Below, in pieces: positions 1 to 64,000 of a stretch of DNA of 64,000 nt. Position 1 is the first letter of the stretch, and the number at the start of each line of letters is the position of its first letter. The DNA is taken from positions 1,248,001 through 1,312,000 of the forward strand of contig OZ253564.1 in assembly GCA_965262915.1 (NCBI GenBank), in the 5' to 3' direction. The translations under genes and the position numbers were made by a program. The stretch comes from Candidatus Spongiisociaceae bacterium (GTDB taxonomy: Bacteria; Actinomycetota; Acidimicrobiia; Spongiisociales; Spongiisociaceae). The notes under the pieces were generated by a model. The model saw only the letters and a program-made list of their open reading frames with translations. It was not told where the DNA came from and ran no database searches.

Positions 1-301
1 TGTCGGCCTCTTGGTTATCTCGGCGGCGGCCCGGGGGGTCTGGTACACCCCCTTGGGCTTGTATGGAAGATCTGGTTCGTCCCCGCGCTGTTCGCTGGCC
101 CGGCTCTCCTACTAATAGCCGCCTTCCCCGCGTGGGGCGTGCGTCTTTCGCTGATGAATTCATTGCGAAGCTTGTTAAGGAACTTGGTGTAGTACAGTTT
201 TTCGGTAGATTCCGTTTTAGGGGCCTTTCACGATTCGCAGCTACGACGATTGATCGGTCGTAGCACAACGCCTTTCAGTTATGTCACGGTAATGTGAAAG
301 T

Positions 302-328
302 GGCTCATCGGAGTTCAGTGGGGAGTGA
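302..328 (+). repeat. Solo ISL3 terminal sequence
   Basis: GGCTCATCGGAGTTCAGTGGGGAGTGA matches the ISL3 end at 40220-40246 at 26/27 positions; no transposase adjacent. Confidence 0.6.
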
Positions 329-650
329 TGTTGACGATCCCAATAGGTCCCTGGTGGGGATGGCGCAACTCCCCATGCCCTTACCCGCTGGGGGCTGGCG
401 GCGTGTTCAGTGATTGCTGGCTCTACGCCAGCTAAGGGGGGGGGGGTCGGCCAATGCCGGTCACCACTTGCAGAACTACGGGTCATCGACTAAGAACAGC
501 TCGAAGCCTCCCTGGCCCGCCACCCGCCACCCGATCCCATCCAGCAGCCAGACCACGAGGTTTCAGTTGTGAAGGCACGAAGCTCTTCGCATGAGTGTGG
601 AAACGACGGCGACCTCCCCGAGTAGTGGAAGGGCAGACTGTAAGCCGTGG

Positions 651-2390
651 TCAGAATCTAAACCCGAATAGTCCGCCCTCTGGAACCGTGTCCGTCAGTC
701 GGACGCTCGTAACGTGATCGTATATGGAGAACCCATCGGGCAAGGTTGCTGGTATGTCATCTGAGTTCATTGTGACGATGTACTGAAACCCGCTCTGAGT
801 CGCCACCTCGTGGGCCAAGGCTAGCCCGCGGCCGATTTGGCGCTCATCGACACCGTCAAAGATGTGGCTGTCGTGTACGAGGAAACGCGGGCCTATACGG
901 CGTACCGCGCAGAGTTGGGACACGAGCAGATCAAAGCAGAAGACCTGCATGTTGCTGATTCCCTTGCTCTTGCCAGCCGAGCTCGCGATCTTGAAGGTCG
1001 GCCCGTTCTCCGACGATCCGATCTCTAGGCTCCCCTCTCGTTCTTCGTACAGACGCGAGGAGAAGGTTTCGAACGTGCCAATGAGATCCCGAAGCTGAGA
1101 GTAGCGTTCGCGCTGGTCCCCTTGAAGCTGTACTAGGAGACTCTGGCGTGCCCTCTTAACGCCCGCCTTTCCGGAGTCGATCTCGTCGGCGAGCTGGTAG
1201 CTGTTCCGGAGCTTTTCGAGTTGGGCTTGCGCAGTCGCGAATTCTTCTTGCAACCCTGTAAGTTCCGAGAGGGCGCCACCTGACCGAAGGACACGGAACA
1301 GGTCGGCTCGTCTACTATCGAGACCCTGTTGTTTAGCGTTGCGTGCGCTGATGCGTTGCTTGGCGCGACTCACTTCGTCTTGGAGGTAATGGGCTCTGTT
1401 CCGAATAACCGATTCGTGGAACTCGGCCACTTCGCGAAATCGTCGGCGCACAAGATCGCCAAGCTGGACACCGGCCGCTTCATACATGACCGTTAGGGCG
1501 TCGGCATCCGGCGGTACCTCTTTTTTGTACGTCAGCTGCAGTTGGTCGATGAGGGCCATGTCAATAGCGTTGTCGTCAGCAAGCTGTCGAATCGTCGTGG
1601 TGAGGTCGTTAGCTTCCCGTTCGAGTTCGGTGAACGCATCCACAACACGGAAGCTATCGATGTTCCTACGAAGAGTGGTCACACGTTTCTCGGCCAACGT
1701 GACCATTGTTCGCAGCTTTGCGACGGATCCCGTCGCAAACGAACCGAGGTCTCCCTCCTGGAGGGCAGTGGCAAGTGTTCGAACGGCCTTTTCGCGCTTG
1801 CGGACGTCGTCCCACGACTCGGCGATGTGCCAGTCCAGATCAAGCAGAAACGAGATAGCTATCTGATAGTTAGCCGTTAACTGTTGGTGGCTGTGCTTGA
1901 AAGGGTTGTCAAAGCCGCCAGCCTCGACCCGTCGGGCGAAGTACGGCAGTAGGGACCGTACCGACGGACCGTCAGGTCCGGTCAACCCAAACAACTCCTT
2001 ACGCAGTAGACCCCGCCACTCTGTGAGCTTCAGCCTGTCCGTTTGGGGACCGTCCTCGAAGAGCTGATCCGATGGCTCCGAAGGATCTCGGGAGACCAAA
2101 AAAGCGCGTGGCGGCGCTACGGATCGGCTAACAGACCGACGCGTAGGCCCGAGGTCGAAATCGAGAGTGAACACTGACTCCGCCAGAGTCTCGCTCTTGA
2201 AGATCGAATCCCTCCCAGCGTTGCCGCCGAGGAGAAAGTGCAACAGCAACACAAAGCTGCTCTTGCCCACACCGTTGCGTGTGTCGGCGTCGGTAGCGCG
2301 CTCGTGTTGATCCGCGACGAGGATGTTTAGGCCATGCCCGAAAGTCAGCGTCTTGAAACGAGTGTCCGTAGAGGAGAGTTCGTGGATCAC
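651..2390 (-). CDS. ABC-three-component (Lamassu-like) SMC/ABC ATPase, DUF2326 type
   Basis: Walker A RNGVGKSS, long coiled coil, signature SKGISN and Walker B-like FLVHDSHIFDGVD; overlaps the upstream small gene by 4 nt. Confidence 0.85.
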   Translation of the reverse strand: MIHELSSTDTRFKTLTFGHGLNILVADQHERATDADTRNGVGKSSFVLLLHFLLGGNAGRDSIFKSETLAESVFTLDFDLGPTRRSVSRSVAPPRAFLVSRDPSEPSDQLFEDGPQTDRLKLTEWRGLLRKELFGLTGPDGPSVRSLLPYFARRVEAGGFDNPFKHSHQQLTANYQIAISFLLDLDWHIAESWDDVRKREKAVRTLATALQEGDLGSFATGSVAKLRTMVTLAEKRVTTLRRNIDSFRVVDAFTELEREANDLTTTIRQLADDNAIDMALIDQLQLTYKKEVPPDADALTVMYEAAGVQLGDLVRRRFREVAEFHESVIRNRAHYLQDEVSRAKQRISARNAKQQGLDSRRADLFRVLRSGGALSELTGLQEEFATAQAQLEKLRNSYQLADEIDSGKAGVKRARQSLLVQLQGDQRERYSQLRDLIGTFETFSSRLYEEREGSLEIGSSENGPTFKIASSAGKSKGISNMQVFCFDLLVSQLCAVRRIGPRFLVHDSHIFDGVDERQIGRGLALAHEVATQSGFQYIVTMNSDDIPATLPDGFSIYDHVTSVRLTDTVPEGGLFGFRF

Positions 2391-2635
2391 ATCTGAGTCC
2401 GACGGATAAGACCCCGCCCGGTGACCCGGATAGCCCCGAGGAGATAGAGCAAATCCAACGAAAGGACGAACCAGTCGTAGGAGATACGGGCATTCTCCAC
2501 GACTTCTCGCTGTTCACCTAGCTGGCGCCACAGCCCACTCACACTTAGGGACGAATCGCCAAGAACGCCGAGAACCTCACCGCCTACTGTGATAAGTGCC
2601 TTCGACGCCGGTACTCCCTTGCTCGGGAAGATCAT
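2387..2635 (-). CDS. ABC-3C middle component (MC6 / LmuC-like)
   Basis: 82 aa with MIFPSK...ALITVGGEVL and ISYDWFVLSLDLLY; coupled to both neighbours by 4-nt overlaps. Confidence 0.75.
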   Translation of the reverse strand: MIFPSKGVPASKALITVGGEVLGVLGDSSLSVSGLWRQLGEQREVVENARISYDWFVLSLDLLYLLGAIRVTGRGLIRRTQM

Positions 2636-3537
2636 GCCGTTACCTCGCCGGGGATCTCGAAAATGTGGCAGCGTTCGAAGAAATATGCCAAGACAGCGAG
2701 CGCACTGGCTAGAACGGTTGTGTCCGCACCACCCCCACAGATCCAGGCCAGCATGAGGTCAAAGACAACTGCTGCCGATCGTTCCTCATCGCGGAAACGG
2801 CAGTAGCGGTCGGACACAGCCCTGGCGATTGAGTCGGCGCGGGTAGGTAGAACGAATGCGTTTTCGAGGTAGCGCTCAACGAGAGGCGCGTTCCTGGTTC
2901 CCATCCTCAGGAAATCCACCTGCGCTGGCTTCAGCGCGTTGGCTTCGATCTTGCTCGCAGGCACCGGGAGTACCTCGTCCGATGGGTCGGGCACCATGTG
3001 TCCGAGTGCCTCGATCAGCGGGCCCAGGCTCGACGCATCTACCGCCAAGAAGTCCTGGTGAGTCAATGCTGGGCCCAGAATGGCCTGGCGATGGGCGTCA
3101 TGGAGGCGGGCGAACTCGTCGCGGAGCTGGGGGATTCCCCAGGCGGTACAGGTTACGTGCTCTGATCTCGAGTCGAGCTCGGCGATCGTCGTAGCAATCA
3201 TTGGGCCAAGGCCGTCGCGGTCATTGTGCACGAAGACCCAGGTGTCAAAGTAGTCCTCCCAGTAGTCAATAGCCCCCTCATAGTCCTCGACAAGCTTCGC
3301 TTTCAGCTTTTTTGCGGTGAGTGTCGAGGGCGCGTAGGACTGGAAAAGGATCCGACGCGCTGGCGACCAACCATCGTTCTTCCGGTCACCCTGGTTGCCC
3401 CATGGCCGCACTCGTTGGAAACCGACATCGCGTCGCTCCATGATCTGAGCGAACAGATCCTGAAACTCATTGCCTCGCCGCGCAAGGCAGGCGTTGTGGA
3501 AGACCATCTCCCATCCAGAACTCAACGGCGTCGACAT
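2632..3537 (-). CDS. ABC-3C effector: restriction-endonuclease-like domain plus C-terminal domain (LmuA-like)
   Basis: GNEFQDLF...VRPWGNQGDRKNDG nuclease-like motif and C-terminal AVLAYFFERCHIFE; start placed at ATG 3537 rather than the ORF-track start 3663. Confidence 0.75.
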   Translation of the reverse strand: MSTPLSSGWEMVFHNACLARRGNEFQDLFAQIMERRDVGFQRVRPWGNQGDRKNDGWSPARRILFQSYAPSTLTAKKLKAKLVEDYEGAIDYWEDYFDTWVFVHNDRDGLGPMIATTIAELDSRSEHVTCTAWGIPQLRDEFARLHDAHRQAILGPALTHQDFLAVDASSLGPLIEALGHMVPDPSDEVLPVPASKIEANALKPAQVDFLRMGTRNAPLVERYLENAFVLPTRADSIARAVSDRYCRFRDEERSAAVVFDLMLAWICGGGADTTVLASALAVLAYFFERCHIFEIPGEVTA

Positions 3538-3835
3538 GGCCACAGGGTACGCCGGCATTGGGACACCCGAATCGAGATCCAGAACGAAAAGGGGGAGAGG
3601 AGGCACGAAGGGAAACCCCCGAACGCCCAAGAACCAAGCGACCAAGCGACCAAGGAAACCCAAGGCTGCTTGCCAGGTGCCCCCAAGGGGCTATGCACAT
3701 TGCGGGATCTGTACACGGAGCCCTACACCTGGACGCCGCTCAACCCGAACGAAATCGCCACCCGCCTAGAGCTCCACACGGCTGACTCCCGTTACCCGTA
3801 AACCGACTCGTCCACGCCAGCGCAGCCCCTAGGCT

Positions 3836-3943
3836 TATTGCACATATTGGGCGGATACCTGCAATACCCGCCCACCCCGAAACCTCCTGACCAGGCATAA
3901 CGCGCAACGCCTGGACGCGTGAACCCTGCGGGATACCTGCAAT
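3836..3943. promoter_or_regulatory. Putative tyrosine-recombinase site: inverted core plus direct repeat
   Basis: Imperfect inverted repeat TATTGCACATA...TACCTGCAATA (3836-3866); GGATACCTGCAAT at 3853 and 3931; lies upstream of the recombinase pseudogene. Confidence 0.4.
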
Positions 3944-4152
3944 GCCTCACCGAACCCGGCCTTCATAGGGGTGCGGGAGCTGTGCCGGCAAGAGGAGTGG
4001 ACAGGGCCGGGCGGCGGCGGTTAAGGTTTCGGGTACCAACACACCCATGGGAGCCCCCAACCTCTGCAGGTTCGGGGTTTTCCCATTCGTGGGGTTGTAG
4101 AAGCCGGGTATTACCCGGGAGTGTCACACCGGTGGGCGATACTCGGGGGGGT

Positions 4153-5033
4153 ATGGGTTGTGTTGTCAGTTTCCTCCCACCCGCAGCGCCGGAGTCGGAT
4201 CATCCGGTGCACCATGTGCTGTCTGTGGCGGGGGCGGTGGAGGCTTTCTTCGCTAATCGTGACTTGGCGGCGGCCGCCCTGTGACTGAACTCGACCCGCG
4301 GCTTGTGGCGGTTGTCTTCGCGGATCGGTGGGCCCGCTGTGCGCCGGCGACGTGGAACCCCCGGCGGGTGGCGGTGCAGGCCTTCGCTACTTGGTGCGGT
4401 GATCGCTGGTCCATGGCTGCTGGTCCCCTCGCCGCGGTGCCGCCACGCCGGCGGGCGGTGGACAACACCTGGGCGATCTCGTATGCGGATCTCGAGGAGT
4501 TGTGGCGCCGCTGTGGGGTGCTGCTTAGGGAGACGCTGCTGTGGCGGTTGCTGTAGGAAACAGCAGCCCGCACATCGGTGGTGCTGGCCCTGGATGTGGG
4601 GGATCTGGACCGGGCGGGGCGGCGGGCCCGGATCCGTTCCAAGGGAGGCAGCGTCGACATGGTGGTGTGGGCGGCGCCCACCGCCCGCTTCTTGGGCCGC
4701 TATTTGGCCGACCGCACGGAGGGTCCCCTGTTCCTCACCCGGCACAGATCCCGCACCGCCCCGGCGTCCGGTGACCTGTATACGCGGACCGGCCGGGCCC
4801 GGCTGTCGTATCGGGCTGCAGCCGCGGAGTTCCGGCGCCATTTCGGCCGCTGGACCCTGCACCAGTTGCGCCAGTGGTCGTTGACGCATTTGGCCGAGGC
4901 GGGAGCGTCCGCGGTGATGTTGCAGGCCGAGAGCCGGTATCGGGACCTGCGCACCTTGTCGGTGTATGCCCGGCCCGGGGTCGAAGCTGTCGCACGGCTC
5001 ACCGCCACCCTGTTCGACGGTCCGGCCCGCTGA
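4153..5033 (+). pseudogene. Tyrosine recombinase (XerD-like), disrupted
   Basis: LWRLL*ETAAR (TAG at 4554-4556), SKGG, WTLHQLR and LSVYARP motifs; frame break near 4281. Confidence 0.85.
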
Positions 5034-5087
5034 CCACACAGAGCGGACACCTCCAAGTGGCGGCGCTGGGATCGTCGACCAGGTGGG

Positions 5088-5945
5088 CTAGTCGGGTTTG
5101 GACCTTTTGATCAGTGTGGTTAGCAGGTCTTCGTGTTTGTTGATATCGGCAGCGGCGGGGATGATGATCCGGTATTTGTTGATCGACTTGTCGTAGCTGA
5201 GGGTGCCGATGCCGGCTTCGTCGATGAGGTCGTCAACCTCGTCGGAGCGGGGAATACGGAAACGGACAAGGACCTTCTTCTTTTGTGGTGTCATCGACAC
5301 GTAGTTGTTTGCTATCCCTTGTTTGGCTAGCCCGATGTATTGCTTCTTGTACGTGGGGACCACGCCGGGGTCTTGTTCTTCGATCATCGACTGGATCCGG
5401 TCGACGAGCTTCATGACCTCCGGTGATGCCCGCTTTTGCCAATAGCTGCGGTCGGCGGGTTCGGCTTGGTCTTCTTCGTCTGTTCCCAGCGCCACCGAAT
5501 CCAAGACTTTCGTGAACACCAGTGCGACCCCGTCTTCGTTGACCCGGAGCGCGGTCATCTGGATGGCGACTATCGGGATGAACCCGTTGAACAGGTTGAT
5601 CACGTTGAAGAACCGGCCGGTGATCTCCTCGGCGACGATCACCGCTACGTGCTCGTATTGGGGGTAGCGGCGCCGTTCGTTGTCCCAGTACTCGAGGGTG
5701 CGGATGATGTGGGATTCGTCTGTGGCGCCGAGCTGGAGTTCGACCTCGTACCGGGTGGACCCTTCCGGGTCGCTCAGCAGCATGTCCAGGCGCCCGGCGT
5801 TGCGCTGTCGCCGCTCGATGTCTCTCACGTCAAGGTCGCCGAGACCGAGCAGCGACGGGTCGTCTTCGAGCACCTTCTGGACCCACTGCTCGCTCACGTC
5901 ACGACTGCTCCGCATCCCGACCTTGGGCAACTTGACGTGTTTCAC
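5088..5945 (-). CDS. NucS/EndoMS-like PD-(D/E)XK nuclease with DUF5655-like C-terminus
   Basis: GRLDMLL...YEVELQLG...HIIRTLEYW motif; GGAGGA RBS before GTG 5945. Confidence 0.7.
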   Translation of the reverse strand: MKHVKLPKVGMRSSRDVSEQWVQKVLEDDPSLLGLGDLDVRDIERRQRNAGRLDMLLSDPEGSTRYEVELQLGATDESHIIRTLEYWDNERRRYPQYEHVAVIVAEEITGRFFNVINLFNGFIPIVAIQMTALRVNEDGVALVFTKVLDSVALGTDEEDQAEPADRSYWQKRASPEVMKLVDRIQSMIEEQDPGVVPTYKKQYIGLAKQGIANNYVSMTPQKKKVLVRFRIPRSDEVDDLIDEAGIGTLSYDKSINKYRIIIPAAADINKHEDLLTTLIKRSKPD

Positions 5946-6094
5946 GGGTTCCTCCACTGCCGGCCGCCAGGAGCTTATACGACGGTGCAGGGTCCGACCG
6001 AAGATGGGGGAGCGGAGATGAGAGCAGGGAGGAACCGGATCGAGGGGAGACCTGGAAGGCGGAGATGGGGGAGGATTGGATCCGGGGGGAACTC

Positions 6095-6233
6095 CAGTGT
6101 CGCTGTTGGGGTGGAACGGGCACATGGCCATAACCGACGCGGCGCCCCCGGCCCGCTTGACCTGGGTGACCTCTCCGATGAGGTCGACGAGGTCGGTAGC
6201 CTCTCGGACCAGCACCGCCGCCGCCGAACCCAT
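6095..6233 (-). pseudogene. Truncated DnaG-type CHC2 zinc-binding domain
   Basis: VREATDLVDLIGEVTQVKRAG...MCPFH matches a primase zinc-binding-domain N-terminus; the second CxxC is missing; RBS GGAAGGGAG before ATG 6233. Confidence 0.6.
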
Positions 6234-6288
6234 GCTGCCCTCCCTTCCGGTAATTTGATGGGGTTTGTACACCACCGGGCCGGGCGCG

Positions 6289-6724
6289 ACCGTGCGACTA
6301 ACCGTGCGAGTAGCCCCCAAACCGTGCGACTAACCGTGCGTCTGTCTCTGACCTGGGGTTTCGCGGACGCCGCCGGGGGGATGTGAGTCCCTGCTGCGGG
6401 TGGCTACTCGGCGCAGCCGACCTGCCGGCAAGTGGCCGTCCTCGAGGAGTACGAAGCGCCCGTGTGTGGTCGGGCGGGGAGAGCACGGTGAAACAGCCGG
6501 GCAGCTTCCGCCGGTCCACACGCCCAGGCTGCCTCTCCCTACGGCGAGGGGATCCGGTCGACGTAGGAGCCGGCCGAAACATGACGCATGGGACGGCTCC
6601 AGGGGTACCGCCCGCGCGGGTGACAGAGGTACCCCCCGGGCCGCCCGCGCTGGCCAAACCGTGCGTTTACATCCCCAAACCGTGCGACTAACCGTGCGTC
6701 TGTCTCTGACCTGGGGTTTCGCGG
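6289..6724 (+). repeat. 52-bp perfect direct repeat and seven ACCGTGCG octamers
   Basis: CCCCAAACCGTGCGACTAACCGTGCGTCTGTCTCTGACCTGGGGTTTCGCGG at 6315-6366 and 6673-6724; ACCGTGCG at 6289, 6301, 6321, 6333, 6658, 6679, 6691. Confidence 0.9.
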
Positions 6725-7396
6725 GGCAGCGACCCCGGCTCCCCGGCCGGGCCGCCGGGGCGTGTCACCACCAACTCCCCGGCGGGGTTACCGGGGTACC
6801 CCTGGGCGGGAAGCCGTAGAAGCCGGGCTCCACCTCGTCGCGGTAGCGGGTAACGGGGGGATTTGGGGGTCTGGGTGGGCGGGTGTCGCCGTGTTGGGGC
6901 CGGGTCTGGTCGGGGCGGGGCGGGTTTGCCCAGACCCGGAAGGGCCGGCTACTTGCCTCGGGAGGACGGGTGTGGGTCTGGGTGGGCTGTGTGCCGGGGC
7001 GGGTATTGGTGGGATGACCTGGGGGTTTGGGGGTCTGGTCGGGGTTGGTGGCGGGGTGTACGGCGATAGGTGTGTGTGTGGTCGGGTTGGTGGTTCGGGT
7101 GTCGGGTGGTTGGGATGGGTGGTTCGGGTGTCGGGTGGTTTGGTGCCGGGGTGGGTGTCCGGGTGGGGGGGTGTACCGGGGTATCGGTGGTTGTGGATAA
7201 GTGGGGGTACTTGGGTATTCGGGGGGTTGGGTGTGGGGAGGGTGTTTCGGGGCCGTTTGTGCGAGGCACGTTTGCATTAAAATGCAGTACCGCTGTACCC
7301 CCCACCGAGATACCACCATACCCCCCTGGGGGATACCGGCGTACTTCCGGGTAGTCGCGCTGTCGCGAACGCGGGCATAGTGCATGATGCCGGACC

Positions 7397-10300
7397 ATGT
7401 CGGTTTCGATCTACAAAGTCGGCGTCGAGCACGTCGCCTACTACATGGGCTGCAAAGGCCACGGCGGGCACAGTGCGGGGGCGGCGGGCGGCGGGCGGCG
7501 GCCTGCGGGGGCTTCCCCGGTGGGCGGCGCGGAGGGTATCCCCGCAGGCGGGTCCCCGGCGGGCGGGTCAGCGGCGGTGGTGGGGGCCGGCGGCGGTGGT
7601 GGAGCCCCCGTTGGGGGCGTTCCGCTGGTCGGCTATTACACGGGCAGGGACGGGGAGTTGGCTGGCCGGTGGGCGGCGGGGGGGTCTATGAGTGTGGCGG
7701 TCGGTGCGCCGGTGACTCCCCAACAGCTCACAGCGTCGCTGTCCGCGGTGGATCCTGAGAGCGGGGAGCGGTTGGGTAGGCGTTACACGCCGGGAGGCAC
7801 CTACGTCGACCGGTTGGGGGTGACCCGCCGTCGGCGTAAGTTCAGCGCCTACGACATGGTGTACGCCCCGCCGAAGTCGGTCAGCGCGGCGTGGGCGCTG
7901 GCCGACCCGGCGACCCGCAAGCAGGTCGAGGCGGCGTGGGATCGTAGCGTCGGGGCGGTTGTCGGCTTTGTCCAGACCGAAGCGGTAGCGTCGAGGTCGG
8001 GAACCAACGGGGTCCGCCGGGAGGAAGTACCGGCGGGGGCGACCATCGCCCGTTTCGACCATTGGACTTCCCGAGCCGCCGACCCCCACGTCCACGCACA
8101 CCTCCTGGTCCACAACCGGGTGCAATGCTCCGATGGCAAGTGGCGCACCCTCGACGGGAGGCTGCTGTACCACAACGCTGCGGCGGCGTCGGCTGTGGGC
8201 GGAGCGGTGCTCCGTGCTGAGCTGTCCCGACGGCTCGGGTGGAGCTGGGACCGGGTAGGCGACCACTGGCACGCCGAGCTGGCGGGCAGCCCCCGCCGTC
8301 TCATCGCGCAGTGGTCCACCCGTCGGCGGCAGATCGACCGCGCAGCGCAGGCCAAAATCCGCCGCTTCGAGACCGACCAGCAGCGTGAACCCACCCCGGC
8401 GGAGCGGGCCGAGCTGTGGGCGAGGGCGCAGCGCAGCACCCGCCCTTCCAAACAAGACGACCCCGACCCCCACACCCGCTGGCATCGGGAAGCCGAAGCT
8501 CTCGGCGTCGACCCCGCGCAGGTGACTGCCTCCTATCAGACGGCCCGGCGGCGGGAACCCGACGGCTACGACCGGGCCGAGCTGGTGCTATCCCGCGGCG
8601 GCCAGGCTGCCCCCACCGTGGTGGCAGACGCTGTCGTCGCGCAGTTGGAACAGCTCGGGCAGGCGTCCCGGGGTCTGTCCCGGCCTGACATTCTCCGCAC
8701 GCTGTGGGCCACCCTCAACGCAGGGGCCGCCCTGGACGGCCAAGACATCGACGTGGAAGCCGAGCTGGGCCGCCTCGCCGACGAACTGTGGGAACGGGCG
8801 ACCAGCCGTTTGGTGGAACGCGACGGCCGCTGGTACTCGACCGGGCTGGCCTCAGCTGAGGTGGCCGCCGTGTCCTGGCTGGCTTCCGACGCCCAACCGG
8901 CCGCAGCCGCCGCCGCCGAAGTGGACACTGCCGGGCTCGGCGGCGACCAGGCCGCCGCGGTGGACACCATCCTCGCCGCGACCACTCGGGGTGTGGTGGT
9001 GCTCGGGCCGGCCGGGGCGGGCAAGACCGAGATGCTGAGCCGGGTGGCCGCCGCGGTCGGAGCGGACCGGGTACTTGCTGTGGCTCCCACCGCCGAAGCC
9101 GCCGCCAACCTCGGTGCTGCTCTGGGTGTGGTGGGTGAAACCGCCGCCCGGGCGGCCCTGTCCGACGACCAGGTGCCCCGAGGTGGGTGGGTCATCGTCG
9201 ACGAAGCCGGCCAGCTCGACACCCGCACCCTCGCCGCTCTAGCCGGGCGGGCCGCCGCCGCCGACGCTCGCATGATCCTGGTCGGGGACACCGCACAGCA
9301 AGGCTCGGTCGGGGCGGGCGGCGTGTTCGCGGCCCTCGCAGACCGGCCCGATCTGGTTCCCGGCGCTGTGCTATCCGAACTGTGGCGCTTCTGTGACCGG
9401 GACGAGGCCCGCGCCACCGTCGGGTTACGCTCCGGCAACGTCGACGCCCTGGCCTACCACACCGAACGGGGCCGGGTGCATGACAGCACCGAAGCCGAGC
9501 TGCCCGCCGTCGCGGCCGGCTGGTGGGCCGCCCGCCGTGATCAGGACACCATCATCACCGCCCCCACCCGCCGTCTCGTAGCCGACATCAACTCGGCGAT
9601 CGCCGCCCACCGGCACCGTGCCGGGGAGACCGGCCCCGCTGTCCGCGGCGAGGGTGACGCCACCATCCGGGTGGGTGACACCGTGACCACCCGACGCAAC
9701 AACCGCCGGATCGTCGCGTCCGACGGCGGGTGGATCCGCAACGGTGACCGCTGGGAAGTCACCGGCACCACCCCCGACGGCCAGATCACCGCACGACGCC
9801 TCGACCGCTCCGCCACCGTGACACTCCCTAACCGCTACACCACAGAACATCTCCAGCTGGGTTACGCCACCACCCAGACCCGCGTCCAATCCCTCACCGT
9901 CGACGCCGCGCTGTGCGCTGTCACCCACGCGTCCCGCCGCGACCAGCTCTACGTCGGGATGACCCGAGGCCGGGGGGAGAACCACCTGCTGGTAGTCACC
10001 GACCAGCCACAGCACGACGAGGACACACCCCCCGACCATCTGCCACCCGACCACATCATCCGCACCGTCATGAGCCGGGGCGGCTCCCATCCTCTCTCCG
10101 TCCCCGCAGGGTCGTTCACCGTCACCCCCCAAGTAGCCGCCGCCCACCTCCACAAAATATCGGACACCCCCCACCGCGCTCCCCTCCCCGACCTGACCAA
10201 CGTCGACACCCGCCGCATACTCACCCACGGGATAACAGCACAGACAGGCGGCGTCGAAGCCGAAGCCCTAATCGGCGGAGCGATCGGAGCGTGGCTCGAC

Positions 10301-12235
10301 GCCGAACTCGCCGCCGACGCCGAAGCCGACGAAGCCGCACGGGCGTGGGAAGACGCCCTGTTCGACCACATCGAAAACGGCGGCGAAATCGCAGACCTGA
10401 TCCCCGCCCACACCGACCCCCACCACTGGATCCCCGACGACGACGCCGGATACGACAGCCCCCCACCGCCCGACCTCGACGACGACGGCCCCGACACGGT
10501 GACGGCCACACCGGACCAGTACCCGCCCGCCCTGGACCCGGCGCAAGTCGAAGCGGTGATCGAGCGGGTGATCGACCACTGGGGAGCCGACCACTTCGAG
10601 CCTTACCTGACCCTCGCCGACGGCTGGGCGAACACACCACCGCCCGACCCCCGCAACGACCCCGGCCCCCTCGTCGCCCTCGCCGGCCTCTACCAACAAG
10701 CCCGCCACGCCGGAGACGACCCGCTGGCCAACCGGGCCGGAGCGCTCATGGCCGCAGTAGCCGACCCCACCCTGCGCGACACCCTCACCCCCCACACCAG
10801 CCACCGGCTCGCAGACGCCGACCGTCGCTGGGCCGCAGCCGTCCGCTCCCACCTCCGCGCTTGGCGAGCCGAAAGGTGGGCGCCGGTCCTCGACGCTCTC
10901 GACCAAGCCCGCAGCCAGCTCCGCGCCAGCATCCCCCAAAGCGGAGCCGTCACCGCCCCCGCAGCCGCCGGCCACGACCGCACGCACTGGCACCAGGCCG
11001 TAGCCGCCTGGATCGACGACGGAGCCGCCGCCCCACGGCTCGCCGCTGTCTGGCACACCACCAACCGGCGCACCGCCCAGACCCTCGCCGGCCTCCGCCC
11101 CCCACCCGTTTCCCGCGGAAACGGAGACACAGAAGCCCCCTGGCGGAACGTGCCCACCCCCGACGGGCCGGCACCCACTCGCCTACCCGCCGGGCTGCCC
11201 CCCATCCAACCGTCCTCCCAGCCCGCTCCCGCCCACCGCCCCGACGACGGCCACGACCACCTCCGCCGGGTGCTGGGGCGCAGCGCCGACTACTACCACC
11301 AACAGCTCCTCACCGTCCCCGCAGCCGAACCCGCCCGCCGCTACCTCACCGAGCGGGGAATCGAACCCGCCGATTGGGCCAAATGGCAGCTCGGCTGGGC
11401 CCCCGACCAATGGCGTGGACTGTGCAACCGGCTCGGAGACGACCAAGCAGCCGTCGACGCCGGTGTGGCCAACACCCGACGGGGCCGCACCTACGACGTC
11501 CTCCGAGGCCGGGTTGTCTTCCCCATCCGCGACACAGCCGGAGACGTGATCGCCCTCGCCGGGCGAACACTCCCAGGAACCGACGCCGGACAGCCCAAGT
11601 ACCTCAACACCCGCACCACCGCCCTCTACCACAAAACCGACACCCTCTACGGCATCCACGAAGCCGCCGACAGCATCCGCAGCACCGCAACAGCCGGAAT
11701 CGTCGAGGGATACACCGACGCCATCGCCGCCCACCGGGCCGGGCTCACCAACGTCGTCGCCACCGGCGGAACCGCCTTCACCCAAAGCCACCTGCAACGC
11801 ATCATCGACGCCGGCGCCCACCACCTGATCGCCGGGTTCGACGGCGACGCCCCCGGCCAAACCTCCCAACAGAAAGTCACCGACCAAGCCCACCAGGCTG
11901 GGATCCCCACCACGTCTGTGACGTTCCCCACCGGAACAGACCCAGCCAGCCTCGGACCCGACGCGCTGCTCGACCACTGGCAGGCAGGCCTCCCCCAACC
12001 GTGGACGCATATCCAACAGCACCTCGGCGGCGGAGACGTACACACCCGAGCACGAGGACACCGACACATCGCCGCCGCCTACCACAACACCGACCCCACA
12101 CTCGCCAACCTCGCCGCCCACCAAGCCCTCACCCACACCTACGGAGCCACCCCCCACACCCTCACCGCCTGGCACCAGCCCCTCACCACCACCCCACAGC
12201 GCAGCCGCCGCTCCGGCCCCGGCATCGGACTCTAG
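7397..12235 (+). CDS. mobF: MOBF (TrwC) relaxase - RecD-like helicase - DnaG Toprim primase fusion
   Basis: N-terminal YY pairs, APPKSVS, HUH motif DPHVHAH; GPAGAGKT, IVDEAGQ, LYVGMTRGR; primase motifs PKYLNT, VEGYTD, FDGDAPG. Confidence 0.92.
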   Translation: MSVSIYKVGVEHVAYYMGCKGHGGHSAGAAGGGRRPAGASPVGGAEGIPAGGSPAGGSAAVVGAGGGGGAPVGGVPLVGYYTGRDGELAGRWAAGGSMSVAVGAPVTPQQLTASLSAVDPESGERLGRRYTPGGTYVDRLGVTRRRRKFSAYDMVYAPPKSVSAAWALADPATRKQVEAAWDRSVGAVVGFVQTEAVASRSGTNGVRREEVPAGATIARFDHWTSRAADPHVHAHLLVHNRVQCSDGKWRTLDGRLLYHNAAAASAVGGAVLRAELSRRLGWSWDRVGDHWHAELAGSPRRLIAQWSTRRRQIDRAAQAKIRRFETDQQREPTPAERAELWARAQRSTRPSKQDDPDPHTRWHREAEALGVDPAQVTASYQTARRREPDGYDRAELVLSRGGQAAPTVVADAVVAQLEQLGQASRGLSRPDILRTLWATLNAGAALDGQDIDVEAELGRLADELWERATSRLVERDGRWYSTGLASAEVAAVSWLASDAQPAAAAAAEVDTAGLGGDQAAAVDTILAATTRGVVVLGPAGAGKTEMLSRVAAAVGADRVLAVAPTAEAAANLGAALGVVGETAARAALSDDQVPRGGWVIVDEAGQLDTRTLAALAGRAAAADARMILVGDTAQQGSVGAGGVFAALADRPDLVPGAVLSELWRFCDRDEARATVGLRSGNVDALAYHTERGRVHDSTEAELPAVAAGWWAARRDQDTIITAPTRRLVADINSAIAAHRHRAGETGPAVRGEGDATIRVGDTVTTRRNNRRIVASDGGWIRNGDRWEVTGTTPDGQITARRLDRSATVTLPNRYTTEHLQLGYATTQTRVQSLTVDAALCAVTHASRRDQLYVGMTRGRGENHLLVVTDQPQHDEDTPPDHLPPDHIIRTVMSRGGSHPLSVPAGSFTVTPQVAAAHLHKISDTPHRAPLPDLTNVDTRRILTHGITAQTGGVEAEALIGGAIGAWLDAELAADAEADEAARAWEDALFDHIENGGEIADLIPAHTDPHHWIPDDDAGYDSPPPPDLDDDGPDTVTATPDQYPPALDPAQVEAVIERVIDHWGADHFEPYLTLADGWANTPPPDPRNDPGPLVALAGLYQQARHAGDDPLANRAGALMAAVADPTLRDTLTPHTSHRLADADRRWAAAVRSHLRAWRAERWAPVLDALDQARSQLRASIPQSGAVTAPAAAGHDRTHWHQAVAAWIDDGAAAPRLAAVWHTTNRRTAQTLAGLRPPPVSRGNGDTEAPWRNVPTPDGPAPTRLPAGLPPIQPSSQPAPAHRPDDGHDHLRRVLGRSADYYHQQLLTVPAAEPARRYLTERGIEPADWAKWQLGWAPDQWRGLCNRLGDDQAAVDAGVANTRRGRTYDVLRGRVVFPIRDTAGDVIALAGRTLPGTDAGQPKYLNTRTTALYHKTDTLYGIHEAADSIRSTATAGIVEGYTDAIAAHRAGLTNVVATGGTAFTQSHLQRIIDAGAHHLIAGFDGDAPGQTSQQKVTDQAHQAGIPTTSVTFPTGTDPASLGPDALLDHWQAGLPQPWTHIQQHLGGGDVHTRARGHRHIAAAYHNTDPTLANLAAHQALTHTYGATPHTLTAWHQPLTTTPQRSRRSGPGIGL

Positions 12236-12294
12236 ATGTTTCGAGCCGCCAGTTTCGGGCGGAAACACCCCACAAACGGGAGGGGGCTCAGCTC

Positions 12295-12465
12295 GTGCAG
12301 CCCTTCTCGTCGCCAGCGGGTCCGGACGCCGCCGAGTTGGAGGAGTGGATCGTCAAATCGCACCGGGCAGGGTGGGGATACGGCCGGATCGCAGCGGCTA
12401 CCGGCCAGCACCGCACCCAAGTAGCCCGGATCGTCGCCCGGAACCGGCCACCCGAAGGCTCCTAA
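12295..12465 (+). CDS. Small helix-turn-helix protein (56 aa)
   Basis: GGAGGG RBS, GTG start; AGWGYGRIAAATGQHRTQVARIV fits an HTH pattern. Confidence 0.5.
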   Translation: MQPFSSPAGPDAAELEEWIVKSHRAGWGYGRIAAATGQHRTQVARIVARNRPPEGS

Positions 12466-12662
12466 TCCTCGACCCGACGCCGCATCTCAACCAGTACCTG
12501 AGGGTTTTCGGTGTGCACCGCTGCTGACCTGGGGGTTTGTAGGTTGCATGTTGGCGGTCCGCTGGACCCGGACACCGGGGTCACTCGGCTGGACCGTCCG
12601 GCCGTGGCGGATCGTCGGTCATGACTGGTTCCGTCGGGCGTCCCGCAGGGTTGAGTGGATCG

Positions 12663-12883
12663 GTGACACGGGCCGTCTCCGGCAGGTCACCACATGCGGC
12701 CGCTTGTCCGGAAACACGGGATCTCGTCTACTAGCCCGGTCTCCGCTGACCATCGTCGACCAGTATTATCCGCCGCATATTCGACCGTGTTATGCACGCC
12801 ACCGGCCGCCGACCGCCGGAAACCCCCATCTACCTGGGGAAACGCCGCGGGGGCAGCTTTACATAATGTTTATTATCGGACAA
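12663..12883 (-). repeat. Left arm of a diverged ~220-bp inverted repeat
   Basis: Aligns to the reverse complement of 14059-14291; 12725-12760 matches 14192-14227 at 34/36. Confidence 0.85.
12856..12883 (-). other. dif-like XerC/XerD site (left)
   Basis: Minus strand reads TTGTCCGATAA-TAAACA-TTATGTAAAGC, the 11-6-11 dif architecture with ATAA/TTAT inner ends. Confidence 0.75.
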
Positions 12884-13145
12884 CGGCCTACCCGGCATCA
12901 GCCTCCGGAGAAGGCGTCGGGGGGAGGGACCTGGGACGGGGACCTATGGCACCCCTCCTGTCCGGGGAAGACCCGACTTTGTTAACTTGGGTAGCGCCCC
13001 GCGTTGAGGACAGCTTCCTGACACAGACCCCAGCGAGGTCGGGACGGCTCCGGAGCTAGGGTTCAACCCTTAAAGGGGCCTGAAGCGACTCCGAGCAGGC
13101 TGGCACCCCTAAAGGAGTTAGGTTCTTGAAGGATGGGAGATCAAG

Positions 13146-13814
13146 TTGGACACTTTAGGCACTCTTCTCGTCCTACTGGGGTTGTTATCGTTCCTTCTCG
13201 GCCTTGTCAACGTCATCTACCCGATCAAGGCGCTGCGGATCCCGCGGTCGCGTGCTCTGTTGATTGTGGCCGCTTCCTTTGGTGTTCTCATCGTTGGTAG
13301 CATCGTCGGTAGCGACACCGGGAGCAATCAGTCCCCAACTAGTGCTCAACCTCGTTCCGAGGCAACGACTACTACGACGACGCGCATCGCCACAACAACT
13401 ACAACGACTACTAAGCCTCCCCCTAAGCGAGCGGGCATCGGCGACCCGGTACGGGATGGCAAGTTTGAGTTTGTTGTTATCGATGTAGAACAGCCGGGCA
13501 AGATCCTCGGGTCTGGAGGGCTAGAGGATGAGGCACTCGGTACGTGGCTTATTGCTCGGATAAAGGTAACGAATGTCAGCGACGAAGCACAGTCCTTCTT
13601 CGCAGGTAATCAAAAACTCACATTAGGCGCAGCTACATATGATGCTGCCTCTTTTACCTGGAGCGGCACCGCCTTAGAGGACCTAAATCCGGGACTGAGC
13701 TTTGAGGCGATAGTGCCCTTCGATGTTCCCGAAAGCTTCCCGCGAGATGGAACTGGAGCGGTACTGACACTACATGATTCAGCGTTGTCGGGCGGTGTGG
13801 AGGTCTGGCTCTAA
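13146..13814 (+). CDS. Membrane-anchored DUF4352 protein, Mpr-like
   Basis: Two N-terminal hydrophobic helices, Thr-rich linker, then GIGDPVRDGKFEFVV, LNPG and FDVP motifs. Confidence 0.75.
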   Translation: MDTLGTLLVLLGLLSFLLGLVNVIYPIKALRIPRSRALLIVAASFGVLIVGSIVGSDTGSNQSPTSAQPRSEATTTTTTRIATTTTTTTKPPPKRAGIGDPVRDGKFEFVVIDVEQPGKILGSGGLEDEALGTWLIARIKVTNVSDEAQSFFAGNQKLTLGAATYDAASFTWSGTALEDLNPGLSFEAIVPFDVPESFPRDGTGAVLTLHDSALSGGVEVWL

Positions 13815-14058
13815 ACACGCCTGATTGGGGCAAACGCTTCCTCACCGCCGCCGGGCAGCCACACGCCGAATCCGGGACATCACCCACGCTGGGCGAGGAT
13901 CTGGACGGGGAACTGTGGCCGGCTGTCATAGGTCGCCCGGCCTGCCTAACACTCTCTTGAGCCCCTCCAGCGGAGGGGTAGTCCGTTGATGCAGCGCAGC
14001 GTGCAGCCCGGTAGCCGGCTACCAAGACCAACGGGGCGGACACCGGCGGGGGAACGTG

Positions 14059-14086
14059 ATGTCCGATAAAAGACATCATGACAAGC
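14059..14086 (+). other. dif-like XerC/XerD site (right, more degenerate)
   Basis: ATGTCCGATAA-AAGACA-TCATGACAAGC; occupies the same position in the repeat as the left site. Confidence 0.6.
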
Positions 14087-14291
14087 TGGGCCCGCAGCGT
14101 CTCCCCAGGTAGAAGCCGGTTTCCGGAAACCAGCAGCCGGGCCGTGCATAAACCCGCCCGGCCACGTTTGGATATACACCACACAGCGCTAGTCAACGAT
14201 GGTCAGCGGAGACCGGGCCAGTAGACGAACTCCCGGCGTTTCCGGGCATTCGGCCGCACCTGGCGACCTGCCGGAGTCGGTCCGGCGTCAC
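14059..14291 (+). repeat. Right arm of the ~220-bp inverted repeat
   Basis: Reverse-complement similarity to 12663-12883. Confidence 0.85.
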
Positions 14292-14339
14292 GTCGCCGCA
14301 TGATGTCACGGACGGCACATTTGAGCCTTGTGATCGGGT

Positions 14340-15296
14340 TCATTCTCTGAATTGGAACCACGGACCGGGCAGGGGCGGCTTGTCGTCTTGTGGTACGTCG
14401 CCGAACATGACGGCGATGCCGGACAGGTACAGGTCGCGTCGGTCGAGGGTGGTTCCGTTGGCGAGCCTCACATTGCCGTCGTCGTCAACGAGGGTTTGTT
14501 CCATGAATGCCATGCGGTCCGGTATCGGCGTACCGTTGGCAGGATGCCTGAATGGAGTCTTCGCCCAGACTCCGTTGTCGAAGGCAACACAGATGCCGTG
14601 GGCGCTGGTGCCGTCGTCGTCCGCTCCGATGAACACGATGCGCAGCGAGACGATTTCGAGGGTTTCCCGTTCCTCCAGTGCGCTGCGCATCTGGGGGTAC
14701 ACGAACCACCTGGCTGCAGCTCCGGATATGAACCCGCCCATCAGGTTCATGAGGTTCATGTGGTTGAGGAAGTCAAGCACGTGACCCATCGTGAGAATCA
14801 TCGGATCGCCTGGCTCGAACCATCTGAGGACAGTGCACTTGCCGGTCTCTTGGGCGCTCGCGATGCCAGCGTGGTGCACGAGATCGTTTCTGATGTGCCT
14901 CAGATCGCCCCAGGGGTTGGCTCGTGGGCGAATCGCGTCATTGGCAGCAATGCTCGCTTTCATGACGTTGCGTAGATCGCTTTCCCAGACGATGTTGTAC
15001 GTTTCCTCGATCCAGGCTTTGAATGCGAGTTGCTCGGCTTCGCCCTCGCGCCCCAAGACCTCGTTGAGGTCGAAGCCCGGACCGTTGTCCACCAGCGGGA
15101 TATCCACATAGGAGAGTTCCGGCGGACAGACTGCCCCGTGGCGGCTGTTCGGCGGAACTCTGTTGTATGTGGGCAGAATCCGCCCTCGGACCAGTTCCAT
15201 GCCCTGGAGCAGATACATGAGCGATGCAGTCGCATGCAGGGTCTTGTAGTTCAGCAGATTCCCGATTTGGCTTCGGTCGGGCTGGTCATCGGTCAT
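14340..15296 (-). CDS. Hypothetical protein with HEPN-like Rx4H motif
   Basis: Long ORF with protein-like composition; LRHIRNDLVH. Start uncertain (15296 or 15317). Confidence 0.6.
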   Translation of the reverse strand: MTDDQPDRSQIGNLLNYKTLHATASLMYLLQGMELVRGRILPTYNRVPPNSRHGAVCPPELSYVDIPLVDNGPGFDLNEVLGREGEAEQLAFKAWIEETYNIVWESDLRNVMKASIAANDAIRPRANPWGDLRHIRNDLVHHAGIASAQETGKCTVLRWFEPGDPMILTMGHVLDFLNHMNLMNLMGGFISGAAARWFVYPQMRSALEERETLEIVSLRIVFIGADDDGTSAHGICVAFDNGVWAKTPFRHPANGTPIPDRMAFMEQTLVDDDGNVRLANGTTLDRRDLYLSGIAVMFGDVPQDDKPPLPGPWFQFRE

Positions 15297-15517
15297 GTGG
15301 GGGAGGCTGGGAAGCACCGCTTGCGAGTATCAACTTGAGCAAACCGCCGATCGCTCAAGCATCCGCACCGTCTACCGTTCCGATTTCGATGCCGGCGCCG
15401 AGACTCGACAGCCTAGACACAATGACAGTTCAGGTGACTGCCGGGGCGTGCGGTTGTGGGCTTTGAGGTCCGACCGAGTGTTGGGGTGTGGGTGCCCGAA
15501 AATGGTGTCGTGGCTGG

Positions 15518-15722
15518 TCAGGCGGCATGTTTGTATTCGTTGATGAGGCCATCGCAGCGGGTCGTTCGGACGAGTCGAAGGGGTAGCGGGTGGTCAGTCG
15601 TGTTGTTGTCGGGGGTGGTGTGTCGGGGTGGTCGCTGGGTTAGCGATTCGCTGGGGCCGGTGGAAGTTGTAGTGCGCGATGTAGTCGATCGCGAGCCGCT
15701 GGAGCTGGCGTTGGTACCAGAT
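15518..15722 (-). pseudogene. Integrase-core (DDE) transposase C-terminal remnant
   Basis: RTTRCDGLINEYKHAA* resembles the C-terminus of actinobacterial rve-type transposases. Confidence 0.55.
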
Positions 15723-16694
15723 CCCCGACCCCCAAAGGCCCCCAGCGGAAGGGTACTCCGCTGCCCACAACGGTTAACGCCCTGGTCGGGGTACGACTTA
15801 GAGCCGGGCCAGGTGCTCAAGTCCCACATGCCGTCCCACTCCCCCCCGGAATACCCGGCGCAGGCCACGGGGCTAGATCGTCTCGACCTTCAGCCATTTA
15901 CCCGTCTTGCATAGCATGGTCCCTGCCTCAACGAAGGGACCACCACGAATGGGCGAAGAGTCAACCACCGCCACCGAGCAGCGGGTGTGGATCATCCACC
16001 CAGTGATGCTGGCCCAGCCGTTCCTAATTTTCGGCATGTTGGGCCTCGCCCTCACCACATAAGACGAGGCACCGCCACGGCCGGCTAAATGAGGTGATGG
16101 GATGTTTTCGGGGCTGGCTTACTACTGGTATCCGCAAGCATGAGGCAGGCACGGTGTGCGCGACACCCCCCGCTGCGACCGTTCGATACTGGACCCGGTC
16201 CGTAACTTGTAGGTTTCAGCGCAGCCCGCTCTGAACGTCCGGACGGCATGTCACCGCCTGCGCCTTCCCGGATGATCCGCCAAGACACAGCCAGGTCACC
16301 CGACCAGCGTCTGCTGCCAGGGCTCCGAACTGGGAGGGTCGACGGGCGGGCCGTGCGATGGTTCGTAACGGCCCCTCCCCCTCAACGAATCGAGAGGGTC
16401 GAGGCCCTGGCCCGTTTCCGTCGGGAACGGCCCCGAATCGGCCCTGAGATTGTTAACCAACGTACCTACAGGGCTAGGAGCCGTGTTACGAACTGGGAGA
16501 ACCCCGCTATGGCTCAGACAGCCTGGCCGCTCTGGTTTGCATCTTCTTTTCTTGGGCCTGGGCGGTGGTGTTGACATTGCGGTTCTGTTTCCCCCCGAAA
16601 GGTGGGGGAAGCGGCATTTGTCGCCGTTCCCCATCGTCACCTCCTCTCACAGCGGAGGGGTAGCCTGACAGGGCGGTCTGTTCCCTGAACGTTC

Positions 16695-16898
16695 TTGACA
16701 GAGCAAGTGCAGGGTGCTGTCGTGAGACGCGATATGTCTGGTGCCGAATCGTCTCGTCCCTCTGAGCAGTCTCCCGTCTGCCCACGTTGCGGCAGCACGA
16801 TGGTGTACCGGACCGCCCGCCGCCGGCCAGCGCCAGGGAAACCAGTTCTGGGAATGCTCAACGCCCCCACAGCCGATTTGGCCCGGCCATGTCCTTGA
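16695..16898 (+). pseudogene. Topoisomerase-type C4 zinc-finger remnant
   Basis: CPRCGSTMVYRTARR continues after a frameshift as GNQFWECS. Confidence 0.5.
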
Positions 16899-17090
16899 GT
16901 CCGGGGGTCAAGGCTTCGGTGCTGCTGAACCCGGTCTCTTTCAGCCGACAAGCGCCGCGGTTGCGAGCCGGTCCCCAACCCAGCCGCCGAGGTCGATCTG
17001 CGCCGTCAGTTCCGAGACCGCAGAGCGATGCTGCCCGCGTTCACCGACCCTGCACAAGCTAAGTCGAGGATAACTCCGGAAGGACATACC

Positions 17091-19037
17091 ATGGACAAGT
17101 TGAAGATGCACTCACCCTATCTGACCGAGTGGAGCATAGACAAGATCGCCGAGTTGTTCCCTACGGTCATCACCGAGACGCTCGACGACACCGGCCACCC
17201 GATCCGGGCCATCGACTTTGACCTGCTTCGTCAGGAACTGTGCAACCACATCGTAGAGGGGCCACAGGAACGCTATCAGCTTGACTGGCCCGGCAAGCGC
17301 AAGGCTCTTCTCGCAGCGAACGCCCCGATCGCGAAGACGCTACGTCCGGTCCGCGAGAAATCCGTCGACTTCGATATCACGCAGAACCTATTCATCGAGG
17401 GCGACAATCTCGACGCCCTCAAGCTCTTGCAAGAGTCGTATCTCAGCAAGGTCAAGCTCATCTACATCGATCCGCCGTACAATACGGGCAAGGACCTCAT
17501 ATACGACGATAGATTTGCCGGATCAACCCACGAGTATCTGGCAAAGTCTCGGCAAGTTGACGATGCTGGGAGGCGTCTGGTAGCCAACACGGATTCCAAC
17601 GGACGCTTCCACTCAGACTGGCTGAGCATGATCTATCCACGACTGAAGCTCGCACGGAATCTCCTATCCGAGGACGGAGTGCTCCTCGTGTCGATCAACG
17701 ATGTTGAAGCAGGCAATCTTAAGAAGCTTGCCGCGGAAGTGTTTGGAGAAGCGAACTTTATCGCTCAGTTCGTGTGGCTCAACGATGGCAACGTCGACCA
17801 GCAAAGCAAAGTAAAAGGCGTACACGAATATATACTCGCCTTTGCTCGGACCATCGAGAACTTCCAGCGCCCAATCGTGATCGATCCGAACATCAACGAA
17901 GCCAGCAAACTGTACCGGAAGACGATCGAAAACTCAATCACAAAGAATGGACCGGCCAATCCTCCATCAGTAGTGACGTTGCCCGTCGGGTTCCCGGCCG
18001 GATTCTCTAACGGCCGCGTCCGGCCACGAGTTGACAAGTTCCCACATATACTTGATGAGATCTTGGTCAGAGACGGGTTGCTCGTACAGCCAGCGAGATT
18101 GCGAAGTGGCTGGAGTTCACGACAACTACTTGATCAGTTCATTAATTGCGGATGTACGCCGATTCAGGATACCGCGGGCAGAGAGACATGGTTCGAACTT
18201 CGTGATAGCGGCGCGATCTATGGACTGAAGAAGCGGGCCGACGATCAGGGTCATGTGCTGTCAGTATTGCGTAATATGGGAACGACGAAGCAGAACAGCT
18301 CGATGCTCCGAGCGTGGGGCCTGAAGTTCTCATACCCAAAGCCGGTATTCCTAATCGAATACCTAATCAGGGTCTTCACCCGGCCAAGAGACGGTGAGAT
18401 CGTAATGGACTACTTCTCCGGCTCTGCAACGACAGCTCATGCGGTAATGGCCGCGAACGCTCACGATGGCGGAGACCGGAGGCACATACAGGTTCAGTTT
18501 CCTGAACTCATAGAGAGAAGCGAAGACCACCGCGATGAAACCATCGCGGACCTTGCTAGGCGCCGGATGGTTGCAGCTGGAGAGTCAATTCAGGCAGAGT
18601 GTACCCGAAACACTGGTGAGTCCACACTGGATACAGGATTCCGATTCCTGAGGATTGACACGACCAACATGACGGACGTGCTGCGCACGCCTGACTCGAT
18701 CGACCAGAGCGAGTTGGCCCTTTATATGGAGAGCGTGAAGCGGGGCCGAACCGGTGAGGACTTGCTGTTCCAAGTACTCCTCGACTGGGGCCTGGAGCTC
18801 AGCATGTCCATCGCGGTCGAGCAGATAGACACGCACGAGGTGTTCGTCGTCGAGGATAGGGTACTCGTCGCCTGCTTCGACAACGAGGTGAGTCCAGCCT
18901 TGGTGCGCGAGATCGCAGAGCGGGAACCACAGCGTGCAGTGTTCCGTGACTCTGGATTCGTGTCGGACGCCGACCGTATCAACGCCAAGCAGGTATTCGC
19001 CGAGGTGTCCCCCTCTACCGACGTCAAGGTGATCTGA
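17091..19037 (+). CDS. mod: Type III restriction-modification methyltransferase
   Basis: NLFIEGDNL, IYIDPPYNTG, FSYPKP, DYFSGSATT; RBS GGAAGGA before ATG 17091. Confidence 0.95.
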   Translation: MDKLKMHSPYLTEWSIDKIAELFPTVITETLDDTGHPIRAIDFDLLRQELCNHIVEGPQERYQLDWPGKRKALLAANAPIAKTLRPVREKSVDFDITQNLFIEGDNLDALKLLQESYLSKVKLIYIDPPYNTGKDLIYDDRFAGSTHEYLAKSRQVDDAGRRLVANTDSNGRFHSDWLSMIYPRLKLARNLLSEDGVLLVSINDVEAGNLKKLAAEVFGEANFIAQFVWLNDGNVDQQSKVKGVHEYILAFARTIENFQRPIVIDPNINEASKLYRKTIENSITKNGPANPPSVVTLPVGFPAGFSNGRVRPRVDKFPHILDEILVRDGLLVQPARLRSGWSSRQLLDQFINCGCTPIQDTAGRETWFELRDSGAIYGLKKRADDQGHVLSVLRNMGTTKQNSSMLRAWGLKFSYPKPVFLIEYLIRVFTRPRDGEIVMDYFSGSATTAHAVMAANAHDGGDRRHIQVQFPELIERSEDHRDETIADLARRRMVAAGESIQAECTRNTGESTLDTGFRFLRIDTTNMTDVLRTPDSIDQSELALYMESVKRGRTGEDLLFQVLLDWGLELSMSIAVEQIDTHEVFVVEDRVLVACFDNEVSPALVREIAEREPQRAVFRDSGFVSDADRINAKQVFAEVSPSTDVKVI

Positions 19038-19041
19038 GGCA

Positions 19042-22000
19042 GTGGAACTCCAGTTCAAGATCCAGCAGTACCAGACCGACGCCGTCGAAGCGGTGGTCGA
19101 GTGTTTCGCCGGGCAGCCCAAGCATGATGGCATTTCGTACCGTGTCGATCCTGGCCACCAACCGAACGCAGATCAGCAGAAATTCGACGTGTCAGCGACT
19201 CACGATTCGGGTTTGCGTAACGCCGAGATTGCGCTGAGCACGGTGCAGCTGCTGGAGAACATCCACTCTGTGCAACACAGCCACAACCTCCCCCGATCCT
19301 GCAAGCTGGCCAACAGCAAGGCGGCACCGGACGCACCGAACTTAGACATCGAGATGGAGACAGGCACGGGCAAGACCTACGTCTACATCAAGACGATCAT
19401 GGAACTGCACCAGCGTTACGGGTGGAGCAAGTTTATCGTGGTCGTACCAAGCGTGGCGATCCGCGAGGGTGTGAAGAAGTCGTTCGATATCACCGCCGAC
19501 CACTTCCAGCAGTACTACAGCACCAAACCACGGTCGTTTATCTACAACTCGTCGCGACTTCACGAACTGGAGCGGTTCAGTTCGCACGGCGGGGTGCAGG
19601 TGATGATCATCAACATCCAGGCGTTCAACGCGACCGGCAAGGCCAACCGTCGAATCTACGAAGAACTCGACGACTTCCAGTCACGGCGCCCGATCGATGT
19701 AATCAGAGCCAATCGTCCGGTCCTGATCATCGATGAGCCTCAGAAGATCGGCGCAGCCAAGTCACTCAAGGCACTCTCGCGCTTCGAAGCACTCATAGTT
19801 CTGCGCTATTCGGCGACCCACAAGGTTGACCATGACAAGGTTCACCGGCTCGACGCTCTCGATGCGTACAACCAAAAGCTCGTGAAGAAGATAGCGGTGC
19901 GCGGCATCACCGTCAAAGGCCTAGCTGGAACCACCGCTTACCTGTACCTGAACGCCATCGAGATCTCCAAGCGACACAAACCACGGGCGCGTCTCGAGTT
20001 GGAGGTGCAGACGAAGGCGGGACCGATCAAGCGGCAGGTCAAGCGACTCGACGTCGGGGCGAACCTGCACGACGTCTCGGGCGGCATCGAGGCGTACAGG
20101 GGATTGTTCATCACCGAGATCGACGCCAACCGTGACGTGATTGAGCTGAGCAACGGTGACGTCGTGACCGTCGGGCAACTTACGGATCGCGACGTCACCG
20201 AGGAAACCAAGCGTCGCATCCAGATCCGGGAGGTGATACGCGCCCACCTTGACAAGGAGCGCGAACTGTTCGCGCAGGGCATCAAGGTGCTGTCTCTGTT
20301 CTTCATTGATGAGGTGGCCAAGTACCGCGACTACGACCGGGAAGACACGCTTGGCGATTACGCCCGCACTTTCGAGGAAGAGTACGCCGCCGCTGTAGAC
20401 GAGGTATTGGACGAGCCCACGCTCGACGAGACGACGAGGGTGTATCGGGAGTACCTGCGGCGCGACAAGGTGCGGACCGTGCACCAGGGTTACTTCTCGA
20501 TCGACAGGAGATCGAAGCGGCTGGTCAACCCGACGGTCGTCAAGAGGGGTGAGGAAAAGGGCCACTCAAAGGACGTCGACGCCTACGACCTGATTCTGAA
20601 GGACAAGGAGCGCCTGCTGTCGCTCGCCGAACCAGTGCGGTTCATCTTCTCCCACTCGGCGCTTCGCGAAGGATGGGACAACCCCAACGTGTTCGCTATA
20701 GGGATGCTCAAGAAGAGCGACAACATCGTGTCGCGCCGCCAGGAGGTGGGCCGCGGCCTACGGCTCGCCGTCAACCAGCACGGCGAGCGAATGGACAGCC
20801 CCATCACCGTCCACGACATCAACGAACTGACCGTGGTGACTGACGAGTCCTACACCGACTTCGTCGCGGGACTGCAGAAGGAAATCGACGAGTCGCTCTC
20901 CGCACGCCCCCGAAAGGCCACGCCGGAGTTCTTCGCCGACAAGGTGCTCCGAGTGCCAGACGGATCGGGTGAGCAGGTTGTCATCACGCTTGACCAGGCC
21001 AGGCATCTCCAGCACTGGCTCACAATGAACGGGTTCATCGACTACGAGCAGCATCTCACCGACAGGTGGCTAGACCGTGCGAACATCGACATGCCGGAGC
21101 TGCCTGACGGACTGGATCAGTTCTACTCCCAAGTCGCAGAACTGATAGATTCGCTCTACGTCGGCTTTCCACAGCCCACCGACGGACGCAGACCGAAGCG
21201 CATCCCACTCAACGAAGCAAATTTCGCGAAGAGGGAGTTTCAGGAGCTTTGGGGTCGTATCAACCACAAGGCCGTATACCAGGTCGAGTTCGATTCCACG
21301 GAGCTAATCGACAAGTGCATCAGTGCTGTCGACGCCCAATTGCACGTAACCGCGACGCAGTACGTCGTGAAGTCCGGAGAGCAGCGGGATGTGCTGGAGG
21401 CTTACGACCTAGCCGAGGGAGCGGGCTTCGACATCACCAGAACGGTCACACACATCGAACCCGCCACGGCCGCCTCGCAGGTCAAATACGACCTTCTCGG
21501 CAGGATCGCCGAGAAGACGCAACTCACCCGCCGCACAGTCAGCGCGGTCCTTCGTGGTATCCGGCGGGACACGTTCGCGAAATATCGGCAGAACCCCGAG
21601 CAGTTCATCACCGAAGCGGCACGCCTCATCAACGAACAAAAGGCCACCGTCATCGTGGAGCACTTGACCTACGACACCCTTACCGAGCGGCACACTACGG
21701 CGATATTCACCGAGAACCAGACCAGACAGGACTTCGCCAAGGCCGGGCCCAAGCTCACAAAACACATCTACGACTACGTGGTCACCGACTCGAAGGTCGA
21801 GCGCGACTTCGTAACCGAGATGGACACTAGCAACGAGGTCGTCGTGTACGCGAAGCTCCCGCGTGGATTCTTCATCCCAACCCCGGTCGGCGACTACCAC
21901 CCTGACTGGGCCATCACCTTCCAGAAGGGTACGGTCAAGCACGTCTACTTCGTCGCCGAAACCAAAGGTTCTCTCTCCTCGATGCAACTCAGGGGAGCCG

Positions 22001-22125
22001 AGTTGGCAAAGATCGAATGTGCCCGCAAGTTCTTCAAATCGCTGAACACGAAGAACAACTATGCCGTGAAGTACGACATCGTGACCAACTACTCAAGGCT
22101 CATGAGCCTTGTTGGACAGCCCTAA
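19042..22125 (+). CDS. res: Type III restriction endonuclease subunit
   Basis: EMETGTGKT, IIDEPQ, LREGWDNPN, QEVGRGLR and C-terminal YHPDW...AETK; 4 nt after mod. Confidence 0.95.
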   Translation: MELQFKIQQYQTDAVEAVVECFAGQPKHDGISYRVDPGHQPNADQQKFDVSATHDSGLRNAEIALSTVQLLENIHSVQHSHNLPRSCKLANSKAAPDAPNLDIEMETGTGKTYVYIKTIMELHQRYGWSKFIVVVPSVAIREGVKKSFDITADHFQQYYSTKPRSFIYNSSRLHELERFSSHGGVQVMIINIQAFNATGKANRRIYEELDDFQSRRPIDVIRANRPVLIIDEPQKIGAAKSLKALSRFEALIVLRYSATHKVDHDKVHRLDALDAYNQKLVKKIAVRGITVKGLAGTTAYLYLNAIEISKRHKPRARLELEVQTKAGPIKRQVKRLDVGANLHDVSGGIEAYRGLFITEIDANRDVIELSNGDVVTVGQLTDRDVTEETKRRIQIREVIRAHLDKERELFAQGIKVLSLFFIDEVAKYRDYDREDTLGDYARTFEEEYAAAVDEVLDEPTLDETTRVYREYLRRDKVRTVHQGYFSIDRRSKRLVNPTVVKRGEEKGHSKDVDAYDLILKDKERLLSLAEPVRFIFSHSALREGWDNPNVFAIGMLKKSDNIVSRRQEVGRGLRLAVNQHGERMDSPITVHDINELTVVTDESYTDFVAGLQKEIDESLSARPRKATPEFFADKVLRVPDGSGEQVVITLDQARHLQHWLTMNGFIDYEQHLTDRWLDRANIDMPELPDGLDQFYSQVAELIDSLYVGFPQPTDGRRPKRIPLNEANFAKREFQELWGRINHKAVYQVEFDSTELIDKCISAVDAQLHVTATQYVVKSGEQRDVLEAYDLAEGAGFDITRTVTHIEPATAASQVKYDLLGRIAEKTQLTRRTVSAVLRGIRRDTFAKYRQNPEQFITEAARLINEQKATVIVEHLTYDTLTERHTTAIFTENQTRQDFAKAGPKLTKHIYDYVVTDSKVERDFVTEMDTSNEVVVYAKLPRGFFIPTPVGDYHPDWAITFQKGTVKHVYFVAETKGSLSSMQLRGAELAKIECARKFFKSLNTKNNYAVKYDIVTNYSRLMSLVGQP

Positions 22126-22156
22126 TCTGCTTGAGGCTGCGCGATTCCGTGGGGTT

Positions 22157-22548
22157 GGGGTTACCGTAGAAAATGGACAAAGGACAACGGTTTCGTTGGG
22201 CGACTGATGCGGCAGGTGGTGGTTTGGGGGTGGGGTTGTGATTGCTGTCTGGCGTTGGTGGGGTGACTAGAAGGAAGGTGGGGGAGTGTTAGGGGTTCTG
22301 AGGGGTCGGAGTTGTCCTTGGTGTTGGGGTGGTGAAGTCGTTTTGCCGTAGAAGTTGATGTGTTGGTGGATGGCGGGTGATAGGCGGGCGAGTCGGCGGC
22401 AGGGAACGACGTGCAGAAGTTCAGCGCCTAGGCGATGTTCATGACCCGACACAGGGAGCTCCGGTCGCTGAGACCACACCTATGGCCGAGTCCATGCACA
22501 GATACGCACCCAAACCGTTGTGTTTTGTCCATTTGCTACGGTCACCCC
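22157..22548 (-). mobile_element. Internally deleted Tn3-family mini-element (392 bp)
   Basis: Imperfect 38-bp inverted repeats starting GGGG (22157-22194 and 22511-22548); contains TnpA C-terminus LARLSPAIHQHINFYG...LRPLR. Confidence 0.8.
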
Positions 22549-22594
22549 ATCTACCTCTCCCAGCCAGGACTCGCCAAACGTGCTCGGCGCCCGG

Positions 22595-23053
22595 GCCCCG
22601 TTATGCCCCACTCCGATCCCATAACCCAACGTCAACTCGGCATCCACCCGAAGCGCCCCATACGTCCCGCGTGACCGTTGGTGGACTTGGTGGATGAGAT
22701 CGCCTAGCCAGGCATGGCGGATCGCCCGGGCCGAAGGTGAGGCCTGGTCCTCCAGGCGTAGAACCCCGACTCTGACACCCCAAGCACCCGGCAAGCCACC
22801 CTGGTGGGTAGCCTCTCGCTGTTTATCGTCTGGATCGCTTCGAACCGTCTTTTGGGGACACCACCTGGGCTTTCAGCAACTTGTTGGCTCGCTTGGTCAC
22901 GGCCAGCTCCGTCTCCAGCTCAGCGATCCGACGACGCGCTGGCCGCAGTTCTGCCCCCTCCGCAGAAGTGAGGCGACGGTCAACAGCGTCTTGGCGTCGC
23001 CAGTTGTAGATCATCTGATCCGACACACCAAGATCAGCCGACAGAGACGCCAC
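22595..23053 (-). pseudogene. IS3-family transposase remnant (orfA and start of orfB)
   Basis: ADLGVSDQMIYNWRRQ...RRRIAELETEL and IHQVHQRSRGTYGALRVDAEL. Confidence 0.8.
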
Positions 23054-23179
23054 CGAAGTAGTGTCCGTTCTTGTGGTGTACTGGGGGGTGAGGCTCCTTT
23101 GATTTAGGTGACCACCGCGTCAGCCTCACAGAGGTATTCAGCTCGAACCGTGAGGAGGAACGCGGTGGTCAACACAAGG

Positions 23180-23480
23180 ATGGACGAGTTGGTGTGGTTA
23201 CCCACACCAACTCGAGGCAGAGGGCAATGATTTGCTGCGGGAGATGATCCGTAGCTTCGCGCAGGGGTTGATGTGATCTGTGGAACTCCGTAGGGTGAGC
23301 GGAGCCCGGATCGGGTGAATCGTCGTAACGGGTATCGGACCCGCCGCTGGGACACCCGGGTGGGTTCGATCGAGTTGTGGATTCCCCAAGCCGCGGCAGG
23401 GTTCGTACTTCCCGGAATGGCTGTTGGATACCCGTACCCGTTCGGAGCGGGCGTTCGTGCAGGTCGTGACCGAAGCCGAT
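23180..23480 (+). pseudogene. IS256-family transposase N-terminal remnant
   Basis: NRRNGYRTRRWDTRVGSIELWIP, then frameshifted SYFPEWLLDTRTRSERAFVQVVTEA. Confidence 0.8.
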
Positions 23481-23628
23481 GTGAGGATGAAGATGAACGG
23501 ACCAAGCCTTTGGCCTAGACCTTCGAATGGCATGGCACCGGGAAATCATACTCTCGAATCGTTCCCAGATGCTCGACGCCGTTCCACGCCCCGATCACAA
23601 CGTCGTGGCCTTGTGAGCGGCCACAGCA

Positions 23629-23844
23629 TCACGACGGGGCACGGCATGAGCGCCCGGTGCGACGCGCCCACACCTCAATATCGCGCCTCAACCACAACCG
23701 GCACTGTCCCCGCTCGATGGCTGGAGGTGGGAAGTTGCCATACCGCGAGCGGTAGACGCTGACCACACTCCTAGAGGCGAGACCAAGGAGAACGGCCACG
23801 TCACCCGCGTCCACAAGATCATTGGGGTCTATCAGCTCGGGCAC
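23629..23844 (-). CDS. AlpA/excisionase-like winged-helix protein
   Basis: LVDAGDVAVLLGL...FPPP...RLWLRRDIEVW; probable GTG start at 23844. Confidence 0.7.
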   Translation of the reverse strand: MPELIDPNDLVDAGDVAVLLGLASRSVVSVYRSRYGNFPPPAIERGQCRLWLRRDIEVWARRTGRSCRAPS

Positions 23845-24066
23845 GTGCGCCGACTGTAGTTGACGCGAGCCTCCGACCCCGGCAGAGTTGGAGAGCTCCA
23901 ACATTTCGGCTAACTTGGGGAAGTCAGGGTTGAGTTGGGCGAGCATGAACGGTCTGCTAGGTACTGCGATCAGCCCTTGGCGAGCAGGACTGTACGCTGA
24001 GGTCCCGGCTCATCGTTCGAATGAGGATTGAGGGCCGGTTGCGAGGGTGGGGTAAATGTGGCGTCT

Positions 24067-25593
24067 ATGAGTAAGAATTGGTCCCGGGAGGTGGGAGATC
24101 TCGTCCTGCCCGAGAATTTCGTTCTAGCTACGCGTGATACGGGATACCGTTCCCCTGCCTATGCCCTTGCCGAACTCGTAGACAACGCGATTCAGGCTGG
24201 CGCGAGTCAGGTCATAATTTGTATCAATTCTCTCGAGAGCACCGAGCATCCGATCGAAATCGAGGTGGTCGACAATGGGCACGGTATTAGGGAGGACGAA
24301 CTCCAGTCGGCGCTCGCGTTCGGAGGGACATCTAGGTTCGACGACCGTTCTTCGCTCGGCCGATACGGTATGGGACTCCCAAATGGGGCCCTGGCTCTGG
24401 CGCGACGGGTGGCAGTGTGTTCTTGGGATGGCGAGGCCGCGTACAGCACCCAACTCGATGTGGATGCGATCGCTGAGCGTCGTTGGTCCGGGATCCCAAA
24501 GCCTGTACGGAGTAACCCCCCGACCTCGGCGGTGGGCTTCCCGAGTGGCACAGCTGTCCGCTTGACATCTTGTGATCGGCTTTCGTATCGGCGAGTTGGA
24601 AATTTCGTATCTCGTATCCGGGTGGACTTCGCGCGTATCTACCGCCGCTTCCTGGTACAGGACCTAACTCTCACGGTTAACGGGATACCCGTAAGGGCAT
24701 TCGATCCCCTTTTCCTCAATACAGGTGATGGAGTAGGTAGTGGACGCCAGTTCGGCAGCATCTTGAAATATGACCTGATCGGTGATAACGGCCAAGCAGG
24801 GCGTGTTACCGTTCTGTTCTCGGAACTTCCGGTGGAGAGGTGGTCTCCGCTGACAGCAAAGGAGAAGCGATTGATCGGGATCAATGCCAGTCCGTCCGTG
24901 TCGGTCATGAGAGCAGGGCGTGAGATTGATCGAGGCTGGTTCTTCATGGGAGGAAAGCGACGTGAGAACTACGACGACTGGTGGCGTTGCGAAGTCTCGT
25001 TCGATCCCGAGTTGGACGAACTCTTCGGTATCACGCACGCGAAGCAGCAGATCTCCCCGAGGAGCGACCTTCAGGCCGTGTTGACACCCGATCTCGAAGC
25101 TGTGGGAAGGGCGCTCAACTCTAGGGTGCGCAAGCGATTTGACAATATGAAGTATGCTGCCCCACTCAACGAGGCAGAGAAGAAGGCTCTTCGAGCCCAC
25201 CATAGGCTTCCTCCACTGCCGATATCCGATGGGCGTAGGTGGGCTAGATCGACAGATATAGCAGCTCACTACTTCGTAGGAACGACGCTGTCCGTGGCCC
25301 CATATCGGATTACCGTAGGCTCCCTTGAGTCGACCTCTGCCTATGAACTCTTCAGCTGTGACGGACAGCTAAACCTCATATTGAACGATCATCATCCCTT
25401 CTTTCGAGACCTCTACGAGCCGCTTGTCGGGCTCGGAACCGAACGAGGACCTAAACTAGCTTCTTACCTAGCCTTGACCATACTTGCTGCGGCGCGCGTT
25501 GAGGCCGAGATTATCGATCCGGCGGATCAGGCTCAGTTCAGTAGGTTGCGCCAGCGATGGAGTGATATATTGGCCAGTTTTTTCAACGCATGA
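24067..25593 (+). CDS. MORC-family GHKL ATPase
   Basis: DTGY...ALAELVDNA, DNGHG, GRYGMGL, GT motifs plus an S5-like region RAGREI...ELDELFGITHAKQ. Confidence 0.88.
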   Translation: MSKNWSREVGDLVLPENFVLATRDTGYRSPAYALAELVDNAIQAGASQVIICINSLESTEHPIEIEVVDNGHGIREDELQSALAFGGTSRFDDRSSLGRYGMGLPNGALALARRVAVCSWDGEAAYSTQLDVDAIAERRWSGIPKPVRSNPPTSAVGFPSGTAVRLTSCDRLSYRRVGNFVSRIRVDFARIYRRFLVQDLTLTVNGIPVRAFDPLFLNTGDGVGSGRQFGSILKYDLIGDNGQAGRVTVLFSELPVERWSPLTAKEKRLIGINASPSVSVMRAGREIDRGWFFMGGKRRENYDDWWRCEVSFDPELDELFGITHAKQQISPRSDLQAVLTPDLEAVGRALNSRVRKRFDNMKYAAPLNEAEKKALRAHHRLPPLPISDGRRWARSTDIAAHYFVGTTLSVAPYRITVGSLESTSAYELFSCDGQLNLILNDHHPFFRDLYEPLVGLGTERGPKLASYLALTILAAARVEAEIIDPADQAQFSRLRQRWSDILASFFNA

Positions 25594-27563
25594 CCCACGA
25601 ACTGCCGAATGGGGAATGGGTTACTCTGGAAGGACCACGGGGAGCGACAGATTCGTGTCGTCAACGGTTTGTCATTCTGGCACGCAAACTTGAATTGAGT
25701 AGTAGATCTGAGAACCTACTAAGAACGATAACCGCACTCGAAGAGTCCGACGATCTTGTACTGAAGAGTTCTCTTTCCGTACTCGTTGACTTAGTTGCCC
25801 AAGGATGGAGACTCCGTGTGGATCACAGCACCATTCTGGTACATCCTCCGATTATTAACCCGGATGTAATGCAGGAAAAGGAGCGGGTTCGCCAACTTGA
25901 ACTTTGGAAACGAGCAGAACAACTTCGGAAGCCATCGGTACGTTCCTTTATCAAGAAGATGGAGACTCCTAAATATCACGACGGTCGCTTCACGTCAATC
26001 TTCGACCTTCTTCGGGATGGGCAAGAGCTTGTTGTATCACTCAAGGCGGCGGCCTCCGCTAGTTGTCGTGAAACAGCACTTCGCGACTGTATAGATCCGT
26101 ATATCCAAATCGTTGAGGCGTCTAGCCGATGTGCATATACGGGCCTACGCCTACTCGACATATGGCGCTACTTTCGACACACTTGGATAACTCAATACAG
26201 TACAACGCCGGGTCGGACGATGATACTACTTGTCCGTGATGCGGCGGCAGAAAACCATCCTGTGATCGGTATAGCTGCGCTAGCGTCGCCGATCATCCAG
26301 ATCTCGGAGCGAGATACATGGATCGGATGGCAACCGGATTCCTATCTTGATCTTATAGAGCGAGATCCAACGGCAACCCATGCTACGTGGCTGGTATCTA
26401 GGCTTAGAGCTAGCCTCGCAGAACTGTATCTGGACGATCTCATTGCAGACAGACTCTATTGGCCAGCGCTTTGGCTCGAACCGGATCCGGATAAGATCGA
26501 TCGGTTACGAGCAGAATCCAAGAGATGTCGTACGAACCACGCTCGCTTCTCACGTCCTCAAGACCATAAACGAGCCGACTCGGATCCCGACAAATGGCTG
26601 GCTCGTGCCGAGACCGATCTCTTCAGGAGCAAGCGGTGTGCGGTTCTGGCAGATCTCCTATTTGCTCGATCAGCCCTGCTCCCATATATCACCCCGGTAC
26701 CATCCAGAGCTGGCCTACAAGCAGCAATGACCGACCGAAACGCTCGCCGTGCGATTCTGGGTGTCATTCGCCGTGCGAAGGCAGCCTCCGTAGGTTCTGT
26801 GATGGCTGACCTCTCGGTCTGTGGCGCGATCGCACCCTACAACGCCCTACTCGGTGGGAAGCTTGTCAGCATGCTGAGTGTCAGCCCGTCGGTTATCCGC
26901 GCCTACAAGGCCAAGTACCAGTCCTCCCCGAGCGAGATTGCCTCTTCGATGGCTGGTCGCCCCATCTACCGTAGCGTGGACCTCGTCTACATTGGGACGA
27001 CTTCGCTCTTCGGGTCAGGGTCCAGCCAATACAATCGCATACGACTCCCAGAGGGTGTGCTTCGGGGGGCGACTGGCTCTGTAGAATTCAAGAGGCTTGG
27101 TCGGTCAAGGTCGTACGGTACCTCCCATCTGTCGAGTCGCTCCATGAAGTATCTCGTCAACTTGGCCGAACTGCGTGCTGGCGGCACCCGCATCAACTCA
27201 ATCTTCGGTGAGGGCGCCAACCCGAAACTGAGGAAGATGCGTGAAGGTATCGACCAACTGGGGTGGCCGTCGGACAAGTTGCTCCGTCATGGCCGGACCC
27301 GACTCGTGTACGGAGTACCGCTTGTTCACAACCTACTTCCGTACCTTCTTGACGTAGAGCGCAAGCCGGCGTATCTATTCGACGTAGACAACTTGGAGGA
27401 TACCGACGAGATCGCTCGCTATTGGACGACTCGGTGGCTCGCCCGCCGGAGTCGGCGGCCCGAGGTTCTTGATGAAGTAGCTCGGCATCGACTCTCCCAC
27501 CCCATCAGCCACGGAGCGAAAGTCGATCTACCCAGTGCCTCTCCGGAGAGGGGCCAGAGCTAA
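25590..27563 (+). CDS. druA: DUF4338 protein, Druantia DruA-like
   Basis: WRYFRHTW, PGR..LLVRD...HPVIGI, CGAIAPYNALLGGKLV, TTSLFG...SQYNR; ATGA overlap with the MORC gene. Confidence 0.8.
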   Translation: MTHELPNGEWVTLEGPRGATDSCRQRFVILARKLELSSRSENLLRTITALEESDDLVLKSSLSVLVDLVAQGWRLRVDHSTILVHPPIINPDVMQEKERVRQLELWKRAEQLRKPSVRSFIKKMETPKYHDGRFTSIFDLLRDGQELVVSLKAAASASCRETALRDCIDPYIQIVEASSRCAYTGLRLLDIWRYFRHTWITQYSTTPGRTMILLVRDAAAENHPVIGIAALASPIIQISERDTWIGWQPDSYLDLIERDPTATHATWLVSRLRASLAELYLDDLIADRLYWPALWLEPDPDKIDRLRAESKRCRTNHARFSRPQDHKRADSDPDKWLARAETDLFRSKRCAVLADLLFARSALLPYITPVPSRAGLQAAMTDRNARRAILGVIRRAKAASVGSVMADLSVCGAIAPYNALLGGKLVSMLSVSPSVIRAYKAKYQSSPSEIASSMAGRPIYRSVDLVYIGTTSLFGSGSSQYNRIRLPEGVLRGATGSVEFKRLGRSRSYGTSHLSSRSMKYLVNLAELRAGGTRINSIFGEGANPKLRKMREGIDQLGWPSDKLLRHGRTRLVYGVPLVHNLLPYLLDVERKPAYLFDVDNLEDTDEIARYWTTRWLARRSRRPEVLDEVARHRLSHPISHGAKVDLPSASPERGQS

Positions 27564-27700
27564 CTGGCGCCGCGATGGGCATCCACCGGACCATGGATCT
27601 ACGTCTACGGGACGAAGGTCACACGGCTCGACCATAATAGGGGCGTGGAGGTCTCGAACGGCAGCGCAACCTCAATGACCGGGGCACGGGGGTAGCGACC

Positions 27701-30574
27701 ATGAGCGGGTTGCTCGCAGACTGGCACCGTCAGCTCCACGAGAACTTTGGATCGCTACGTGATGAGCGTGAGCGTCGCACGCCGGGACGCCCAGTCTTCG
27801 CCCTTGAGCACGGGCTCGACCGTCACTCGGAACTGCCCGAATTGATCCAAGTTGTGCGCGGCTCCATAGCTTCTGGCAGGATGCTCGCAACATCCCACTG
27901 GCTTCCGATCATTGTGTACGCGGCTGAGATAGGATACGACTATCAAGGCGACGCATACTGGCCTAGATTTGAATCGAAGACTCCATGTTGGGAACAGCTA
28001 GGTAATACAGGTCGCGACTACATCCGGGCGACGTTCAAGGATTTTGCTGAGTCGTACGGGGGCGCGAGACCATCCGGGCGATGGGCTGAGTGGTTCACGA
28101 TAATCGCATGGCCGATAACACATGCTGTACTCCCCGTCTACCTCCAGCGACAACTAGCGTTACTACTACACAACTATCGGAATGTACTGACGGCCGAGCT
28201 GCTGCATGACCACGACGAACTCGGAAAGCGTTTGGCTAGCCATAGCCACAGTTCCTCAGAGCGGTTCAGGAACTTCGCGGAGAACTCATCGCTGCTAGGA
28301 CTCGTAGCAGCCTCGTTACTATCCGACGACGAAGAGGATTCGGGCCTGCTCAGGTCTTCGACCCTACATAGGATCGTCAAAGATCTGCACAGCGAACGCC
28401 AAGCGGGTGAATGGCTCCTAAGCGCGCGACGGGTAGCCGACACAGTTAGACGCCGTGGATTCCTTTCGAACAGAAACGCGCCGAGGCCACTACCCAGGTC
28501 GAGCAGTTCGGAGCAGGTGCAATCGCCTCGTCTCGACCTTGAATTGGAGGTCCGACGGAGGGGGCCGGAATGGACGGTCTACGTCACCGTACCCAGCCAT
28601 CAGTCCCTAGCCCGGCGGTTCCCCGACGTTGGACGTGAACTTCGGCGGCTTCGCTATCGAGTAGATGGTGTAACTACACGAAGGGTACAACCGCGAGGCG
28701 CCCTCATGTACGAACGGGGACCGTTCCCGCTATCGCGTTATCCCATACCGGGTACCTCCGTCATAATCCCGGAAGGGGCTACCTTCATAGTGAAGCAGCT
28801 CTTAATTGATAGCTGTAAGCTCCCTGGAGGCCCTTGGCTTTTCTACCTTCGCGAGTCCGGCCACGGAACAGAGATTCGTACCAGGCGGGTCCGGCCCGGA
28901 CACAACTATGTGGTCCTCAGCGATCCGATGGCTCAGATCGCGTCCCGATGGTGTGTGCCTGTTCCGCTCTCAACAGAAGGCGTACAAGCTCACCACCTGA
29001 ATATCCCTGAACACGTCGACTCTTCGATCATTAGAGAATTGCGAGAGCTGGGTATCGGTGTAGTCTCTGATGCCCACGTATGGCCCGCAGGTCTTGTTCC
29101 TGCACGTTGGGACGGAGCAGGACGAGCCGCTTGGCGGTTGGGTGATAGCCCGATCCTCGGGATCCAATGCACTCGAGCAGCATCCACTTGCCGCGTCACC
29201 GTCGGGGAATCTACGATCGAACTATCTTGGCCTAACGACAGCGATATGCTCTTCCTTCGGCTGGTGGATCTTGATATCGGTATCCATCTGGTGGAAGTGA
29301 TGATTCTTTCTGATCCCTCGGACGAGTTGATAGCTGAAGGACAACTTGAAGTAAGCATAATAGAGCCAGCAGACAGCATGGTGGACTCTGGGGCTCGCCA
29401 AGGGCTTAGGATTATGAGCTATCCGGCCCAACCGACGTTCTCTGAGTTGTGGACTGGCGACGCTGTAGTTGTCGCTGATGGTCCTCTAGGTGAGAGGGTC
29501 AAGTTCCAGGTCTCTCTTATGAATAGCCGGGGGAGTCCGGAGGTGGCGCTCGCTCCTTTCTCGTCCGAGTTACCGGTAGATGACAAACGATGGCGAGCTC
29601 TATGGCGCACTGCCCAGGGAAACTGGACTGCTGACCGGGGCGATAACAAGTTGCACGCGTCTTCCGCCCAGGCTGAAGAACTGGTGATTTCAGCATCCAA
29701 CCCGATACTCGGGTCGTTCCAGATAAGAGCTGAGCGGCCATTCTCTGCCCTCCGTTGGTATGGAGGAATTGACCGTGAGGGCCCGTTTGCACGGTTGGTT
29801 GATCAAACCGATCGTAGAGATATCGTAGTTGACTATTATGACCTACGTTGCCCGGACGAGAGAGGCGAACCGAAACTCGATGAGAAACGTCAGGTACGGA
29901 GCGTTTACGGCGGCTTAGTAGTAGCGAGTATTCCTGGCCTAGAGACGGGGATAGTCCTACCAACCCATATATCGGGCAATTTACTAGACCTGCGGCGATC
30001 TAATACTCGTCCCTCCATAAATATCGATGACAGGTGTTCAGAGTCTGTGTGTCGCCTGATACAAATAGCGAGGTTATGGACCCATACTGGGCTAGCCCTG
30101 GATAACAGAGCAGCAATTGTGCAGTCCAAAGTAAATGACGCACTTGTGGCAGCATTAGGTAGAATGATCTGCGGAGGTCGGTGGTGGCGTATTATAGAAA
30201 ATTCTGTAATGAAGGGTACTCGTCCGACGTATCACGACTTGCTGATCGCAGCTGGAGATACACCCGAGGAATGTGAAGTAGCAGGTCGACTGCAACAGAT
30301 CGCTACAACAGTATCAGCGGACCCAATCGAACGGTCCATACGGTTCTTCAATACACTAGGGCTTAATCCAGAGTTCTCTAATACAGTTACGAATGTAGTT
30401 CGGCTAGCAACGGTACCCGGGGCGCTCATACTCAACGAAAGAGAGGTGGGGCAATCGATAGAGTTAGTTCTGACTGCACCATCGATCTATCGATTGGCGA
30501 GACTATTCGTATTGACAATTGCCAACTACGAGAACGATGAACCGTTTGCGACCTTGAGGAACTGGCCGTGGTAG
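27701..30574 (+). CDS. Large hypothetical protein, putative Druantia accessory subunit
   Basis: 957-aa ORF between druA-like and helicase genes; subunit identity inferred from position only. Confidence 0.7.
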   Translation: MSGLLADWHRQLHENFGSLRDERERRTPGRPVFALEHGLDRHSELPELIQVVRGSIASGRMLATSHWLPIIVYAAEIGYDYQGDAYWPRFESKTPCWEQLGNTGRDYIRATFKDFAESYGGARPSGRWAEWFTIIAWPITHAVLPVYLQRQLALLLHNYRNVLTAELLHDHDELGKRLASHSHSSSERFRNFAENSSLLGLVAASLLSDDEEDSGLLRSSTLHRIVKDLHSERQAGEWLLSARRVADTVRRRGFLSNRNAPRPLPRSSSSEQVQSPRLDLELEVRRRGPEWTVYVTVPSHQSLARRFPDVGRELRRLRYRVDGVTTRRVQPRGALMYERGPFPLSRYPIPGTSVIIPEGATFIVKQLLIDSCKLPGGPWLFYLRESGHGTEIRTRRVRPGHNYVVLSDPMAQIASRWCVPVPLSTEGVQAHHLNIPEHVDSSIIRELRELGIGVVSDAHVWPAGLVPARWDGAGRAAWRLGDSPILGIQCTRAASTCRVTVGESTIELSWPNDSDMLFLRLVDLDIGIHLVEVMILSDPSDELIAEGQLEVSIIEPADSMVDSGARQGLRIMSYPAQPTFSELWTGDAVVVADGPLGERVKFQVSLMNSRGSPEVALAPFSSELPVDDKRWRALWRTAQGNWTADRGDNKLHASSAQAEELVISASNPILGSFQIRAERPFSALRWYGGIDREGPFARLVDQTDRRDIVVDYYDLRCPDERGEPKLDEKRQVRSVYGGLVVASIPGLETGIVLPTHISGNLLDLRRSNTRPSINIDDRCSESVCRLIQIARLWTHTGLALDNRAAIVQSKVNDALVAALGRMICGGRWWRIIENSVMKGTRPTYHDLLIAAGDTPEECEVAGRLQQIATTVSADPIERSIRFFNTLGLNPEFSNTVTNVVRLATVPGALILNEREVGQSIELVLTAPSIYRLARLFVLTIANYENDEPFATLRNWPW

Positions 30575-31695
30575 CAGTCCAGCTGACACCGGACGAGGTT
30601 GTACAATCGTCTGTTAAATCCCTTGGATTTGATAAAGAACTCGCTGATTTTGAGACTCCTGAGGTGGTCGTAGAAGCGATAAGAAGAGCATCCTCATTCA
30701 TGTGTCCTACTTCTCCGCGCCGTCTTGTCCAGGCAGTTGTGGAGGTGATGCGGGGACTAGTATCGTCAGAACTATCTGACGATGACGAGGCATCGGTCAG
30801 CGCTCTTCTCGAGGCCGTGACCGCTTACGGAGACCTTGTGGAGGTGCCTCTCGAAGATGAGTCAGGGATCTCACGCCGTGTAGTGTTCCTCGGACCCCCG
30901 TCGTATGTGACAGTTTCGTCAACGATCGTACTCTTGGTCGGCTTACGAGGTGAGGGCCTTGCGCTGTTGGACGAATTGCTCAGCAAGCGTGTCGTGCACC
31001 AGGTCCACGTACGGCGTATGGAACTCGAACAAGGTGAAAACGCAGCGGCACTGTTCAGATCGAGCGATCTCCGGGAGCTCAGTATTGACCAGTGGCTTGA
31101 GCATCCTCGATTCTGTACTCCTCGTGATGTGTACGAAGAGTACAGCAAAAGCCTCAATGCTAGTGGTCCATCCGGGACCATCGAAGGATGTAGAATTCTC
31201 GATCCAGGAAAGTCTCCGACTTACTACCGAGGCCGCTGGCGCTCACCGACGCGTAAGGACTTCGGTCGTTTCGTCGCCCGGCGACCGGTTGAGTTCGGAG
31301 CGGACCTGTGGTGCTTCGCTGAGCTAAGCGAAGGTAACGTCGAGCGGCTCATCGACTTACCCGTGCACCACCTCCTCAACCGAGGCTGCGACGAGGCTTG
31401 GCGTCTGCAAGCGGCGGTAGACTACCTCAACGGAAACCCACAGACAGTCCGAGTTGGGTCCGCCTATTGCTCAAGTGACGTACTTCTTCACCTACGATCA
31501 CCGGTCCCTTCCTGGGCCCAACGCTACCTTGAAACCCTTGGTAGGCCTCTCCCTCGACAACGAGGTAGTCTCATCTCATTCAACATTGCCAAATGTTTGC
31601 TCCAAGACGCCCTGCGGTTTCTAGGCGAATCGATGTGGATTGACCACGAGTACGATGATGGCAGATATGAGACACCAGAGCCTGACGATCGGTGA
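30568..31695 (+). CDS. Hypothetical protein, putative Druantia accessory subunit
   Basis: 375-aa ORF overlapping both neighbours, directly before the helicase. Confidence 0.7.
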   Translation: MVAVQLTPDEVVQSSVKSLGFDKELADFETPEVVVEAIRRASSFMCPTSPRRLVQAVVEVMRGLVSSELSDDDEASVSALLEAVTAYGDLVEVPLEDESGISRRVVFLGPPSYVTVSSTIVLLVGLRGEGLALLDELLSKRVVHQVHVRRMELEQGENAAALFRSSDLRELSIDQWLEHPRFCTPRDVYEEYSKSLNASGPSGTIEGCRILDPGKSPTYYRGRWRSPTRKDFGRFVARRPVEFGADLWCFAELSEGNVERLIDLPVHHLLNRGCDEAWRLQAAVDYLNGNPQTVRVGSAYCSSDVLLHLRSPVPSWAQRYLETLGRPLPRQRGSLISFNIAKCLLQDALRFLGESMWIDHEYDDGRYETPEPDDR

Positions 31696-34600
31696 AACGA
31701 CCGAGGAGATCCGTACCGCCCTCAAGGACTACATCGAAGCCGCCTATCATATAAGTCATCCGACTGTTGTTACACAACGTAGTCGATTACTTGACAAGCC
31801 CGGGGTGATCAGCCAGGAGCCCTTTCTCGAGAGCACACCTCGCTACCAGCTGGGTGATAGATTCGCCTCGTTGCGGATTCCGAGAACAGCAAAAAAGCTT
31901 CTTACACAGATGGCAGAGGCAACGCTGGTCCACGACCCCCCGTATCGCCATCAGGCCGAGGCGATTGAGGGAGTAATCACAGATGGGCGGAGCCTGGTGG
32001 TCACCACAGGCACTGGTTCGGGCAAGACCGAGGCATTCCTGCTCCCGATCCTCTCAAAGCTAGCTGACGAGGCCAGCCTGCGGCCGTGGTCGTTCGCGAT
32101 GCCCGCTGTCCGCGCCCTGCTGCTCTATCCCATGAATGCACTTGTCAACGACCAGCTTGGCAGGCTTAGGCTCATGTTTGGTGACTCACTCGTCTCGGGA
32201 TCCTTCCAAGAGTGGGCTGGCCGGCCCGCTCGGTTCGCTCGCTACACGAGCCGTACCCTGTATCCCGGCGTTAGGTCTGTGAGCAAAGACCAGCTGCGCC
32301 TAAAGTCCATTGCGGACTTCTATGTCAAGTTGGTGGAACAGGCCCAGGACCTCGACGACCCGAACAGGAGGGCAGCTGCCAGACTCATCAAGAACCTCCA
32401 AGACCGGGGAAAGTGGCCAGCCAAGCCCGATTTAGCTACGTGGTATGGAGGGACTGGAGCTCGATGGCGTAACAGGGCCGGGCAGTTTCAGCGTGCTGTC
32501 ATGCTGCCCGATGATCCAGAACTCCTGACGCGTCATGAGGTGCTTGCAGCGCCGCCGGATCTGCTGGTAACCAACTACTCGATGCTCGAGTACATGCTGA
32601 TGCGGCCGCTAGAACGACCTATCTTCGACTATACACGAGAGTGGCTCATCAGGAATCCGGAAGAGCGGTTGTTGCTCGTCATCGACGAAGCCCATCTCTA
32701 CCGTGGGGCCGCTGGCACCGAGGTTGCACTTTTGCTTCGGAGGCTACGGGATCGGCTTGGAATCGCGGCGGATCGCCTGCAAGTCATCTGTACAAGCGCA
32801 AGCTTCCATCATCGCGAGTATGCCGCAAACTTCGCAGCGGACCTGGCAGGCAAGGATCTCGGGGACTTTATTACCGTGACAGGCGACCTCGCCCTCCGCT
32901 ACAGCGCCGCTGTTGGGAGCGCGAGCGATGCGGCACTACTTGCATCCATCTCGCTCGCCGACTTCTACGAGTCCCAGTCCGAAAGCGATCGGCTGTCGGC
33001 TGTCAAGTGCTTTCTTGTTTGTCGTGGCGTAGACACGGATCAACCGTGCAGCCGAGCGCTGTATGAGGCACTACACGACTATCCGCCGATGAGCCAACTG
33101 GTGAATACCACCATGCGTGAGGCTCTCTCTATTGACGAACTAAGCCGGGAACTCTTCCCAACAGCAGAAGAGCACTTAGCCCAGCGAGCATTGACGGCGC
33201 TCGTAGGTCTCGGTAGTTTCGCCCGCAGGGATCCTAAGCAGCCCGGGCTCCTCCCATGCCGCGTCCACTCCTTCTTCCGTGGGCTTCCTGGACTCTGGGC
33301 GTGTTTGGATGAGGAATGTACGGAACGGGACGAGACCCTCGACCCCGGCCCGGTGGGGGCTCTCTACTCGCAGCCACACGACACTTGCCGTTGCGGGAGT
33401 CGGATATTCGAATTCTATACCTGCAGAAACTGCGGAGCTGCCTATGCCCGTGCTTACACAGATAACGTGGAATGTCCCGACTTCTTGTGGGCCGAGGCAG
33501 GCAGTTCATTTCGGTCGGCTGCAGGGCACATTGAGGAACTGCAGCCGCTTGACCTGCTGCTGGAGTCGCCGTCCACTGACGATGTCGAGCTAGCGGACCT
33601 TGACTTAGTTACAGGTCGCATTAATCCAGAACGCCTTGGTAGCCGGGTCCGCAGCGTATACCTAAAAGCGGAGCGTCTCAACCCTCCAACCAACGAGGAC
33701 GAAGAGGAGCCACATTCGACTTCGAGTCTCGGTGAGTTCCGGCCGTGCGGTGTGTGCCGCCAGCAGGCTCCTTTTGGTCGTACGTTCGTTCAGGACCATC
33801 AGACAAAAGGCGATCAGCCCTTCCAGGCCCTTATTACGAGACAACTACAGGTCCAGCCCCCAAGCCCTGCACCTGCTACGGACTTTGCTCCACTCCGCGG
33901 GCGGAAAATTCTAGCTTTCTCCGACTCTCGCCAGACCGCAGCCCGCCTGGCACCCAAACTCCAAGATTACTCGATGAGAGACGCTTTGCGTCCGTTGATC
34001 CTACGTGGATGGCGGGATCTCAGTGGTATACCAGGGCTCGAGGATCAACTCTGCCTCAACGACCTGTACCTCTCCATCCTCATCGCCGCGGAGTCTATGG
34101 GTGTTCGTCTCCGGCCCAAACTCAAGGGCGTCGAATCCCTCCGCGCTGCGTTGACGGTCCGAGAGGAACTGGAGTCCGGCGCATTGGACGACCCATTCAA
34201 GACACTTCATCTCGTAATGGATGTGCGTAGTGAGAGACCGCCGGAGTCCTTGCTGCGCGCAGTGAACGAGATTCTCACTAGTCGCTACTTTGGTCTCCAA
34301 TCGCTTGCACTCGCGTCCGTTTGCGAACGTGGTAAGTTCACCTCCAGAATCGAGGAGCTCCCAGATCTGGCTGTTGCCTTTGATAGTGAGCAGAAGCTGG
34401 CGCTCGCACGGATGTGGCTTTTCTACTGGTCCAACCAGGGCTACTGGTTCCCAACCATGACCGAGGCGTTCTGGCAGACGCCGCGCGGGGTCCGCCCGCA
34501 CTCTGGCAGCTTTCAACCACTCAAGCGGTGGCTAGCAGACGAGACCACATCCAGAGTATTCAGAAAGCATTGGCTACCCATGTTGCTTAGCCTCTTCACC

Positions 34601-37222
34601 GAAACTGTCGCTCCAAGAAAGCACCGTATCCTTGCTCAGAACCTTGCCTTAGATCTAGAGGGGACTTGGGCGTACTGCCAGGCCTGCCGGTCAACCCAGC
34701 GTCCCTTCCCTGGCTCCAACAGATGCGTCTTGTGCTGCAGCGTTGGGTCGGTCCGAGAAATCGACCCAGACAACGACCAGGTCTTTATAGCCAGAAAAGG
34801 CTACTACCGAGCGAGTTCAGTACGCGCCCTGTCAAGCCCCTCCGAGCCCCCCTTGGCTCTAATTGCTGCGGAACACACAGCTCAATTGAATGCCGCTGAG
34901 ACGGATGAGGTGTTCTCGCGAGCGGAGCAGTACGAACTTCTGTTCCAGGATGTAGACATCGGCTTACCTATCCCCGGAAATCAATCCCACGCCGCTATCG
35001 ACGTCTTGTCATGTACGACTACAATGGAGGTGGGTATCGATATAGGTTCTCTCTCTGGTATCGCTCTCCGGAATATGCCGCCCTCTCGGTCGAGTTATCA
35101 ACAACGTGCAGGTAGGGCAGGTAGGCGCGGTAATGCTGTTGCCACTGTCGTTGCCTTCGGAAGTGCCGACAGCCACGACGAGCAGTACTTTCGTGAGCCA
35201 GCCGCTATGGTTCGAGGGAGAGTTGATGATCCAAGCCTAACGCTCGATAATGAAGAGATAGCGCAAAGACATGTGACTGCCTACCTGTTCCAGCGCTATC
35301 ACCAAGATCGACTCCCGACCATCGAGCCAGAGGATCAACCACACCTCTTCGCTGTACTGGGAACGGTAGCCGAATTCTTGGAGACGGCTTCTGAACTAAA
35401 CCGGTGGGATTTTGAAGAATGGTTGCGAGCCGCCGAGTCTGATCTATACATGTCAGTAGAGAGTTGGCTCCCGCAAGAGATCGATCCGACCGATCGCGCC
35501 ACTCTACTAGACCACTTCGTAGATGAGACCCTCCGGATAGTTGATGATGCCCTCTCGACTAGACAGCCTTTAAACGCTCCAACTTCCGACGCCTCTGTTC
35601 GTACAGGAAGGGCTGAGGGGACTTACCATGACGAGTTACAGCTCGAGGTACAGGCGGAGGTAGGCGAGGAGTCACGAACAAGTGGGAGCGGAGTCGAAAA
35701 CCTTCTTGATCGCCTACTCTATAAGGGTGTACTACCCCGATATGCATTTCCGACAGACGTCGTTTCTTTTCATATATTCGATCGCAATCGGTCTACCCGA
35801 TTCCGGGCCGCGTTCGAATACGCGCCTAGTCAAGGCTTGCCAGTTGCCCTATCCCAGTATGCTCCGGGCAAGGAAGTCTGGATCGATGGAAAACTTTGGA
35901 CGTCGGGGGCCCTGTACTCGCCCATACATGAGGACCGTTGTGAAGCGTGGCGTCAGCGTCGTCTCTACTTCGAGTGCAGTGTGTGCCGCTATGCGTGCAC
36001 AGTCGGTCAGACCGAGGCAGACAAGGGTGAGATAAGGGATTGTCCTGCATGTAGGACAGCAGCATCGTTCGGTACAGCGAAGAACTGGATGCGTCCCCCA
36101 GGATTCGCTCATCGGTCTACTGTAAAGGAGGGTACGTCGCCCGAGGATCAGCCAATAAGAAGCTACGCCACCCGTGCAAAACTCGTGGCGGAGGGACCAG
36201 CGGATCCTGATAAATGGCAGCCCGTAACATCCTACCTACGCGAATACTTCCACCGCACCCATCTCTTGGTGACGAACAGTGGCCCGCGCCGGGAGGGTTA
36301 CACTTACTGTACTAAGTGTGGCGTGATCGCCCCCACGGCGACCCCTGATTCCGGCATCTCGGGTGAGCACCCCAAGCCGTATCCCGACGAGCGTGAGCCT
36401 AACTGCACCGGTTCTGCAGCAGCAAGGGGACTCGTTCTAGGAACAGACTTCATCTCCGACGTACTTCTGATCGGACTGAAGGTCGGGCCACCGATGACAC
36501 TTCAGCCTGGGTACCTTGCAACAGATGTTGCACTCAGAACACTCGCAGATGCGATCACCATCGCAGGCTCGCTGGCTCTTGAGATCGAGCCAGGCGAACT
36601 CCAGGCTGAGTACCGTCCGGCTCTCGCTCCTGATGGCGATTCAGGGCTCGAGGCCGAGATTTACCTATATGATACCCTCGCTGGAGGCGCAGGATTCGCT
36701 CGACGTATCGGAGACATGGGCCTCCGACTCTTTGAAGATACAGTACAACTACTCGAAGGCTGTCCCTCGGAGTGCGATCGGTCCTGCTACCGCTGTTTAC
36801 GTAGTTTCAAAAACAGATTTGAACACGACCTACTTGACCGACATGTCGCTGCGAGCTTGCTCCGATACTTGCTCCGCGGTGAGGAACCGACGTTGACGAA
36901 GAGCAGGCTCGAAGTCTCCACAGATCGACTCTTCGAAGACCTGGACCGCCAGGGCCTTGAAGAAGTACAGTTCACTCGGAATACCCTAATAGATATCACG
37001 GGGATCGGTAGGATTGAAGTACCGATCTTGGCCCGATATGCTGGCGGCGATCTAATCATCGGTCTTCACACACCACTCACACCTGGCTATGCGGCAGACC
37101 CAGCCCTACGTGATGTAGCGGAGTACAGTACTACGACACCGGTGGTATTGGTAGACGAGATTCTTGTGAGTCGCCACCTACCTCGCGCAAGTATACAGGT
37201 CCTTGAAGCAGTAAACGCTTGA
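31640..37222 (+). CDS. druE: DEAH-box helicase with DUF1998, Druantia DruE-like
   Basis: TGTGSGKT, YPMNALVNDQ, IDEAH, TTTMEVGIDIG, QRAGRAGR and DUF1998 YDTLAGGAGF...CDRSCYRCL; probable start ATG 31655 or 31667. Confidence 0.88.
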   Translation: MTTSTMMADMRHQSLTIGETTEEIRTALKDYIEAAYHISHPTVVTQRSRLLDKPGVISQEPFLESTPRYQLGDRFASLRIPRTAKKLLTQMAEATLVHDPPYRHQAEAIEGVITDGRSLVVTTGTGSGKTEAFLLPILSKLADEASLRPWSFAMPAVRALLLYPMNALVNDQLGRLRLMFGDSLVSGSFQEWAGRPARFARYTSRTLYPGVRSVSKDQLRLKSIADFYVKLVEQAQDLDDPNRRAAARLIKNLQDRGKWPAKPDLATWYGGTGARWRNRAGQFQRAVMLPDDPELLTRHEVLAAPPDLLVTNYSMLEYMLMRPLERPIFDYTREWLIRNPEERLLLVIDEAHLYRGAAGTEVALLLRRLRDRLGIAADRLQVICTSASFHHREYAANFAADLAGKDLGDFITVTGDLALRYSAAVGSASDAALLASISLADFYESQSESDRLSAVKCFLVCRGVDTDQPCSRALYEALHDYPPMSQLVNTTMREALSIDELSRELFPTAEEHLAQRALTALVGLGSFARRDPKQPGLLPCRVHSFFRGLPGLWACLDEECTERDETLDPGPVGALYSQPHDTCRCGSRIFEFYTCRNCGAAYARAYTDNVECPDFLWAEAGSSFRSAAGHIEELQPLDLLLESPSTDDVELADLDLVTGRINPERLGSRVRSVYLKAERLNPPTNEDEEEPHSTSSLGEFRPCGVCRQQAPFGRTFVQDHQTKGDQPFQALITRQLQVQPPSPAPATDFAPLRGRKILAFSDSRQTAARLAPKLQDYSMRDALRPLILRGWRDLSGIPGLEDQLCLNDLYLSILIAAESMGVRLRPKLKGVESLRAALTVREELESGALDDPFKTLHLVMDVRSERPPESLLRAVNEILTSRYFGLQSLALASVCERGKFTSRIEELPDLAVAFDSEQKLALARMWLFYWSNQGYWFPTMTEAFWQTPRGVRPHSGSFQPLKRWLADETTSRVFRKHWLPMLLSLFTETVAPRKHRILAQNLALDLEGTWAYCQACRSTQRPFPGSNRCVLCCSVGSVREIDPDNDQVFIARKGYYRASSVRALSSPSEPPLALIAAEHTAQLNAAETDEVFSRAEQYELLFQDVDIGLPIPGNQSHAAIDVLSCTTTMEVGIDIGSLSGIALRNMPPSRSSYQQRAGRAGRRGNAVATVVAFGSADSHDEQYFREPAAMVRGRVDDPSLTLDNEEIAQRHVTAYLFQRYHQDRLPTIEPEDQPHLFAVLGTVAEFLETASELNRWDFEEWLRAAESDLYMSVESWLPQEIDPTDRATLLDHFVDETLRIVDDALSTRQPLNAPTSDASVRTGRAEGTYHDELQLEVQAEVGEESRTSGSGVENLLDRLLYKGVLPRYAFPTDVVSFHIFDRNRSTRFRAAFEYAPSQGLPVALSQYAPGKEVWIDGKLWTSGALYSPIHEDRCEAWRQRRLYFECSVCRYACTVGQTEADKGEIRDCPACRTAASFGTAKNWMRPPGFAHRSTVKEGTSPEDQPIRSYATRAKLVAEGPADPDKWQPVTSYLREYFHRTHLLVTNSGPRREGYTYCTKCGVIAPTATPDSGISGEHPKPYPDEREPNCTGSAAARGLVLGTDFISDVLLIGLKVGPPMTLQPGYLATDVALRTLADAITIAGSLALEIEPGELQAEYRPALAPDGDSGLEAEIYLYDTLAGGAGFARRIGDMGLRLFEDTVQLLEGCPSECDRSCYRCLRSFKNRFEHDLLDRHVAASLLRYLLRGEEPTLTKSRLEVSTDRLFEDLDRQGLEEVQFTRNTLIDITGIGRIEVPILARYAGGDLIIGLHTPLTPGYAADPALRDVAEYSTTTPVVLVDEILVSRHLPRASIQVLEAVNA

Positions 37223-38427
37223 CAGTAGGTTCCCAGTTCTCGACATCAATCGGACTACGTGGCGTCTGGCCCGGGCCTCCCAGCTACTGGAGTTTTTCGA
37301 GCCTTGAAGAAATGAAGGCTTGCCCACGTCGATTTGCTCTTACTCGTGCGACCTACGCGCAGATCTGGGAGCTAACAGGTTATCCAGACCGTATAACCGA
37401 GCAATCGCTCTTCGGTATCGTGATACACAAAGTTATAGAGACCGTGCTCGGCAGCTTCCTTTCAGCGGGATGTACCTCCGTGTCGGACCAACAAGCTATT
37501 GCCGTAATGCGGAAACTGGGGGGGTACACGGCGATTGTAGCAGCAGAAGTCGGTAGAGCTATCGAACGGCTTCAGTTGAATCCACGGATGGAATCGCAAC
37601 TCAACTATCTAGATGTAAGGCTTCGGCGACGGATGCCCGAAATAAGGGTAGCAGTCCAAAAGCTTATCGCACGTTCCTTACTAGTGAACTCGGAGTCAAT
37701 AGGTGATGGAGGTAGCGGCGTTTGGGCTAGTCGTGCGCCACGTCGTATCAGCAGAGGTTCTCACTCTGAGGTTACCCTCGTCGCCGAGGCCGAGCGGTTC
37801 ACTGGACGTGTGGACCTGGTGACTGTACGAGATGACTCTGCTGATCTGTTGGACTTCAAGTCTGGTAAGCCATCTGATCGTGACGCGCGGCAACTAACTT
37901 TGTATGGGTTGCTATGGGTTAGCGACAAAGTGGCGAACCCCGATCGACTGCCTGTGGGAGCGTTGACAGCTATGTACCCAGATTGTGACCGGTCCGTTCC
38001 CGTGCCCACGCAATGGCAAGCCGTGAAAGTACAACTCCGGGAAGAGATCGAGCGAGCAGAAGAGGAACTTGCCGAAACGCAACCTAAAGCCAACCCGTCT
38101 ACAGAGTGTTACTATTGTCCAGTGCGCCATATGTGTGATGAGTACTGGGGATCACCATTCATACGACGTGACGGAGTCTCATCTTCATTTACCGACATCG
38201 AGGTATTACTACAGCAACGCAACGGACCCCGGAGCTGGAAAGCGCGACTGGTTGCCGACGCCTCCGACATCCTTCTGAGAACCTCCAGCGAGGATGGGGC
38301 GTTCGCGCCTGGACAGCACTTACGTATCTTGGATATCGCACTTGTCGATTCCGGCGATACGGATTGGCCAGTGGCTACTGCAGTGGCTAGTACAGAGGTA
38401 TACAGTGTCGCTGGCGCGATGAGGTAA
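37219..38427 (+). CDS. RecB/Cas4-like PD-(D/E)XK nuclease
   Basis: SFSSL...CPRRF, GRVDL, DFKSG, QLTLY, CYYCPVRHMC; 4-nt overlap with the helicase stop. Confidence 0.82.
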   Translation: MTVGSQFSTSIGLRGVWPGPPSYWSFSSLEEMKACPRRFALTRATYAQIWELTGYPDRITEQSLFGIVIHKVIETVLGSFLSAGCTSVSDQQAIAVMRKLGGYTAIVAAEVGRAIERLQLNPRMESQLNYLDVRLRRRMPEIRVAVQKLIARSLLVNSESIGDGGSGVWASRAPRRISRGSHSEVTLVAEAERFTGRVDLVTVRDDSADLLDFKSGKPSDRDARQLTLYGLLWVSDKVANPDRLPVGALTAMYPDCDRSVPVPTQWQAVKVQLREEIERAEEELAETQPKANPSTECYYCPVRHMCDEYWGSPFIRRDGVSSSFTDIEVLLQQRNGPRSWKARLVADASDILLRTSSEDGAFAPGQHLRILDIALVDSGDTDWPVATAVASTEVYSVAGAMR

Positions 38428-38429
38428 CC

Positions 38430-38830
38430 AGGAACAGAACATTGTACGCGTTGGTGAGATAGGCGTCCGCTGCGAGCTCTCGGACGAGTTTGTCATCGAT
38501 GCTGGGCTGGGCGGAGAAGTCAAAGTCTTCGACCTGCCCGGGTCTTGAGAAGTTAGCGAACCTGAGCCGGCCACTCCATCGACGGTGTTAGTTGCTTTGA
38601 CGTCGACCCGAAGCAGCTACTCTAGAAATGCGGTATGACCGATGCTGCTTCGGTTGGCTTGTCCGAGGTGAGCGGGCAGCGCTTCGGCTGCTGCTGCCAG
38701 CTTGAGGTAGGCGAGATGGCTCCGTAGTTACTGGTAGACCGAGTCTTCGCTCATCGGCGCTTCCGATCATGGTTCTGCGGGTCGATGTGCCGTTGGTAGA
38801 TCCCAAGATCAATCACAGCCTCGTTGTGGG
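38430..38830 (-). pseudogene. istB: IS21-family remnant (istA end and istB N-terminus)
   Basis: HLAYLKLAAAAEAL...FLE*LL and RLRFANF...VEDFDFSAQPSIDDKLVRELA with stops and a frameshift. Confidence 0.7.
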
Positions 38831-40219
38831 CCACGCTGGCTCCGGTGTCAGCTGCGATCGCCAGCGAGTGGATTCTCCTCTCCGGAGTGATTGAGGGAAG
38901 TCTTCGAATCCGTAGTGGGGGTGAACTGGTCAGGTCTCTATTGTCACGGGGATTCCGATCTGTGTAGCGATTGGCGTGTAGAGGTCTACCTCGACTTCTT
39001 CGGTGTAGAGCGATACGAGGAGTGCATAACGCACCGACAGGTTGTTCCGGTCAGCTCGGTTGTTGTTCTTCCACCATCCACTGACTGGGTACACACCGAG
39101 AACCCCGCAGTCGCCGAGGTCGGCGGCTGTCCCTTCCCACAGGTCCGCATGTAGCGACCCGACATGGCGACTCTGGGGTCCGACAAGCCATTCTGGTTCC
39201 TGTCCTGGACTGTTGTGGGTTCCACCCTCCTCTACTTCGGCGAGACGATTCAAACGGCGTTGGAACTCTACGGTCGTCTCGCCGGGTCGGCGGATGTCGA
39301 ATCTCAGACTGTGGGATGGGTATACGTAGCGGCTTCTCCATCCACGATTCGAAGCATTGGGCTCGATGAAGTAGCTGAGAGTCACCCGCAGCCGCACGGG
39401 TGTTTCGCCAAGATCGAGGAGCTGGTCCCGGGGCCACGGGAGGTCGTGGGTATGCATTTCCCGAAGGCGCGCCTGGCTCCTGTTGTCTTGATCGAAGGGC
39501 TGGATGTGCGATTGGGCGATCAGTGTTACGGCATTGGAAGCACTCCGCAGCACCCGCTCATCGGTGGGGACGCCGAACCCGTAGCGCCTGAGTAGCTGTC
39601 GGCGCTTAGTCTTGGTCGGCGCTTGGTCGATTGCGGCCGCCATAGGCGGCGTCCACTCAGCAGCATGTACGAGCAGCCCTCGGATCGTCTCAGGCCACAG
39701 GTTGGGATAGTTTGCAGCTACCCGCCCGGCGAGGCGTGCTGCTTGAGCCGCCGCAGCGCTGGTCGCGTTTGCGGTCGTGAGCGGACGTCCCAGGGGTTCC
39801 AGGTAGGAGGTTGTCGCGATCGAGACCACATCGTGTTGGTCGAAGTGGGTGGCGTCCGGCGATACTAGGAGGTTGCCGCCTTCCATCACGATGTCCGGCT
39901 TGAGCGGCCAGATCTTAGAGTAATTGACGGATGTCCTGCTGAAGGGTGACAGTTCGCCGCGAGGTGCCAACGGCGTGTATCCAGCGAAGTCGGGATGTTG
40001 CGGCGTGACAGCGAGTTCGGTATAGGCTCCGACGGTCAAAGCGTTCCACGATTGGCCAGGATCTTCGATCGCCAACGTGTCACACACTTCCAGGAAGTTT
40101 GTTTTATGGCCGTCGCGGACGTTCCCTCCTGAGACGATAAGTAGTCGACTGGATTGGGAATCGGGGTCGGTGAGCAACTCGATGCCCGCTTCGGTTGCGG
40201 AAACGTCTGTGCCGAAACT

Positions 40220-41652
40220 GGCTCATCGGATTTCAGTGGGGAGTGACCGATGGGAGTAGGTCCCAGTTGGGTTTCCCCGCGTAGAGAAGGGCGCGGATTC
40301 GGTAGTTCGCGAAGTTGCGGAACCCGAACGCTGCTCGTTTGATCCGTTTGATGAGGTTGTTGAGGGCTTCGGTGGGTCCGTTGGTTACCTTCGAGATGTG
40401 CCAGTTGGTGATCTGGGGGGTCCAGCGGGCGATGGTACGACCCAGCTTGTTGATCTCGGGTGGGCAGGATTCGTGTTGGAGGTCGTCTGCGAGCTGGAGG
40501 GTGTATCGGAGAGCAAGGACCGGACTCTCGATCCCGTAGATGCCTCGTACCGTCTCTTTCGCGTGCCAGGCTGTGCGCACTTCCCCGTAGGGGTCACCAG
40601 CATCGAGGAGACCACGCAGCCGTATTTGACCCCGGTCGCTGATCCTCTCATGCGCAGCGGTTAGGAGCCGCCGTATCCGATACAGCGGGTCATCCTTGCG
40701 GCCTCGATGCCCGAGGGTTTCGTTTTGGACTCTTCGTCGTACCTCGTCGAGACGCTGGTTGGCGAGGCGGATGACGTGGAACGGGTCCGCTACCTGCAGC
40801 GCGTGCGGCAGCACCCTGTCATACGCCTTCCGATACGAACCGGACATGTCCAACACCGCCCAGCGGATAGCCTCACACCATTCGGTGGGTTGTGACCGGA
40901 ACCAGGCTGCGGCGCTTTCTGCTGTTCTACCAGGGACTATGTCGATCAGCTGGTGGCCGCCAACGTCGACGACAGAGGTGCACCAGACTTTGGTACGCCA
41001 ACGGCCCCGACGCCAGAACAACGTCTCGTCCACTCCCACAGCTTCGACGGTCCCGACCCGATCGGTGTCTGCTTCCAGCAGCGCTTCGCCCCAGCGGCCA
41101 ACCTCTTTGTTCACCGTATGCCAATCACAACCAAGTTCTGCGGCGACCTCGTCGACCGAACGGCCCCGCCCACCCACCTGGATGGTCACCCACCGGGCCG
41201 CTCGGGATGTCAACAACGCCCGTTGGGGACCAATCTTGGGGTCTTGTTCGATGAACGATCTGAGCGCACAGTCGGGGTTCGGACATGTCCAGCGCCGTTT
41301 CCGCCACCGCAGCCGCACAGGCCGGCCGAACGCCGGTAAATCCACCAACACAACCGTCCGATAGCCCTTCGACCACACCGACCCGCCACAGGACTCACAC
41401 AACGGCCGGGGCTTGCGGGACCGGATCACCACCTCCAACGGTGCCTCCTCGCCCGGGTCGTTGATCCCTACCAGATCAACCTCACCTAGGCCTACCAACT
41501 TCTCGCACATGCGCGTAGGATCAGCTTCCACAGGGGTCCTCCTGCCTCGGATGTCATTACCAACACCCGATTATGGAGGACCCCTCCTCACTTCTGGTGG
41601 ATTCCAACTCCCCCTGGCAGATCCCCTACTCCCCACTCATTTCCGAAGAGCC
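40220..41652 (-). mobile_element. ISL3-family insertion sequence, 1433 bp
   Basis: Inverted ends GGCTCATCGG.../GGCTCTTCGG...; 8-bp target duplication CCGAAACT at 40212-40219 and 41653-41660. Confidence 0.95.
40233..41531 (-). CDS. ISL3-family transposase
   Basis: Zinc finger CESCG...CPNPDC, GVDE, LDMS, DPFHV, TNGPTEALN; intact 432 aa. Confidence 0.95.
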   Translation of the reverse strand: MEADPTRMCEKLVGLGEVDLVGINDPGEEAPLEVVIRSRKPRPLCESCGGSVWSKGYRTVVLVDLPAFGRPVRLRWRKRRWTCPNPDCALRSFIEQDPKIGPQRALLTSRAARWVTIQVGGRGRSVDEVAAELGCDWHTVNKEVGRWGEALLEADTDRVGTVEAVGVDETLFWRRGRWRTKVWCTSVVDVGGHQLIDIVPGRTAESAAAWFRSQPTEWCEAIRWAVLDMSGSYRKAYDRVLPHALQVADPFHVIRLANQRLDEVRRRVQNETLGHRGRKDDPLYRIRRLLTAAHERISDRGQIRLRGLLDAGDPYGEVRTAWHAKETVRGIYGIESPVLALRYTLQLADDLQHESCPPEINKLGRTIARWTPQITNWHISKVTNGPTEALNNLIKRIKRAAFGFRNFANYRIRALLYAGKPNWDLLPSVTPH

Positions 41653-42890
41653 CCGAAACTGAGGGCATCGATCGTCGCAGACCACAATGTGGGGCGACCA
41701 TCGGATCGGGAGTCTTGGTCGCTAATTGCCATACAGAAAATCCGTCGTCGTGCGGGCACGGATGCCTCCGGTGCGGACACGCCTGCTGCCGTTACGGCTC
41801 CGTAAGTCTCCGGTGGATTGGGAGTCGTATCAGGCAGAATCTTCACGGACTCGAGACGGTGAACCAACTGCACATCCAACCCCGAGGTGAGGACATCGGT
41901 CACGTCACCGAACAGGCCCAGACCTGCCATGGCCGTTCCGTGTCCGTTGCGGTCATGTCCGTCGGGGCCGACTACATCGTGGATGTCTCCAGCGTGGAGC
42001 GAGTCTCGGAACAGGGAGTGCTGGTAGATCCCGGTATCAAGCAGGCACACGGCGGGTGCATGCTCTGGAGCTGGGACGATGCGCCTTAGTGTTTTCTTTA
42101 CCCATTCCTGCTGGGTCTCGCGAGGAAGTTCGGCAGGCGAAGCCAGACTCGCGTATCGGATCTCAGCGATCGGAAGCCGAGACGCTAAAGAGGCACCCAG
42201 AGATGCCAAGTCTGTCCGGACGGCCGTAACGGTGCGTCCTGGGCGTGGGAACTCGACCGCTTGTGCAGCCAGTTCCCACTCGGCGCTTGCTGCGACCTGG
42301 GTGAGAGTGTCGAGTTCTTGTCCGGTACGGCGGAGCCAGATCTCCCACCAGCCCATGCTCTCGCTGGGATACGGACGGTGATCCGTCCACAACTGCTCCA
42401 GCGTCGCCCGCTGCAAGGACGCGATGTTGGCCACGAGCTTCTCGTGGCGTGGCGTGCCCTTGCGCGTTTCCTCATTGGCGTAGCGGTCAAGCCGTGAGAA
42501 GAACTGCCCGACTTGAGAGTCAGGAACGGAGACTGTCGCGATCTCGGCTGATAGAGGATCACCGGCAGGCAGTCTCACTGAGAGCAACTCGATACCCGAC
42601 CCTCGGAGATCGAGACTCTCCAAGGCGAGTGTGAACCCGTTCGGCCAACCCACCACAGCGAGAATGACACCGTCCGCTTTCAGTTCTTCGGACCACTGCT
42701 CTCGGGCATCCTGTGCCTCATCGATCGCCCCCTCGAGGCCTTCACGCAGTGCGCTGGCGTGTGCCTGCCGGTCGGGGATCTTAGGTAGCTTTGGTTGACC
42801 GTCCCCGCCACCGCGCCGCTGGTATCGGTCGGTGATCGGCTCGGCTGGAACCAGGATATGTGGAAGCTCGTAGACCATTCGCCCGCCCGA

Positions 42891-43868
42891 TCAGTTGTCG
42901 TTGGGACGCCGCTCTCGGAGCGCCTCTTCCAAGACAGCCGTTGTGATCCTCTTCTCTTGTGCTAACACGGTCTGTTTGGCTGCAGCCTCGGCAGCGCGAA
43001 CAAGGTCCGCTTGGCTTAAGCGAGCCGTCTGACCAGCAAGCACATCCCAATCAACGTCCATCGTGTCGAGCATCGCAAGCCGACTCCTCATCACCGCCAC
43101 CGCTGCACCAGGATCAGGCAGCGAATACTCGATAACCTGGTCAAATCTGCGATAAAGCGCTTGGTCCAACAACCTAGGATGATTCGTCGCCGCGACAACC
43201 ACGCTCACCGGTGACGCGTGTTCCAGGAATTGAAGGAAAGAGTTGAGCACCCGCCGAGCTTCGCCCACGTCGTTAGGCGCACCCCGTTCGGCTCCGAGAG
43301 CGTCAAACTCGTCGAACAGATAAACGGCTCTGGTCGACGCTACCGCATCGAACACGAGGCGCAGCTGAGCTGCCGTCTCCCCCATGTACTTGCTTATCAC
43401 TACATCGAGCTGGATGGTAAAGAGCGGTCGCTTCAAGCTATGGGCGAGCGCAGCCGCCGACATACTCTTGCCCGTACCCGGCGGGCCCAGAAGCAACACG
43501 CGATGAATAGGGTCAAGACCGTGGGTCGCCAGCAGGTCCGAGCGACGCTGCTCGGTGAGAATACGCTCAAGCTTCCTAAGCAACTGAGGTTCCAACGTCA
43601 TCATGTCCAAGGAGACCTCTGGGTAACTCACCGTCACCAGACCCGCGAGCTCCCCTCGCGGCTGCACCATCGGCACGGGACGCAAAGCCGCGGCCGCACG
43701 TTCTCCCTTCGCAGCATCGATCAAATCCCGAAGATCCTGGGCAAACCGATTCTTCCCTTCTCTGGCGGCTCTCGCAGCAACCTGAAGCGCGACGGAGTAG
43801 AAGCCGTCGTCGTCGCCATCCATGTGGCGACGAATTAATGCCTTGAAGTGATCAGCGGTGAGTGCCAT
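42891..43868 (-). CDS. ietA: AAA+ ATPase (IetA-like)
   Basis: GPPGTGKS, YLFDEFDA, AATNH, RRFD; 12 nt upstream of the S8 protease. Confidence 0.9.
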   Translation of the reverse strand: MALTADHFKALIRRHMDGDDDGFYSVALQVAARAAREGKNRFAQDLRDLIDAAKGERAAAALRPVPMVQPRGELAGLVTVSYPEVSLDMMTLEPQLLRKLERILTEQRRSDLLATHGLDPIHRVLLLGPPGTGKSMSAAALAHSLKRPLFTIQLDVVISKYMGETAAQLRLVFDAVASTRAVYLFDEFDALGAERGAPNDVGEARRVLNSFLQFLEHASPVSVVVAATNHPRLLDQALYRRFDQVIEYSLPDPGAAVAVMRSRLAMLDTMDVDWDVLAGQTARLSQADLVRAAEAAAKQTVLAQEKRITTAVLEEALRERRPNDN

Positions 43869-44088
43869 GAACTCCGTTCCCTCCCGGTGTCACCCCCGGC
43901 CCCGCCCCAGTCATCGCCAAGTCACTTCGTTCATGCCGGCGAGGACGTGGGTTGCACTCGGTTCTCACCATCCTACGCCGCCGACTCTCAGGTACGGCGC
44001 ATGTGCAGCTTCTTAGGTGTCTCCCACATCGGCTACTAAGCAAACGGCAGTTGAGACGATCGTGGAAGAACACACTCATAATGGAATG

Positions 44089-44325
44089 GCTCTTTCCTTT
44101 GGGGGCCACCTGCGAAGATGGGGTGGCCCCTTGGAGCGGGGGGCGGGTCTGACTCAAAAGAACACTGGCGTGCGCTTGCGTTGCCTTTGCGTTGATCTGT
44201 CGGCCTGTCCCCCGGTCCAGGGAAGAGCGGGGTTTCGGCTCCGAGCGGATGTGACCTAATAGGAGCTTTAGCTTCCCAGCACCGTGAGTGTACTGTCCAC
44301 CGCTTTTTGCCGGAACCCCGCAACA
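44089..44325 (+). ncRNA. Predicted IS110 bridge RNA (ends approximate)
   Basis: 5' hairpin 44101-44130; target loop with AAGAACA (44158-44164) and CGTTGAT (44190-44196); donor loop with ATAGGAGC (44259-44266) and TGAGTGT (44285-44291), closed by the stem GCGGGGTTTCGGC/GCCGGAACCCCGC. Confidence 0.8.
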
Positions 44326-44354
44326 AGAGTAGCGCCCTCGAGGAGGTGGTGGTC

Positions 44355-45587
44355 GTGTCGGGGAATCGGGTTGATGTGTTCGGTGGGGTTGATACCCATC
44401 GTGACACCCATGTAGCGGCGGTGGTGGATACTGCTGGTCGCCTGTTGGGGTCAGAGTCGTTCGCAGCGGAGGGAGCTGGGTATCAGCGGTTGGTCGCCTG
44501 GCTGGGATCGCAGGGACATCTGGTCCGGGTCGGGGTAGAAGGAACCGGTAGTTACGGCGCCGGGCTGGCCCGCTATCTGACCGAGGCCGACATCGAGGTG
44601 GTGGAGGTGAACCGGCCGAACCGCCAGCTACGCCGCCAGAAGGGCGGCAAGACCGACAGCGTCGACGCCGAGGCAGCAGCTCGGTCGGCCGCCTCGGGCC
44701 AAGCAACCGCAGTTCCCAAGTCCGGTGACGGTCCGGTCGAGTGCCTGCGGATGCTGAGGACGGCCCGCCGCTCCGCGGTCAAAGCCCGCACCCAGGCCGC
44801 CAACCAGATCCACTCTCTGGTGGTTACCGGCCCTGAGCAGGTCAAACAACAGCTAAAGGGCATGAATCTCAAAGCCCAGGTCCGAGTTTGCGCCCGGTTC
44901 CGACCCGGCACAGACCACACCACCACCGCCTACGCGAAGCGTGCCCTGCGGCATCTGGCCCGCCGATACCAAACCCTCGACACAGAGATCGGCGAACTCG
45001 ACACCGAGATCAGAGGCCTCTGCGCGAAGGCGAACCCGGCGCTGCTGGCGGCAGAAGGTGTCGGTCCTGACACAGCCGCCGCTTTGTTGGTCGCAGTCGG
45101 CGACAACCCCGGGCGTATGAAATCGGAACGGTCCTTTGCGGCGCTGTGCGGCACCAGCCCCGTCCAGGCATCATCGGGACAGACCATGCGGCATCGTCTC
45201 AACCGGGGCGGCGACCGGCAAGCAAACTGTGCGCTGTGGCGCATCGCTACCACCCGGATGCGCCACGACGCCCGCACCAAAGACTACGTAACCCGACGCC
45301 AGACCGAAGGAAAGAACCGAAAAGAGATCATCCGCTGCCTCAAGAGGCACATCGCCCGAGAAATATACCGACTCATCACTAACCCGCCACCAACCCCGAA
45401 CTGCGCGAAGCTGCGCACCCTACGCCAACAAGGCGGCATCACCATCACCCAAGCCGCCCACGCTCTCCGAACCCACCCTGCCCGCATCTCAGAAATCGAA
45501 CGCGGCCGAGACCACAACCACCAGCTCGCTACCCGATACCAGAACTGGCTCCGAACCCACCAACCCGCCCCACCATCATCGATTTGA
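44355..45587 (+). CDS. IS110 recombinase with C-terminal XRE-type HTH
   Basis: DEDD residues in GVDTH, GVEGTG, KTDSVDA; ASSG serine, RLNRGGDRQAN; RBS AGGAGG before GTG 44355. Confidence 0.93.
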   Translation: MSGNRVDVFGGVDTHRDTHVAAVVDTAGRLLGSESFAAEGAGYQRLVAWLGSQGHLVRVGVEGTGSYGAGLARYLTEADIEVVEVNRPNRQLRRQKGGKTDSVDAEAAARSAASGQATAVPKSGDGPVECLRMLRTARRSAVKARTQAANQIHSLVVTGPEQVKQQLKGMNLKAQVRVCARFRPGTDHTTTAYAKRALRHLARRYQTLDTEIGELDTEIRGLCAKANPALLAAEGVGPDTAAALLVAVGDNPGRMKSERSFAALCGTSPVQASSGQTMRHRLNRGGDRQANCALWRIATTRMRHDARTKDYVTRRQTEGKNRKEIIRCLKRHIAREIYRLITNPPPTPNCAKLRTLRQQGGITITQAAHALRTHPARISEIERGRDHNHQLATRYQNWLRTHQPAPPSSI

Positions 45588-45589
45588 CA
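45584..45589 (+). promoter_or_regulatory. -35 box of the IS110 circle-junction promoter
   Basis: TTGACA; on circularisation it lies 16 nt from CATAAT (44077-44082). Confidence 0.7.
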
Positions 45590-47106
45590 ATCATAGGAGC
45601 ATCAACGAGCGAGCAGCATCATCGGACGACCCGATACCCGTAGGTCCAATCCAGCGGTGGGCACTTGAACTACTACCCAACCCGGCAACTCTGCTCCCCG
45701 AAGGCGCCGAGATGGCCTACGAAGCGCTTTCGGTGAACCGAAGCCGCACAGTCCGATCATCCCGCGGCACCATCCGCCGCGACCTGGCAAACGACCTGAG
45801 GCTGCGCGACGGCGGCAGCCGCGCGGATCGCGCAGCCTCCGCATTCCTTCGGTCTACGCGAAGTAGAGCCCGCCGAACCCTTAGCCTGAATCCACCGATG
45901 GGGAGCGCGCAGCGGACATGGAGATATGGTGGAAATGCCTCCTGATCTGCGGCGATAGCTATTGGTAAGGATGGTTCGGTCCTGGGAAGAGGAGCAACTT
46001 CCTGTGAGTGGTGGATCCCGGAGATCGCCCTGGTCAGGAGTGGTTTTCGGAACATGAATCGGTGGATTCAGGCTTAGAGGGTGCGCGGATAGGCGGACGC
46101 GACCGCCCCTATCCGTAACTCCTACGCGGTTCCCACGCGGAGAGACTGCTGGTCATAGCCTCAGGGTCGTCAACCGTCGCAGCCTCCACTGTTTCCCCAG
46201 GTGAGCACCTATCCGCGCACCCTCTTAATCGAGATGACCGTAGACGACGTAGGAGTCGTCTACTGGTGAGGGATCCTCCCCGAACGACAAACCAGTCCAT
46301 ACCAGTGATCACACACCCAGACCAACGACGTAGGACAGCGGCCTCCGGTCACCTCCAAAGCACTTGGCGCGCCATCATCGTCAACAACTCACCGGAACCA
46401 CCGACCTGACGTGCCCATTGTGGACGGTGGAGGACGATGTGTGGATCATCCACGAAACTAGTGACGAAACCTGTAACCGCCGGGATTGGGGTGCCGTCGG
46501 GCGGAGGATCGGCGGGAGGAGCATGGGTTGCTGGATCGGGGCCGCTAAGTTGAAGCGGCTCTACCTCGTTGCTGGCAGGCGCTCACAGACTGAACATTGG
46601 CTAGCGTTGGTCGCCGTGGCGGTCTCTCTGTCGATGGACAAGATCACGAAGTACTAACGACAGTGATACCGTGTTGAGCAGTCGTGTAGTAAAATGCCTG
46701 TTTAGCAGGGTAAACAGTCGCAACTCCGAGTTACAGCCGGTAACTGGCGGAAACACCCCACAACCCGACCCCCGAACGCTACACAACATAACCCAAAAGT
46801 TTACAAGCCGATTTGCGGGCCGAGAACGCGGTCCCACACCGGGAGGCCCACCGACCCCCCAGATTTTCAGGTCCGGATGCCCCGCTTACGGAATGCTAGG
46901 GGTCGCCCCGGTGCGGAACAGATGCACGAGGGTTACGGCAAACCTCGCCCCACGCGGTGTCCATCGCGACTGGTTCGTCAAGGTCGGACACCGAGCCAAT
47001 AGCGCTGACCATCACCGGCCGCAGGGACAGCCCAGACATCATCGGGGGTTGGGCCGGTCGGCCTGTTTCAGCTGGTGCAGCCTTGGCCGTCTCCGTCACG
47101 GTCCAA

Positions 47107-47665
47107 GGGGTAGATCCAGCATCTGTACAGAAAGCGTCGGTTTTGGGCGGCGGTTAGGGGTCGGAGTTGGCCTGGGGGTGGTGTGGTTGTGTTGGTGACG
47201 TCGTATCGACGGTGGAGGTTGATGTGTTGGTAAACGGTGGTCGATAGCTGCACCGAGGTAGGTGGTGTTCCAAGTGGCGATGGCGGTGGTAGGCAGGGCG
47301 AGGCATTGGGCTTTGGAGGTCTTGGTCGTCGGTGGCTGAACCAGTCGACGTACTCGAGGGCCGCGTACTCGAGGCGGCCGAGGTCCCGCCATGGTCCTTT
47401 CTCTCGGATGGGTACGGTCTTGCACAGACCGATGACGACGCTGCCATAGCGTTGTTGTAGGGATCAGGTCGTTTTGGCGGCTGATGCTTGTAGGCGTGAG
47501 ATGAGCAGTGACACGGGTGTGTGACCGTGGCGGACGGTCGCAGCGACTCTGGGGAGCTCGCCCCAACGATTCGAGGACCCGTTGGACTACAACTCGCATC
47601 TGGCCTAACCCTTGACCTGATTACACCCAAACCGACGCGTTCTGTACATTTGCTAGACCAACCCC
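47107..47665 (-). mobile_element. Second Tn3-family mini-element with an internal IS3 fragment
   Basis: Imperfect 38-bp inverted repeats (47107-47144 and 47628-47665); TnpA tail AIATWNTTYL and QHINL...LRPL; IS3 fragment GPWRDLGRLEYAALEYVDWF. Confidence 0.75.
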
Positions 47666-47799
47666 GTCACCGCCGGCGTGTCAAGCGGTCGGCGGTGAGA
47701 CGTTACCTGCTGCACGACTGGCGTCTAATGATCCAGGGTCGTTCCGAAGCGGAACTGGCACACCCGCCCAGTGTTGTAGGACCTAGGCAGTCCACAACG

Positions 47800-49554
47800 C
47801 TACGTTACGTCAGCATCGGCTAGGGCTTGATCTGCTGACCGGTGTTCAGCGTTTGGGTTGAGCTGTGGTTGCGATGACAGGTCTTTGAGCCGCCAGTTGA
47901 TCGGCTTCTCTGGGTCGAAGCTCTTCTCCAGTTGGTGCAAGAAGTCGTTCCCAGGATGGTTCTCAACGGCGGTGGAGATGAGGTTGTGTGCATGCTCGGC
48001 CTTCCCCACAGCCTGGTAACGCGTCGCGAGGTCCAGGGATAAGCCTGCCCTAAATTCACGAGGCATCCTCAAGCAGTTACGCTTGCCATGGCTTCGGAGG
48101 TAGGCGTCGTGAACGGATTGGTGTTCCTCTAAGGGCCATTCTGGGACAGTTCCTAGGAGAAGATGCACTACCATAGCTTCAACAGATGGGGCCTCGACTT
48201 CTTCTCTGTATCTTGTTATGACAGCGTCATAATTCTGCATCGGTGTTTCGGCCATTGCCAGCTTGTTAAATAGGATATAGAGTGCTAAGTACGGCCTTCG
48301 TCGGGGCTTTCCTATATTCGGGAGCAGTTGTTCAACCTTCACGAGGGTATCTTGCAGGTCTGTAACGGCTTGTCCTCCGCGTACGAAGCCCGCTAATTGG
48401 TCTAGAAAGCCCTCCAGACGCTTCCGCCCAGCCGAGGCGGTCACGCTCTCGACCCGACCAATCCAGTACTGCGGAGCAGGAGGGACGTATACAATACCTG
48501 CGCGTTCTTGGCTGTAGTCGTAAACCTCGGTAGTGACCTTCGGCTGACTCCTTATGAAGTCGTTGATCACGTGACGTGCCAAGCGTGCCATACCCTGGAA
48601 CGTCAGGATAGTAACGCCGCCCATACTGAGGGATTCGCCGTGGTGCGGGACTGCCGTGAGTAAAGTCGGTAACTCCCCAAGCTCATGAATGTGCTTTGAG
48701 CGTAGTCCATAGGCTCGGTTCAGTGCGCGCCGAAGATCCGCGCGTCCTATCGGGTTTTCTGACCCCGAAGCCTCTTCACGAAAGTAAGACGGCTGTAGAT
48801 GATCTAGTGCAAATTCACAGAAACGACGGCTGGCTGCGACATGCTCAATCTCCAAGAGTGCACTCTTCACCCGCTCCCTTGTCTGGTCATCCGTCTCGTC
48901 CAACGCCTTGTCGAGTTTGCAGCGCTTGTCTTCAGGATAATCGTCCCAATTAGGAACATGGCCGTCGAACCCCTGAGTTAACGACTCAATGGAAGCGACT
49001 AGCAATGTATAAGTCAGTTCAGGATCGTCTACGAGCCGGTGGAGCCCAATAATATAGTTGCGTATTGCTCGCATGGACGCAAGGTAGGTCTTGCGTTCGA
49101 GTCCAATCAGATCGCTTACGAACCCGACCAGTGTGGTGGCGTCATCGTCGTGGCACCAGACTTGAGAATCGAAGGTCCGGCTAACTAGACTGCTCGGTAC
49201 AACACCAACCAGAGGGCCGCCCGGTTGACTACTTGTTAGCCTGCGGGTGAGTTCATGATCAGGCGTACATGTAACGTTCAGTGCGAAAGAGACGATTGCC
49301 GTAAAGTCACTCAGATATGGATCAATACCATGAGATACGATTACTCCGGGGCCGGGCTCACCTTCGATCAGTTCCGTCAGTTCGTATACGGCGGTACCCG
49401 CATCGCGTAGGAAACTCGTCGGCAATAGCCGGCCAGCAGCCGTCTCTATCGGGGCTCTGCCATACAGCTGGAGATTCGTATGAACTATCCCACGGAGTTC
49501 ATTACGCTGTGCTGGCCCGTGGCTAAAGAGTTTACCCGAAGCTATTTGAAGCAT
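47800..49554 (-). CDS. Hypothetical protein with ApeA-like HEPN motif
   Basis: About 584 aa; YTLLVASIESL and AYGLRSKHIH (Rx4H). Confidence 0.65.
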   Translation of the reverse strand: MLQIASGKLFSHGPAQRNELRGIVHTNLQLYGRAPIETAAGRLLPTSFLRDAGTAVYELTELIEGEPGPGVIVSHGIDPYLSDFTAIVSFALNVTCTPDHELTRRLTSSQPGGPLVGVVPSSLVSRTFDSQVWCHDDDATTLVGFVSDLIGLERKTYLASMRAIRNYIIGLHRLVDDPELTYTLLVASIESLTQGFDGHVPNWDDYPEDKRCKLDKALDETDDQTRERVKSALLEIEHVAASRRFCEFALDHLQPSYFREEASGSENPIGRADLRRALNRAYGLRSKHIHELGELPTLLTAVPHHGESLSMGGVTILTFQGMARLARHVINDFIRSQPKVTTEVYDYSQERAGIVYVPPAPQYWIGRVESVTASAGRKRLEGFLDQLAGFVRGGQAVTDLQDTLVKVEQLLPNIGKPRRRPYLALYILFNKLAMAETPMQNYDAVITRYREEVEAPSVEAMVVHLLLGTVPEWPLEEHQSVHDAYLRSHGKRNCLRMPREFRAGLSLDLATRYQAVGKAEHAHNLISTAVENHPGNDFLHQLEKSFDPEKPINWRLKDLSSQPQLNPNAEHRSADQALADADVT

Positions 49555-49768
49555 GATTATCTCGTTACACAATTCTTTTCAAGGTTGATGGCGACTCTTT
49601 TTAATGTTGATGGCGACGCGATCTAGTCGGCCCTTCACGGGACGCTGGGTTTCGTCGGTTCTTGTTGTCGGTGTCCGTTCATGTTAGGAGGCGGATTCGG
49701 GCGGTGTAGCTGCGTGGGTACCTCGTCCTCCAGACTACGGCTCGACTGCATCATGCCAAGTAGTAGAG

Positions 49769-50170
49769 CTACTCGTCGAGCGTCTGGCTCATCCGGATCG
49801 AGTTGTAGATGTGCTCCCAGCGCTCACGGGTTTGGGGTCGCACGCCGCGGAACTCGATGCCAGCCAGCATCCGAACGTCGCTTTCGGGGAGCCCCTTCGC
49901 CTGGGCGAACTCGTGCAGGCTGTCGGGGATGTCGGTGGGCTGCTTTGCGAGCAGCCGACGGCCGAGGAGGGCGCTCATGGTGACGCCGAGTGCTTTGGCG
50001 ACGGCGTAGAGGGTTTCGGCCGATGGTCGCTTGCCGGCCGTGTTCTCAAGACTCCAGAGGTAACCCTTGCTCACCCCGGCGGATATGGCGAGCTGGCTGA
50101 GACTTAGGCCGGTGTCACCTCGATACTTGCGGATTCGATCTCCAATTGATTCGCCGGTCTCGTTGCTCAT
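49769..50170 (-). CDS. capH: XRE HTH regulator, CapH-like
   Basis: IGDRIRKYR...LSLSQLA...VSKGYLWSLEN...PSAETL; follows the peptidase, divergent from CBASS. Confidence 0.75.
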   Translation of the reverse strand: MSNETGESIGDRIRKYRGDTGLSLSQLAISAGVSKGYLWSLENTAGKRPSAETLYAVAKALGVTMSALLGRRLLAKQPTDIPDSLHEFAQAKGLPESDVRMLAGIEFRGVRPQTRERWEHIYNSIRMSQTLDE

Positions 50171-50213
50171 GGTTGGTGGAGGCTGCGTGGTGCGATCATG
50201 GGTCTCCCTTTCG

Positions 50214-51038
50214 TTACAGGCCACGGCGGTAGAGCGCAAGGACGCGCTTTCGTCCGTTGTAGGGCACTACCCGTGCCGAAACCTCGACATCCGGAACAGG
50301 CTCCCGCGAGAGCTCGTCGAGGGTCGTGTGTTCATGCACCACCTCTCCCTGCATGGCACGCCCAAGGGGTGAGTCGATGCTGACCGACTTGTGGGTGGGG
50401 ATGAATGGCCAGTCCCCCCGGCTTCGGGCGGTACGAACACGCAATTTAGGCTCGGCGTGCGGGTCGCCGTGCTGGCTTGGCTTTAGATTGTCTTCGAGGA
50501 CGATGAACATCGTCGGGTAGGGTGCGAGGTCCACGATTCGGTGTCCGCTCGCTTCGAGGCTCGCCTGGTAGGTCTCTGCCACGTTCATCAGGGTCTCTAT
50601 CCCGAAGTCGGTGTTGTTCAGGTCCGCTTGCAGGTGCTTCTGAGGTAGGAGAAGTGAGCTAGCGCCCTGATCGCACATGGCTTCGAGGTCATTGCCTTTC
50701 CCTGGAGTGACCGAAGGTGCGCATCGGTAGCGCGGCTGCAGCTCAAAGCCCTGAAAGAAGGTGTGAACACACTCGTGGAAGATGGTGAATCGCCGTCGCG
50801 TCTCTCCATCCGAGGCCCTCACCTTGATCGTGATGTCCTGATCGTCGCAGATGAGGCACCCCGCGACATCAAGTTCGGTCTCCTCGATTCGTGACACATC
50901 GAGGTATGAGGCCACGACTGCGGGATCGATTGGGGGAGTTAGCGCCAGCTCATTGATGACGTCGTCCGCGACGGCGACAACGTCCGCGGGCCCGGGCTGG
51001 CGGAGGCACTGGAACTCGAGGAGGGACAGCTGTTTCAC
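50214..51038 (-). CDS. capP: ImmA/IrrE metallopeptidase, CapP-like
   Basis: RRRFTIFHECVH (HExxH) and EAMCDQGASSLLLP; probable GTG start at 51038. Confidence 0.78.
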   Translation of the reverse strand: MKQLSLLEFQCLRQPGPADVVAVADDVINELALTPPIDPAVVASYLDVSRIEETELDVAGCLICDDQDITIKVRASDGETRRRFTIFHECVHTFFQGFELQPRYRCAPSVTPGKGNDLEAMCDQGASSLLLPQKHLQADLNNTDFGIETLMNVAETYQASLEASGHRIVDLAPYPTMFIVLEDNLKPSQHGDPHAEPKLRVRTARSRGDWPFIPTHKSVSIDSPLGRAMQGEVVHEHTTLDELSREPVPDVEVSARVVPYNGRKRVLALYRRGL

Positions 51039-51130
51039 GTTCCCGTTCGATGATAGGGCGTTCTCGGTCAGGAACTGGTATCGTACTCCGGTAGAGAACG
51101 GGATGGTCCCGTTCGGGAACGGGGGGTGAG

Positions 51131-51376
51131 ATGAGCTCACGCAACGAACGACACGTTACGCCGCATCCGGAGGGTGGCTGGCAGGTTACCCGTCCGGGTG
51201 CCGCCCGGGCCATTGCGCGTACCGAAACGCAAGCAGACGGGATCGACCGAGCAAGAGCACTCCTGGGCAACGACGACGGCGGCGAGTTGGTGATTCATGG
51301 CCGCGACGGCCGGATCCGTGACTCGGACACGATCTCGCCGGGCAACGATCCGTTCCCACCAGCGGACACGCGGTAA
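51131..51376 (+). CDS. DUF2188 protein
   Basis: RHVTPH..GGWQV...TQADGIDRAR...ELVIHGRDGRIRDSDT. Confidence 0.85.
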   Translation: MSSRNERHVTPHPEGGWQVTRPGAARAIARTETQADGIDRARALLGNDDGGELVIHGRDGRIRDSDTISPGNDPFPPADTR

Positions 51377-51384
51377 CCGCCACC

Positions 51385-52386
51385 ATGGATGTGTCCGAGT
51401 CCACCGCGGCTGGGTTGCCGGACCCATGCGCCGCGCCCCTCCAGGTGCTCGCGCTCGACGGCGGGGGACTACGCGGGATCTTCACGGCGGCAACGTTGGC
51501 GGCGTGGGAGGAAGACTTCGGCACGTCGATCGCTGATCACTTCGATCTGATCGTCGGGACCTCGACCGGCGGCGTTATTGCGCTCGCGCTAGGGCTCGGC
51601 GTGTCCCCGGCCGAGATCCTGTCGATCTATGTCGATCACGGCGACCGTATCTTCCCGCCAGCGCAGCGAACGCGTCGCGGATTGTGGCGACGGCTTCGAC
51701 GACCTCGATACAGCGCTATCGACCTGCGCGCGGTGTTGCAGGACTGCTTTGGCAATCAGATTCTCGGGGACTCGCGAGTGCGGCTCGCCATTCCAAGCTA
51801 CGACCTGGCCGCTGATCACGTCCACCTCTTTCGCACCCCGCACCATCCAGATCTCCGACGCGACTGGCGAGTGCCGGTCGTCGACGTCGCGTTGGCCACC
51901 ACAGCAGCACCGACATTCCTCCCCGCCCATCGGATGGATGCGCACCGTCTGATCGATGGTGGTGTATGGGCTCACAACCCCACGCTGGTAGGCGTGGCGG
52001 AATGCTTCGATCGCCTCGGGGGAGAACGCGGCCGCATCCGTGTTCTCAGTGTGGGTACTACAAGCGAGATCCGCGAACGGCGACCCGCCCTCGACAACGG
52101 AGGACTCCTCGCATGGCGCTCTGACGGTCTCGATGTGATGCTGCGGGGCCAATGCCTCGCGGCAACTAACCACGCCCGCCTCATTCTCGGGCGACACAAC
52201 GTGGTGCGGGTGGACGTGTCGACCCCCGAAGGCCTCCACACTCTTGACTTGGTGACCACACAGGACCTGATCGGACGCGCCCACGCAGAAAGCCGCACCC
52301 GGTCGCCAGCGCTGGCAGATCTCCTCAAGCATTCCCCCTCAAAGTACGACCCCTTCTATTGCAAGGAGCATCCCCATGGCCAATGA
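51385..52386 (+). CDS. capV: CBASS patatin-like phospholipase effector
   Basis: LALDGGGLRG, GTSTGG, AAPTF, IDGGV; directly upstream of the CD-NTase. Confidence 0.88.
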   Translation: MDVSESTAAGLPDPCAAPLQVLALDGGGLRGIFTAATLAAWEEDFGTSIADHFDLIVGTSTGGVIALALGLGVSPAEILSIYVDHGDRIFPPAQRTRRGLWRRLRRPRYSAIDLRAVLQDCFGNQILGDSRVRLAIPSYDLAADHVHLFRTPHHPDLRRDWRVPVVDVALATTAAPTFLPAHRMDAHRLIDGGVWAHNPTLVGVAECFDRLGGERGRIRVLSVGTTSEIRERRPALDNGGLLAWRSDGLDVMLRGQCLAATNHARLILGRHNVVRVDVSTPEGLHTLDLVTTQDLIGRAHAESRTRSPALADLLKHSPSKYDPFYCKEHPHGQ

Positions 52387-53506
52387 CGACCTCCGGTTGA
52401 TCTCGCAACTGCTCGGCGCCTCGGTCGAGGTGCTCGACATCTCAGCCGAGCAGTACGAACTCGCAGTGTGTCGGTACGAAGACCTCGGCCAGTGGCTCGT
52501 CACGCAAGGCATCGGCGATCCCGACGTGTACCCACAGGGCTCGTTCCGGCTGGGAACGGTCGTGCGGCCAACCAACAGCAGCGACTTCGATATCGACCTT
52601 GTCTTCCTCCGGTCCCTGGCCAAGGAGTCGATCACCCAGAAGGAACTCCGCTCCCAGGCGGGGAAGCTGCTGCGGGCCTACATCGCCACTCGCGGAGACG
52701 AGAACGGGAACCCGGGGTTGGAGGAGAAAAGCCGCTGCTGGACACTTGTCTATACCAACGACAAGTTCCACATGGACGTGCTACCGGTCATCCCCGATCC
52801 CGACGGCGACGACACTGCCATCCTGCTCTCCGATCGTGACCTGTTCCAGTGGCAACACAGCAACCCGATCGGATACGCCGACTGGTTCTGGAGATCCATG
52901 GGAGACGCCGTTGAGATCGGCAGAGCCCAACTGGCCACGACCCTCAGCCGAGACGTCGAAGACGTCCCCCGGTGGCTGGTGCGGACCACGCTGCAGCGTG
53001 TTGTCCAACTCCTCAAGCTGCACCGCGACACCTTCTTCCGCAACCAGCCCCGAGACAAGCCCGCCTCCATTCTCATCACGACTCTGGCAACTCACGCGTA
53101 CAGCGGCGAGAGCGACCTATACGAGGCGTACCGGAAGATCGCGTACAACCTCCCCTCCCATATCGAACGGCGCAACCGCAAGTTCTGGGTTCCGAACCCA
53201 GCCCACGAGGAGGAAAACTTTGCAGACAAGTGGAACACGAACCCGGCCCGTAAAGCGCACTTTGATCGGTGGGCTCAGGCCCTGACCGCCGATGCCGACC
53301 GGTGGATCGGCAGCGCCGGCGTCGACGAAGCGGTGCGGTCACTCGGCGCTGCACTTGGAAGTGCGCCGGTGCAAGCGGGAGCGAAGCGCGTAGCGACGAG
53401 ACTTTCCTCCGCCACAGCAAGCGGCGCCCTCGCCGTCACCCAGCGCGGGAGGTTGACTCAGGGGCGGGGCACCGAGATCCCGCGCCACGACTTCCATGGC
53501 CAGTAA
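52376..53506 (+). CDS. CBASS cGAS/DncV-like nucleotidyltransferase
   Basis: PQGSFRLGT, DFDIDL, HMDVLP, SNPIGY, NP...ENFADKW; ends FHGQ. Confidence 0.92.
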   Translation: MANDDLRLISQLLGASVEVLDISAEQYELAVCRYEDLGQWLVTQGIGDPDVYPQGSFRLGTVVRPTNSSDFDIDLVFLRSLAKESITQKELRSQAGKLLRAYIATRGDENGNPGLEEKSRCWTLVYTNDKFHMDVLPVIPDPDGDDTAILLSDRDLFQWQHSNPIGYADWFWRSMGDAVEIGRAQLATTLSRDVEDVPRWLVRTTLQRVVQLLKLHRDTFFRNQPRDKPASILITTLATHAYSGESDLYEAYRKIAYNLPSHIERRNRKFWVPNPAHEEENFADKWNTNPARKAHFDRWAQALTADADRWIGSAGVDEAVRSLGAALGSAPVQAGAKRVATRLSSATASGALAVTQRGRLTQGRGTEIPRHDFHGQ

Positions 53507-53966
53507 CCGCCTACCCGGACTCTTTCGCGAGATCAAGCTACTTCGTAGCCACTATCCCGACGGGACTACGAAGCTGAAGGCGGGAACGCTGCAATGGACT
53601 GGTGAACTCCAGCCGAGTGAGATCAGCAACCTATACCTCGTGGTTCTAAGATACGCGCCGCCGAAGCACCCTCACATCATCGTACGGAAGCCCCAGTTGG
53701 TTGCCGATGCCGACGGCCACCTACCCCACAGCTACCACAACGGCAGCCTCTGTCTCTACAAACCCGGCCAGTGGGAACATGGCGATCGACTCGCTACCAC
53801 GATCCTGCCTTGGACGTGTGAGTGGCTGCTCCACTACGAGTTCTGGCGCGCAACCGGGGAGTGGTGTGGGAGTGGCGGCGACCACGCCGGTCCGGTCAAC
53901 CGGCCCAAGCACCACTCCGGGCGTCGGGGTAAGACTCGCGCCGGGCGTCGGATCGTTGCGAACTGA
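53496..53966 (+). CDS. Stand-alone bacterial E2-like protein (short type II CBASS)
   Basis: LPHSY...SLCLY...TILPWTCEWLLHYEFW..TGEW.G; overlaps the CD-NTase stop. Confidence 0.8.
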   Translation: MASNRLPGLFREIKLLRSHYPDGTTKLKAGTLQWTGELQPSEISNLYLVVLRYAPPKHPHIIVRKPQLVADADGHLPHSYHNGSLCLYKPGQWEHGDRLATTILPWTCEWLLHYEFWRATGEWCGSGGDHAGPVNRPKHHSGRRGKTRAGRRIVAN

Positions 53967-54216
53967 CTTCCCGCTACCCGCGATCACCTGACGGGCCGGG
54001 ACGCCCACTCGGCCCGCCCTAGAGGAGCCAGCAGGCTACGTGGGAAACATCGCAGTACCGCCACCGAGGTCCGACACCACCGCCCCCAGACAGAACGCGT
54101 AGCTGCGTCGGGCGTTTGGGGATAGCGGTTTGGCAGCGAGGAATTGTTCAACAGCGCGGTCCAGAGACGGCACCCTATCCGGGAGAAGAACAGGCTCAGC
54201 CACCCCAGGACCTTCC

Positions 54217-54323
54217 TTAGGAGAGATAACAGGCAGGGTTCACCGGAGGGGACGGTAACCGCTCCCCCAGCGTGTTCGGGGTTTCGTTCCGTTGTTAGGA
54301 GAGATAATGGGCCAATATCTCTC
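54217..54323. promoter_or_regulatory. Putative tyrosine-recombinase site: direct repeat plus inverted core
   Basis: TTAGGAGAGATAA at 54217 and 54295; inverted GAGAGATA...TATCTCTC at 54299-54323. Confidence 0.4.
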
Positions 54324-54396
54324 GTTTGGCACAGGCGAACCCTACCCACGGGCTTCCGGGCACCATCCGATGTGTGCCCTAGTCAAACCCGCCAGC

Positions 54397-54530
54397 GGAT
54401 GGACACTCCACCAACTACGACACTCGGCCCTCACCCACCTCGGCGAGCAAGTTGCCTCCGCTGTCCTACCCCAAGCCAAAAGCCGCCACTACGACCTTCG
54501 CGCCCTCACCCAATACACCACACCTGGCAA
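54397..54530 (+). pseudogene. Tyrosine recombinase C-terminal remnant
   Basis: GWTLHQLRHSALTHLGE...AKSRHYDLRALTQYTTPG, homologous to the end of 4153-5033. Confidence 0.8.
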
Positions 54531-54615
54531 GAAGCGGTCGCCGTTTTCACCGCACAGTTCGACCCAGGAGGCGATACCCCATGAGCCATCACACTCCAGA
54601 AACCTGAGGAAGGCG

Positions 54616-55396
54616 TTAGAGAGTTGCTGCTCGGTTGTCCTTGGCGCGATGTGGGACTGATCGGAATCCGAAGCCGATTAGGTCGCCCGCCTCCTCAACC
54701 GCAGCCCACGGATCGCATGCCTTGAGTTGCAGCAGGAAGCCGCCGTTGTGGCGCAGCATCGCTGTGGGCGCGTTCTGTGACAGCCACCGTGTCGTTGCCG
54801 CGGCGTCTAACCACTCCGGTGGCATCTGTTGGCCGTGCCGTGCGAGGGCGATGAACGGCACGAGAACATCCCAGAGGCGAGGTTGACGGCGTGCGACCTC
54901 TTCGGCCTTCGCCGAACACTTCCGCGAGGCTTGCCGGGTTTCTCCTTTTCGCAAGCCATGTCACCCAGCGGTGAAGGTAATCGGGGCTGAAACCCAACCC
55001 CAATAGGTGGCCTGCGAGGGTCCTTGACGCCTCCTCCGGTGCGAGCGCCTCGGGCTCGGAGGATAGGACTTGGCTCCAGTGAGCGAGGTAGTCCGTCGTG
55101 ATGCCTGAGAGAAGGTCATCTGGTTGATGTCGGGCGATCGGGCTTCTAGGCGACTCCTGCAGTTTGCGGAGTGTGGCGGTCAGGGCCGACCGAACCGCCG
55201 ACGGCCCCAGACCGAGATCTGGACCCGATCTGCGCTGCGCCATTCGTGCCAACTCTTTGACGGTCGCGGCGCGGTGGCCACTGGCAAGCAGGTCGACAGC
55301 CTCAAGGGTCTCCTGCAAGACAGTGACAGTCCCGGGGTTCCAGAGCCGCCGCTGCCAATTGGTGCGCCGCCCGAAGTAGTCGAGCAGTCGTGCCAT
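54616..55396 (-). pseudogene. Frameshifted, truncated hypothetical protein
   Basis: Protein-like sequence shifts frame near 54910 (SLAEVFGE to EVARRQPRLWDVLVPF) and decays near 54660. Confidence 0.5.
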
Positions 55397-55466
55397 GACC
55401 AGAGCGGGCGCATTCTGAGCATCTCCTGTGCTCTAATCTGCTGCAGGATTCATATCCGACTTCTAT

Positions 55467-55510
55467 CCGGGGAGAGCCGCCCTCCGGGGCCGCTCTCCCC
55501 GGCTACTTTT
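55467..55510 (+). terminator. Intrinsic terminator-like hairpin near the island edge
   Basis: CCGGGGAGAGC...GCTCTCCCCGG stem followed by CTACTTTT. Confidence 0.45.
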
Positions 55511-55810
55511 CCTCGCGCCGAGCGGCCCCAGTGCCGTGATCGTGGGTTGTCGCGGCCTACCGGGGAGGAGCAACCAGTAGCTTGGCAACTGTCCACGAGG
55601 GCTTCCCTTTCTGAGTCGTAGACTTCTTTCACCCACAACTCAACCAGGTACGCCCTCAAATCAAGTGTCAATAACGTCCAAGGGAAATACCGCTTGTGGC
55701 TAGTGGCTAGATCAGCCTGTAATAGTAGTAAGTGGGGTACAACGACCACTGACCACTGACCAGCGGCTCCGCTGGTACCCTCGGATCCCTCGTGGAACCG
55801 GTGGTGTGAC

Positions 55811-56218
55811 GTGGACCTTGAACTGACAGCAGCGATCGAGAAGATCCACACTCCCGCCGGATGGGTGCATCTGGCCACGATCGGCCCGGACGGCAGCCCG
55901 CACGTGGCGCCGATGATGATGGCGGTGGGTGACGGGGTTCTGCTGTTCAGCCTCACCGGCAAGCAGAAGAAACGCAATCTCGAGCGCGACCCGCGCGCGA
56001 CGGTGTCGCTGGCAGAGGCCGGTACCCTCGGCCACGTGATTGCCTGGGGCTCCATCGAGATGCGCCACGATGACGAAGCCCAAGTCCTCTGGGAGGGCAT
56101 GATCAAGAACGCTTTCGGCGAGTCCGGACTGGTGAACCGGGATCGCCGGTTGAGCCTGGACGGAACGAGCCTCGGTGTGATGACCGTTTCGCGGCACAGG
56201 ATCTACGGAATCACGTGA
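55811..56218 (+). CDS. Pyridoxamine 5'-phosphate oxidase-like (PPOX/F420) protein
   Basis: LATIGPDGSPHVAP and KKRNLERDPRATVS. Confidence 0.85.
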   Translation: MDLELTAAIEKIHTPAGWVHLATIGPDGSPHVAPMMMAVGDGVLLFSLTGKQKKRNLERDPRATVSLAEAGTLGHVIAWGSIEMRHDDEAQVLWEGMIKNAFGESGLVNRDRRLSLDGTSLGVMTVSRHRIYGIT

Positions 56219-57021
56219 CCGCCGCAGTGCGCCGGGCGTATTCGGATTACCGGCACGGGCAACTGCACTATCGGATAGCAGGTTCGAGGGAATCCGACCG
56301 TACCCCCCTGATGTGTTTCCACCTCAGTCCCGTGTCGGGATTGGTCTACGAGCGACTGCTCGCCGAGATGGGCAAGGATCGGCTGGCTGTCGCGCCGGAC
56401 AATCCCGGTTTCGGCGGTTCGGATCCTCCGGACTCACCCCCCACCATCGGCGGTTACGCGGCGGTGATGGGGGAGTTCGCCGATTGGTTGGAGATCGGAT
56501 CGGTAGATGTGATCGGTTACCACACCGGCGCCAAGATCGGTATCGAACTGTCGCTGCAACGACCCGAGTTGGTGCGCAAGCTGGTGTTGGTGTCGACGCC
56601 GGTGTACACCGAGGAGGAACTGGCCCGCCAGCATGCAACGCTGGGGAAACCTAGCTGGTTCGACGAGAAGGGTGGCCACTTGCTCGAGGTGTGGGACGGG
56701 CACTGGGAGTGGCGCGGCCCTGGCCAGACCATCGAGATGGTTCACGAGACGGTCGCAGAAGTGTTCCGGGCCGGAAGCCGGGCCTGGTGGGGTCATCGGG
56801 CGGCCTTCGAATACCAGATGGGCGACCGGCTTCCGCTTGTCACCCACCCGACGCTGGTGCTGTGCCCGCACGACGACCTCCTCGAGCCCACCAGACGTTC
56901 GGAACCGCTGATCCGCAACGGACGACTCCTCGAACTACCGGATCGGGGCCACGGCATGATGGACGTACATACAGAGGAGTTCGCCTCCATACTCAGGGGT
57001 TTTCTCGACGAGGACTGCTGA
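56215..57021 (+). CDS. Alpha/beta hydrolase
   Basis: APDNPGFGGSD, GYHTG elbow, PTLVL, GHG. Confidence 0.88.
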   Translation: MTAAVRRAYSDYRHGQLHYRIAGSRESDRTPLMCFHLSPVSGLVYERLLAEMGKDRLAVAPDNPGFGGSDPPDSPPTIGGYAAVMGEFADWLEIGSVDVIGYHTGAKIGIELSLQRPELVRKLVLVSTPVYTEEELARQHATLGKPSWFDEKGGHLLEVWDGHWEWRGPGQTIEMVHETVAEVFRAGSRAWWGHRAAFEYQMGDRLPLVTHPTLVLCPHDDLLEPTRRSEPLIRNGRLLELPDRGHGMMDVHTEEFASILRGFLDEDC

Positions 57022-57106
57022 CGGCACGGCCTTCGGTCTTGCACATCGTCGTGCCCGTCTTCACCTGTCCGGATATACCGTGCAATCCGCGTATATATCC
57101 AGCGAT

Positions 57107-57301
57107 GTGGGAAAGCACTTGGTAGACATAGATGAGAAGGCATTGAGCGCGGCGCGTGCCGAGATGGGAACGGCAACGATCAAGAAAACGGTGAACAGGG
57201 CGCTTCGCCTCGCTACCTCCGGCCGTGACTCCCGGGTAGCCAGGGCTCTCGATGTCCTTGCTGATGCCGAGTACCAGGAACGTTCCCAGGCGTGGCGTTG
57301 A
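57107..57301 (+). CDS. vapB: VapB antitoxin
   Basis: LVDIDEKAL..AR...GT.TIKKTVNRALR; overlaps the PIN gene. Confidence 0.82.
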   Translation: MGKHLVDIDEKALSAARAEMGTATIKKTVNRALRLATSGRDSRVARALDVLADAEYQERSQAWR

Positions 57302-57705
57302 GCCATCTCCTGGATACAAGCGTATTGACCCGCCTCAACCAGCCCTCGGTGAGAGCGGTGATTGAACCACTGATCGCCAGTGGCCAAGCGGCTCGTGCCG
57401 CCATAAGCGATCTGGAGATCGGCTTCGCGGCACGCAACGACACCGAATGGGATAGACGCATGCGCGCGCTTGAGGTTCTTGCACCGGTCGAGACATCGGC
57501 CCGGCACGTTCGGAGGGCACGGCAAGTCCAGCGCATGCTGGCCGCCAGGAGTCAGAGGGGCCGCAAGATTCCCGATCTGCTGGTAGCGGCCGCAGCAGAA
57601 CAGGTGGGTTATACGGTGTTGCATTACGACCGAGACTTCGACCTGATCTCCTCGGTTACCGGACAATCCTCCGAGTGGGTAGTCCCCCCGGGGAGCATTG
57701 ACTAG
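57292..57705 (+). CDS. vapC: VapC PIN-domain toxin
   Basis: LLDTSV, LEI, PDLLVAAAA, LHYDRDFD. Confidence 0.92.
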   Translation: MALSHLLDTSVLTRLNQPSVRAVIEPLIASGQAARAAISDLEIGFAARNDTEWDRRMRALEVLAPVETSARHVRRARQVQRMLAARSQRGRKIPDLLVAAAAEQVGYTVLHYDRDFDLISSVTGQSSEWVVPPGSID

Positions 57706-57725
57706 ATGTCGTATAGCATCCGCAC

Positions 57726-57977
57726 ATGACCTTCATCATCACCGAGGCCTGTATCGACGAGAAGGACGCCTCGTGTGTCGACGTGTGTCCGGTGGACTGC
57801 ATCCACGAGGGTGAGGACCAGTTCTACATCGACCCCATCGAGTGCGTCGACTGCTACGCGTGCGTGCCGGTGTGCCCGGTGAAGGCGATCTATCCGGAGG
57901 ACGAGGTACCGGAGCGCTACGCCGCATACATCGACAGTAACTACCTGTATTTCGGCGTAACGCCACCCGGCCGCTGA
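57726..57977 (+). CDS. fdxA: Dicluster ferredoxin
   Basis: CIDEKDASCVDVCPVDC and CVDCYACVPVCP. Confidence 0.9.
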   Translation: MTFIITEACIDEKDASCVDVCPVDCIHEGEDQFYIDPIECVDCYACVPVCPVKAIYPEDEVPERYAAYIDSNYLYFGVTPPGR

Positions 57978-57987
57978 ACGGCTCGCG

Positions 57988-58701
57988 GTGAAGCACAGGA
58001 CGGTCACGGGCCGGATCACCTACCGGCGTTTCGACGGCCGGGTCCGCGGGCACGAGAGCTTCCACCTCACCGTACATACCGGCGGCGACCGCACCATCAG
58101 GGCAGTGTCGGAGATCTACGACACGGGCATCCTCCGGGATGTCACCTACACGGTCGACCGGCGTTGGCAGCCGAAGGACGCGGCGATCCGGCTCCGGATA
58201 CAGGACGAGTTCGTGGGGTCGAGTTGGTTCCGTTTCGACGGTCGGCATGCCGAGTGCGAGGCGTTCCTTGCGGACGGGGGTCGGATAAGCCAGCAGATGC
58301 TCCTGGACGTGCCCCCGTCTAGCTTCAACCCCCATCCGGTACAGCTGGATATGTGGCACTTCGGGCCTTACCGCCCCGGTGCCGGACGGGTACAGACCAT
58401 CAAGGTACTGACGGCCTCGCCACTTCACGACGGCGCATCCGGACCCCTGCTTACCGCCCTCGACCTACCCATCGAATACATAGGGCCGGAGAGGATCACG
58501 GTCGAGGCGGGCACCTTCGACACCCATTACTTCCGGTTCCTCCACGCAGTCGACTGGCCTCCCCAGGACGCGTGGTGCTACGGGGATGACCTGATCCTCG
58601 TACGGATGGACTGGAAGCTGACGGGAACCAGGTACGAGTTGGTCGAACTCGCCCAGGAGCGTGGTGTGAAACCCTTCACGGCCCGTCGACCGATGACATA
58701 A
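57988..58701 (+). CDS. Hypothetical protein (paralog of 59702-60409)
   Basis: Shares RDVTYTVD, WFRF, AECE, GRISQ, PHPV and TVEAGTF with the paralog. Confidence 0.8.
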   Translation: MKHRTVTGRITYRRFDGRVRGHESFHLTVHTGGDRTIRAVSEIYDTGILRDVTYTVDRRWQPKDAAIRLRIQDEFVGSSWFRFDGRHAECEAFLADGGRISQQMLLDVPPSSFNPHPVQLDMWHFGPYRPGAGRVQTIKVLTASPLHDGASGPLLTALDLPIEYIGPERITVEAGTFDTHYFRFLHAVDWPPQDAWCYGDDLILVRMDWKLTGTRYELVELAQERGVKPFTARRPMT

Positions 58702-58769
58702 TACCTGTTCAGAGGAAGACGGGCCCGCTGCTCTCCACCGTTTTGGGCCACCCCCCTAACCGCGGACGG

Positions 58770-59705
58770 TCAGGGTCCTAGGACCAAGGGCAGATCGGGG
58801 TCACGAGCCCACTCGGTCATCGAACCGTCGTACACGGCCACATCCTCACGGCCGAGAAGGAGCAGGGCGAAGGCATCAGTAGTAGCGGAGATCCCCCCAC
58901 CGCAGTAGGTGATGATCCGCTCCGACTCCAGTACCCCCGCCTGTTCGAAGTGGGCGCCCAGTTCGTCGGCCGGCTTGAAGGTGCGGTCATGGCGATCCGT
59001 CAGGTCTGCTGCGTAGACGTTCACGCTACCTTTGATGTGTCCGCGCCGGTGATAGTTCGGTACGAACTTCTCACCGGTGTGAACGGCAGGAGGGAGCGCG
59101 TTGACGAGGCATGTCCCAGGATCGTCCAAGGCGTCCAAAACCTCCTCCCGGCCCACGATGAGCCCGGTGTGTGGGACGGCGACGAACCGAGCGGGGGGGA
59201 AGGGCACAGTGTCGGTAGTCAGCGGTCGATCCTCCCGGCTCCACTTGTCGAACCCGCCGTTGAGAACCCGGACGTTGTCGAACCCGAACGCGCGGAACAT
59301 GAAGAAGAGGCGGGTCGCCCAGTAGTTTATGCCCCGGCTGTAGAGGACGACATCGTGTTCGTTACCGACGCCCCGATCGGACATCACCCGGGCGAACTGT
59401 TCCGCAGGCGGAAGCATGAACTTCAGATGCGGGTGGTCGTCGGCGAGTTCGTCGGACAGGTCCACATAGACGGAGCCCGGGATATGTGCCTCCACCCAGG
59501 CATCCGAGCCGGACCGGACGGTGTATCCACCGTCCGCCAGGCGATCCAGGAAGATGTTGCAGTCTATGATCCGCAGGCCCGGATCCCCGAGCCTCACCTC
59601 GAGTTCGTCGGTCTCGATTATGAGCTCGGGCCGCGCATAGCCATACGGACAGGGATCCGGCGCGGAGCTTCGTTCGCTTCGCTCGGGTCGGATCGTCTTG
59701 TTCAT
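58770..59705 (-). CDS. Tandem-domain rhodanese / sulfurtransferase
   Basis: HIPGS, VLNGG, GHIKGS, YCGGGIS, YDGSMTEW. Confidence 0.92.
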   Translation of the reverse strand: MNKTIRPERSERSSAPDPCPYGYARPELIIETDELEVRLGDPGLRIIDCNIFLDRLADGGYTVRSGSDAWVEAHIPGSVYVDLSDELADDHPHLKFMLPPAEQFARVMSDRGVGNEHDVVLYSRGINYWATRLFFMFRAFGFDNVRVLNGGFDKWSREDRPLTTDTVPFPPARFVAVPHTGLIVGREEVLDALDDPGTCLVNALPPAVHTGEKFVPNYHRRGHIKGSVNVYAADLTDRHDRTFKPADELGAHFEQAGVLESERIITYCGGGISATTDAFALLLLGREDVAVYDGSMTEWARDPDLPLVLGP

Positions 59706-60409
59706 CCTTCCAGATCCACGAGTTCATAGGTGGTGGCCATTACGTCGAATCGGACCTTGACGATGATCAGATCCTCCGGCAGGCACCAGATGTCCTCCGG
59801 TATCGACTCCTCTCCGAGGAGGAAGCGGAAGTGATCAGTCTCGAAGGTACCGGCTTCCACGGTGACCGTTTCCGGTCCCACGTATTCGATCCGGAACTCG
59901 TCGGTGCTCACCCCGCCGGTCTCCAGCACCGTCCTGCTCAGGAACGGGCCCGACGCGCCATCCGGCCGGGGAGAGCTCATCAACGTCCCCTTGATGGTCT
60001 GGATCCTGATCCCGCTGTCCATGTCGAAGGCGCCTATGTGCCACACATCGCACGCCACCGGATGCGGACCGAAGGATGGCGGGAGTCCGTTCAGCTTCAT
60101 CCGCTGGGAAATGCGCCCGGCATCCGCGGTGTAGGTCTCGCACTCCGCGTACTCGCCGGTGAAACGGAACCAGCCGCTTCCCATGAACTCGTCGTTCTCG
60201 GTCAACCGGACGAAGGCATCCACGGGCTGCCAATTGTCGTCGACGGTGTAGGTGACATCGCGTACCAGACCGGTGTTGAGGACCTCCACGAAGGAACGGA
60301 TCGTCCGATGACCGCCGCCATGCTTGGTGACGGTGAACCACTCACGGCCCCGTTCTCCCAACGTGTCACTCCGGTACACGACCTTGCCACGATAGGTCTC
60401 GTGCTTCAT
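59702..60409 (-). CDS. Hypothetical protein (paralog of 57988-58701)
   Basis: Full-length similarity to the paralog; 4-nt overlaps with both neighbours. Confidence 0.8.
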   Translation of the reverse strand: MKHETYRGKVVYRSDTLGERGREWFTVTKHGGGHRTIRSFVEVLNTGLVRDVTYTVDDNWQPVDAFVRLTENDEFMGSGWFRFTGEYAECETYTADAGRISQRMKLNGLPPSFGPHPVACDVWHIGAFDMDSGIRIQTIKGTLMSSPRPDGASGPFLSRTVLETGGVSTDEFRIEYVGPETVTVEAGTFETDHFRFLLGEESIPEDIWCLPEDLIIVKVRFDVMATTYELVDLEG

Positions 60410-60987
60410 GAGGTCTCCTTGGTTCGGCGTTCGATGAGTTCGATCTTCTCGCCCAGGTCACCGGAGAACACGGCGCACCTTCCCCCGTTGTAAGGGGGTA
60501 TGTCGACGCTGGATACCGGGCCCACGGTCGGGTATCCGGCGTTCTCCATGGACTCTACGGCGGCATCGAAGCTGCTCGTGTAGAAGGAGAGGAGACCGAA
60601 CCCGGGTGGAAGTTCGTTCGCCGGATGGGTTCGCATGGGACGGTCGGCAGGGAATCGGTCCACTTCCACCCTTGTCCGACCCTGCGGCGCCAGAACGGTG
60701 AACTCGTAGACGTGGTCGAGCGGTAGGCCGGCCTGCCTCGAGATCATCCCGACCGCGGCCTCGAATCTCCAGGCAGGGTTCATCCCCAGCCCCCGTATGT
60801 AAGGCGTGAGCTGTGTGTCCGGGTCGGAGATCCCCCAAGCCCGGGCTAGAGGCAGACCCAGCCGCCCCTCGTGACGTAACTCGTATCCGAACAGACATCG
60901 GTACGCTGCCACGGAATCGCCCATCGCGCCTTCAGGGACTGTGACCGTTCCCGTTGCCAGGTCATGTACCAGTGGTCGCAGCGTCAT
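60406..60987 (-). CDS. VOC/glyoxalase-like protein
   Basis: AGGAGG RBS before ATG 60987; YRCLFGY, LPPG..LLSF and GDLGEKIELIE. Confidence 0.65.
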   Translation of the reverse strand: MTLRPLVHDLATGTVTVPEGAMGDSVAAYRCLFGYELRHEGRLGLPLARAWGISDPDTQLTPYIRGLGMNPAWRFEAAVGMISRQAGLPLDHVYEFTVLAPQGRTRVEVDRFPADRPMRTHPANELPPGFGLLSFYTSSFDAAVESMENAGYPTVGPVSSVDIPPYNGGRCAVFSGDLGEKIELIERRTKETS

Positions 60988-61937
60988 ATCCCTCCTGCGA
61001 TCTCCGCTTTGATGTGCTCGTCGGCCATCAGCCTCTGCCCGGACGGGCTGAGGATCGCACCGATCACGCCCGTCAGCGCGAGGCCTCCTCCGACGACGTG
61101 CATCATGGTGATCGGCTCCGAGAGTAACCACCAGGCCAGTCCGCTCGCTAACACCGGCTCGCCCCGGAGTATGAGGGGCGGGATGTTGGCGGGGAGCCAG
61201 CGGTAGGACCAGGTCATCAGCAACAGCCCGAAGCCTCCCGGAATAGCTGTCATGTATGCCAGCAGAATCCAGTCGCGGTCGGAGACCGGACCGATGTTCC
61301 AACCGGTTGCCGCCACGTAGATCGTGACCACGACCCCGGCGACACCGAAGATACTCCAGAGCAGGGTGAACGCGTCCAGGTGCGTCCTGGCGATCTTCAG
61401 GCACACCATGTAGAAGGCCCAGCCGATCAGCGAGACTCCGGCTATCGCCATGCCGAGCGGGTTTCCCTCGATACCGGTCGATCCCCCGTACGCAACTATT
61501 CCGGCTCCGGCCACTGCCAGCAAAGCCCATAAGTGGAAGCGGCGGCCCGGTCGTTCTCCAAGGATCGGAAACGCTACGAGGCTGACCAGCAAAGGCATCA
61601 GGGAAGTCAACAATACGACGTCGGTTACCGAAGTGAGCTTCATCGCGGTGAACATCGTCGGTTGGGCAAAGCCGGCGAGCAGTCCCGGCCAGATCGCCCA
61701 ACGGAGGGAGGCCAGAGGCGGTCGGACGCCGAACCAGACTGCCCGGACAACCACGATGACGCCGAATGCCAGCACGATGCACCAGATGCGCCAGAAAGAG
61801 AACTGTACCCCCGTAAGATCGGATGCCTGGATTACGACCAATCCGGTGCTCATGACCACGACCGCGATGCTCATCCCCGCCAGTGGTGCGTTCAGGCGTC
61901 TAGCACCAGGTGTCTTGTCCAAAGGGAGATCCGTCAA
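60984..61937 (-). CDS. DMT/EamA family transporter
   Basis: About ten hydrophobic segments with ILGE and LSEP repeats. Confidence 0.88.
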   Translation of the reverse strand: MTDLPLDKTPGARRLNAPLAGMSIAVVVMSTGLVVIQASDLTGVQFSFWRIWCIVLAFGVIVVVRAVWFGVRPPLASLRWAIWPGLLAGFAQPTMFTAMKLTSVTDVVLLTSLMPLLVSLVAFPILGERPGRRFHLWALLAVAGAGIVAYGGSTGIEGNPLGMAIAGVSLIGWAFYMVCLKIARTHLDAFTLLWSIFGVAGVVVTIYVAATGWNIGPVSDRDWILLAYMTAIPGGFGLLLMTWSYRWLPANIPPLILRGEPVLASGLAWWLLSEPITMMHVVGGGLALTGVIGAILSPSGQRLMADEHIKAEIAGGI

Positions 61938-62022
61938 CCAGCTGTCCTCTCAATGGGTCGGGAAGTGCGGATCCCGACCCGGAACAAGAGACTAGCTGCG
62001 ACCTGTCGGCCTCCCTGAGGGG

Positions 62023-62727
62023 CTAGCCGCGAATGAACCCGTCGACGATCTCGACGAACTCCTCCGGGTACTCGTCTGCAACGTCGACGCCCGCGCCGGG
62101 CATGGGGGCGAAGTGGCCGTTGGCAAACAACCCTGCTCCGGTAGTGCGGTTGTCCTCCCAGAAATGATCCCGGTTGCCGCAGATCACCAGGGTGGGGGCG
62201 GTCACCCGCTTGGCCACCTCGACCTCGTCGGTCCTTCCGATGGTGTGGTAGGCGTAGGACCACTCGGGTCCCACTTGGAGGCGGGCGATCATGGTCCGCC
62301 GGGCGATATCGCTGTTGTAAGCCAAGCGATCCCCCGGCTCGGCGAGCATCTCGCTCATGTCCCAACGGTTGATCCAGGCCTGCAGGACTTCGTTGCCCTC
62401 CCGGTCGTAGACGCGGGGCTTGGCGTTGCTCATGTACTCCCGGTTGATGAAGGCGAAGTGCTCGTTCTTCTCGGGAACCTGGGGTAGACCGTAGAAGAGC
62501 AGATGGGTGACCCTGTCGGGATAGTCGGCTGCTATCCAGAGGGCCACTGTGGCACCGAAGTGGTGGCCCAGGACGCTGTAGCGATCTATACCGAGCAGTC
62601 GGGTGACCCCGTCGACCCGCCGGGCGTACTCGGGCCCGTCGGGCTGGCTGGGAGGCGGATAGGATTGACCGTGGCCAGTCCTCGATGATCGGTTCTGTGG
62701 CCACCGACGGGACGGACAGGTCACCAA
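62023..62727 (-). CDS. Alpha/beta hydrolase, N-terminus apparently missing
   Basis: GHGQS, LGHHFG, PTLVICG; similarity stops just before GHGQS and no clear start is seen. Confidence 0.65.
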   Translation of the reverse strand: MVTCPSRRWPQNRSSRTGHGQSYPPPSQPDGPEYARRVDGVTRLLGIDRYSVLGHHFGATVALWIAADYPDRVTHLLFYGLPQVPEKNEHFAFINREYMSNAKPRVYDREGNEVLQAWINRWDMSEMLAEPGDRLAYNSDIARRTMIARLQVGPEWSYAYHTIGRTDEVEVAKRVTAPTLVICGNRDHFWEDNRTTGAGLFANGHFAPMPGAGVDVADEYPEEFVEIVDGFIRG

Positions 62728-62815
62728 CTCAGCTCAAAGACACCGAGCATCCTTCAGTCCCGCCAGTCACCACTGACCACTGACACCTGACACCTGACAC
62801 ACCTATTCTCCCGAC

Positions 62816-64000
62816 ATGACCGTTACCCGATGCATGGCGACCGAAGTTGCCCGATCCGAGTTCGACAACCTCCCTCTCGAGGCCGTATCGATGGTCAAGC
62901 AGGCGTTGATGGACGATGTAGGGGTGGCGTTGCTGGCCTACCGCTATCTCGATGAACCGCTGGTCCGTTTCGCCCGGGAGGTGGGAGGAGTTGCCGAAGC
63001 CACACTGATGGGCGACGGTGCCCGCGTCTCCGCCGGTCTGGCGGCCGGGGTGAACGCGGAGATGGCGTCGCACTCCGACTTCGAGGAGTCCGGTCCGGGA
63101 GTCCACGCCTTCTCGCCGATAGGCCAGACGGCAGTGGCGGTCGCCGAGCGGGTAGGGGGGTCGGGCCGTGAGATCATCACCGCCATCGCGGTGAGCTACG
63201 AGATCAACGGTCGCTTTGCCCGTAACCTCGCGGATACGAGGCCGCTCATCCACCTCTTTCCCGCCCATTTCCGGCGTCATCTGATCGTCAACCCGGCGCT
63301 GGCCGCCGCCAGGTTCCTGAGGCTGGATGCGGACGCCATCAATCGGGTGATCGGCTTGGCCTGGACCATGGTGCCTCCCGACATGGAGCACATCTATCTG
63401 ACGCCCCGGCTGGGCTGGCCCAACAGCCAGCACAACCTGTGGAGCTGCCAGATAGGGATCCAGTCGGCCATGCTGGTCGCCGCGGGTTCGGGAGGCCCGC
63501 CCGACATCCTCGACGACGGAGCGGCTGACACCTACGACCTTGCCCGCTTGGTCGAGTCCCCCTCGCCCTATTACTACCTGACCCGCGAGATTACTACCTG
63601 ACCCGCGAGTTCAACTTCAAGCCCTGGATCGGCAGCTACGGCTTCATGGGCGGCATGCAGATAGCGGGGCGGCTGACGACGCAACATCGGATCGAGCCCT
63701 CCTCGATCGACCGTGTCGTGTTCCGCGGTAGCGCGGTCTACAACGATCCGGACAGCATCTTCATCGACCCCGAACCGGACACGGCCTGGAAGGCCCTCGG
63801 ATGCGTACCGTGGGCCATCGCCAACGTGATCCTCGGCCATCCGGCCGGCCCGGACTGGTTGGCCCCGGAGAGCCTGGCCGATCCGCAACGCCGCGCTCTA
63901 GCCCGGCGCGTGAGGCTGGAGACCTCCGAAAGCCCCTACGTCAACGAGGTCGAGATATCGGCCGGTGGCGAGACCTACCGGGGCAGGATCCGGCGGGAGG
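62816..64000 (+). pseudogene. MmgE/PrpD-family protein frameshifted by a 20-bp tandem duplication; runs off the window
   Basis: AAGVNA...DFEE...H, SGREIITAIAVSYE; ATTACTACCTGACCCGCGAG at 63570-63589 and 63590-63609; frame resumes as FNFKPW. Confidence 0.8.

Follow-up and report, generated by a model that had tools for sequence, protein, structure and literature searches.

A family of island-borne dif-like sites with a conserved XerD-side arm in an acidimicrobial chromosome

Dif modules, which lie between pdif sites, are described from the Rep_3/OrfX plasmids of Acinetobacter and lately from chromosomes (PMC13141974, PMC12907356); a 2026 paper terms the system unique to Acinetobacter (PMC13141974), and dif modules have also been reported across genera (PMC13644095). 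In the Acinetobacter model, crossover takes place between spacers that are identical or carry one difference beside XerC, and single C or D modules are said to be unable to excise, movement occurring in pairs or through cointegrates (PMC13141974). The pdif sites themselves are described as lacking accessory sequences (PMC7399989). The accessory DNA of cer and psi, about 200 bp long, is reported to adjoin the XerC site (10.1101/2024.04.05.588136) and to bind PepA together with ArgR or ArcA (10.1101/2024.04.05.588136, 10.64898/2026.02.23.706985). Xer recombination far from the terminus is stated to need an activator other than FtsK, and IMEXs (CTX, and TLC with XafT) to integrate at chromosomal dif (PMC9226527). 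Among the openly available papers listed by literature searches, none dealt with such sites in Actinomycetota or with accessory DNA on the XerD side.

We analysed a window of 64,000 nucleotides (G000:C1:1248001-1312000) from a genome, here G000, that consists of one 5.06-Mb contig with 64.4% G+C. Inside a genomic island, 430 bp behind a TrwC relaxase-primase gene and ahead of a type III restriction system, two 28-bp dif-like cores face each other around a single open reading frame with their XerC-like halves inward, and the coordinates, sequences and orientation given for both 28-mers in a preliminary description of this DNA were all correct (Table 1). The enclosed gene matches Pfam DUF4352 (E 3e-11), has a G+C content of 54.9% against the 64.4% of the genome, and is predicted to encode a membrane-anchored surface protein. 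The 325-aa ORF beyond the right site had no match in Pfam, NCBIfam or PADLOC, and its first Atlas matches score 0.89, which is a lead only. Elsewhere in the window we observed a type III restriction-modification pair (17028-22125), defence-like genes matching PADLOC PDC-M68A and PDC-M68B (651-3663), a CBASS-like locus with an oligonucleotide cyclase, a phospholipase effector, capP and an HTH gene (49769-53506), and a tyrosine recombinase with an internal TAG (4368-5033) that has relatives in several other islands. The window further carries a MITE-like element with 43-bp inverted repeats 308 bp apart (22156-22549; 95% copy at 1466475-1466863) and two insertion sequences (40210-41652 and 44066-45607) with dozens of copies genome-wide.

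Table 1. Features in and around the DUF4352 module (window coordinates)
Feature	Position	Strand	Remarks
Left dif-like core TTGTCCGATAA-TAAACA-TTATGTAAAGC	12856..12883	-	28 bp; XerC-like half 12883-12873, spacer 12872-12867, XerD-like half 12866-12856
Right dif-like core ATGTCCGATAA-AAGACA-TCATGACAAGC	14059..14086	+	28 bp
Left arm, site-specific part	12749..12855	-	12-bp linker, box 1 GTTTCCCCAGGTAGA (12843-12829), GGTTT, box 2 GTGCATAA (12797-12790); short form, 11 bp missing
Right arm, site-specific part	14087..14203	+	box 1 (14099-14113), box 2 (14144-14151); long form, extra 11 bp
Left arm, distal block GTCAGCGGAGACC...GTGACCTGCCGGAG	12660..12760	-	no zinc-finger ORF behind it, unlike other copies
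Right arm, distal block	14192..14290	+	0 differences from duplicate copy over 14087-14290
Cargo gene	13146..13814	+	222 aa: hydrophobic N-terminus, Thr-rich linker, DUF4352 domain
21-bp core CAGCGGA-GGGGTAG-TCCGTTG, second site family	13968..13988	+	inside cassette, 70 bp inside right site
TrwC relaxase-helicase-primase gene of island	7397..12235	+	88% identical to sister-island TrwC at 507024-513087
325-aa ORF, no known family, XerD side of right site	14340..15317	-	moved along with module
190-bp block closing variable region in both sister islands	15726..15916		second 21-bp core at 15743-15763
Near-identical segment	12871..15492		19 differences/2622 bp vs G000:C1:1425343-1427962 (inverted); left end = left spacer, right end = likely IS-end remnant

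A search with the core pattern gave matches in 20 of 24 same-family genomes, 17 of them single-copy, and in 1 of 16 other-family genomes; the reversed pattern, used as a control, gave none in 41 genomes. The commonest form, ATGTCCCATAA-TGCACG-TTATGTAAAG, lies in G000 at 2308072-2308099, and 8 genomes share one 24-mer with G000:2308074-2308097, so that this site, being the commonest form and shared with 8 relatives, is taken as the chromosomal dif. The cumulative GC skew of G000 peaks near 2.85 Mb, about 550 kb from dif at 2.31 Mb, and was therefore not used to pick dif. XerC- and XerD-like genes lie at 2013452 and 2402664; they score below TIGR/curated cut-offs, far above other recombinases. 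Which half is XerC-like and which XerD-like we take from likeness to E. coli dif. Compared with the host dif in XerC-like half, spacer and XerD-like half, the left core is identical at 9/11, 3/6 and 10/11 positions and the right core at 10/11, 2/6 and 7/11, so the resemblance holds (9-10/11 and 7-10/11 per arm). Between the two cores, the XerC-like halves are 10/11 alike and the spacers differ at 2 of 6 bases. Three host-type cores lie away from dif (G000:C1:1446668-1446695, 2850963-2850990 and 4016099-4016126), and the XerC-side flank of the core at 4016099 matches the dif locus over 216 bp (93%).

A weight matrix applied to the 5.06-Mb genome scored 15 sites at 34-50 bits and left the range from 11 to 34 bits empty; because the matrix was built from these same sites, their own scores are inflated and the weight is carried by the gap and by the controls, in which the reversed and the complemented genome each gave 1 match above 11 bits and none above 15. 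This 15-site core family is not a product of chance. Twelve of the cores carry box 1 (GTTTCCCCAGGTA, one substituted) 12-13 bp beyond the XerD-like half, the site at 514425 ending after it, and three, dif included, have no arm; five further arm fragments occur in G000 without a core, and at 2850989 a host-type core is joined to a box-1 arm. The spacer NAGACA is found in 6 of the 12 arm-bearing sites, all of which differ from the host TGCACG at 2-4 bases. They form two inverted C pairs (the cassette and its duplicate), one inverted D pair (1480824/1483878, enclosing a DUF4062 gene together with an ORF of 129 aa) and one direct pair (514425/515813), the remaining four standing alone, and since clusters never hold more than two sites there is no alternating array. 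The 12 box-bearing cores are in island DNA and have varied genes beside them, which confirms that cargo differs between copies. XerC-side and XerD-side flanks are weakly correlated rather than independent (rho 0.23 over 136 non-independent pairs).

Arm-bearing sites were present in 5 of 8 genomes of the genus (4 of 7 besides G000), and a search of 33 further relatives, 400 genomes drawn from the phylum, a plasmid collection and viral contigs found none; the arm was not found in 72,556 plasmids, which gave one 25-bp core-only match. To call the system actinobacterial, as had been proposed, is therefore too wide, as it is found in one genus of Acidimicrobiia only. In the DNA fetched from relatives, 7 of 9 sites are single and the other two form a direct pair with one armless member; 2 of the 5 pairs are direct repeats. 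The core-plus-box pattern matched 6 loci in a species-genome collection and 5 in metagenomes, the latter not being independent because they are 99.99-100% copies of three of the former. A looser pattern gave matches in 2 genomes out of 400 further Actinomycetota and in 4 viral contigs; no arm was seen where one of the genome matches and the viral ones were inspected, and the remaining genome match is AT-rich and without core. Two weak DNA matches in other genera (G010 and G019) are not arm-bearing sites either. Side observations from these searches comprise an arm-bearing site with a 7-bp spacer in a relative (G002, L005), an armless dif-like core (L142:8001-8025) beside an arsenic cluster on the 110-kb actinobacterial Cellulomonas plasmid NZ_CP081863.1, and another (L007:1502-1529) on a second contig of G019.

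The two arms of the cassette align with 74.3% identity over 226 columns (12669-12882 against 14060-14284, E about 1e-35), and their best block, 35/37 (12724-12760 against 14192-14228), contains the 34/36 block noted previously, the repeated unit being non-coding and on the XerD-like side. The supposed conserved arm of about 190 bp is indeed a repeated arm and also a composite, made of about 110 bp that are site-specific and a distal block that is found away from dif-like cores as well and also follows 21-bp cores of a second site family. Over 17 copies taken from 4 genomes, likeness is 91% in the XerC-like half, 65% in the spacer and 78% in the XerD-like half; in the arm, box 1 (98%), GGTTT (93%) and box 2 (84%) are set among linkers of 55% (linker 1) and 47-51% (linker 2). 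The start of box 1 falls on position 46 in all but one of the 17, and exactly 11 bp are missing after box 2 in 4 of them, including the left arm of the cassette. Boxes held at a fixed distance between variable linkers, with an 11-bp indel, would fit a protein-binding array forming a DNA-protein complex. AT phasing or periodicity of the arm was not significant (p 0.25 and 0.06). A structured RNA was rejected, with 0 Rfam matches in the window and compensatory change in 0 of 9 predicted pairs in 12 copies. Neither is the arm a MITE or IS end, as its outer ends vary between copies and the sharp end is the inner XerC edge; a KOPS-like role was discarded because inspection by eye in bins of 250 kb showed no polarity of the boxes along the replichores. 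The likeness of the family ends at the outer XerC edge, where, in four runs, a depth of 216-493 drops to 47-78 over 12874-12894, with loose ends at 12882-12883.

A sister island at tRNA-Ile has TrwC, the right site with the same spacer and the 190-bp closing block in common with this island, and the cargo of the two differs on both sides of the common right site. Positions 14042-14200 match 515797-515953 of the sister island at 88.7%, with the same spacer and the same orientation to TrwC, and from this correspondence the right site is likely the backbone site of the island. The same islands are punctuated by about 50 cores of the second site family, CAGCGGA-N7-TCCG(C/T)TG, for which the pattern has 51 matches genome-wide and 3 in a reversed control. 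These 21-bp cores resemble tRNA anticodon arms, and 10 of the 12 arm-bearing sites lie within 4 kb of a 21-bp island core where 0.95 would be expected.

A duplicate allows a comparison: window positions 12717-15492 recur inverted at 1428116-1425343, 165 kb away, with 35 differences, 16 of which fall in the first 154 bp (to 12870; 10%) and 19 in the next 2622 bp (0.7%). The last dense differences, at 12868 and 12870, lie inside the left spacer, and none follows for 207 bp. A change-point analysis placed the best break after 12870 (2dLL 48); of the likelihood, 72% lies in the core at 12866-12883 and 1% in the arm, and the 95% bound is 12905. Homologous crossover is disfavoured, because it would be expected to break anywhere in the arm and to leave the near part of the arm identical, and the near part diverges. 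At the other end, the right core and right arm show no difference between the copies, and the unit has therefore moved together with the next gene, not as a gene alone. The preliminary description had presented a self-contained single-gene cassette, a picture that is not supported: the duplication continues past the right site and into the gene that follows, and 4 of the 12 arm-bearing sites have no partner.

Contigs from the four runs agree with this structure. Loose ends pile up at 15487-15526 in all four; in run X1, a 2614-bp contig covers exactly 12871-15485 with the alleles of the duplicate, and a perfect contig over 12814-12900 spans the junction of the window copy too; pieces over 12853-12932 in runs X8 and X13 carry 3 differences, which the junction of the duplicate would produce. 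X1 is possibly close to the source sample, so these contigs guard against assembly error more than they add independent events. No more than one breakpoint falls at a core, and that at a single side of the module: the same module stands in two contexts with its boundary at the left site and not at the right. No such boundary is seen between L067 and L072, two copies of another genome: their likeness continues across the core and is lost some 50 bp inside the arm rather than at the spacer. In none of 28 other family genomes did the interior of the cassette match along its length. A DUF169 gene that G000 shares at 98% with L067/L071/L072 stops 28 bp before the core, and in G000 no core accompanies it, so that it is uninformative. 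A joint from 13988 to 12231, present in three of the four runs (side 39-41 bases), was not read as a circle, as the motif at 12248-12275 is itself repeated.

We favour, with a probability of roughly 0.55, the reading that these sites are an island-borne dif-like family with a conserved XerD-side arm, and that the DUF4352 gene is a C-type module that changes neighbours by crossover at the cores. Speaking against it are the single one-sided breakpoint, the L067/L072 pair that diverges within the arm, the unpaired sites and missing arrays, the direct pairs, the correlated flanks, the lack of full-length matches to the cassette interior in the family, the many 21-bp cores, which could do the shuffling instead, the non-significant AT phasing and the 7/11 match of the right XerD-like half. 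Recombination at the island cores is likely carried out by host XerC and XerD, which would bind the 11-bp halves; a core would cross over with a compatible core in another island, giving the module new neighbours. If crossover requires a matching spacer, island sites would exchange among themselves and the chromosomal dif would be spared. Inverted sites could not excise the gene alone, and it would travel with its neighbour or via a cointegrate of sister islands, as in the Acinetobacter model. The arm may bind a host or island protein and so license recombination far from the terminus without FtsK; an activator besides FtsK being necessary there for Xer recombination, the arm is the candidate that suggests itself.

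A possible, though rather doubtful, alternative is that core and arm are the multimer-resolution site of an excised mobilizable island, a mirror image of cer and psi, in which the arm acts as a topological filter allowing only the resolution of direct repeats; the pairs would then be by-products of reshuffling at 21-bp integrase cores or of homologous recombination, and the gene would not be a dedicated exchange unit. The length of the arm and its fixed spacing to the core fit accessory DNA (about 200 bp for cer and psi; 10.1101/2024.04.05.588136), and pdif sites are reported to lack accessory sequences (PMC7399989); the sister TrwC island contains an orthologue of the right site, sites in relatives mostly stand alone, and within the cassette there is a 21-bp core of the family that could do the shuffling. 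However, the switch in identity coincides with the spacer instead of lying in the 154 bp over which the arms are homologous, three close pairs among the 10 non-duplicate sites modestly exceed random placement (P 0.003-0.033, by assumed island space), and the known accessory DNA lies on the XerC side. An invertible switch that flips the surface-protein gene in phase variation appears very improbable. Inverted cores do surround one predicted surface protein, with XerC-like halves nearly identical, but the spacers differ at two bases, which makes inversion unlikely, inversions in Acinetobacter having needed identity or one difference beside XerC (PMC13141974). Moreover, the gene has the same orientation relative to the right arm in both genomic copies, a promoter scan of the arms was not significant (1 found, 0.6 expected), and the assembled contigs of the four runs over 11800-16200 hold no strand-change joint, although contigs cannot show absence. 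The original suggestion of Xer-driven cassette exchange or inversion is thus partly supported, with one past exchange breaking at a core and inversion unsupported.

Quite unlikely, too, is a relic, the unit being the end of an element once integrated by Xer whose arm persists upstream of a small zinc-finger gene and was passively carried about with the islands, the cores being out of use. A 55-aa Cys/His ORF (for example G000:C1:541117-541284, L024:9117-9284, with 11 more island copies) stands behind an arm or distal block in 9 of its 12 island copies, and the five coreless arm fragments would also suit this account. By contrast, neither window arm leads to such an ORF, decayed cores are absent from the interval between 11 and 34 bits, and the XerC-like half has stayed far more alike than the adjacent linkers of around 50%. 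Relatives of the ORF occur in 151 of 301 genomes of the class, with 1-3 matches in most genomes of the order and an expansion in G000 behind the arms, and 29 of their loci gave no convincing dif-like site (3 AT-rich one-mismatch matches). A more distant copy lies at 4894081. Among the island copies, 9 of 21 variable columns are third positions, which is no clear sign of selection; the ORF has no NCBIfam family, a word-index homologue search gave 1 match, and its Atlas matches are unnamed Actinomycetota clusters.

An extension of our favoured reading, that of C-type modules exchanged at the cores, would be an undescribed class of Xer site whose helically phased XerD-side arm, with either a host protein or the small zinc-finger protein as its binder, turns XerCD towards exchange that is independent of FtsK and so provides the islands of Actinomycetota with a module shuffling of their own and a spacer code that spares dif; we regard this as speculative and, on balance, unlikely. 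The recombination of pdif sites at a distance from the terminus, with neither FtsK nor accessory DNA, calls for an explanation, and a site family with XerD-side boxes in a Gram-positive phylum would offer a direct handle on whether accessory DNA there activates Xer. Its importance is limited by the narrow range, one genus, and by a cargo that is not clinical.

Collectively, these observations suggest that the sites are probably module sites of a pdif-like kind whose arm on the XerD side is unusual. They share with the dif modules of Acinetobacter the 28-bp 11-6-11 architecture resembling host dif, a one-gene C module whose XerC halves point inward, with a D module (1480824/1483878) and direct pairs of the CD type at other places, accessory cargo that varies, and a module carried along with its neighbour. 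They differ in their Actinomycetota host, in lying in chromosomal TrwC islands rather than Rep_3 plasmids, in having at most two sites per cluster with many single and no alternating C/D arrays, in the conserved arm of more than 100 bp on the XerD side, and in being interleaved with a second site family; because of the missing alternating arrays, the other carrier and the accessory arm, they are not members of the pdif module system and are only partly like it. With cer of ColE1 and psi of pSC101 they have in common a dif-like core, one degenerate half and a long conserved non-coding flank at a fixed distance, whereas here the accessory arm adjoins the XerD-like half, the site occurs 12 times in one chromosome, and inverted pairs exist. 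Bregu and colleagues reportedly observed in 2002 that XerD cuts first when the psi accessory DNA is moved to the XerD side. Like IMEXs, the islands appear to be mobile DNA using host Xer outside dimer resolution, for which an FtsK-independent route would be needed; unlike IMEXs, the cassette (1260856-1262086) lies about 1.05 Mb from dif, has a different spacer, and resides in islands with integrases of their own.

Follow-up and report, generated by a model that had tools for sequence, protein, structure and literature searches.

A six-gene operon in the 64-kb stretch of DNA analysed here as a whole (the window) is a new recurrent variant of the Druantia defence systems, nearest to type I. It is composed of two modules: a core, consisting of a 957-aa protein, DruD, the helicase DruE and a nuclease, and a cassette that pairs a MORC-type ATPase with a long form of DruA. 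The six genes very probably form one defence system. We estimate at roughly one half the probability that it works in the manner of restriction-modification (R-M), with the cassette as writer and the core as attack module, through the full mechanism proposed below. Positions 24067-38427 of the window hold six intact open reading frames, all on the + strand:

24067..25593, + strand: gene 1 (cassette gene 1), GHKL ATPase of MORC/paraMORC type by its sequence, 508 aa counted from ATG; HATPase_c_3, E 5.6e-20
25590..27563, + strand: gene 2 (cassette gene 2), long-form DruA (DUF4338) of modelled GNAT fold, 657 aa; candidate self-DNA modifier
26331..26807, + strand: helical insert of long DruA, the W247-D407 spacer; modelled MORC-binding surface
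27701..30574, + strand: gene 3, 957 aa, DruH/YjiT-like candidate scaffold in the place of DruB and DruC
30568..31695, + strand: gene 4, DruD, 375 aa; PADLOC DruD1, E 6.7e-105
31640..37222, + strand: gene 5, DruE, type I YprA-family helicase with DUF1998/MZB, 1860 aa
37219..38427, + strand: gene 6, AddB/Cas4-like PD-(D/E)XK nuclease with a four-cysteine Fe-S staple, 402 aa

The original prediction had described six co-oriented genes with four of the five junctions overlapping, and reading the junctions bears this out: genes 1 and 2 share an ATGA (25590-25593), genes 5 and 6 a TTGA (37219-37222), and genes 3 and 4 as well as 4 and 5 also overlap. The sole intergenic gap, of 137 bp, separates gene 2 from gene 3. 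As homologues begin to align around residue 10 of DruE, its true start may be the ATG at 31667. In sequencing run X1, possibly the source sample, one 15,082-base contig covers 23444-38525 with zero differences; contigs from X5, a second study, span most of the operon, apart from approximately 32.2-34.8 kb, and show substitutions but no indels.

The operon is surrounded by a defence-rich stretch of about 55% GC, which includes type III R-M, IetAS, CBASS-like and ABC-3C genes. IS3-like remnants (HTH_21) lie upstream, and downstream an ISL3 transposase is inserted within an ietS gene; the six frames are open though IS debris flanks them, as had been noted before. No tRNA genes were found within the 64-kb window, and a divergent 105-aa ORF (23629-23946) has no homologue among the neighbours of related loci.

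Neighbourhoods in other genomes were fetched with DruD as anchor. We aligned 61 of 120 listed DruD homologues and mapped the six window proteins onto a sample of 46 genome loci and 78 metagenome loci; all recurrence and correlation counts include kin, and so are not independent. The complete six-gene set is present in 27 of the 46 genome loci, across several phyla, a count that takes in frameshifted copies from metagenome-assembled genomes (MAGs), as well as L017, L054, L056 and L061, four loci whose missing genes turned up when the whole genomes were searched. Such co-recurrence means that the grouping is not due to chance. Eight genome loci have MORC, long DruA and the core without the nuclease, ten carry a short DruA of ~400 aa, and the remaining one is a contig of 4.8 kb, too short to tell. 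Among the metagenome loci, 25 have MORC with long DruA, 5 a long DruA cut by the edge, 12 a short DruA without MORC, and 36 no DruA in view. The MORC-druA and druE-nuclease neighbourhoods, whose presence elsewhere the original prediction had named as a check, both recur widely.

The sampled carriers are mostly Actinomycetota; Acidobacteriota, Longimicrobium, Nannocystaceae and one Rhodospirillaceae MAG are also among those named, and Microbacterium, Arthrobacter, Kribbella and Nonomuraea are culturable carriers among the named loci. The spread is patchy: full-length long DruA is found in 4 of 401 genomes of the window's phylum, the window's own included, and one of these four (G252) has long DruA and the core with neither MORC nor nuclease. 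A genome scan queried with the single DruA protein alone returned no match.

The operon belongs to Druantia by its DruE, a YprA-family helicase with DUF1998/MZB, and this helicase is of type I: the PADLOC model PDLC00013 (DruE1) scores 1918 bits, versus at most 633 for types II-IV, with 336-589 bits for the DruE3 models that would indicate type III. The DEAD, Helicase_C and MZB models exceed their cut-offs, and the Walker A, DEAH, motif VI and CxxC motifs are all intact. The 2021 PADLOC type I model requires all five of DruA1-DruE1 (PMC8565338). The window contains DruA1, DruD1 and DruE1 and lacks DruB1 and DruC1, and the variant thus falls outside this model, as predicted. With canonical type I (DruABCDE; Pseudomonas putida pKF715A, L141) it has in common the DUF4338 DruA, DruD and the DruE1-type helicase, but its DruA has an insert of ~145 aa, one unrelated-looking 957-aa protein replaces DruB and DruC, and the operon has two further genes, for a MORC-type ATPase and for an Fe-S nuclease. 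In the DruE tree, canonical type I DruE lies outside the variant's clade. Like type III (DruH-DruE), the variant has a partner of ~1000 aa with tandem Fn3/Ig-like domains 5' of DruE; however, in type III the nuclease is part of DruE, and no added host methylation was seen (10.64898/2026.05.12.722862), whereas here PADLOC DruH is unmatched and DruE is far closer to type I.

In the literature searched we found no description of the six-gene arrangement and no paper joining Druantia and MORC; Fig. S4 of the PADLOC paper or Fig. 1 of Bell 2025 could depict it. The text of that Fig. S4 names Druantia genes and, close to them, nodes labelled 'HATPase' and 'Cas4/exonuclease', which may or may not be joined to these genes (PMC8565338), and since PADLOC has fitting models of long DruA and DruD, proteins of this kind were in earlier collections. 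GHKL, MORC and DUF4338 are absent from the available text and supplements of Bell 2025 (PMC12458937), and the arrangement is not described in the available portions of 10.64898/2026.05.12.722862, PMC11090510, PMC13639185 and PMC7251935. Of the proposal of an undescribed Druantia subtype, the real and recurrent variant stands, while the roles given to MORC and nuclease require correction.

Gene 3 had gone without an identity; it is neither DruB nor DruC, and its model makes a DruH-like scaffold plausible. The protein has no Pfam, PADLOC, NCBIfam or PHROG match. Its structural model (pLDDT 87.5) consists of a helical N-terminus, tandem Ig/Fn3-like domains and a helical C-terminus, the best Ig/Fn3 fold match reaching Z 10.2 (rmsd 2.1, 90 aligned). 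An Atlas lead points to YjiT_N (21% of the members of one cluster, score 0.94, below the level of reliable recognition), and hhalign against E. coli YjiT gives E 0.096. The likeness is plausible because the fold and the YjiT_N lead agree with DruH, whose structure has Fn3/Ig domains (10.64898/2026.05.13.724758) and which has been placed in the YjiT family (10.64898/2026.05.12.724681). Separately, a fusion of DruB and DruC was considered and ruled out at the sequence-profile level: the DruB1 and DruC1 models match neither the window protein nor any of 17 homologues (17/17), the family profile aligns to canonical DruB and DruC with probabilities of 0.3% and 0.2%, and the control locus L141 strongly matches both models. 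A very remote structural kinship to DruB/DruC may still be conceivable.

AddB/Cas4-like Fe-S nucleases combine an E-D-DxK-QxxxY core with 1+3 cysteines. Gene 6 follows this scheme (PDDEXK_1, E 5.4e-20; Cas4 match weak), and all 58 homologues aligned (58/58) keep C35, C297, C300, C306, E184, D199, K214, Q225 and Y229 unchanged; the DFK motif quoted in the original prediction is found at D212-F-K214. Contrary to the original prediction, Druantia models already allow for a separate PD-(D/E)XK gene, since PADLOC has DruK profiles. With DruK and the AddB/Cas4 nucleases gene 6 shares the PD-(D/E)XK core, the RecB-type QxxxY and four conserved cysteines, but it forms its own family of ~410 aa (750 representatives at 50% identity, E<=1e-30), and its match to DruK is weak and partial (E 1.5e-11, 42 bits, residues 181-312). 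As the C-terminal Vsr domain of type I DruE is predicted to be inactive (Bell 2025, PMC12458937) and the catalytic residues of gene 6 are invariant, the separate nuclease would be a natural effector of the variant, and probably is one. Profile searches of four new family alignments against PDB sequences gave no significant match.

Cassette and core evolve as distinct units. In ten loci, a short DruA without MORC takes the cassette's place. Where the cassette is present (35 genome loci), MORC is in every case the direct upstream neighbour of long DruA; the cassette converges on the core from downstream in 31, lies co-linear upstream in 3 and is divergent in 1; the window's co-linear order is a minority arrangement. 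Over the 31 loci with six near-complete proteins, evolutionary distances correlate at r 0.91 between MORC and DruA, at 0.84-0.93 among the four core proteins and at 0.67-0.80 across modules (MORC-DruE, 0.67), in a comparison that counts related loci separately and in which most MORC rows are without the N-terminus. Duplicates and broken ORFs were removed before a FastTree phylogeny was built from 70 DruE proteins, three of them outgroup rows. On it, DruA switched between its long and short forms at least 8 times and the presence of the nuclease changed at least 6 times, some absences being locus-edge effects. The nuclease occurs in 4 of the 10 short-DruA loci and is absent from 8 of the 35 MORC loci; it varies independently of MORC, which corrects the earlier reading, and cannot be the sole effector. 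A two-gene unit stands in its place in five Streptomyces/Kitasatospora genome loci and in L101; in L028 this unit is PDC-M02.

Long-form DruA, matched by PADLOC DruA1 (PDLC00001, E 2.9e-207, a 675-position model), is a GNAT-fold protein according to its structural model (pLDDT 91), a fold missing from the original prediction and one that Rakesh 2024 (PMC10853773) also assigns to DUF4338. The best 50 listed structural matches are nearly all acyltransferase-type folds (Z 6.6-8.2, model residues ~164-602). First among 48,161 chains comes Mom of phage Mu (PDB 8bv8; Z 8.2, rmsd 3.9, 172 of 202 residues aligned), a lead within the tie margin, as ordinary protein and small-molecule GNATs reach Z 8.0 and 7.5. 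A Foldseek search of the model against the PDB gave no match at E<=0.001.

Mom is a tRNA-dependent DNA adenine aminoacyltransferase with which DruA has the GNAT fold in common; DruA differs in being three times larger, in its inserts, in the missing sequence-profile match and in being a cellular rather than a phage gene. The hhalign comparison of the two is non-significant and counts neither way, because the Mom alignment is shallow (45 near-identical loci, Neff 1.2). We compared the catalytic set R111, S124, D149 and R151 of Mom, in which R111 and S124 are essential (Silva 2026, PMC13219725). In a motif register made by eye, R111 falls on V410 of DruA and S124 on G422/G423; the chemistry of DruA thus likely differs, since neither residue seems to be kept. 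In the same register, SQY481N of DruA stands opposite VY159QASN of Mom, with the invariant Y481 matching Y159. Y481 is one of a set of conserved DruA residues that also takes in D407, K424, T470 and R483.

What distinguishes the long form is a single helical insert of ~145 residues; over all the rest of its length it can be aligned with short DruA. The W247-D407 spacer measures 159 aa in the window and 13 in short DruA, and 156-165 residues in 39 of the 39 MORC-adjacent copies that the patterns could measure. MORC residues 150-508 and DruA 1-640 were modelled as a complex, which scores 0.67 versus 0.00 for the best of three controls; 116 of 157 solved complexes attain this mark, and so do 2 of 215 mismatched pairs. 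The runs share at least 89% of contacts, with partner pLDDT of at least 79, and the confident contacts on DruA (residues 277-293, 312-322 and 343) all lie within the insert. The model supports binding of MORC to the insert. Exceptions exist on both sides: the insert is found without MORC in G252 and L192-L195, and MORC stands beside an insert-less DruA in L198 and L199, both outside a DruE context.

We propose the following mechanism. Long DruA would acylate or otherwise mark host DNA, probably at adenine, while the MORC-type ATPase, seated on its insert, would serve as a DNA clamp powered by ATP, loading or moving the enzyme. Recognition of invading, unmarked or single-stranded DNA may be aided by the DruH-like Ig scaffold and by DruD; DruE would unwind such DNA and the separate Fe-S nuclease degrade it, in place of the predicted-inactive C-terminal nuclease domain of type I DruE. 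We put a DNA writer first because canonical type I, in which no methylase gene was identified, changes the host signal, and DruA is its transferase-fold gene: Ojima 2024 (10.1101/2024.04.14.589459) reports a PacBio m6A call at CAGCTGNC that is confined to cells carrying canonical type I and was not traced to a gene. A bulky N6 adduct might be read as m6A by PacBio. Long DruA is also found next to other restriction genes, which would need a self mark: directly upstream of SspF-G-H-like genes in one plasmid locus (L193) and of an SspF-like gene in another (L194), and, in L192, upstream of a gene resembling SspH. Such placements agree with a self mark that serves several restriction cores.

Rather improbably in our estimate, DruA could instead be a toxic or regulatory acyltransferase acting on protein or tRNA, kept inactive by MORC until infection and serving as an abortive back-up to the core. 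Most of its structural neighbours are indeed protein or small-molecule acetyltransferases, DUF4338 GNATs fused to DndF have been read as co-effectors (Rakesh 2024, PMC10853773), MORC-DruA pairs occur without DruE (L191, L198 and L199), and the cassette usually has its own direction of transcription. The altered modification signal of type I hosts speaks against this, however, as does the finding that in 45 of 46 genome loci the core is accompanied by DruA in some form, which is what an obligatory self mark would lead one to expect.

The product of gene 1 has all four GHKL motifs (ELVDN 36-40, as the original prediction quoted, DNGHG 69-73, GRYGMG 98-103 and GTAV 161-164) and a weak match to MzaB (64 bits against a cut-off of 850). 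The family consensus GVSVLRAGREI agrees with the MORC S5 motif GhXhhpXXRhl (Iyer 2008, PMC2292703) at 10 of 11 positions; R285 of this S5-like motif is invariant in the family, and the window copy has S instead of G. It may be a MORC proper or a paraMORC. The MORC/paraMORC R-M operons of Iyer 2008 (PMC2292703) and Mza likewise group a GHKL ATPase with genes for an SF2 helicase and for an RE-fold nuclease, but three operon types described in Iyer 2008 use Rad25, SNF2 or Z1-type helicases with classical methylases, and the present operon a YprA helicase and a GNAT instead.

It is conceivable, although we judge it unlikely, that DruA writes DNA and MORC serves restriction, clamping or looping DNA between the recognition site and DruE or the nuclease. 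The original prediction paired MORC with the helicase in this way; Iyer 2008 suggested the same for MORC-SF2 helicase operons and counted an SF2 helicase in ~70% of prokaryotic MORC neighbourhoods (PMC2292703), and DruA may be a recognition subunit recruiting MORC to the core. The evidence points to DruA as partner instead: MORC tracks the long form, shares its 31/35 convergent placement and correlates with it at r 0.91, against 0.67 for DruE. Cores with short DruA do without it: no MORC was detected at E<=1e-10 in the 10 short-DruA genomes, several of which are MAGs of uncertain completeness.

Variable order and orientation, genes intervening between cassette and core (L056 and L061) and MORC-DruA pairs found alone might suggest two independent units, the DruE core of four genes and the MORC-DruA pair, merely co-occurring in defence islands, but this is very improbable given that the two are linked in every one of the 35 genome loci with long DruA, their stop codons often touching, that short DruA fills in where the cassette is missing, and that in a search for a seventh conserved gene the neighbour families recurred in 9 loci at most, the largest clusters being the PDC-M02 pair or kin-specific flanks.

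Under the proposed writer-and-attack mechanism, the variant bears on how type I tells self from phage: a candidate writer can now be separated from a candidate attack module. As the variant splits into a two-gene and a four-gene unit, each can be tested alone. It further gives a MORC-type ATPase of prokaryotes a single, specific partner with a predicted interface, suggests a DruH-like scaffold common to types I and III, and points to a widespread subtype that would escape the 2021 PADLOC type I rule. More tentatively, and with odds well short of even, MORC and long DruA may be a portable machine for writing on DNA, in which a GHKL clamp sits on an acyltransferase related to Mom and the latter lays down an undescribed base mark. 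The pair would be swapped as a unit among restriction cores, with DruE in the present operon, while long DruA also occurs beside SspFGH-like genes. If true, this would name the missing writer of type I, amount to restriction-modification by acylation rather than methylation, and offer a bacterial parallel to the eukaryotic MORCs that aid the establishment of DNA marks.

The six-gene Druantia operon lies among further defence genes. Except for the two small and mid-sized ORFs (105 and 590 aa), the following features of the window were assigned by family scan:

651-3663, minus strand: ABC-three-component-type genes (DUF2326, CTD10)
7397-12235, plus strand: 1612-aa fusion protein that combines a TrwC relaxase-helicase with a DnaG-type primase
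17028-22125, plus strand: type III restriction-modification pair (mod, res), apparently intact and closely upstream of the operon
23629-23946, minus strand: 105-aa ORF, divergent from the operon
38930-43868, minus strand: IetAS system (AAA ATPase and S8 peptidase)
47800-49572, minus strand: 590-aa ORF
49769-51140: HTH gene and IrrE/M78 peptidase gene
51385-53966, plus strand: patatin phospholipase, SMODS/DncV-like nucleotidyltransferase and a third ORF

The ietS gene is broken into two parts by an ISL3 transposase (40233-41531, family scan), and the read depth of this element is very high in both sequencing runs compared. Further downstream, the HTH and IrrE/M78 genes stand beside the patatin group, whose composition resembles that of CBASS. 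The 590-aa ORF, also within the defence island, gave no match in Pfam and PADLOC scans. The 105-aa ORF looks HTH/excisionase-like by eye; a Pfam scan returned no match, and no homologue was found among the neighbour genes of related loci.

Several related loci are likewise flanked by relaxase-like ORFs. In six loci (L028:10121-11883, L029, L031, L033, L034, L101) a PDC-M02A/B pair occupies the nuclease position, between druE and druA, and in another the 957-aa scaffold gene is present twice, the additional copy (L039:2136-5273) lying upstream of the first. Two MORC-type ATPases are found close to long DruA in L190:10527-24058, which additionally encodes a 2094-aa DruE1 and a NERD-helicase, in L191:10523-17302, which has no helicase, and in L083:18196-20154. 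Elsewhere, long DruA is placed upstream of SspF/G/H-like or FtsK genes (L192:11130-22943, L193:14701-24530, L194:8692-19160, L195:8854-12528); in some of these loci it has a C-terminal extension of considerable length (1052 and 1225 aa), and L193 additionally contains a divergent DruE1 and two unclassified genes.

Finally, the presence of the relaxase-primase fusion in the window suggests that the defence island is carried by an integrative or mobilisable element.
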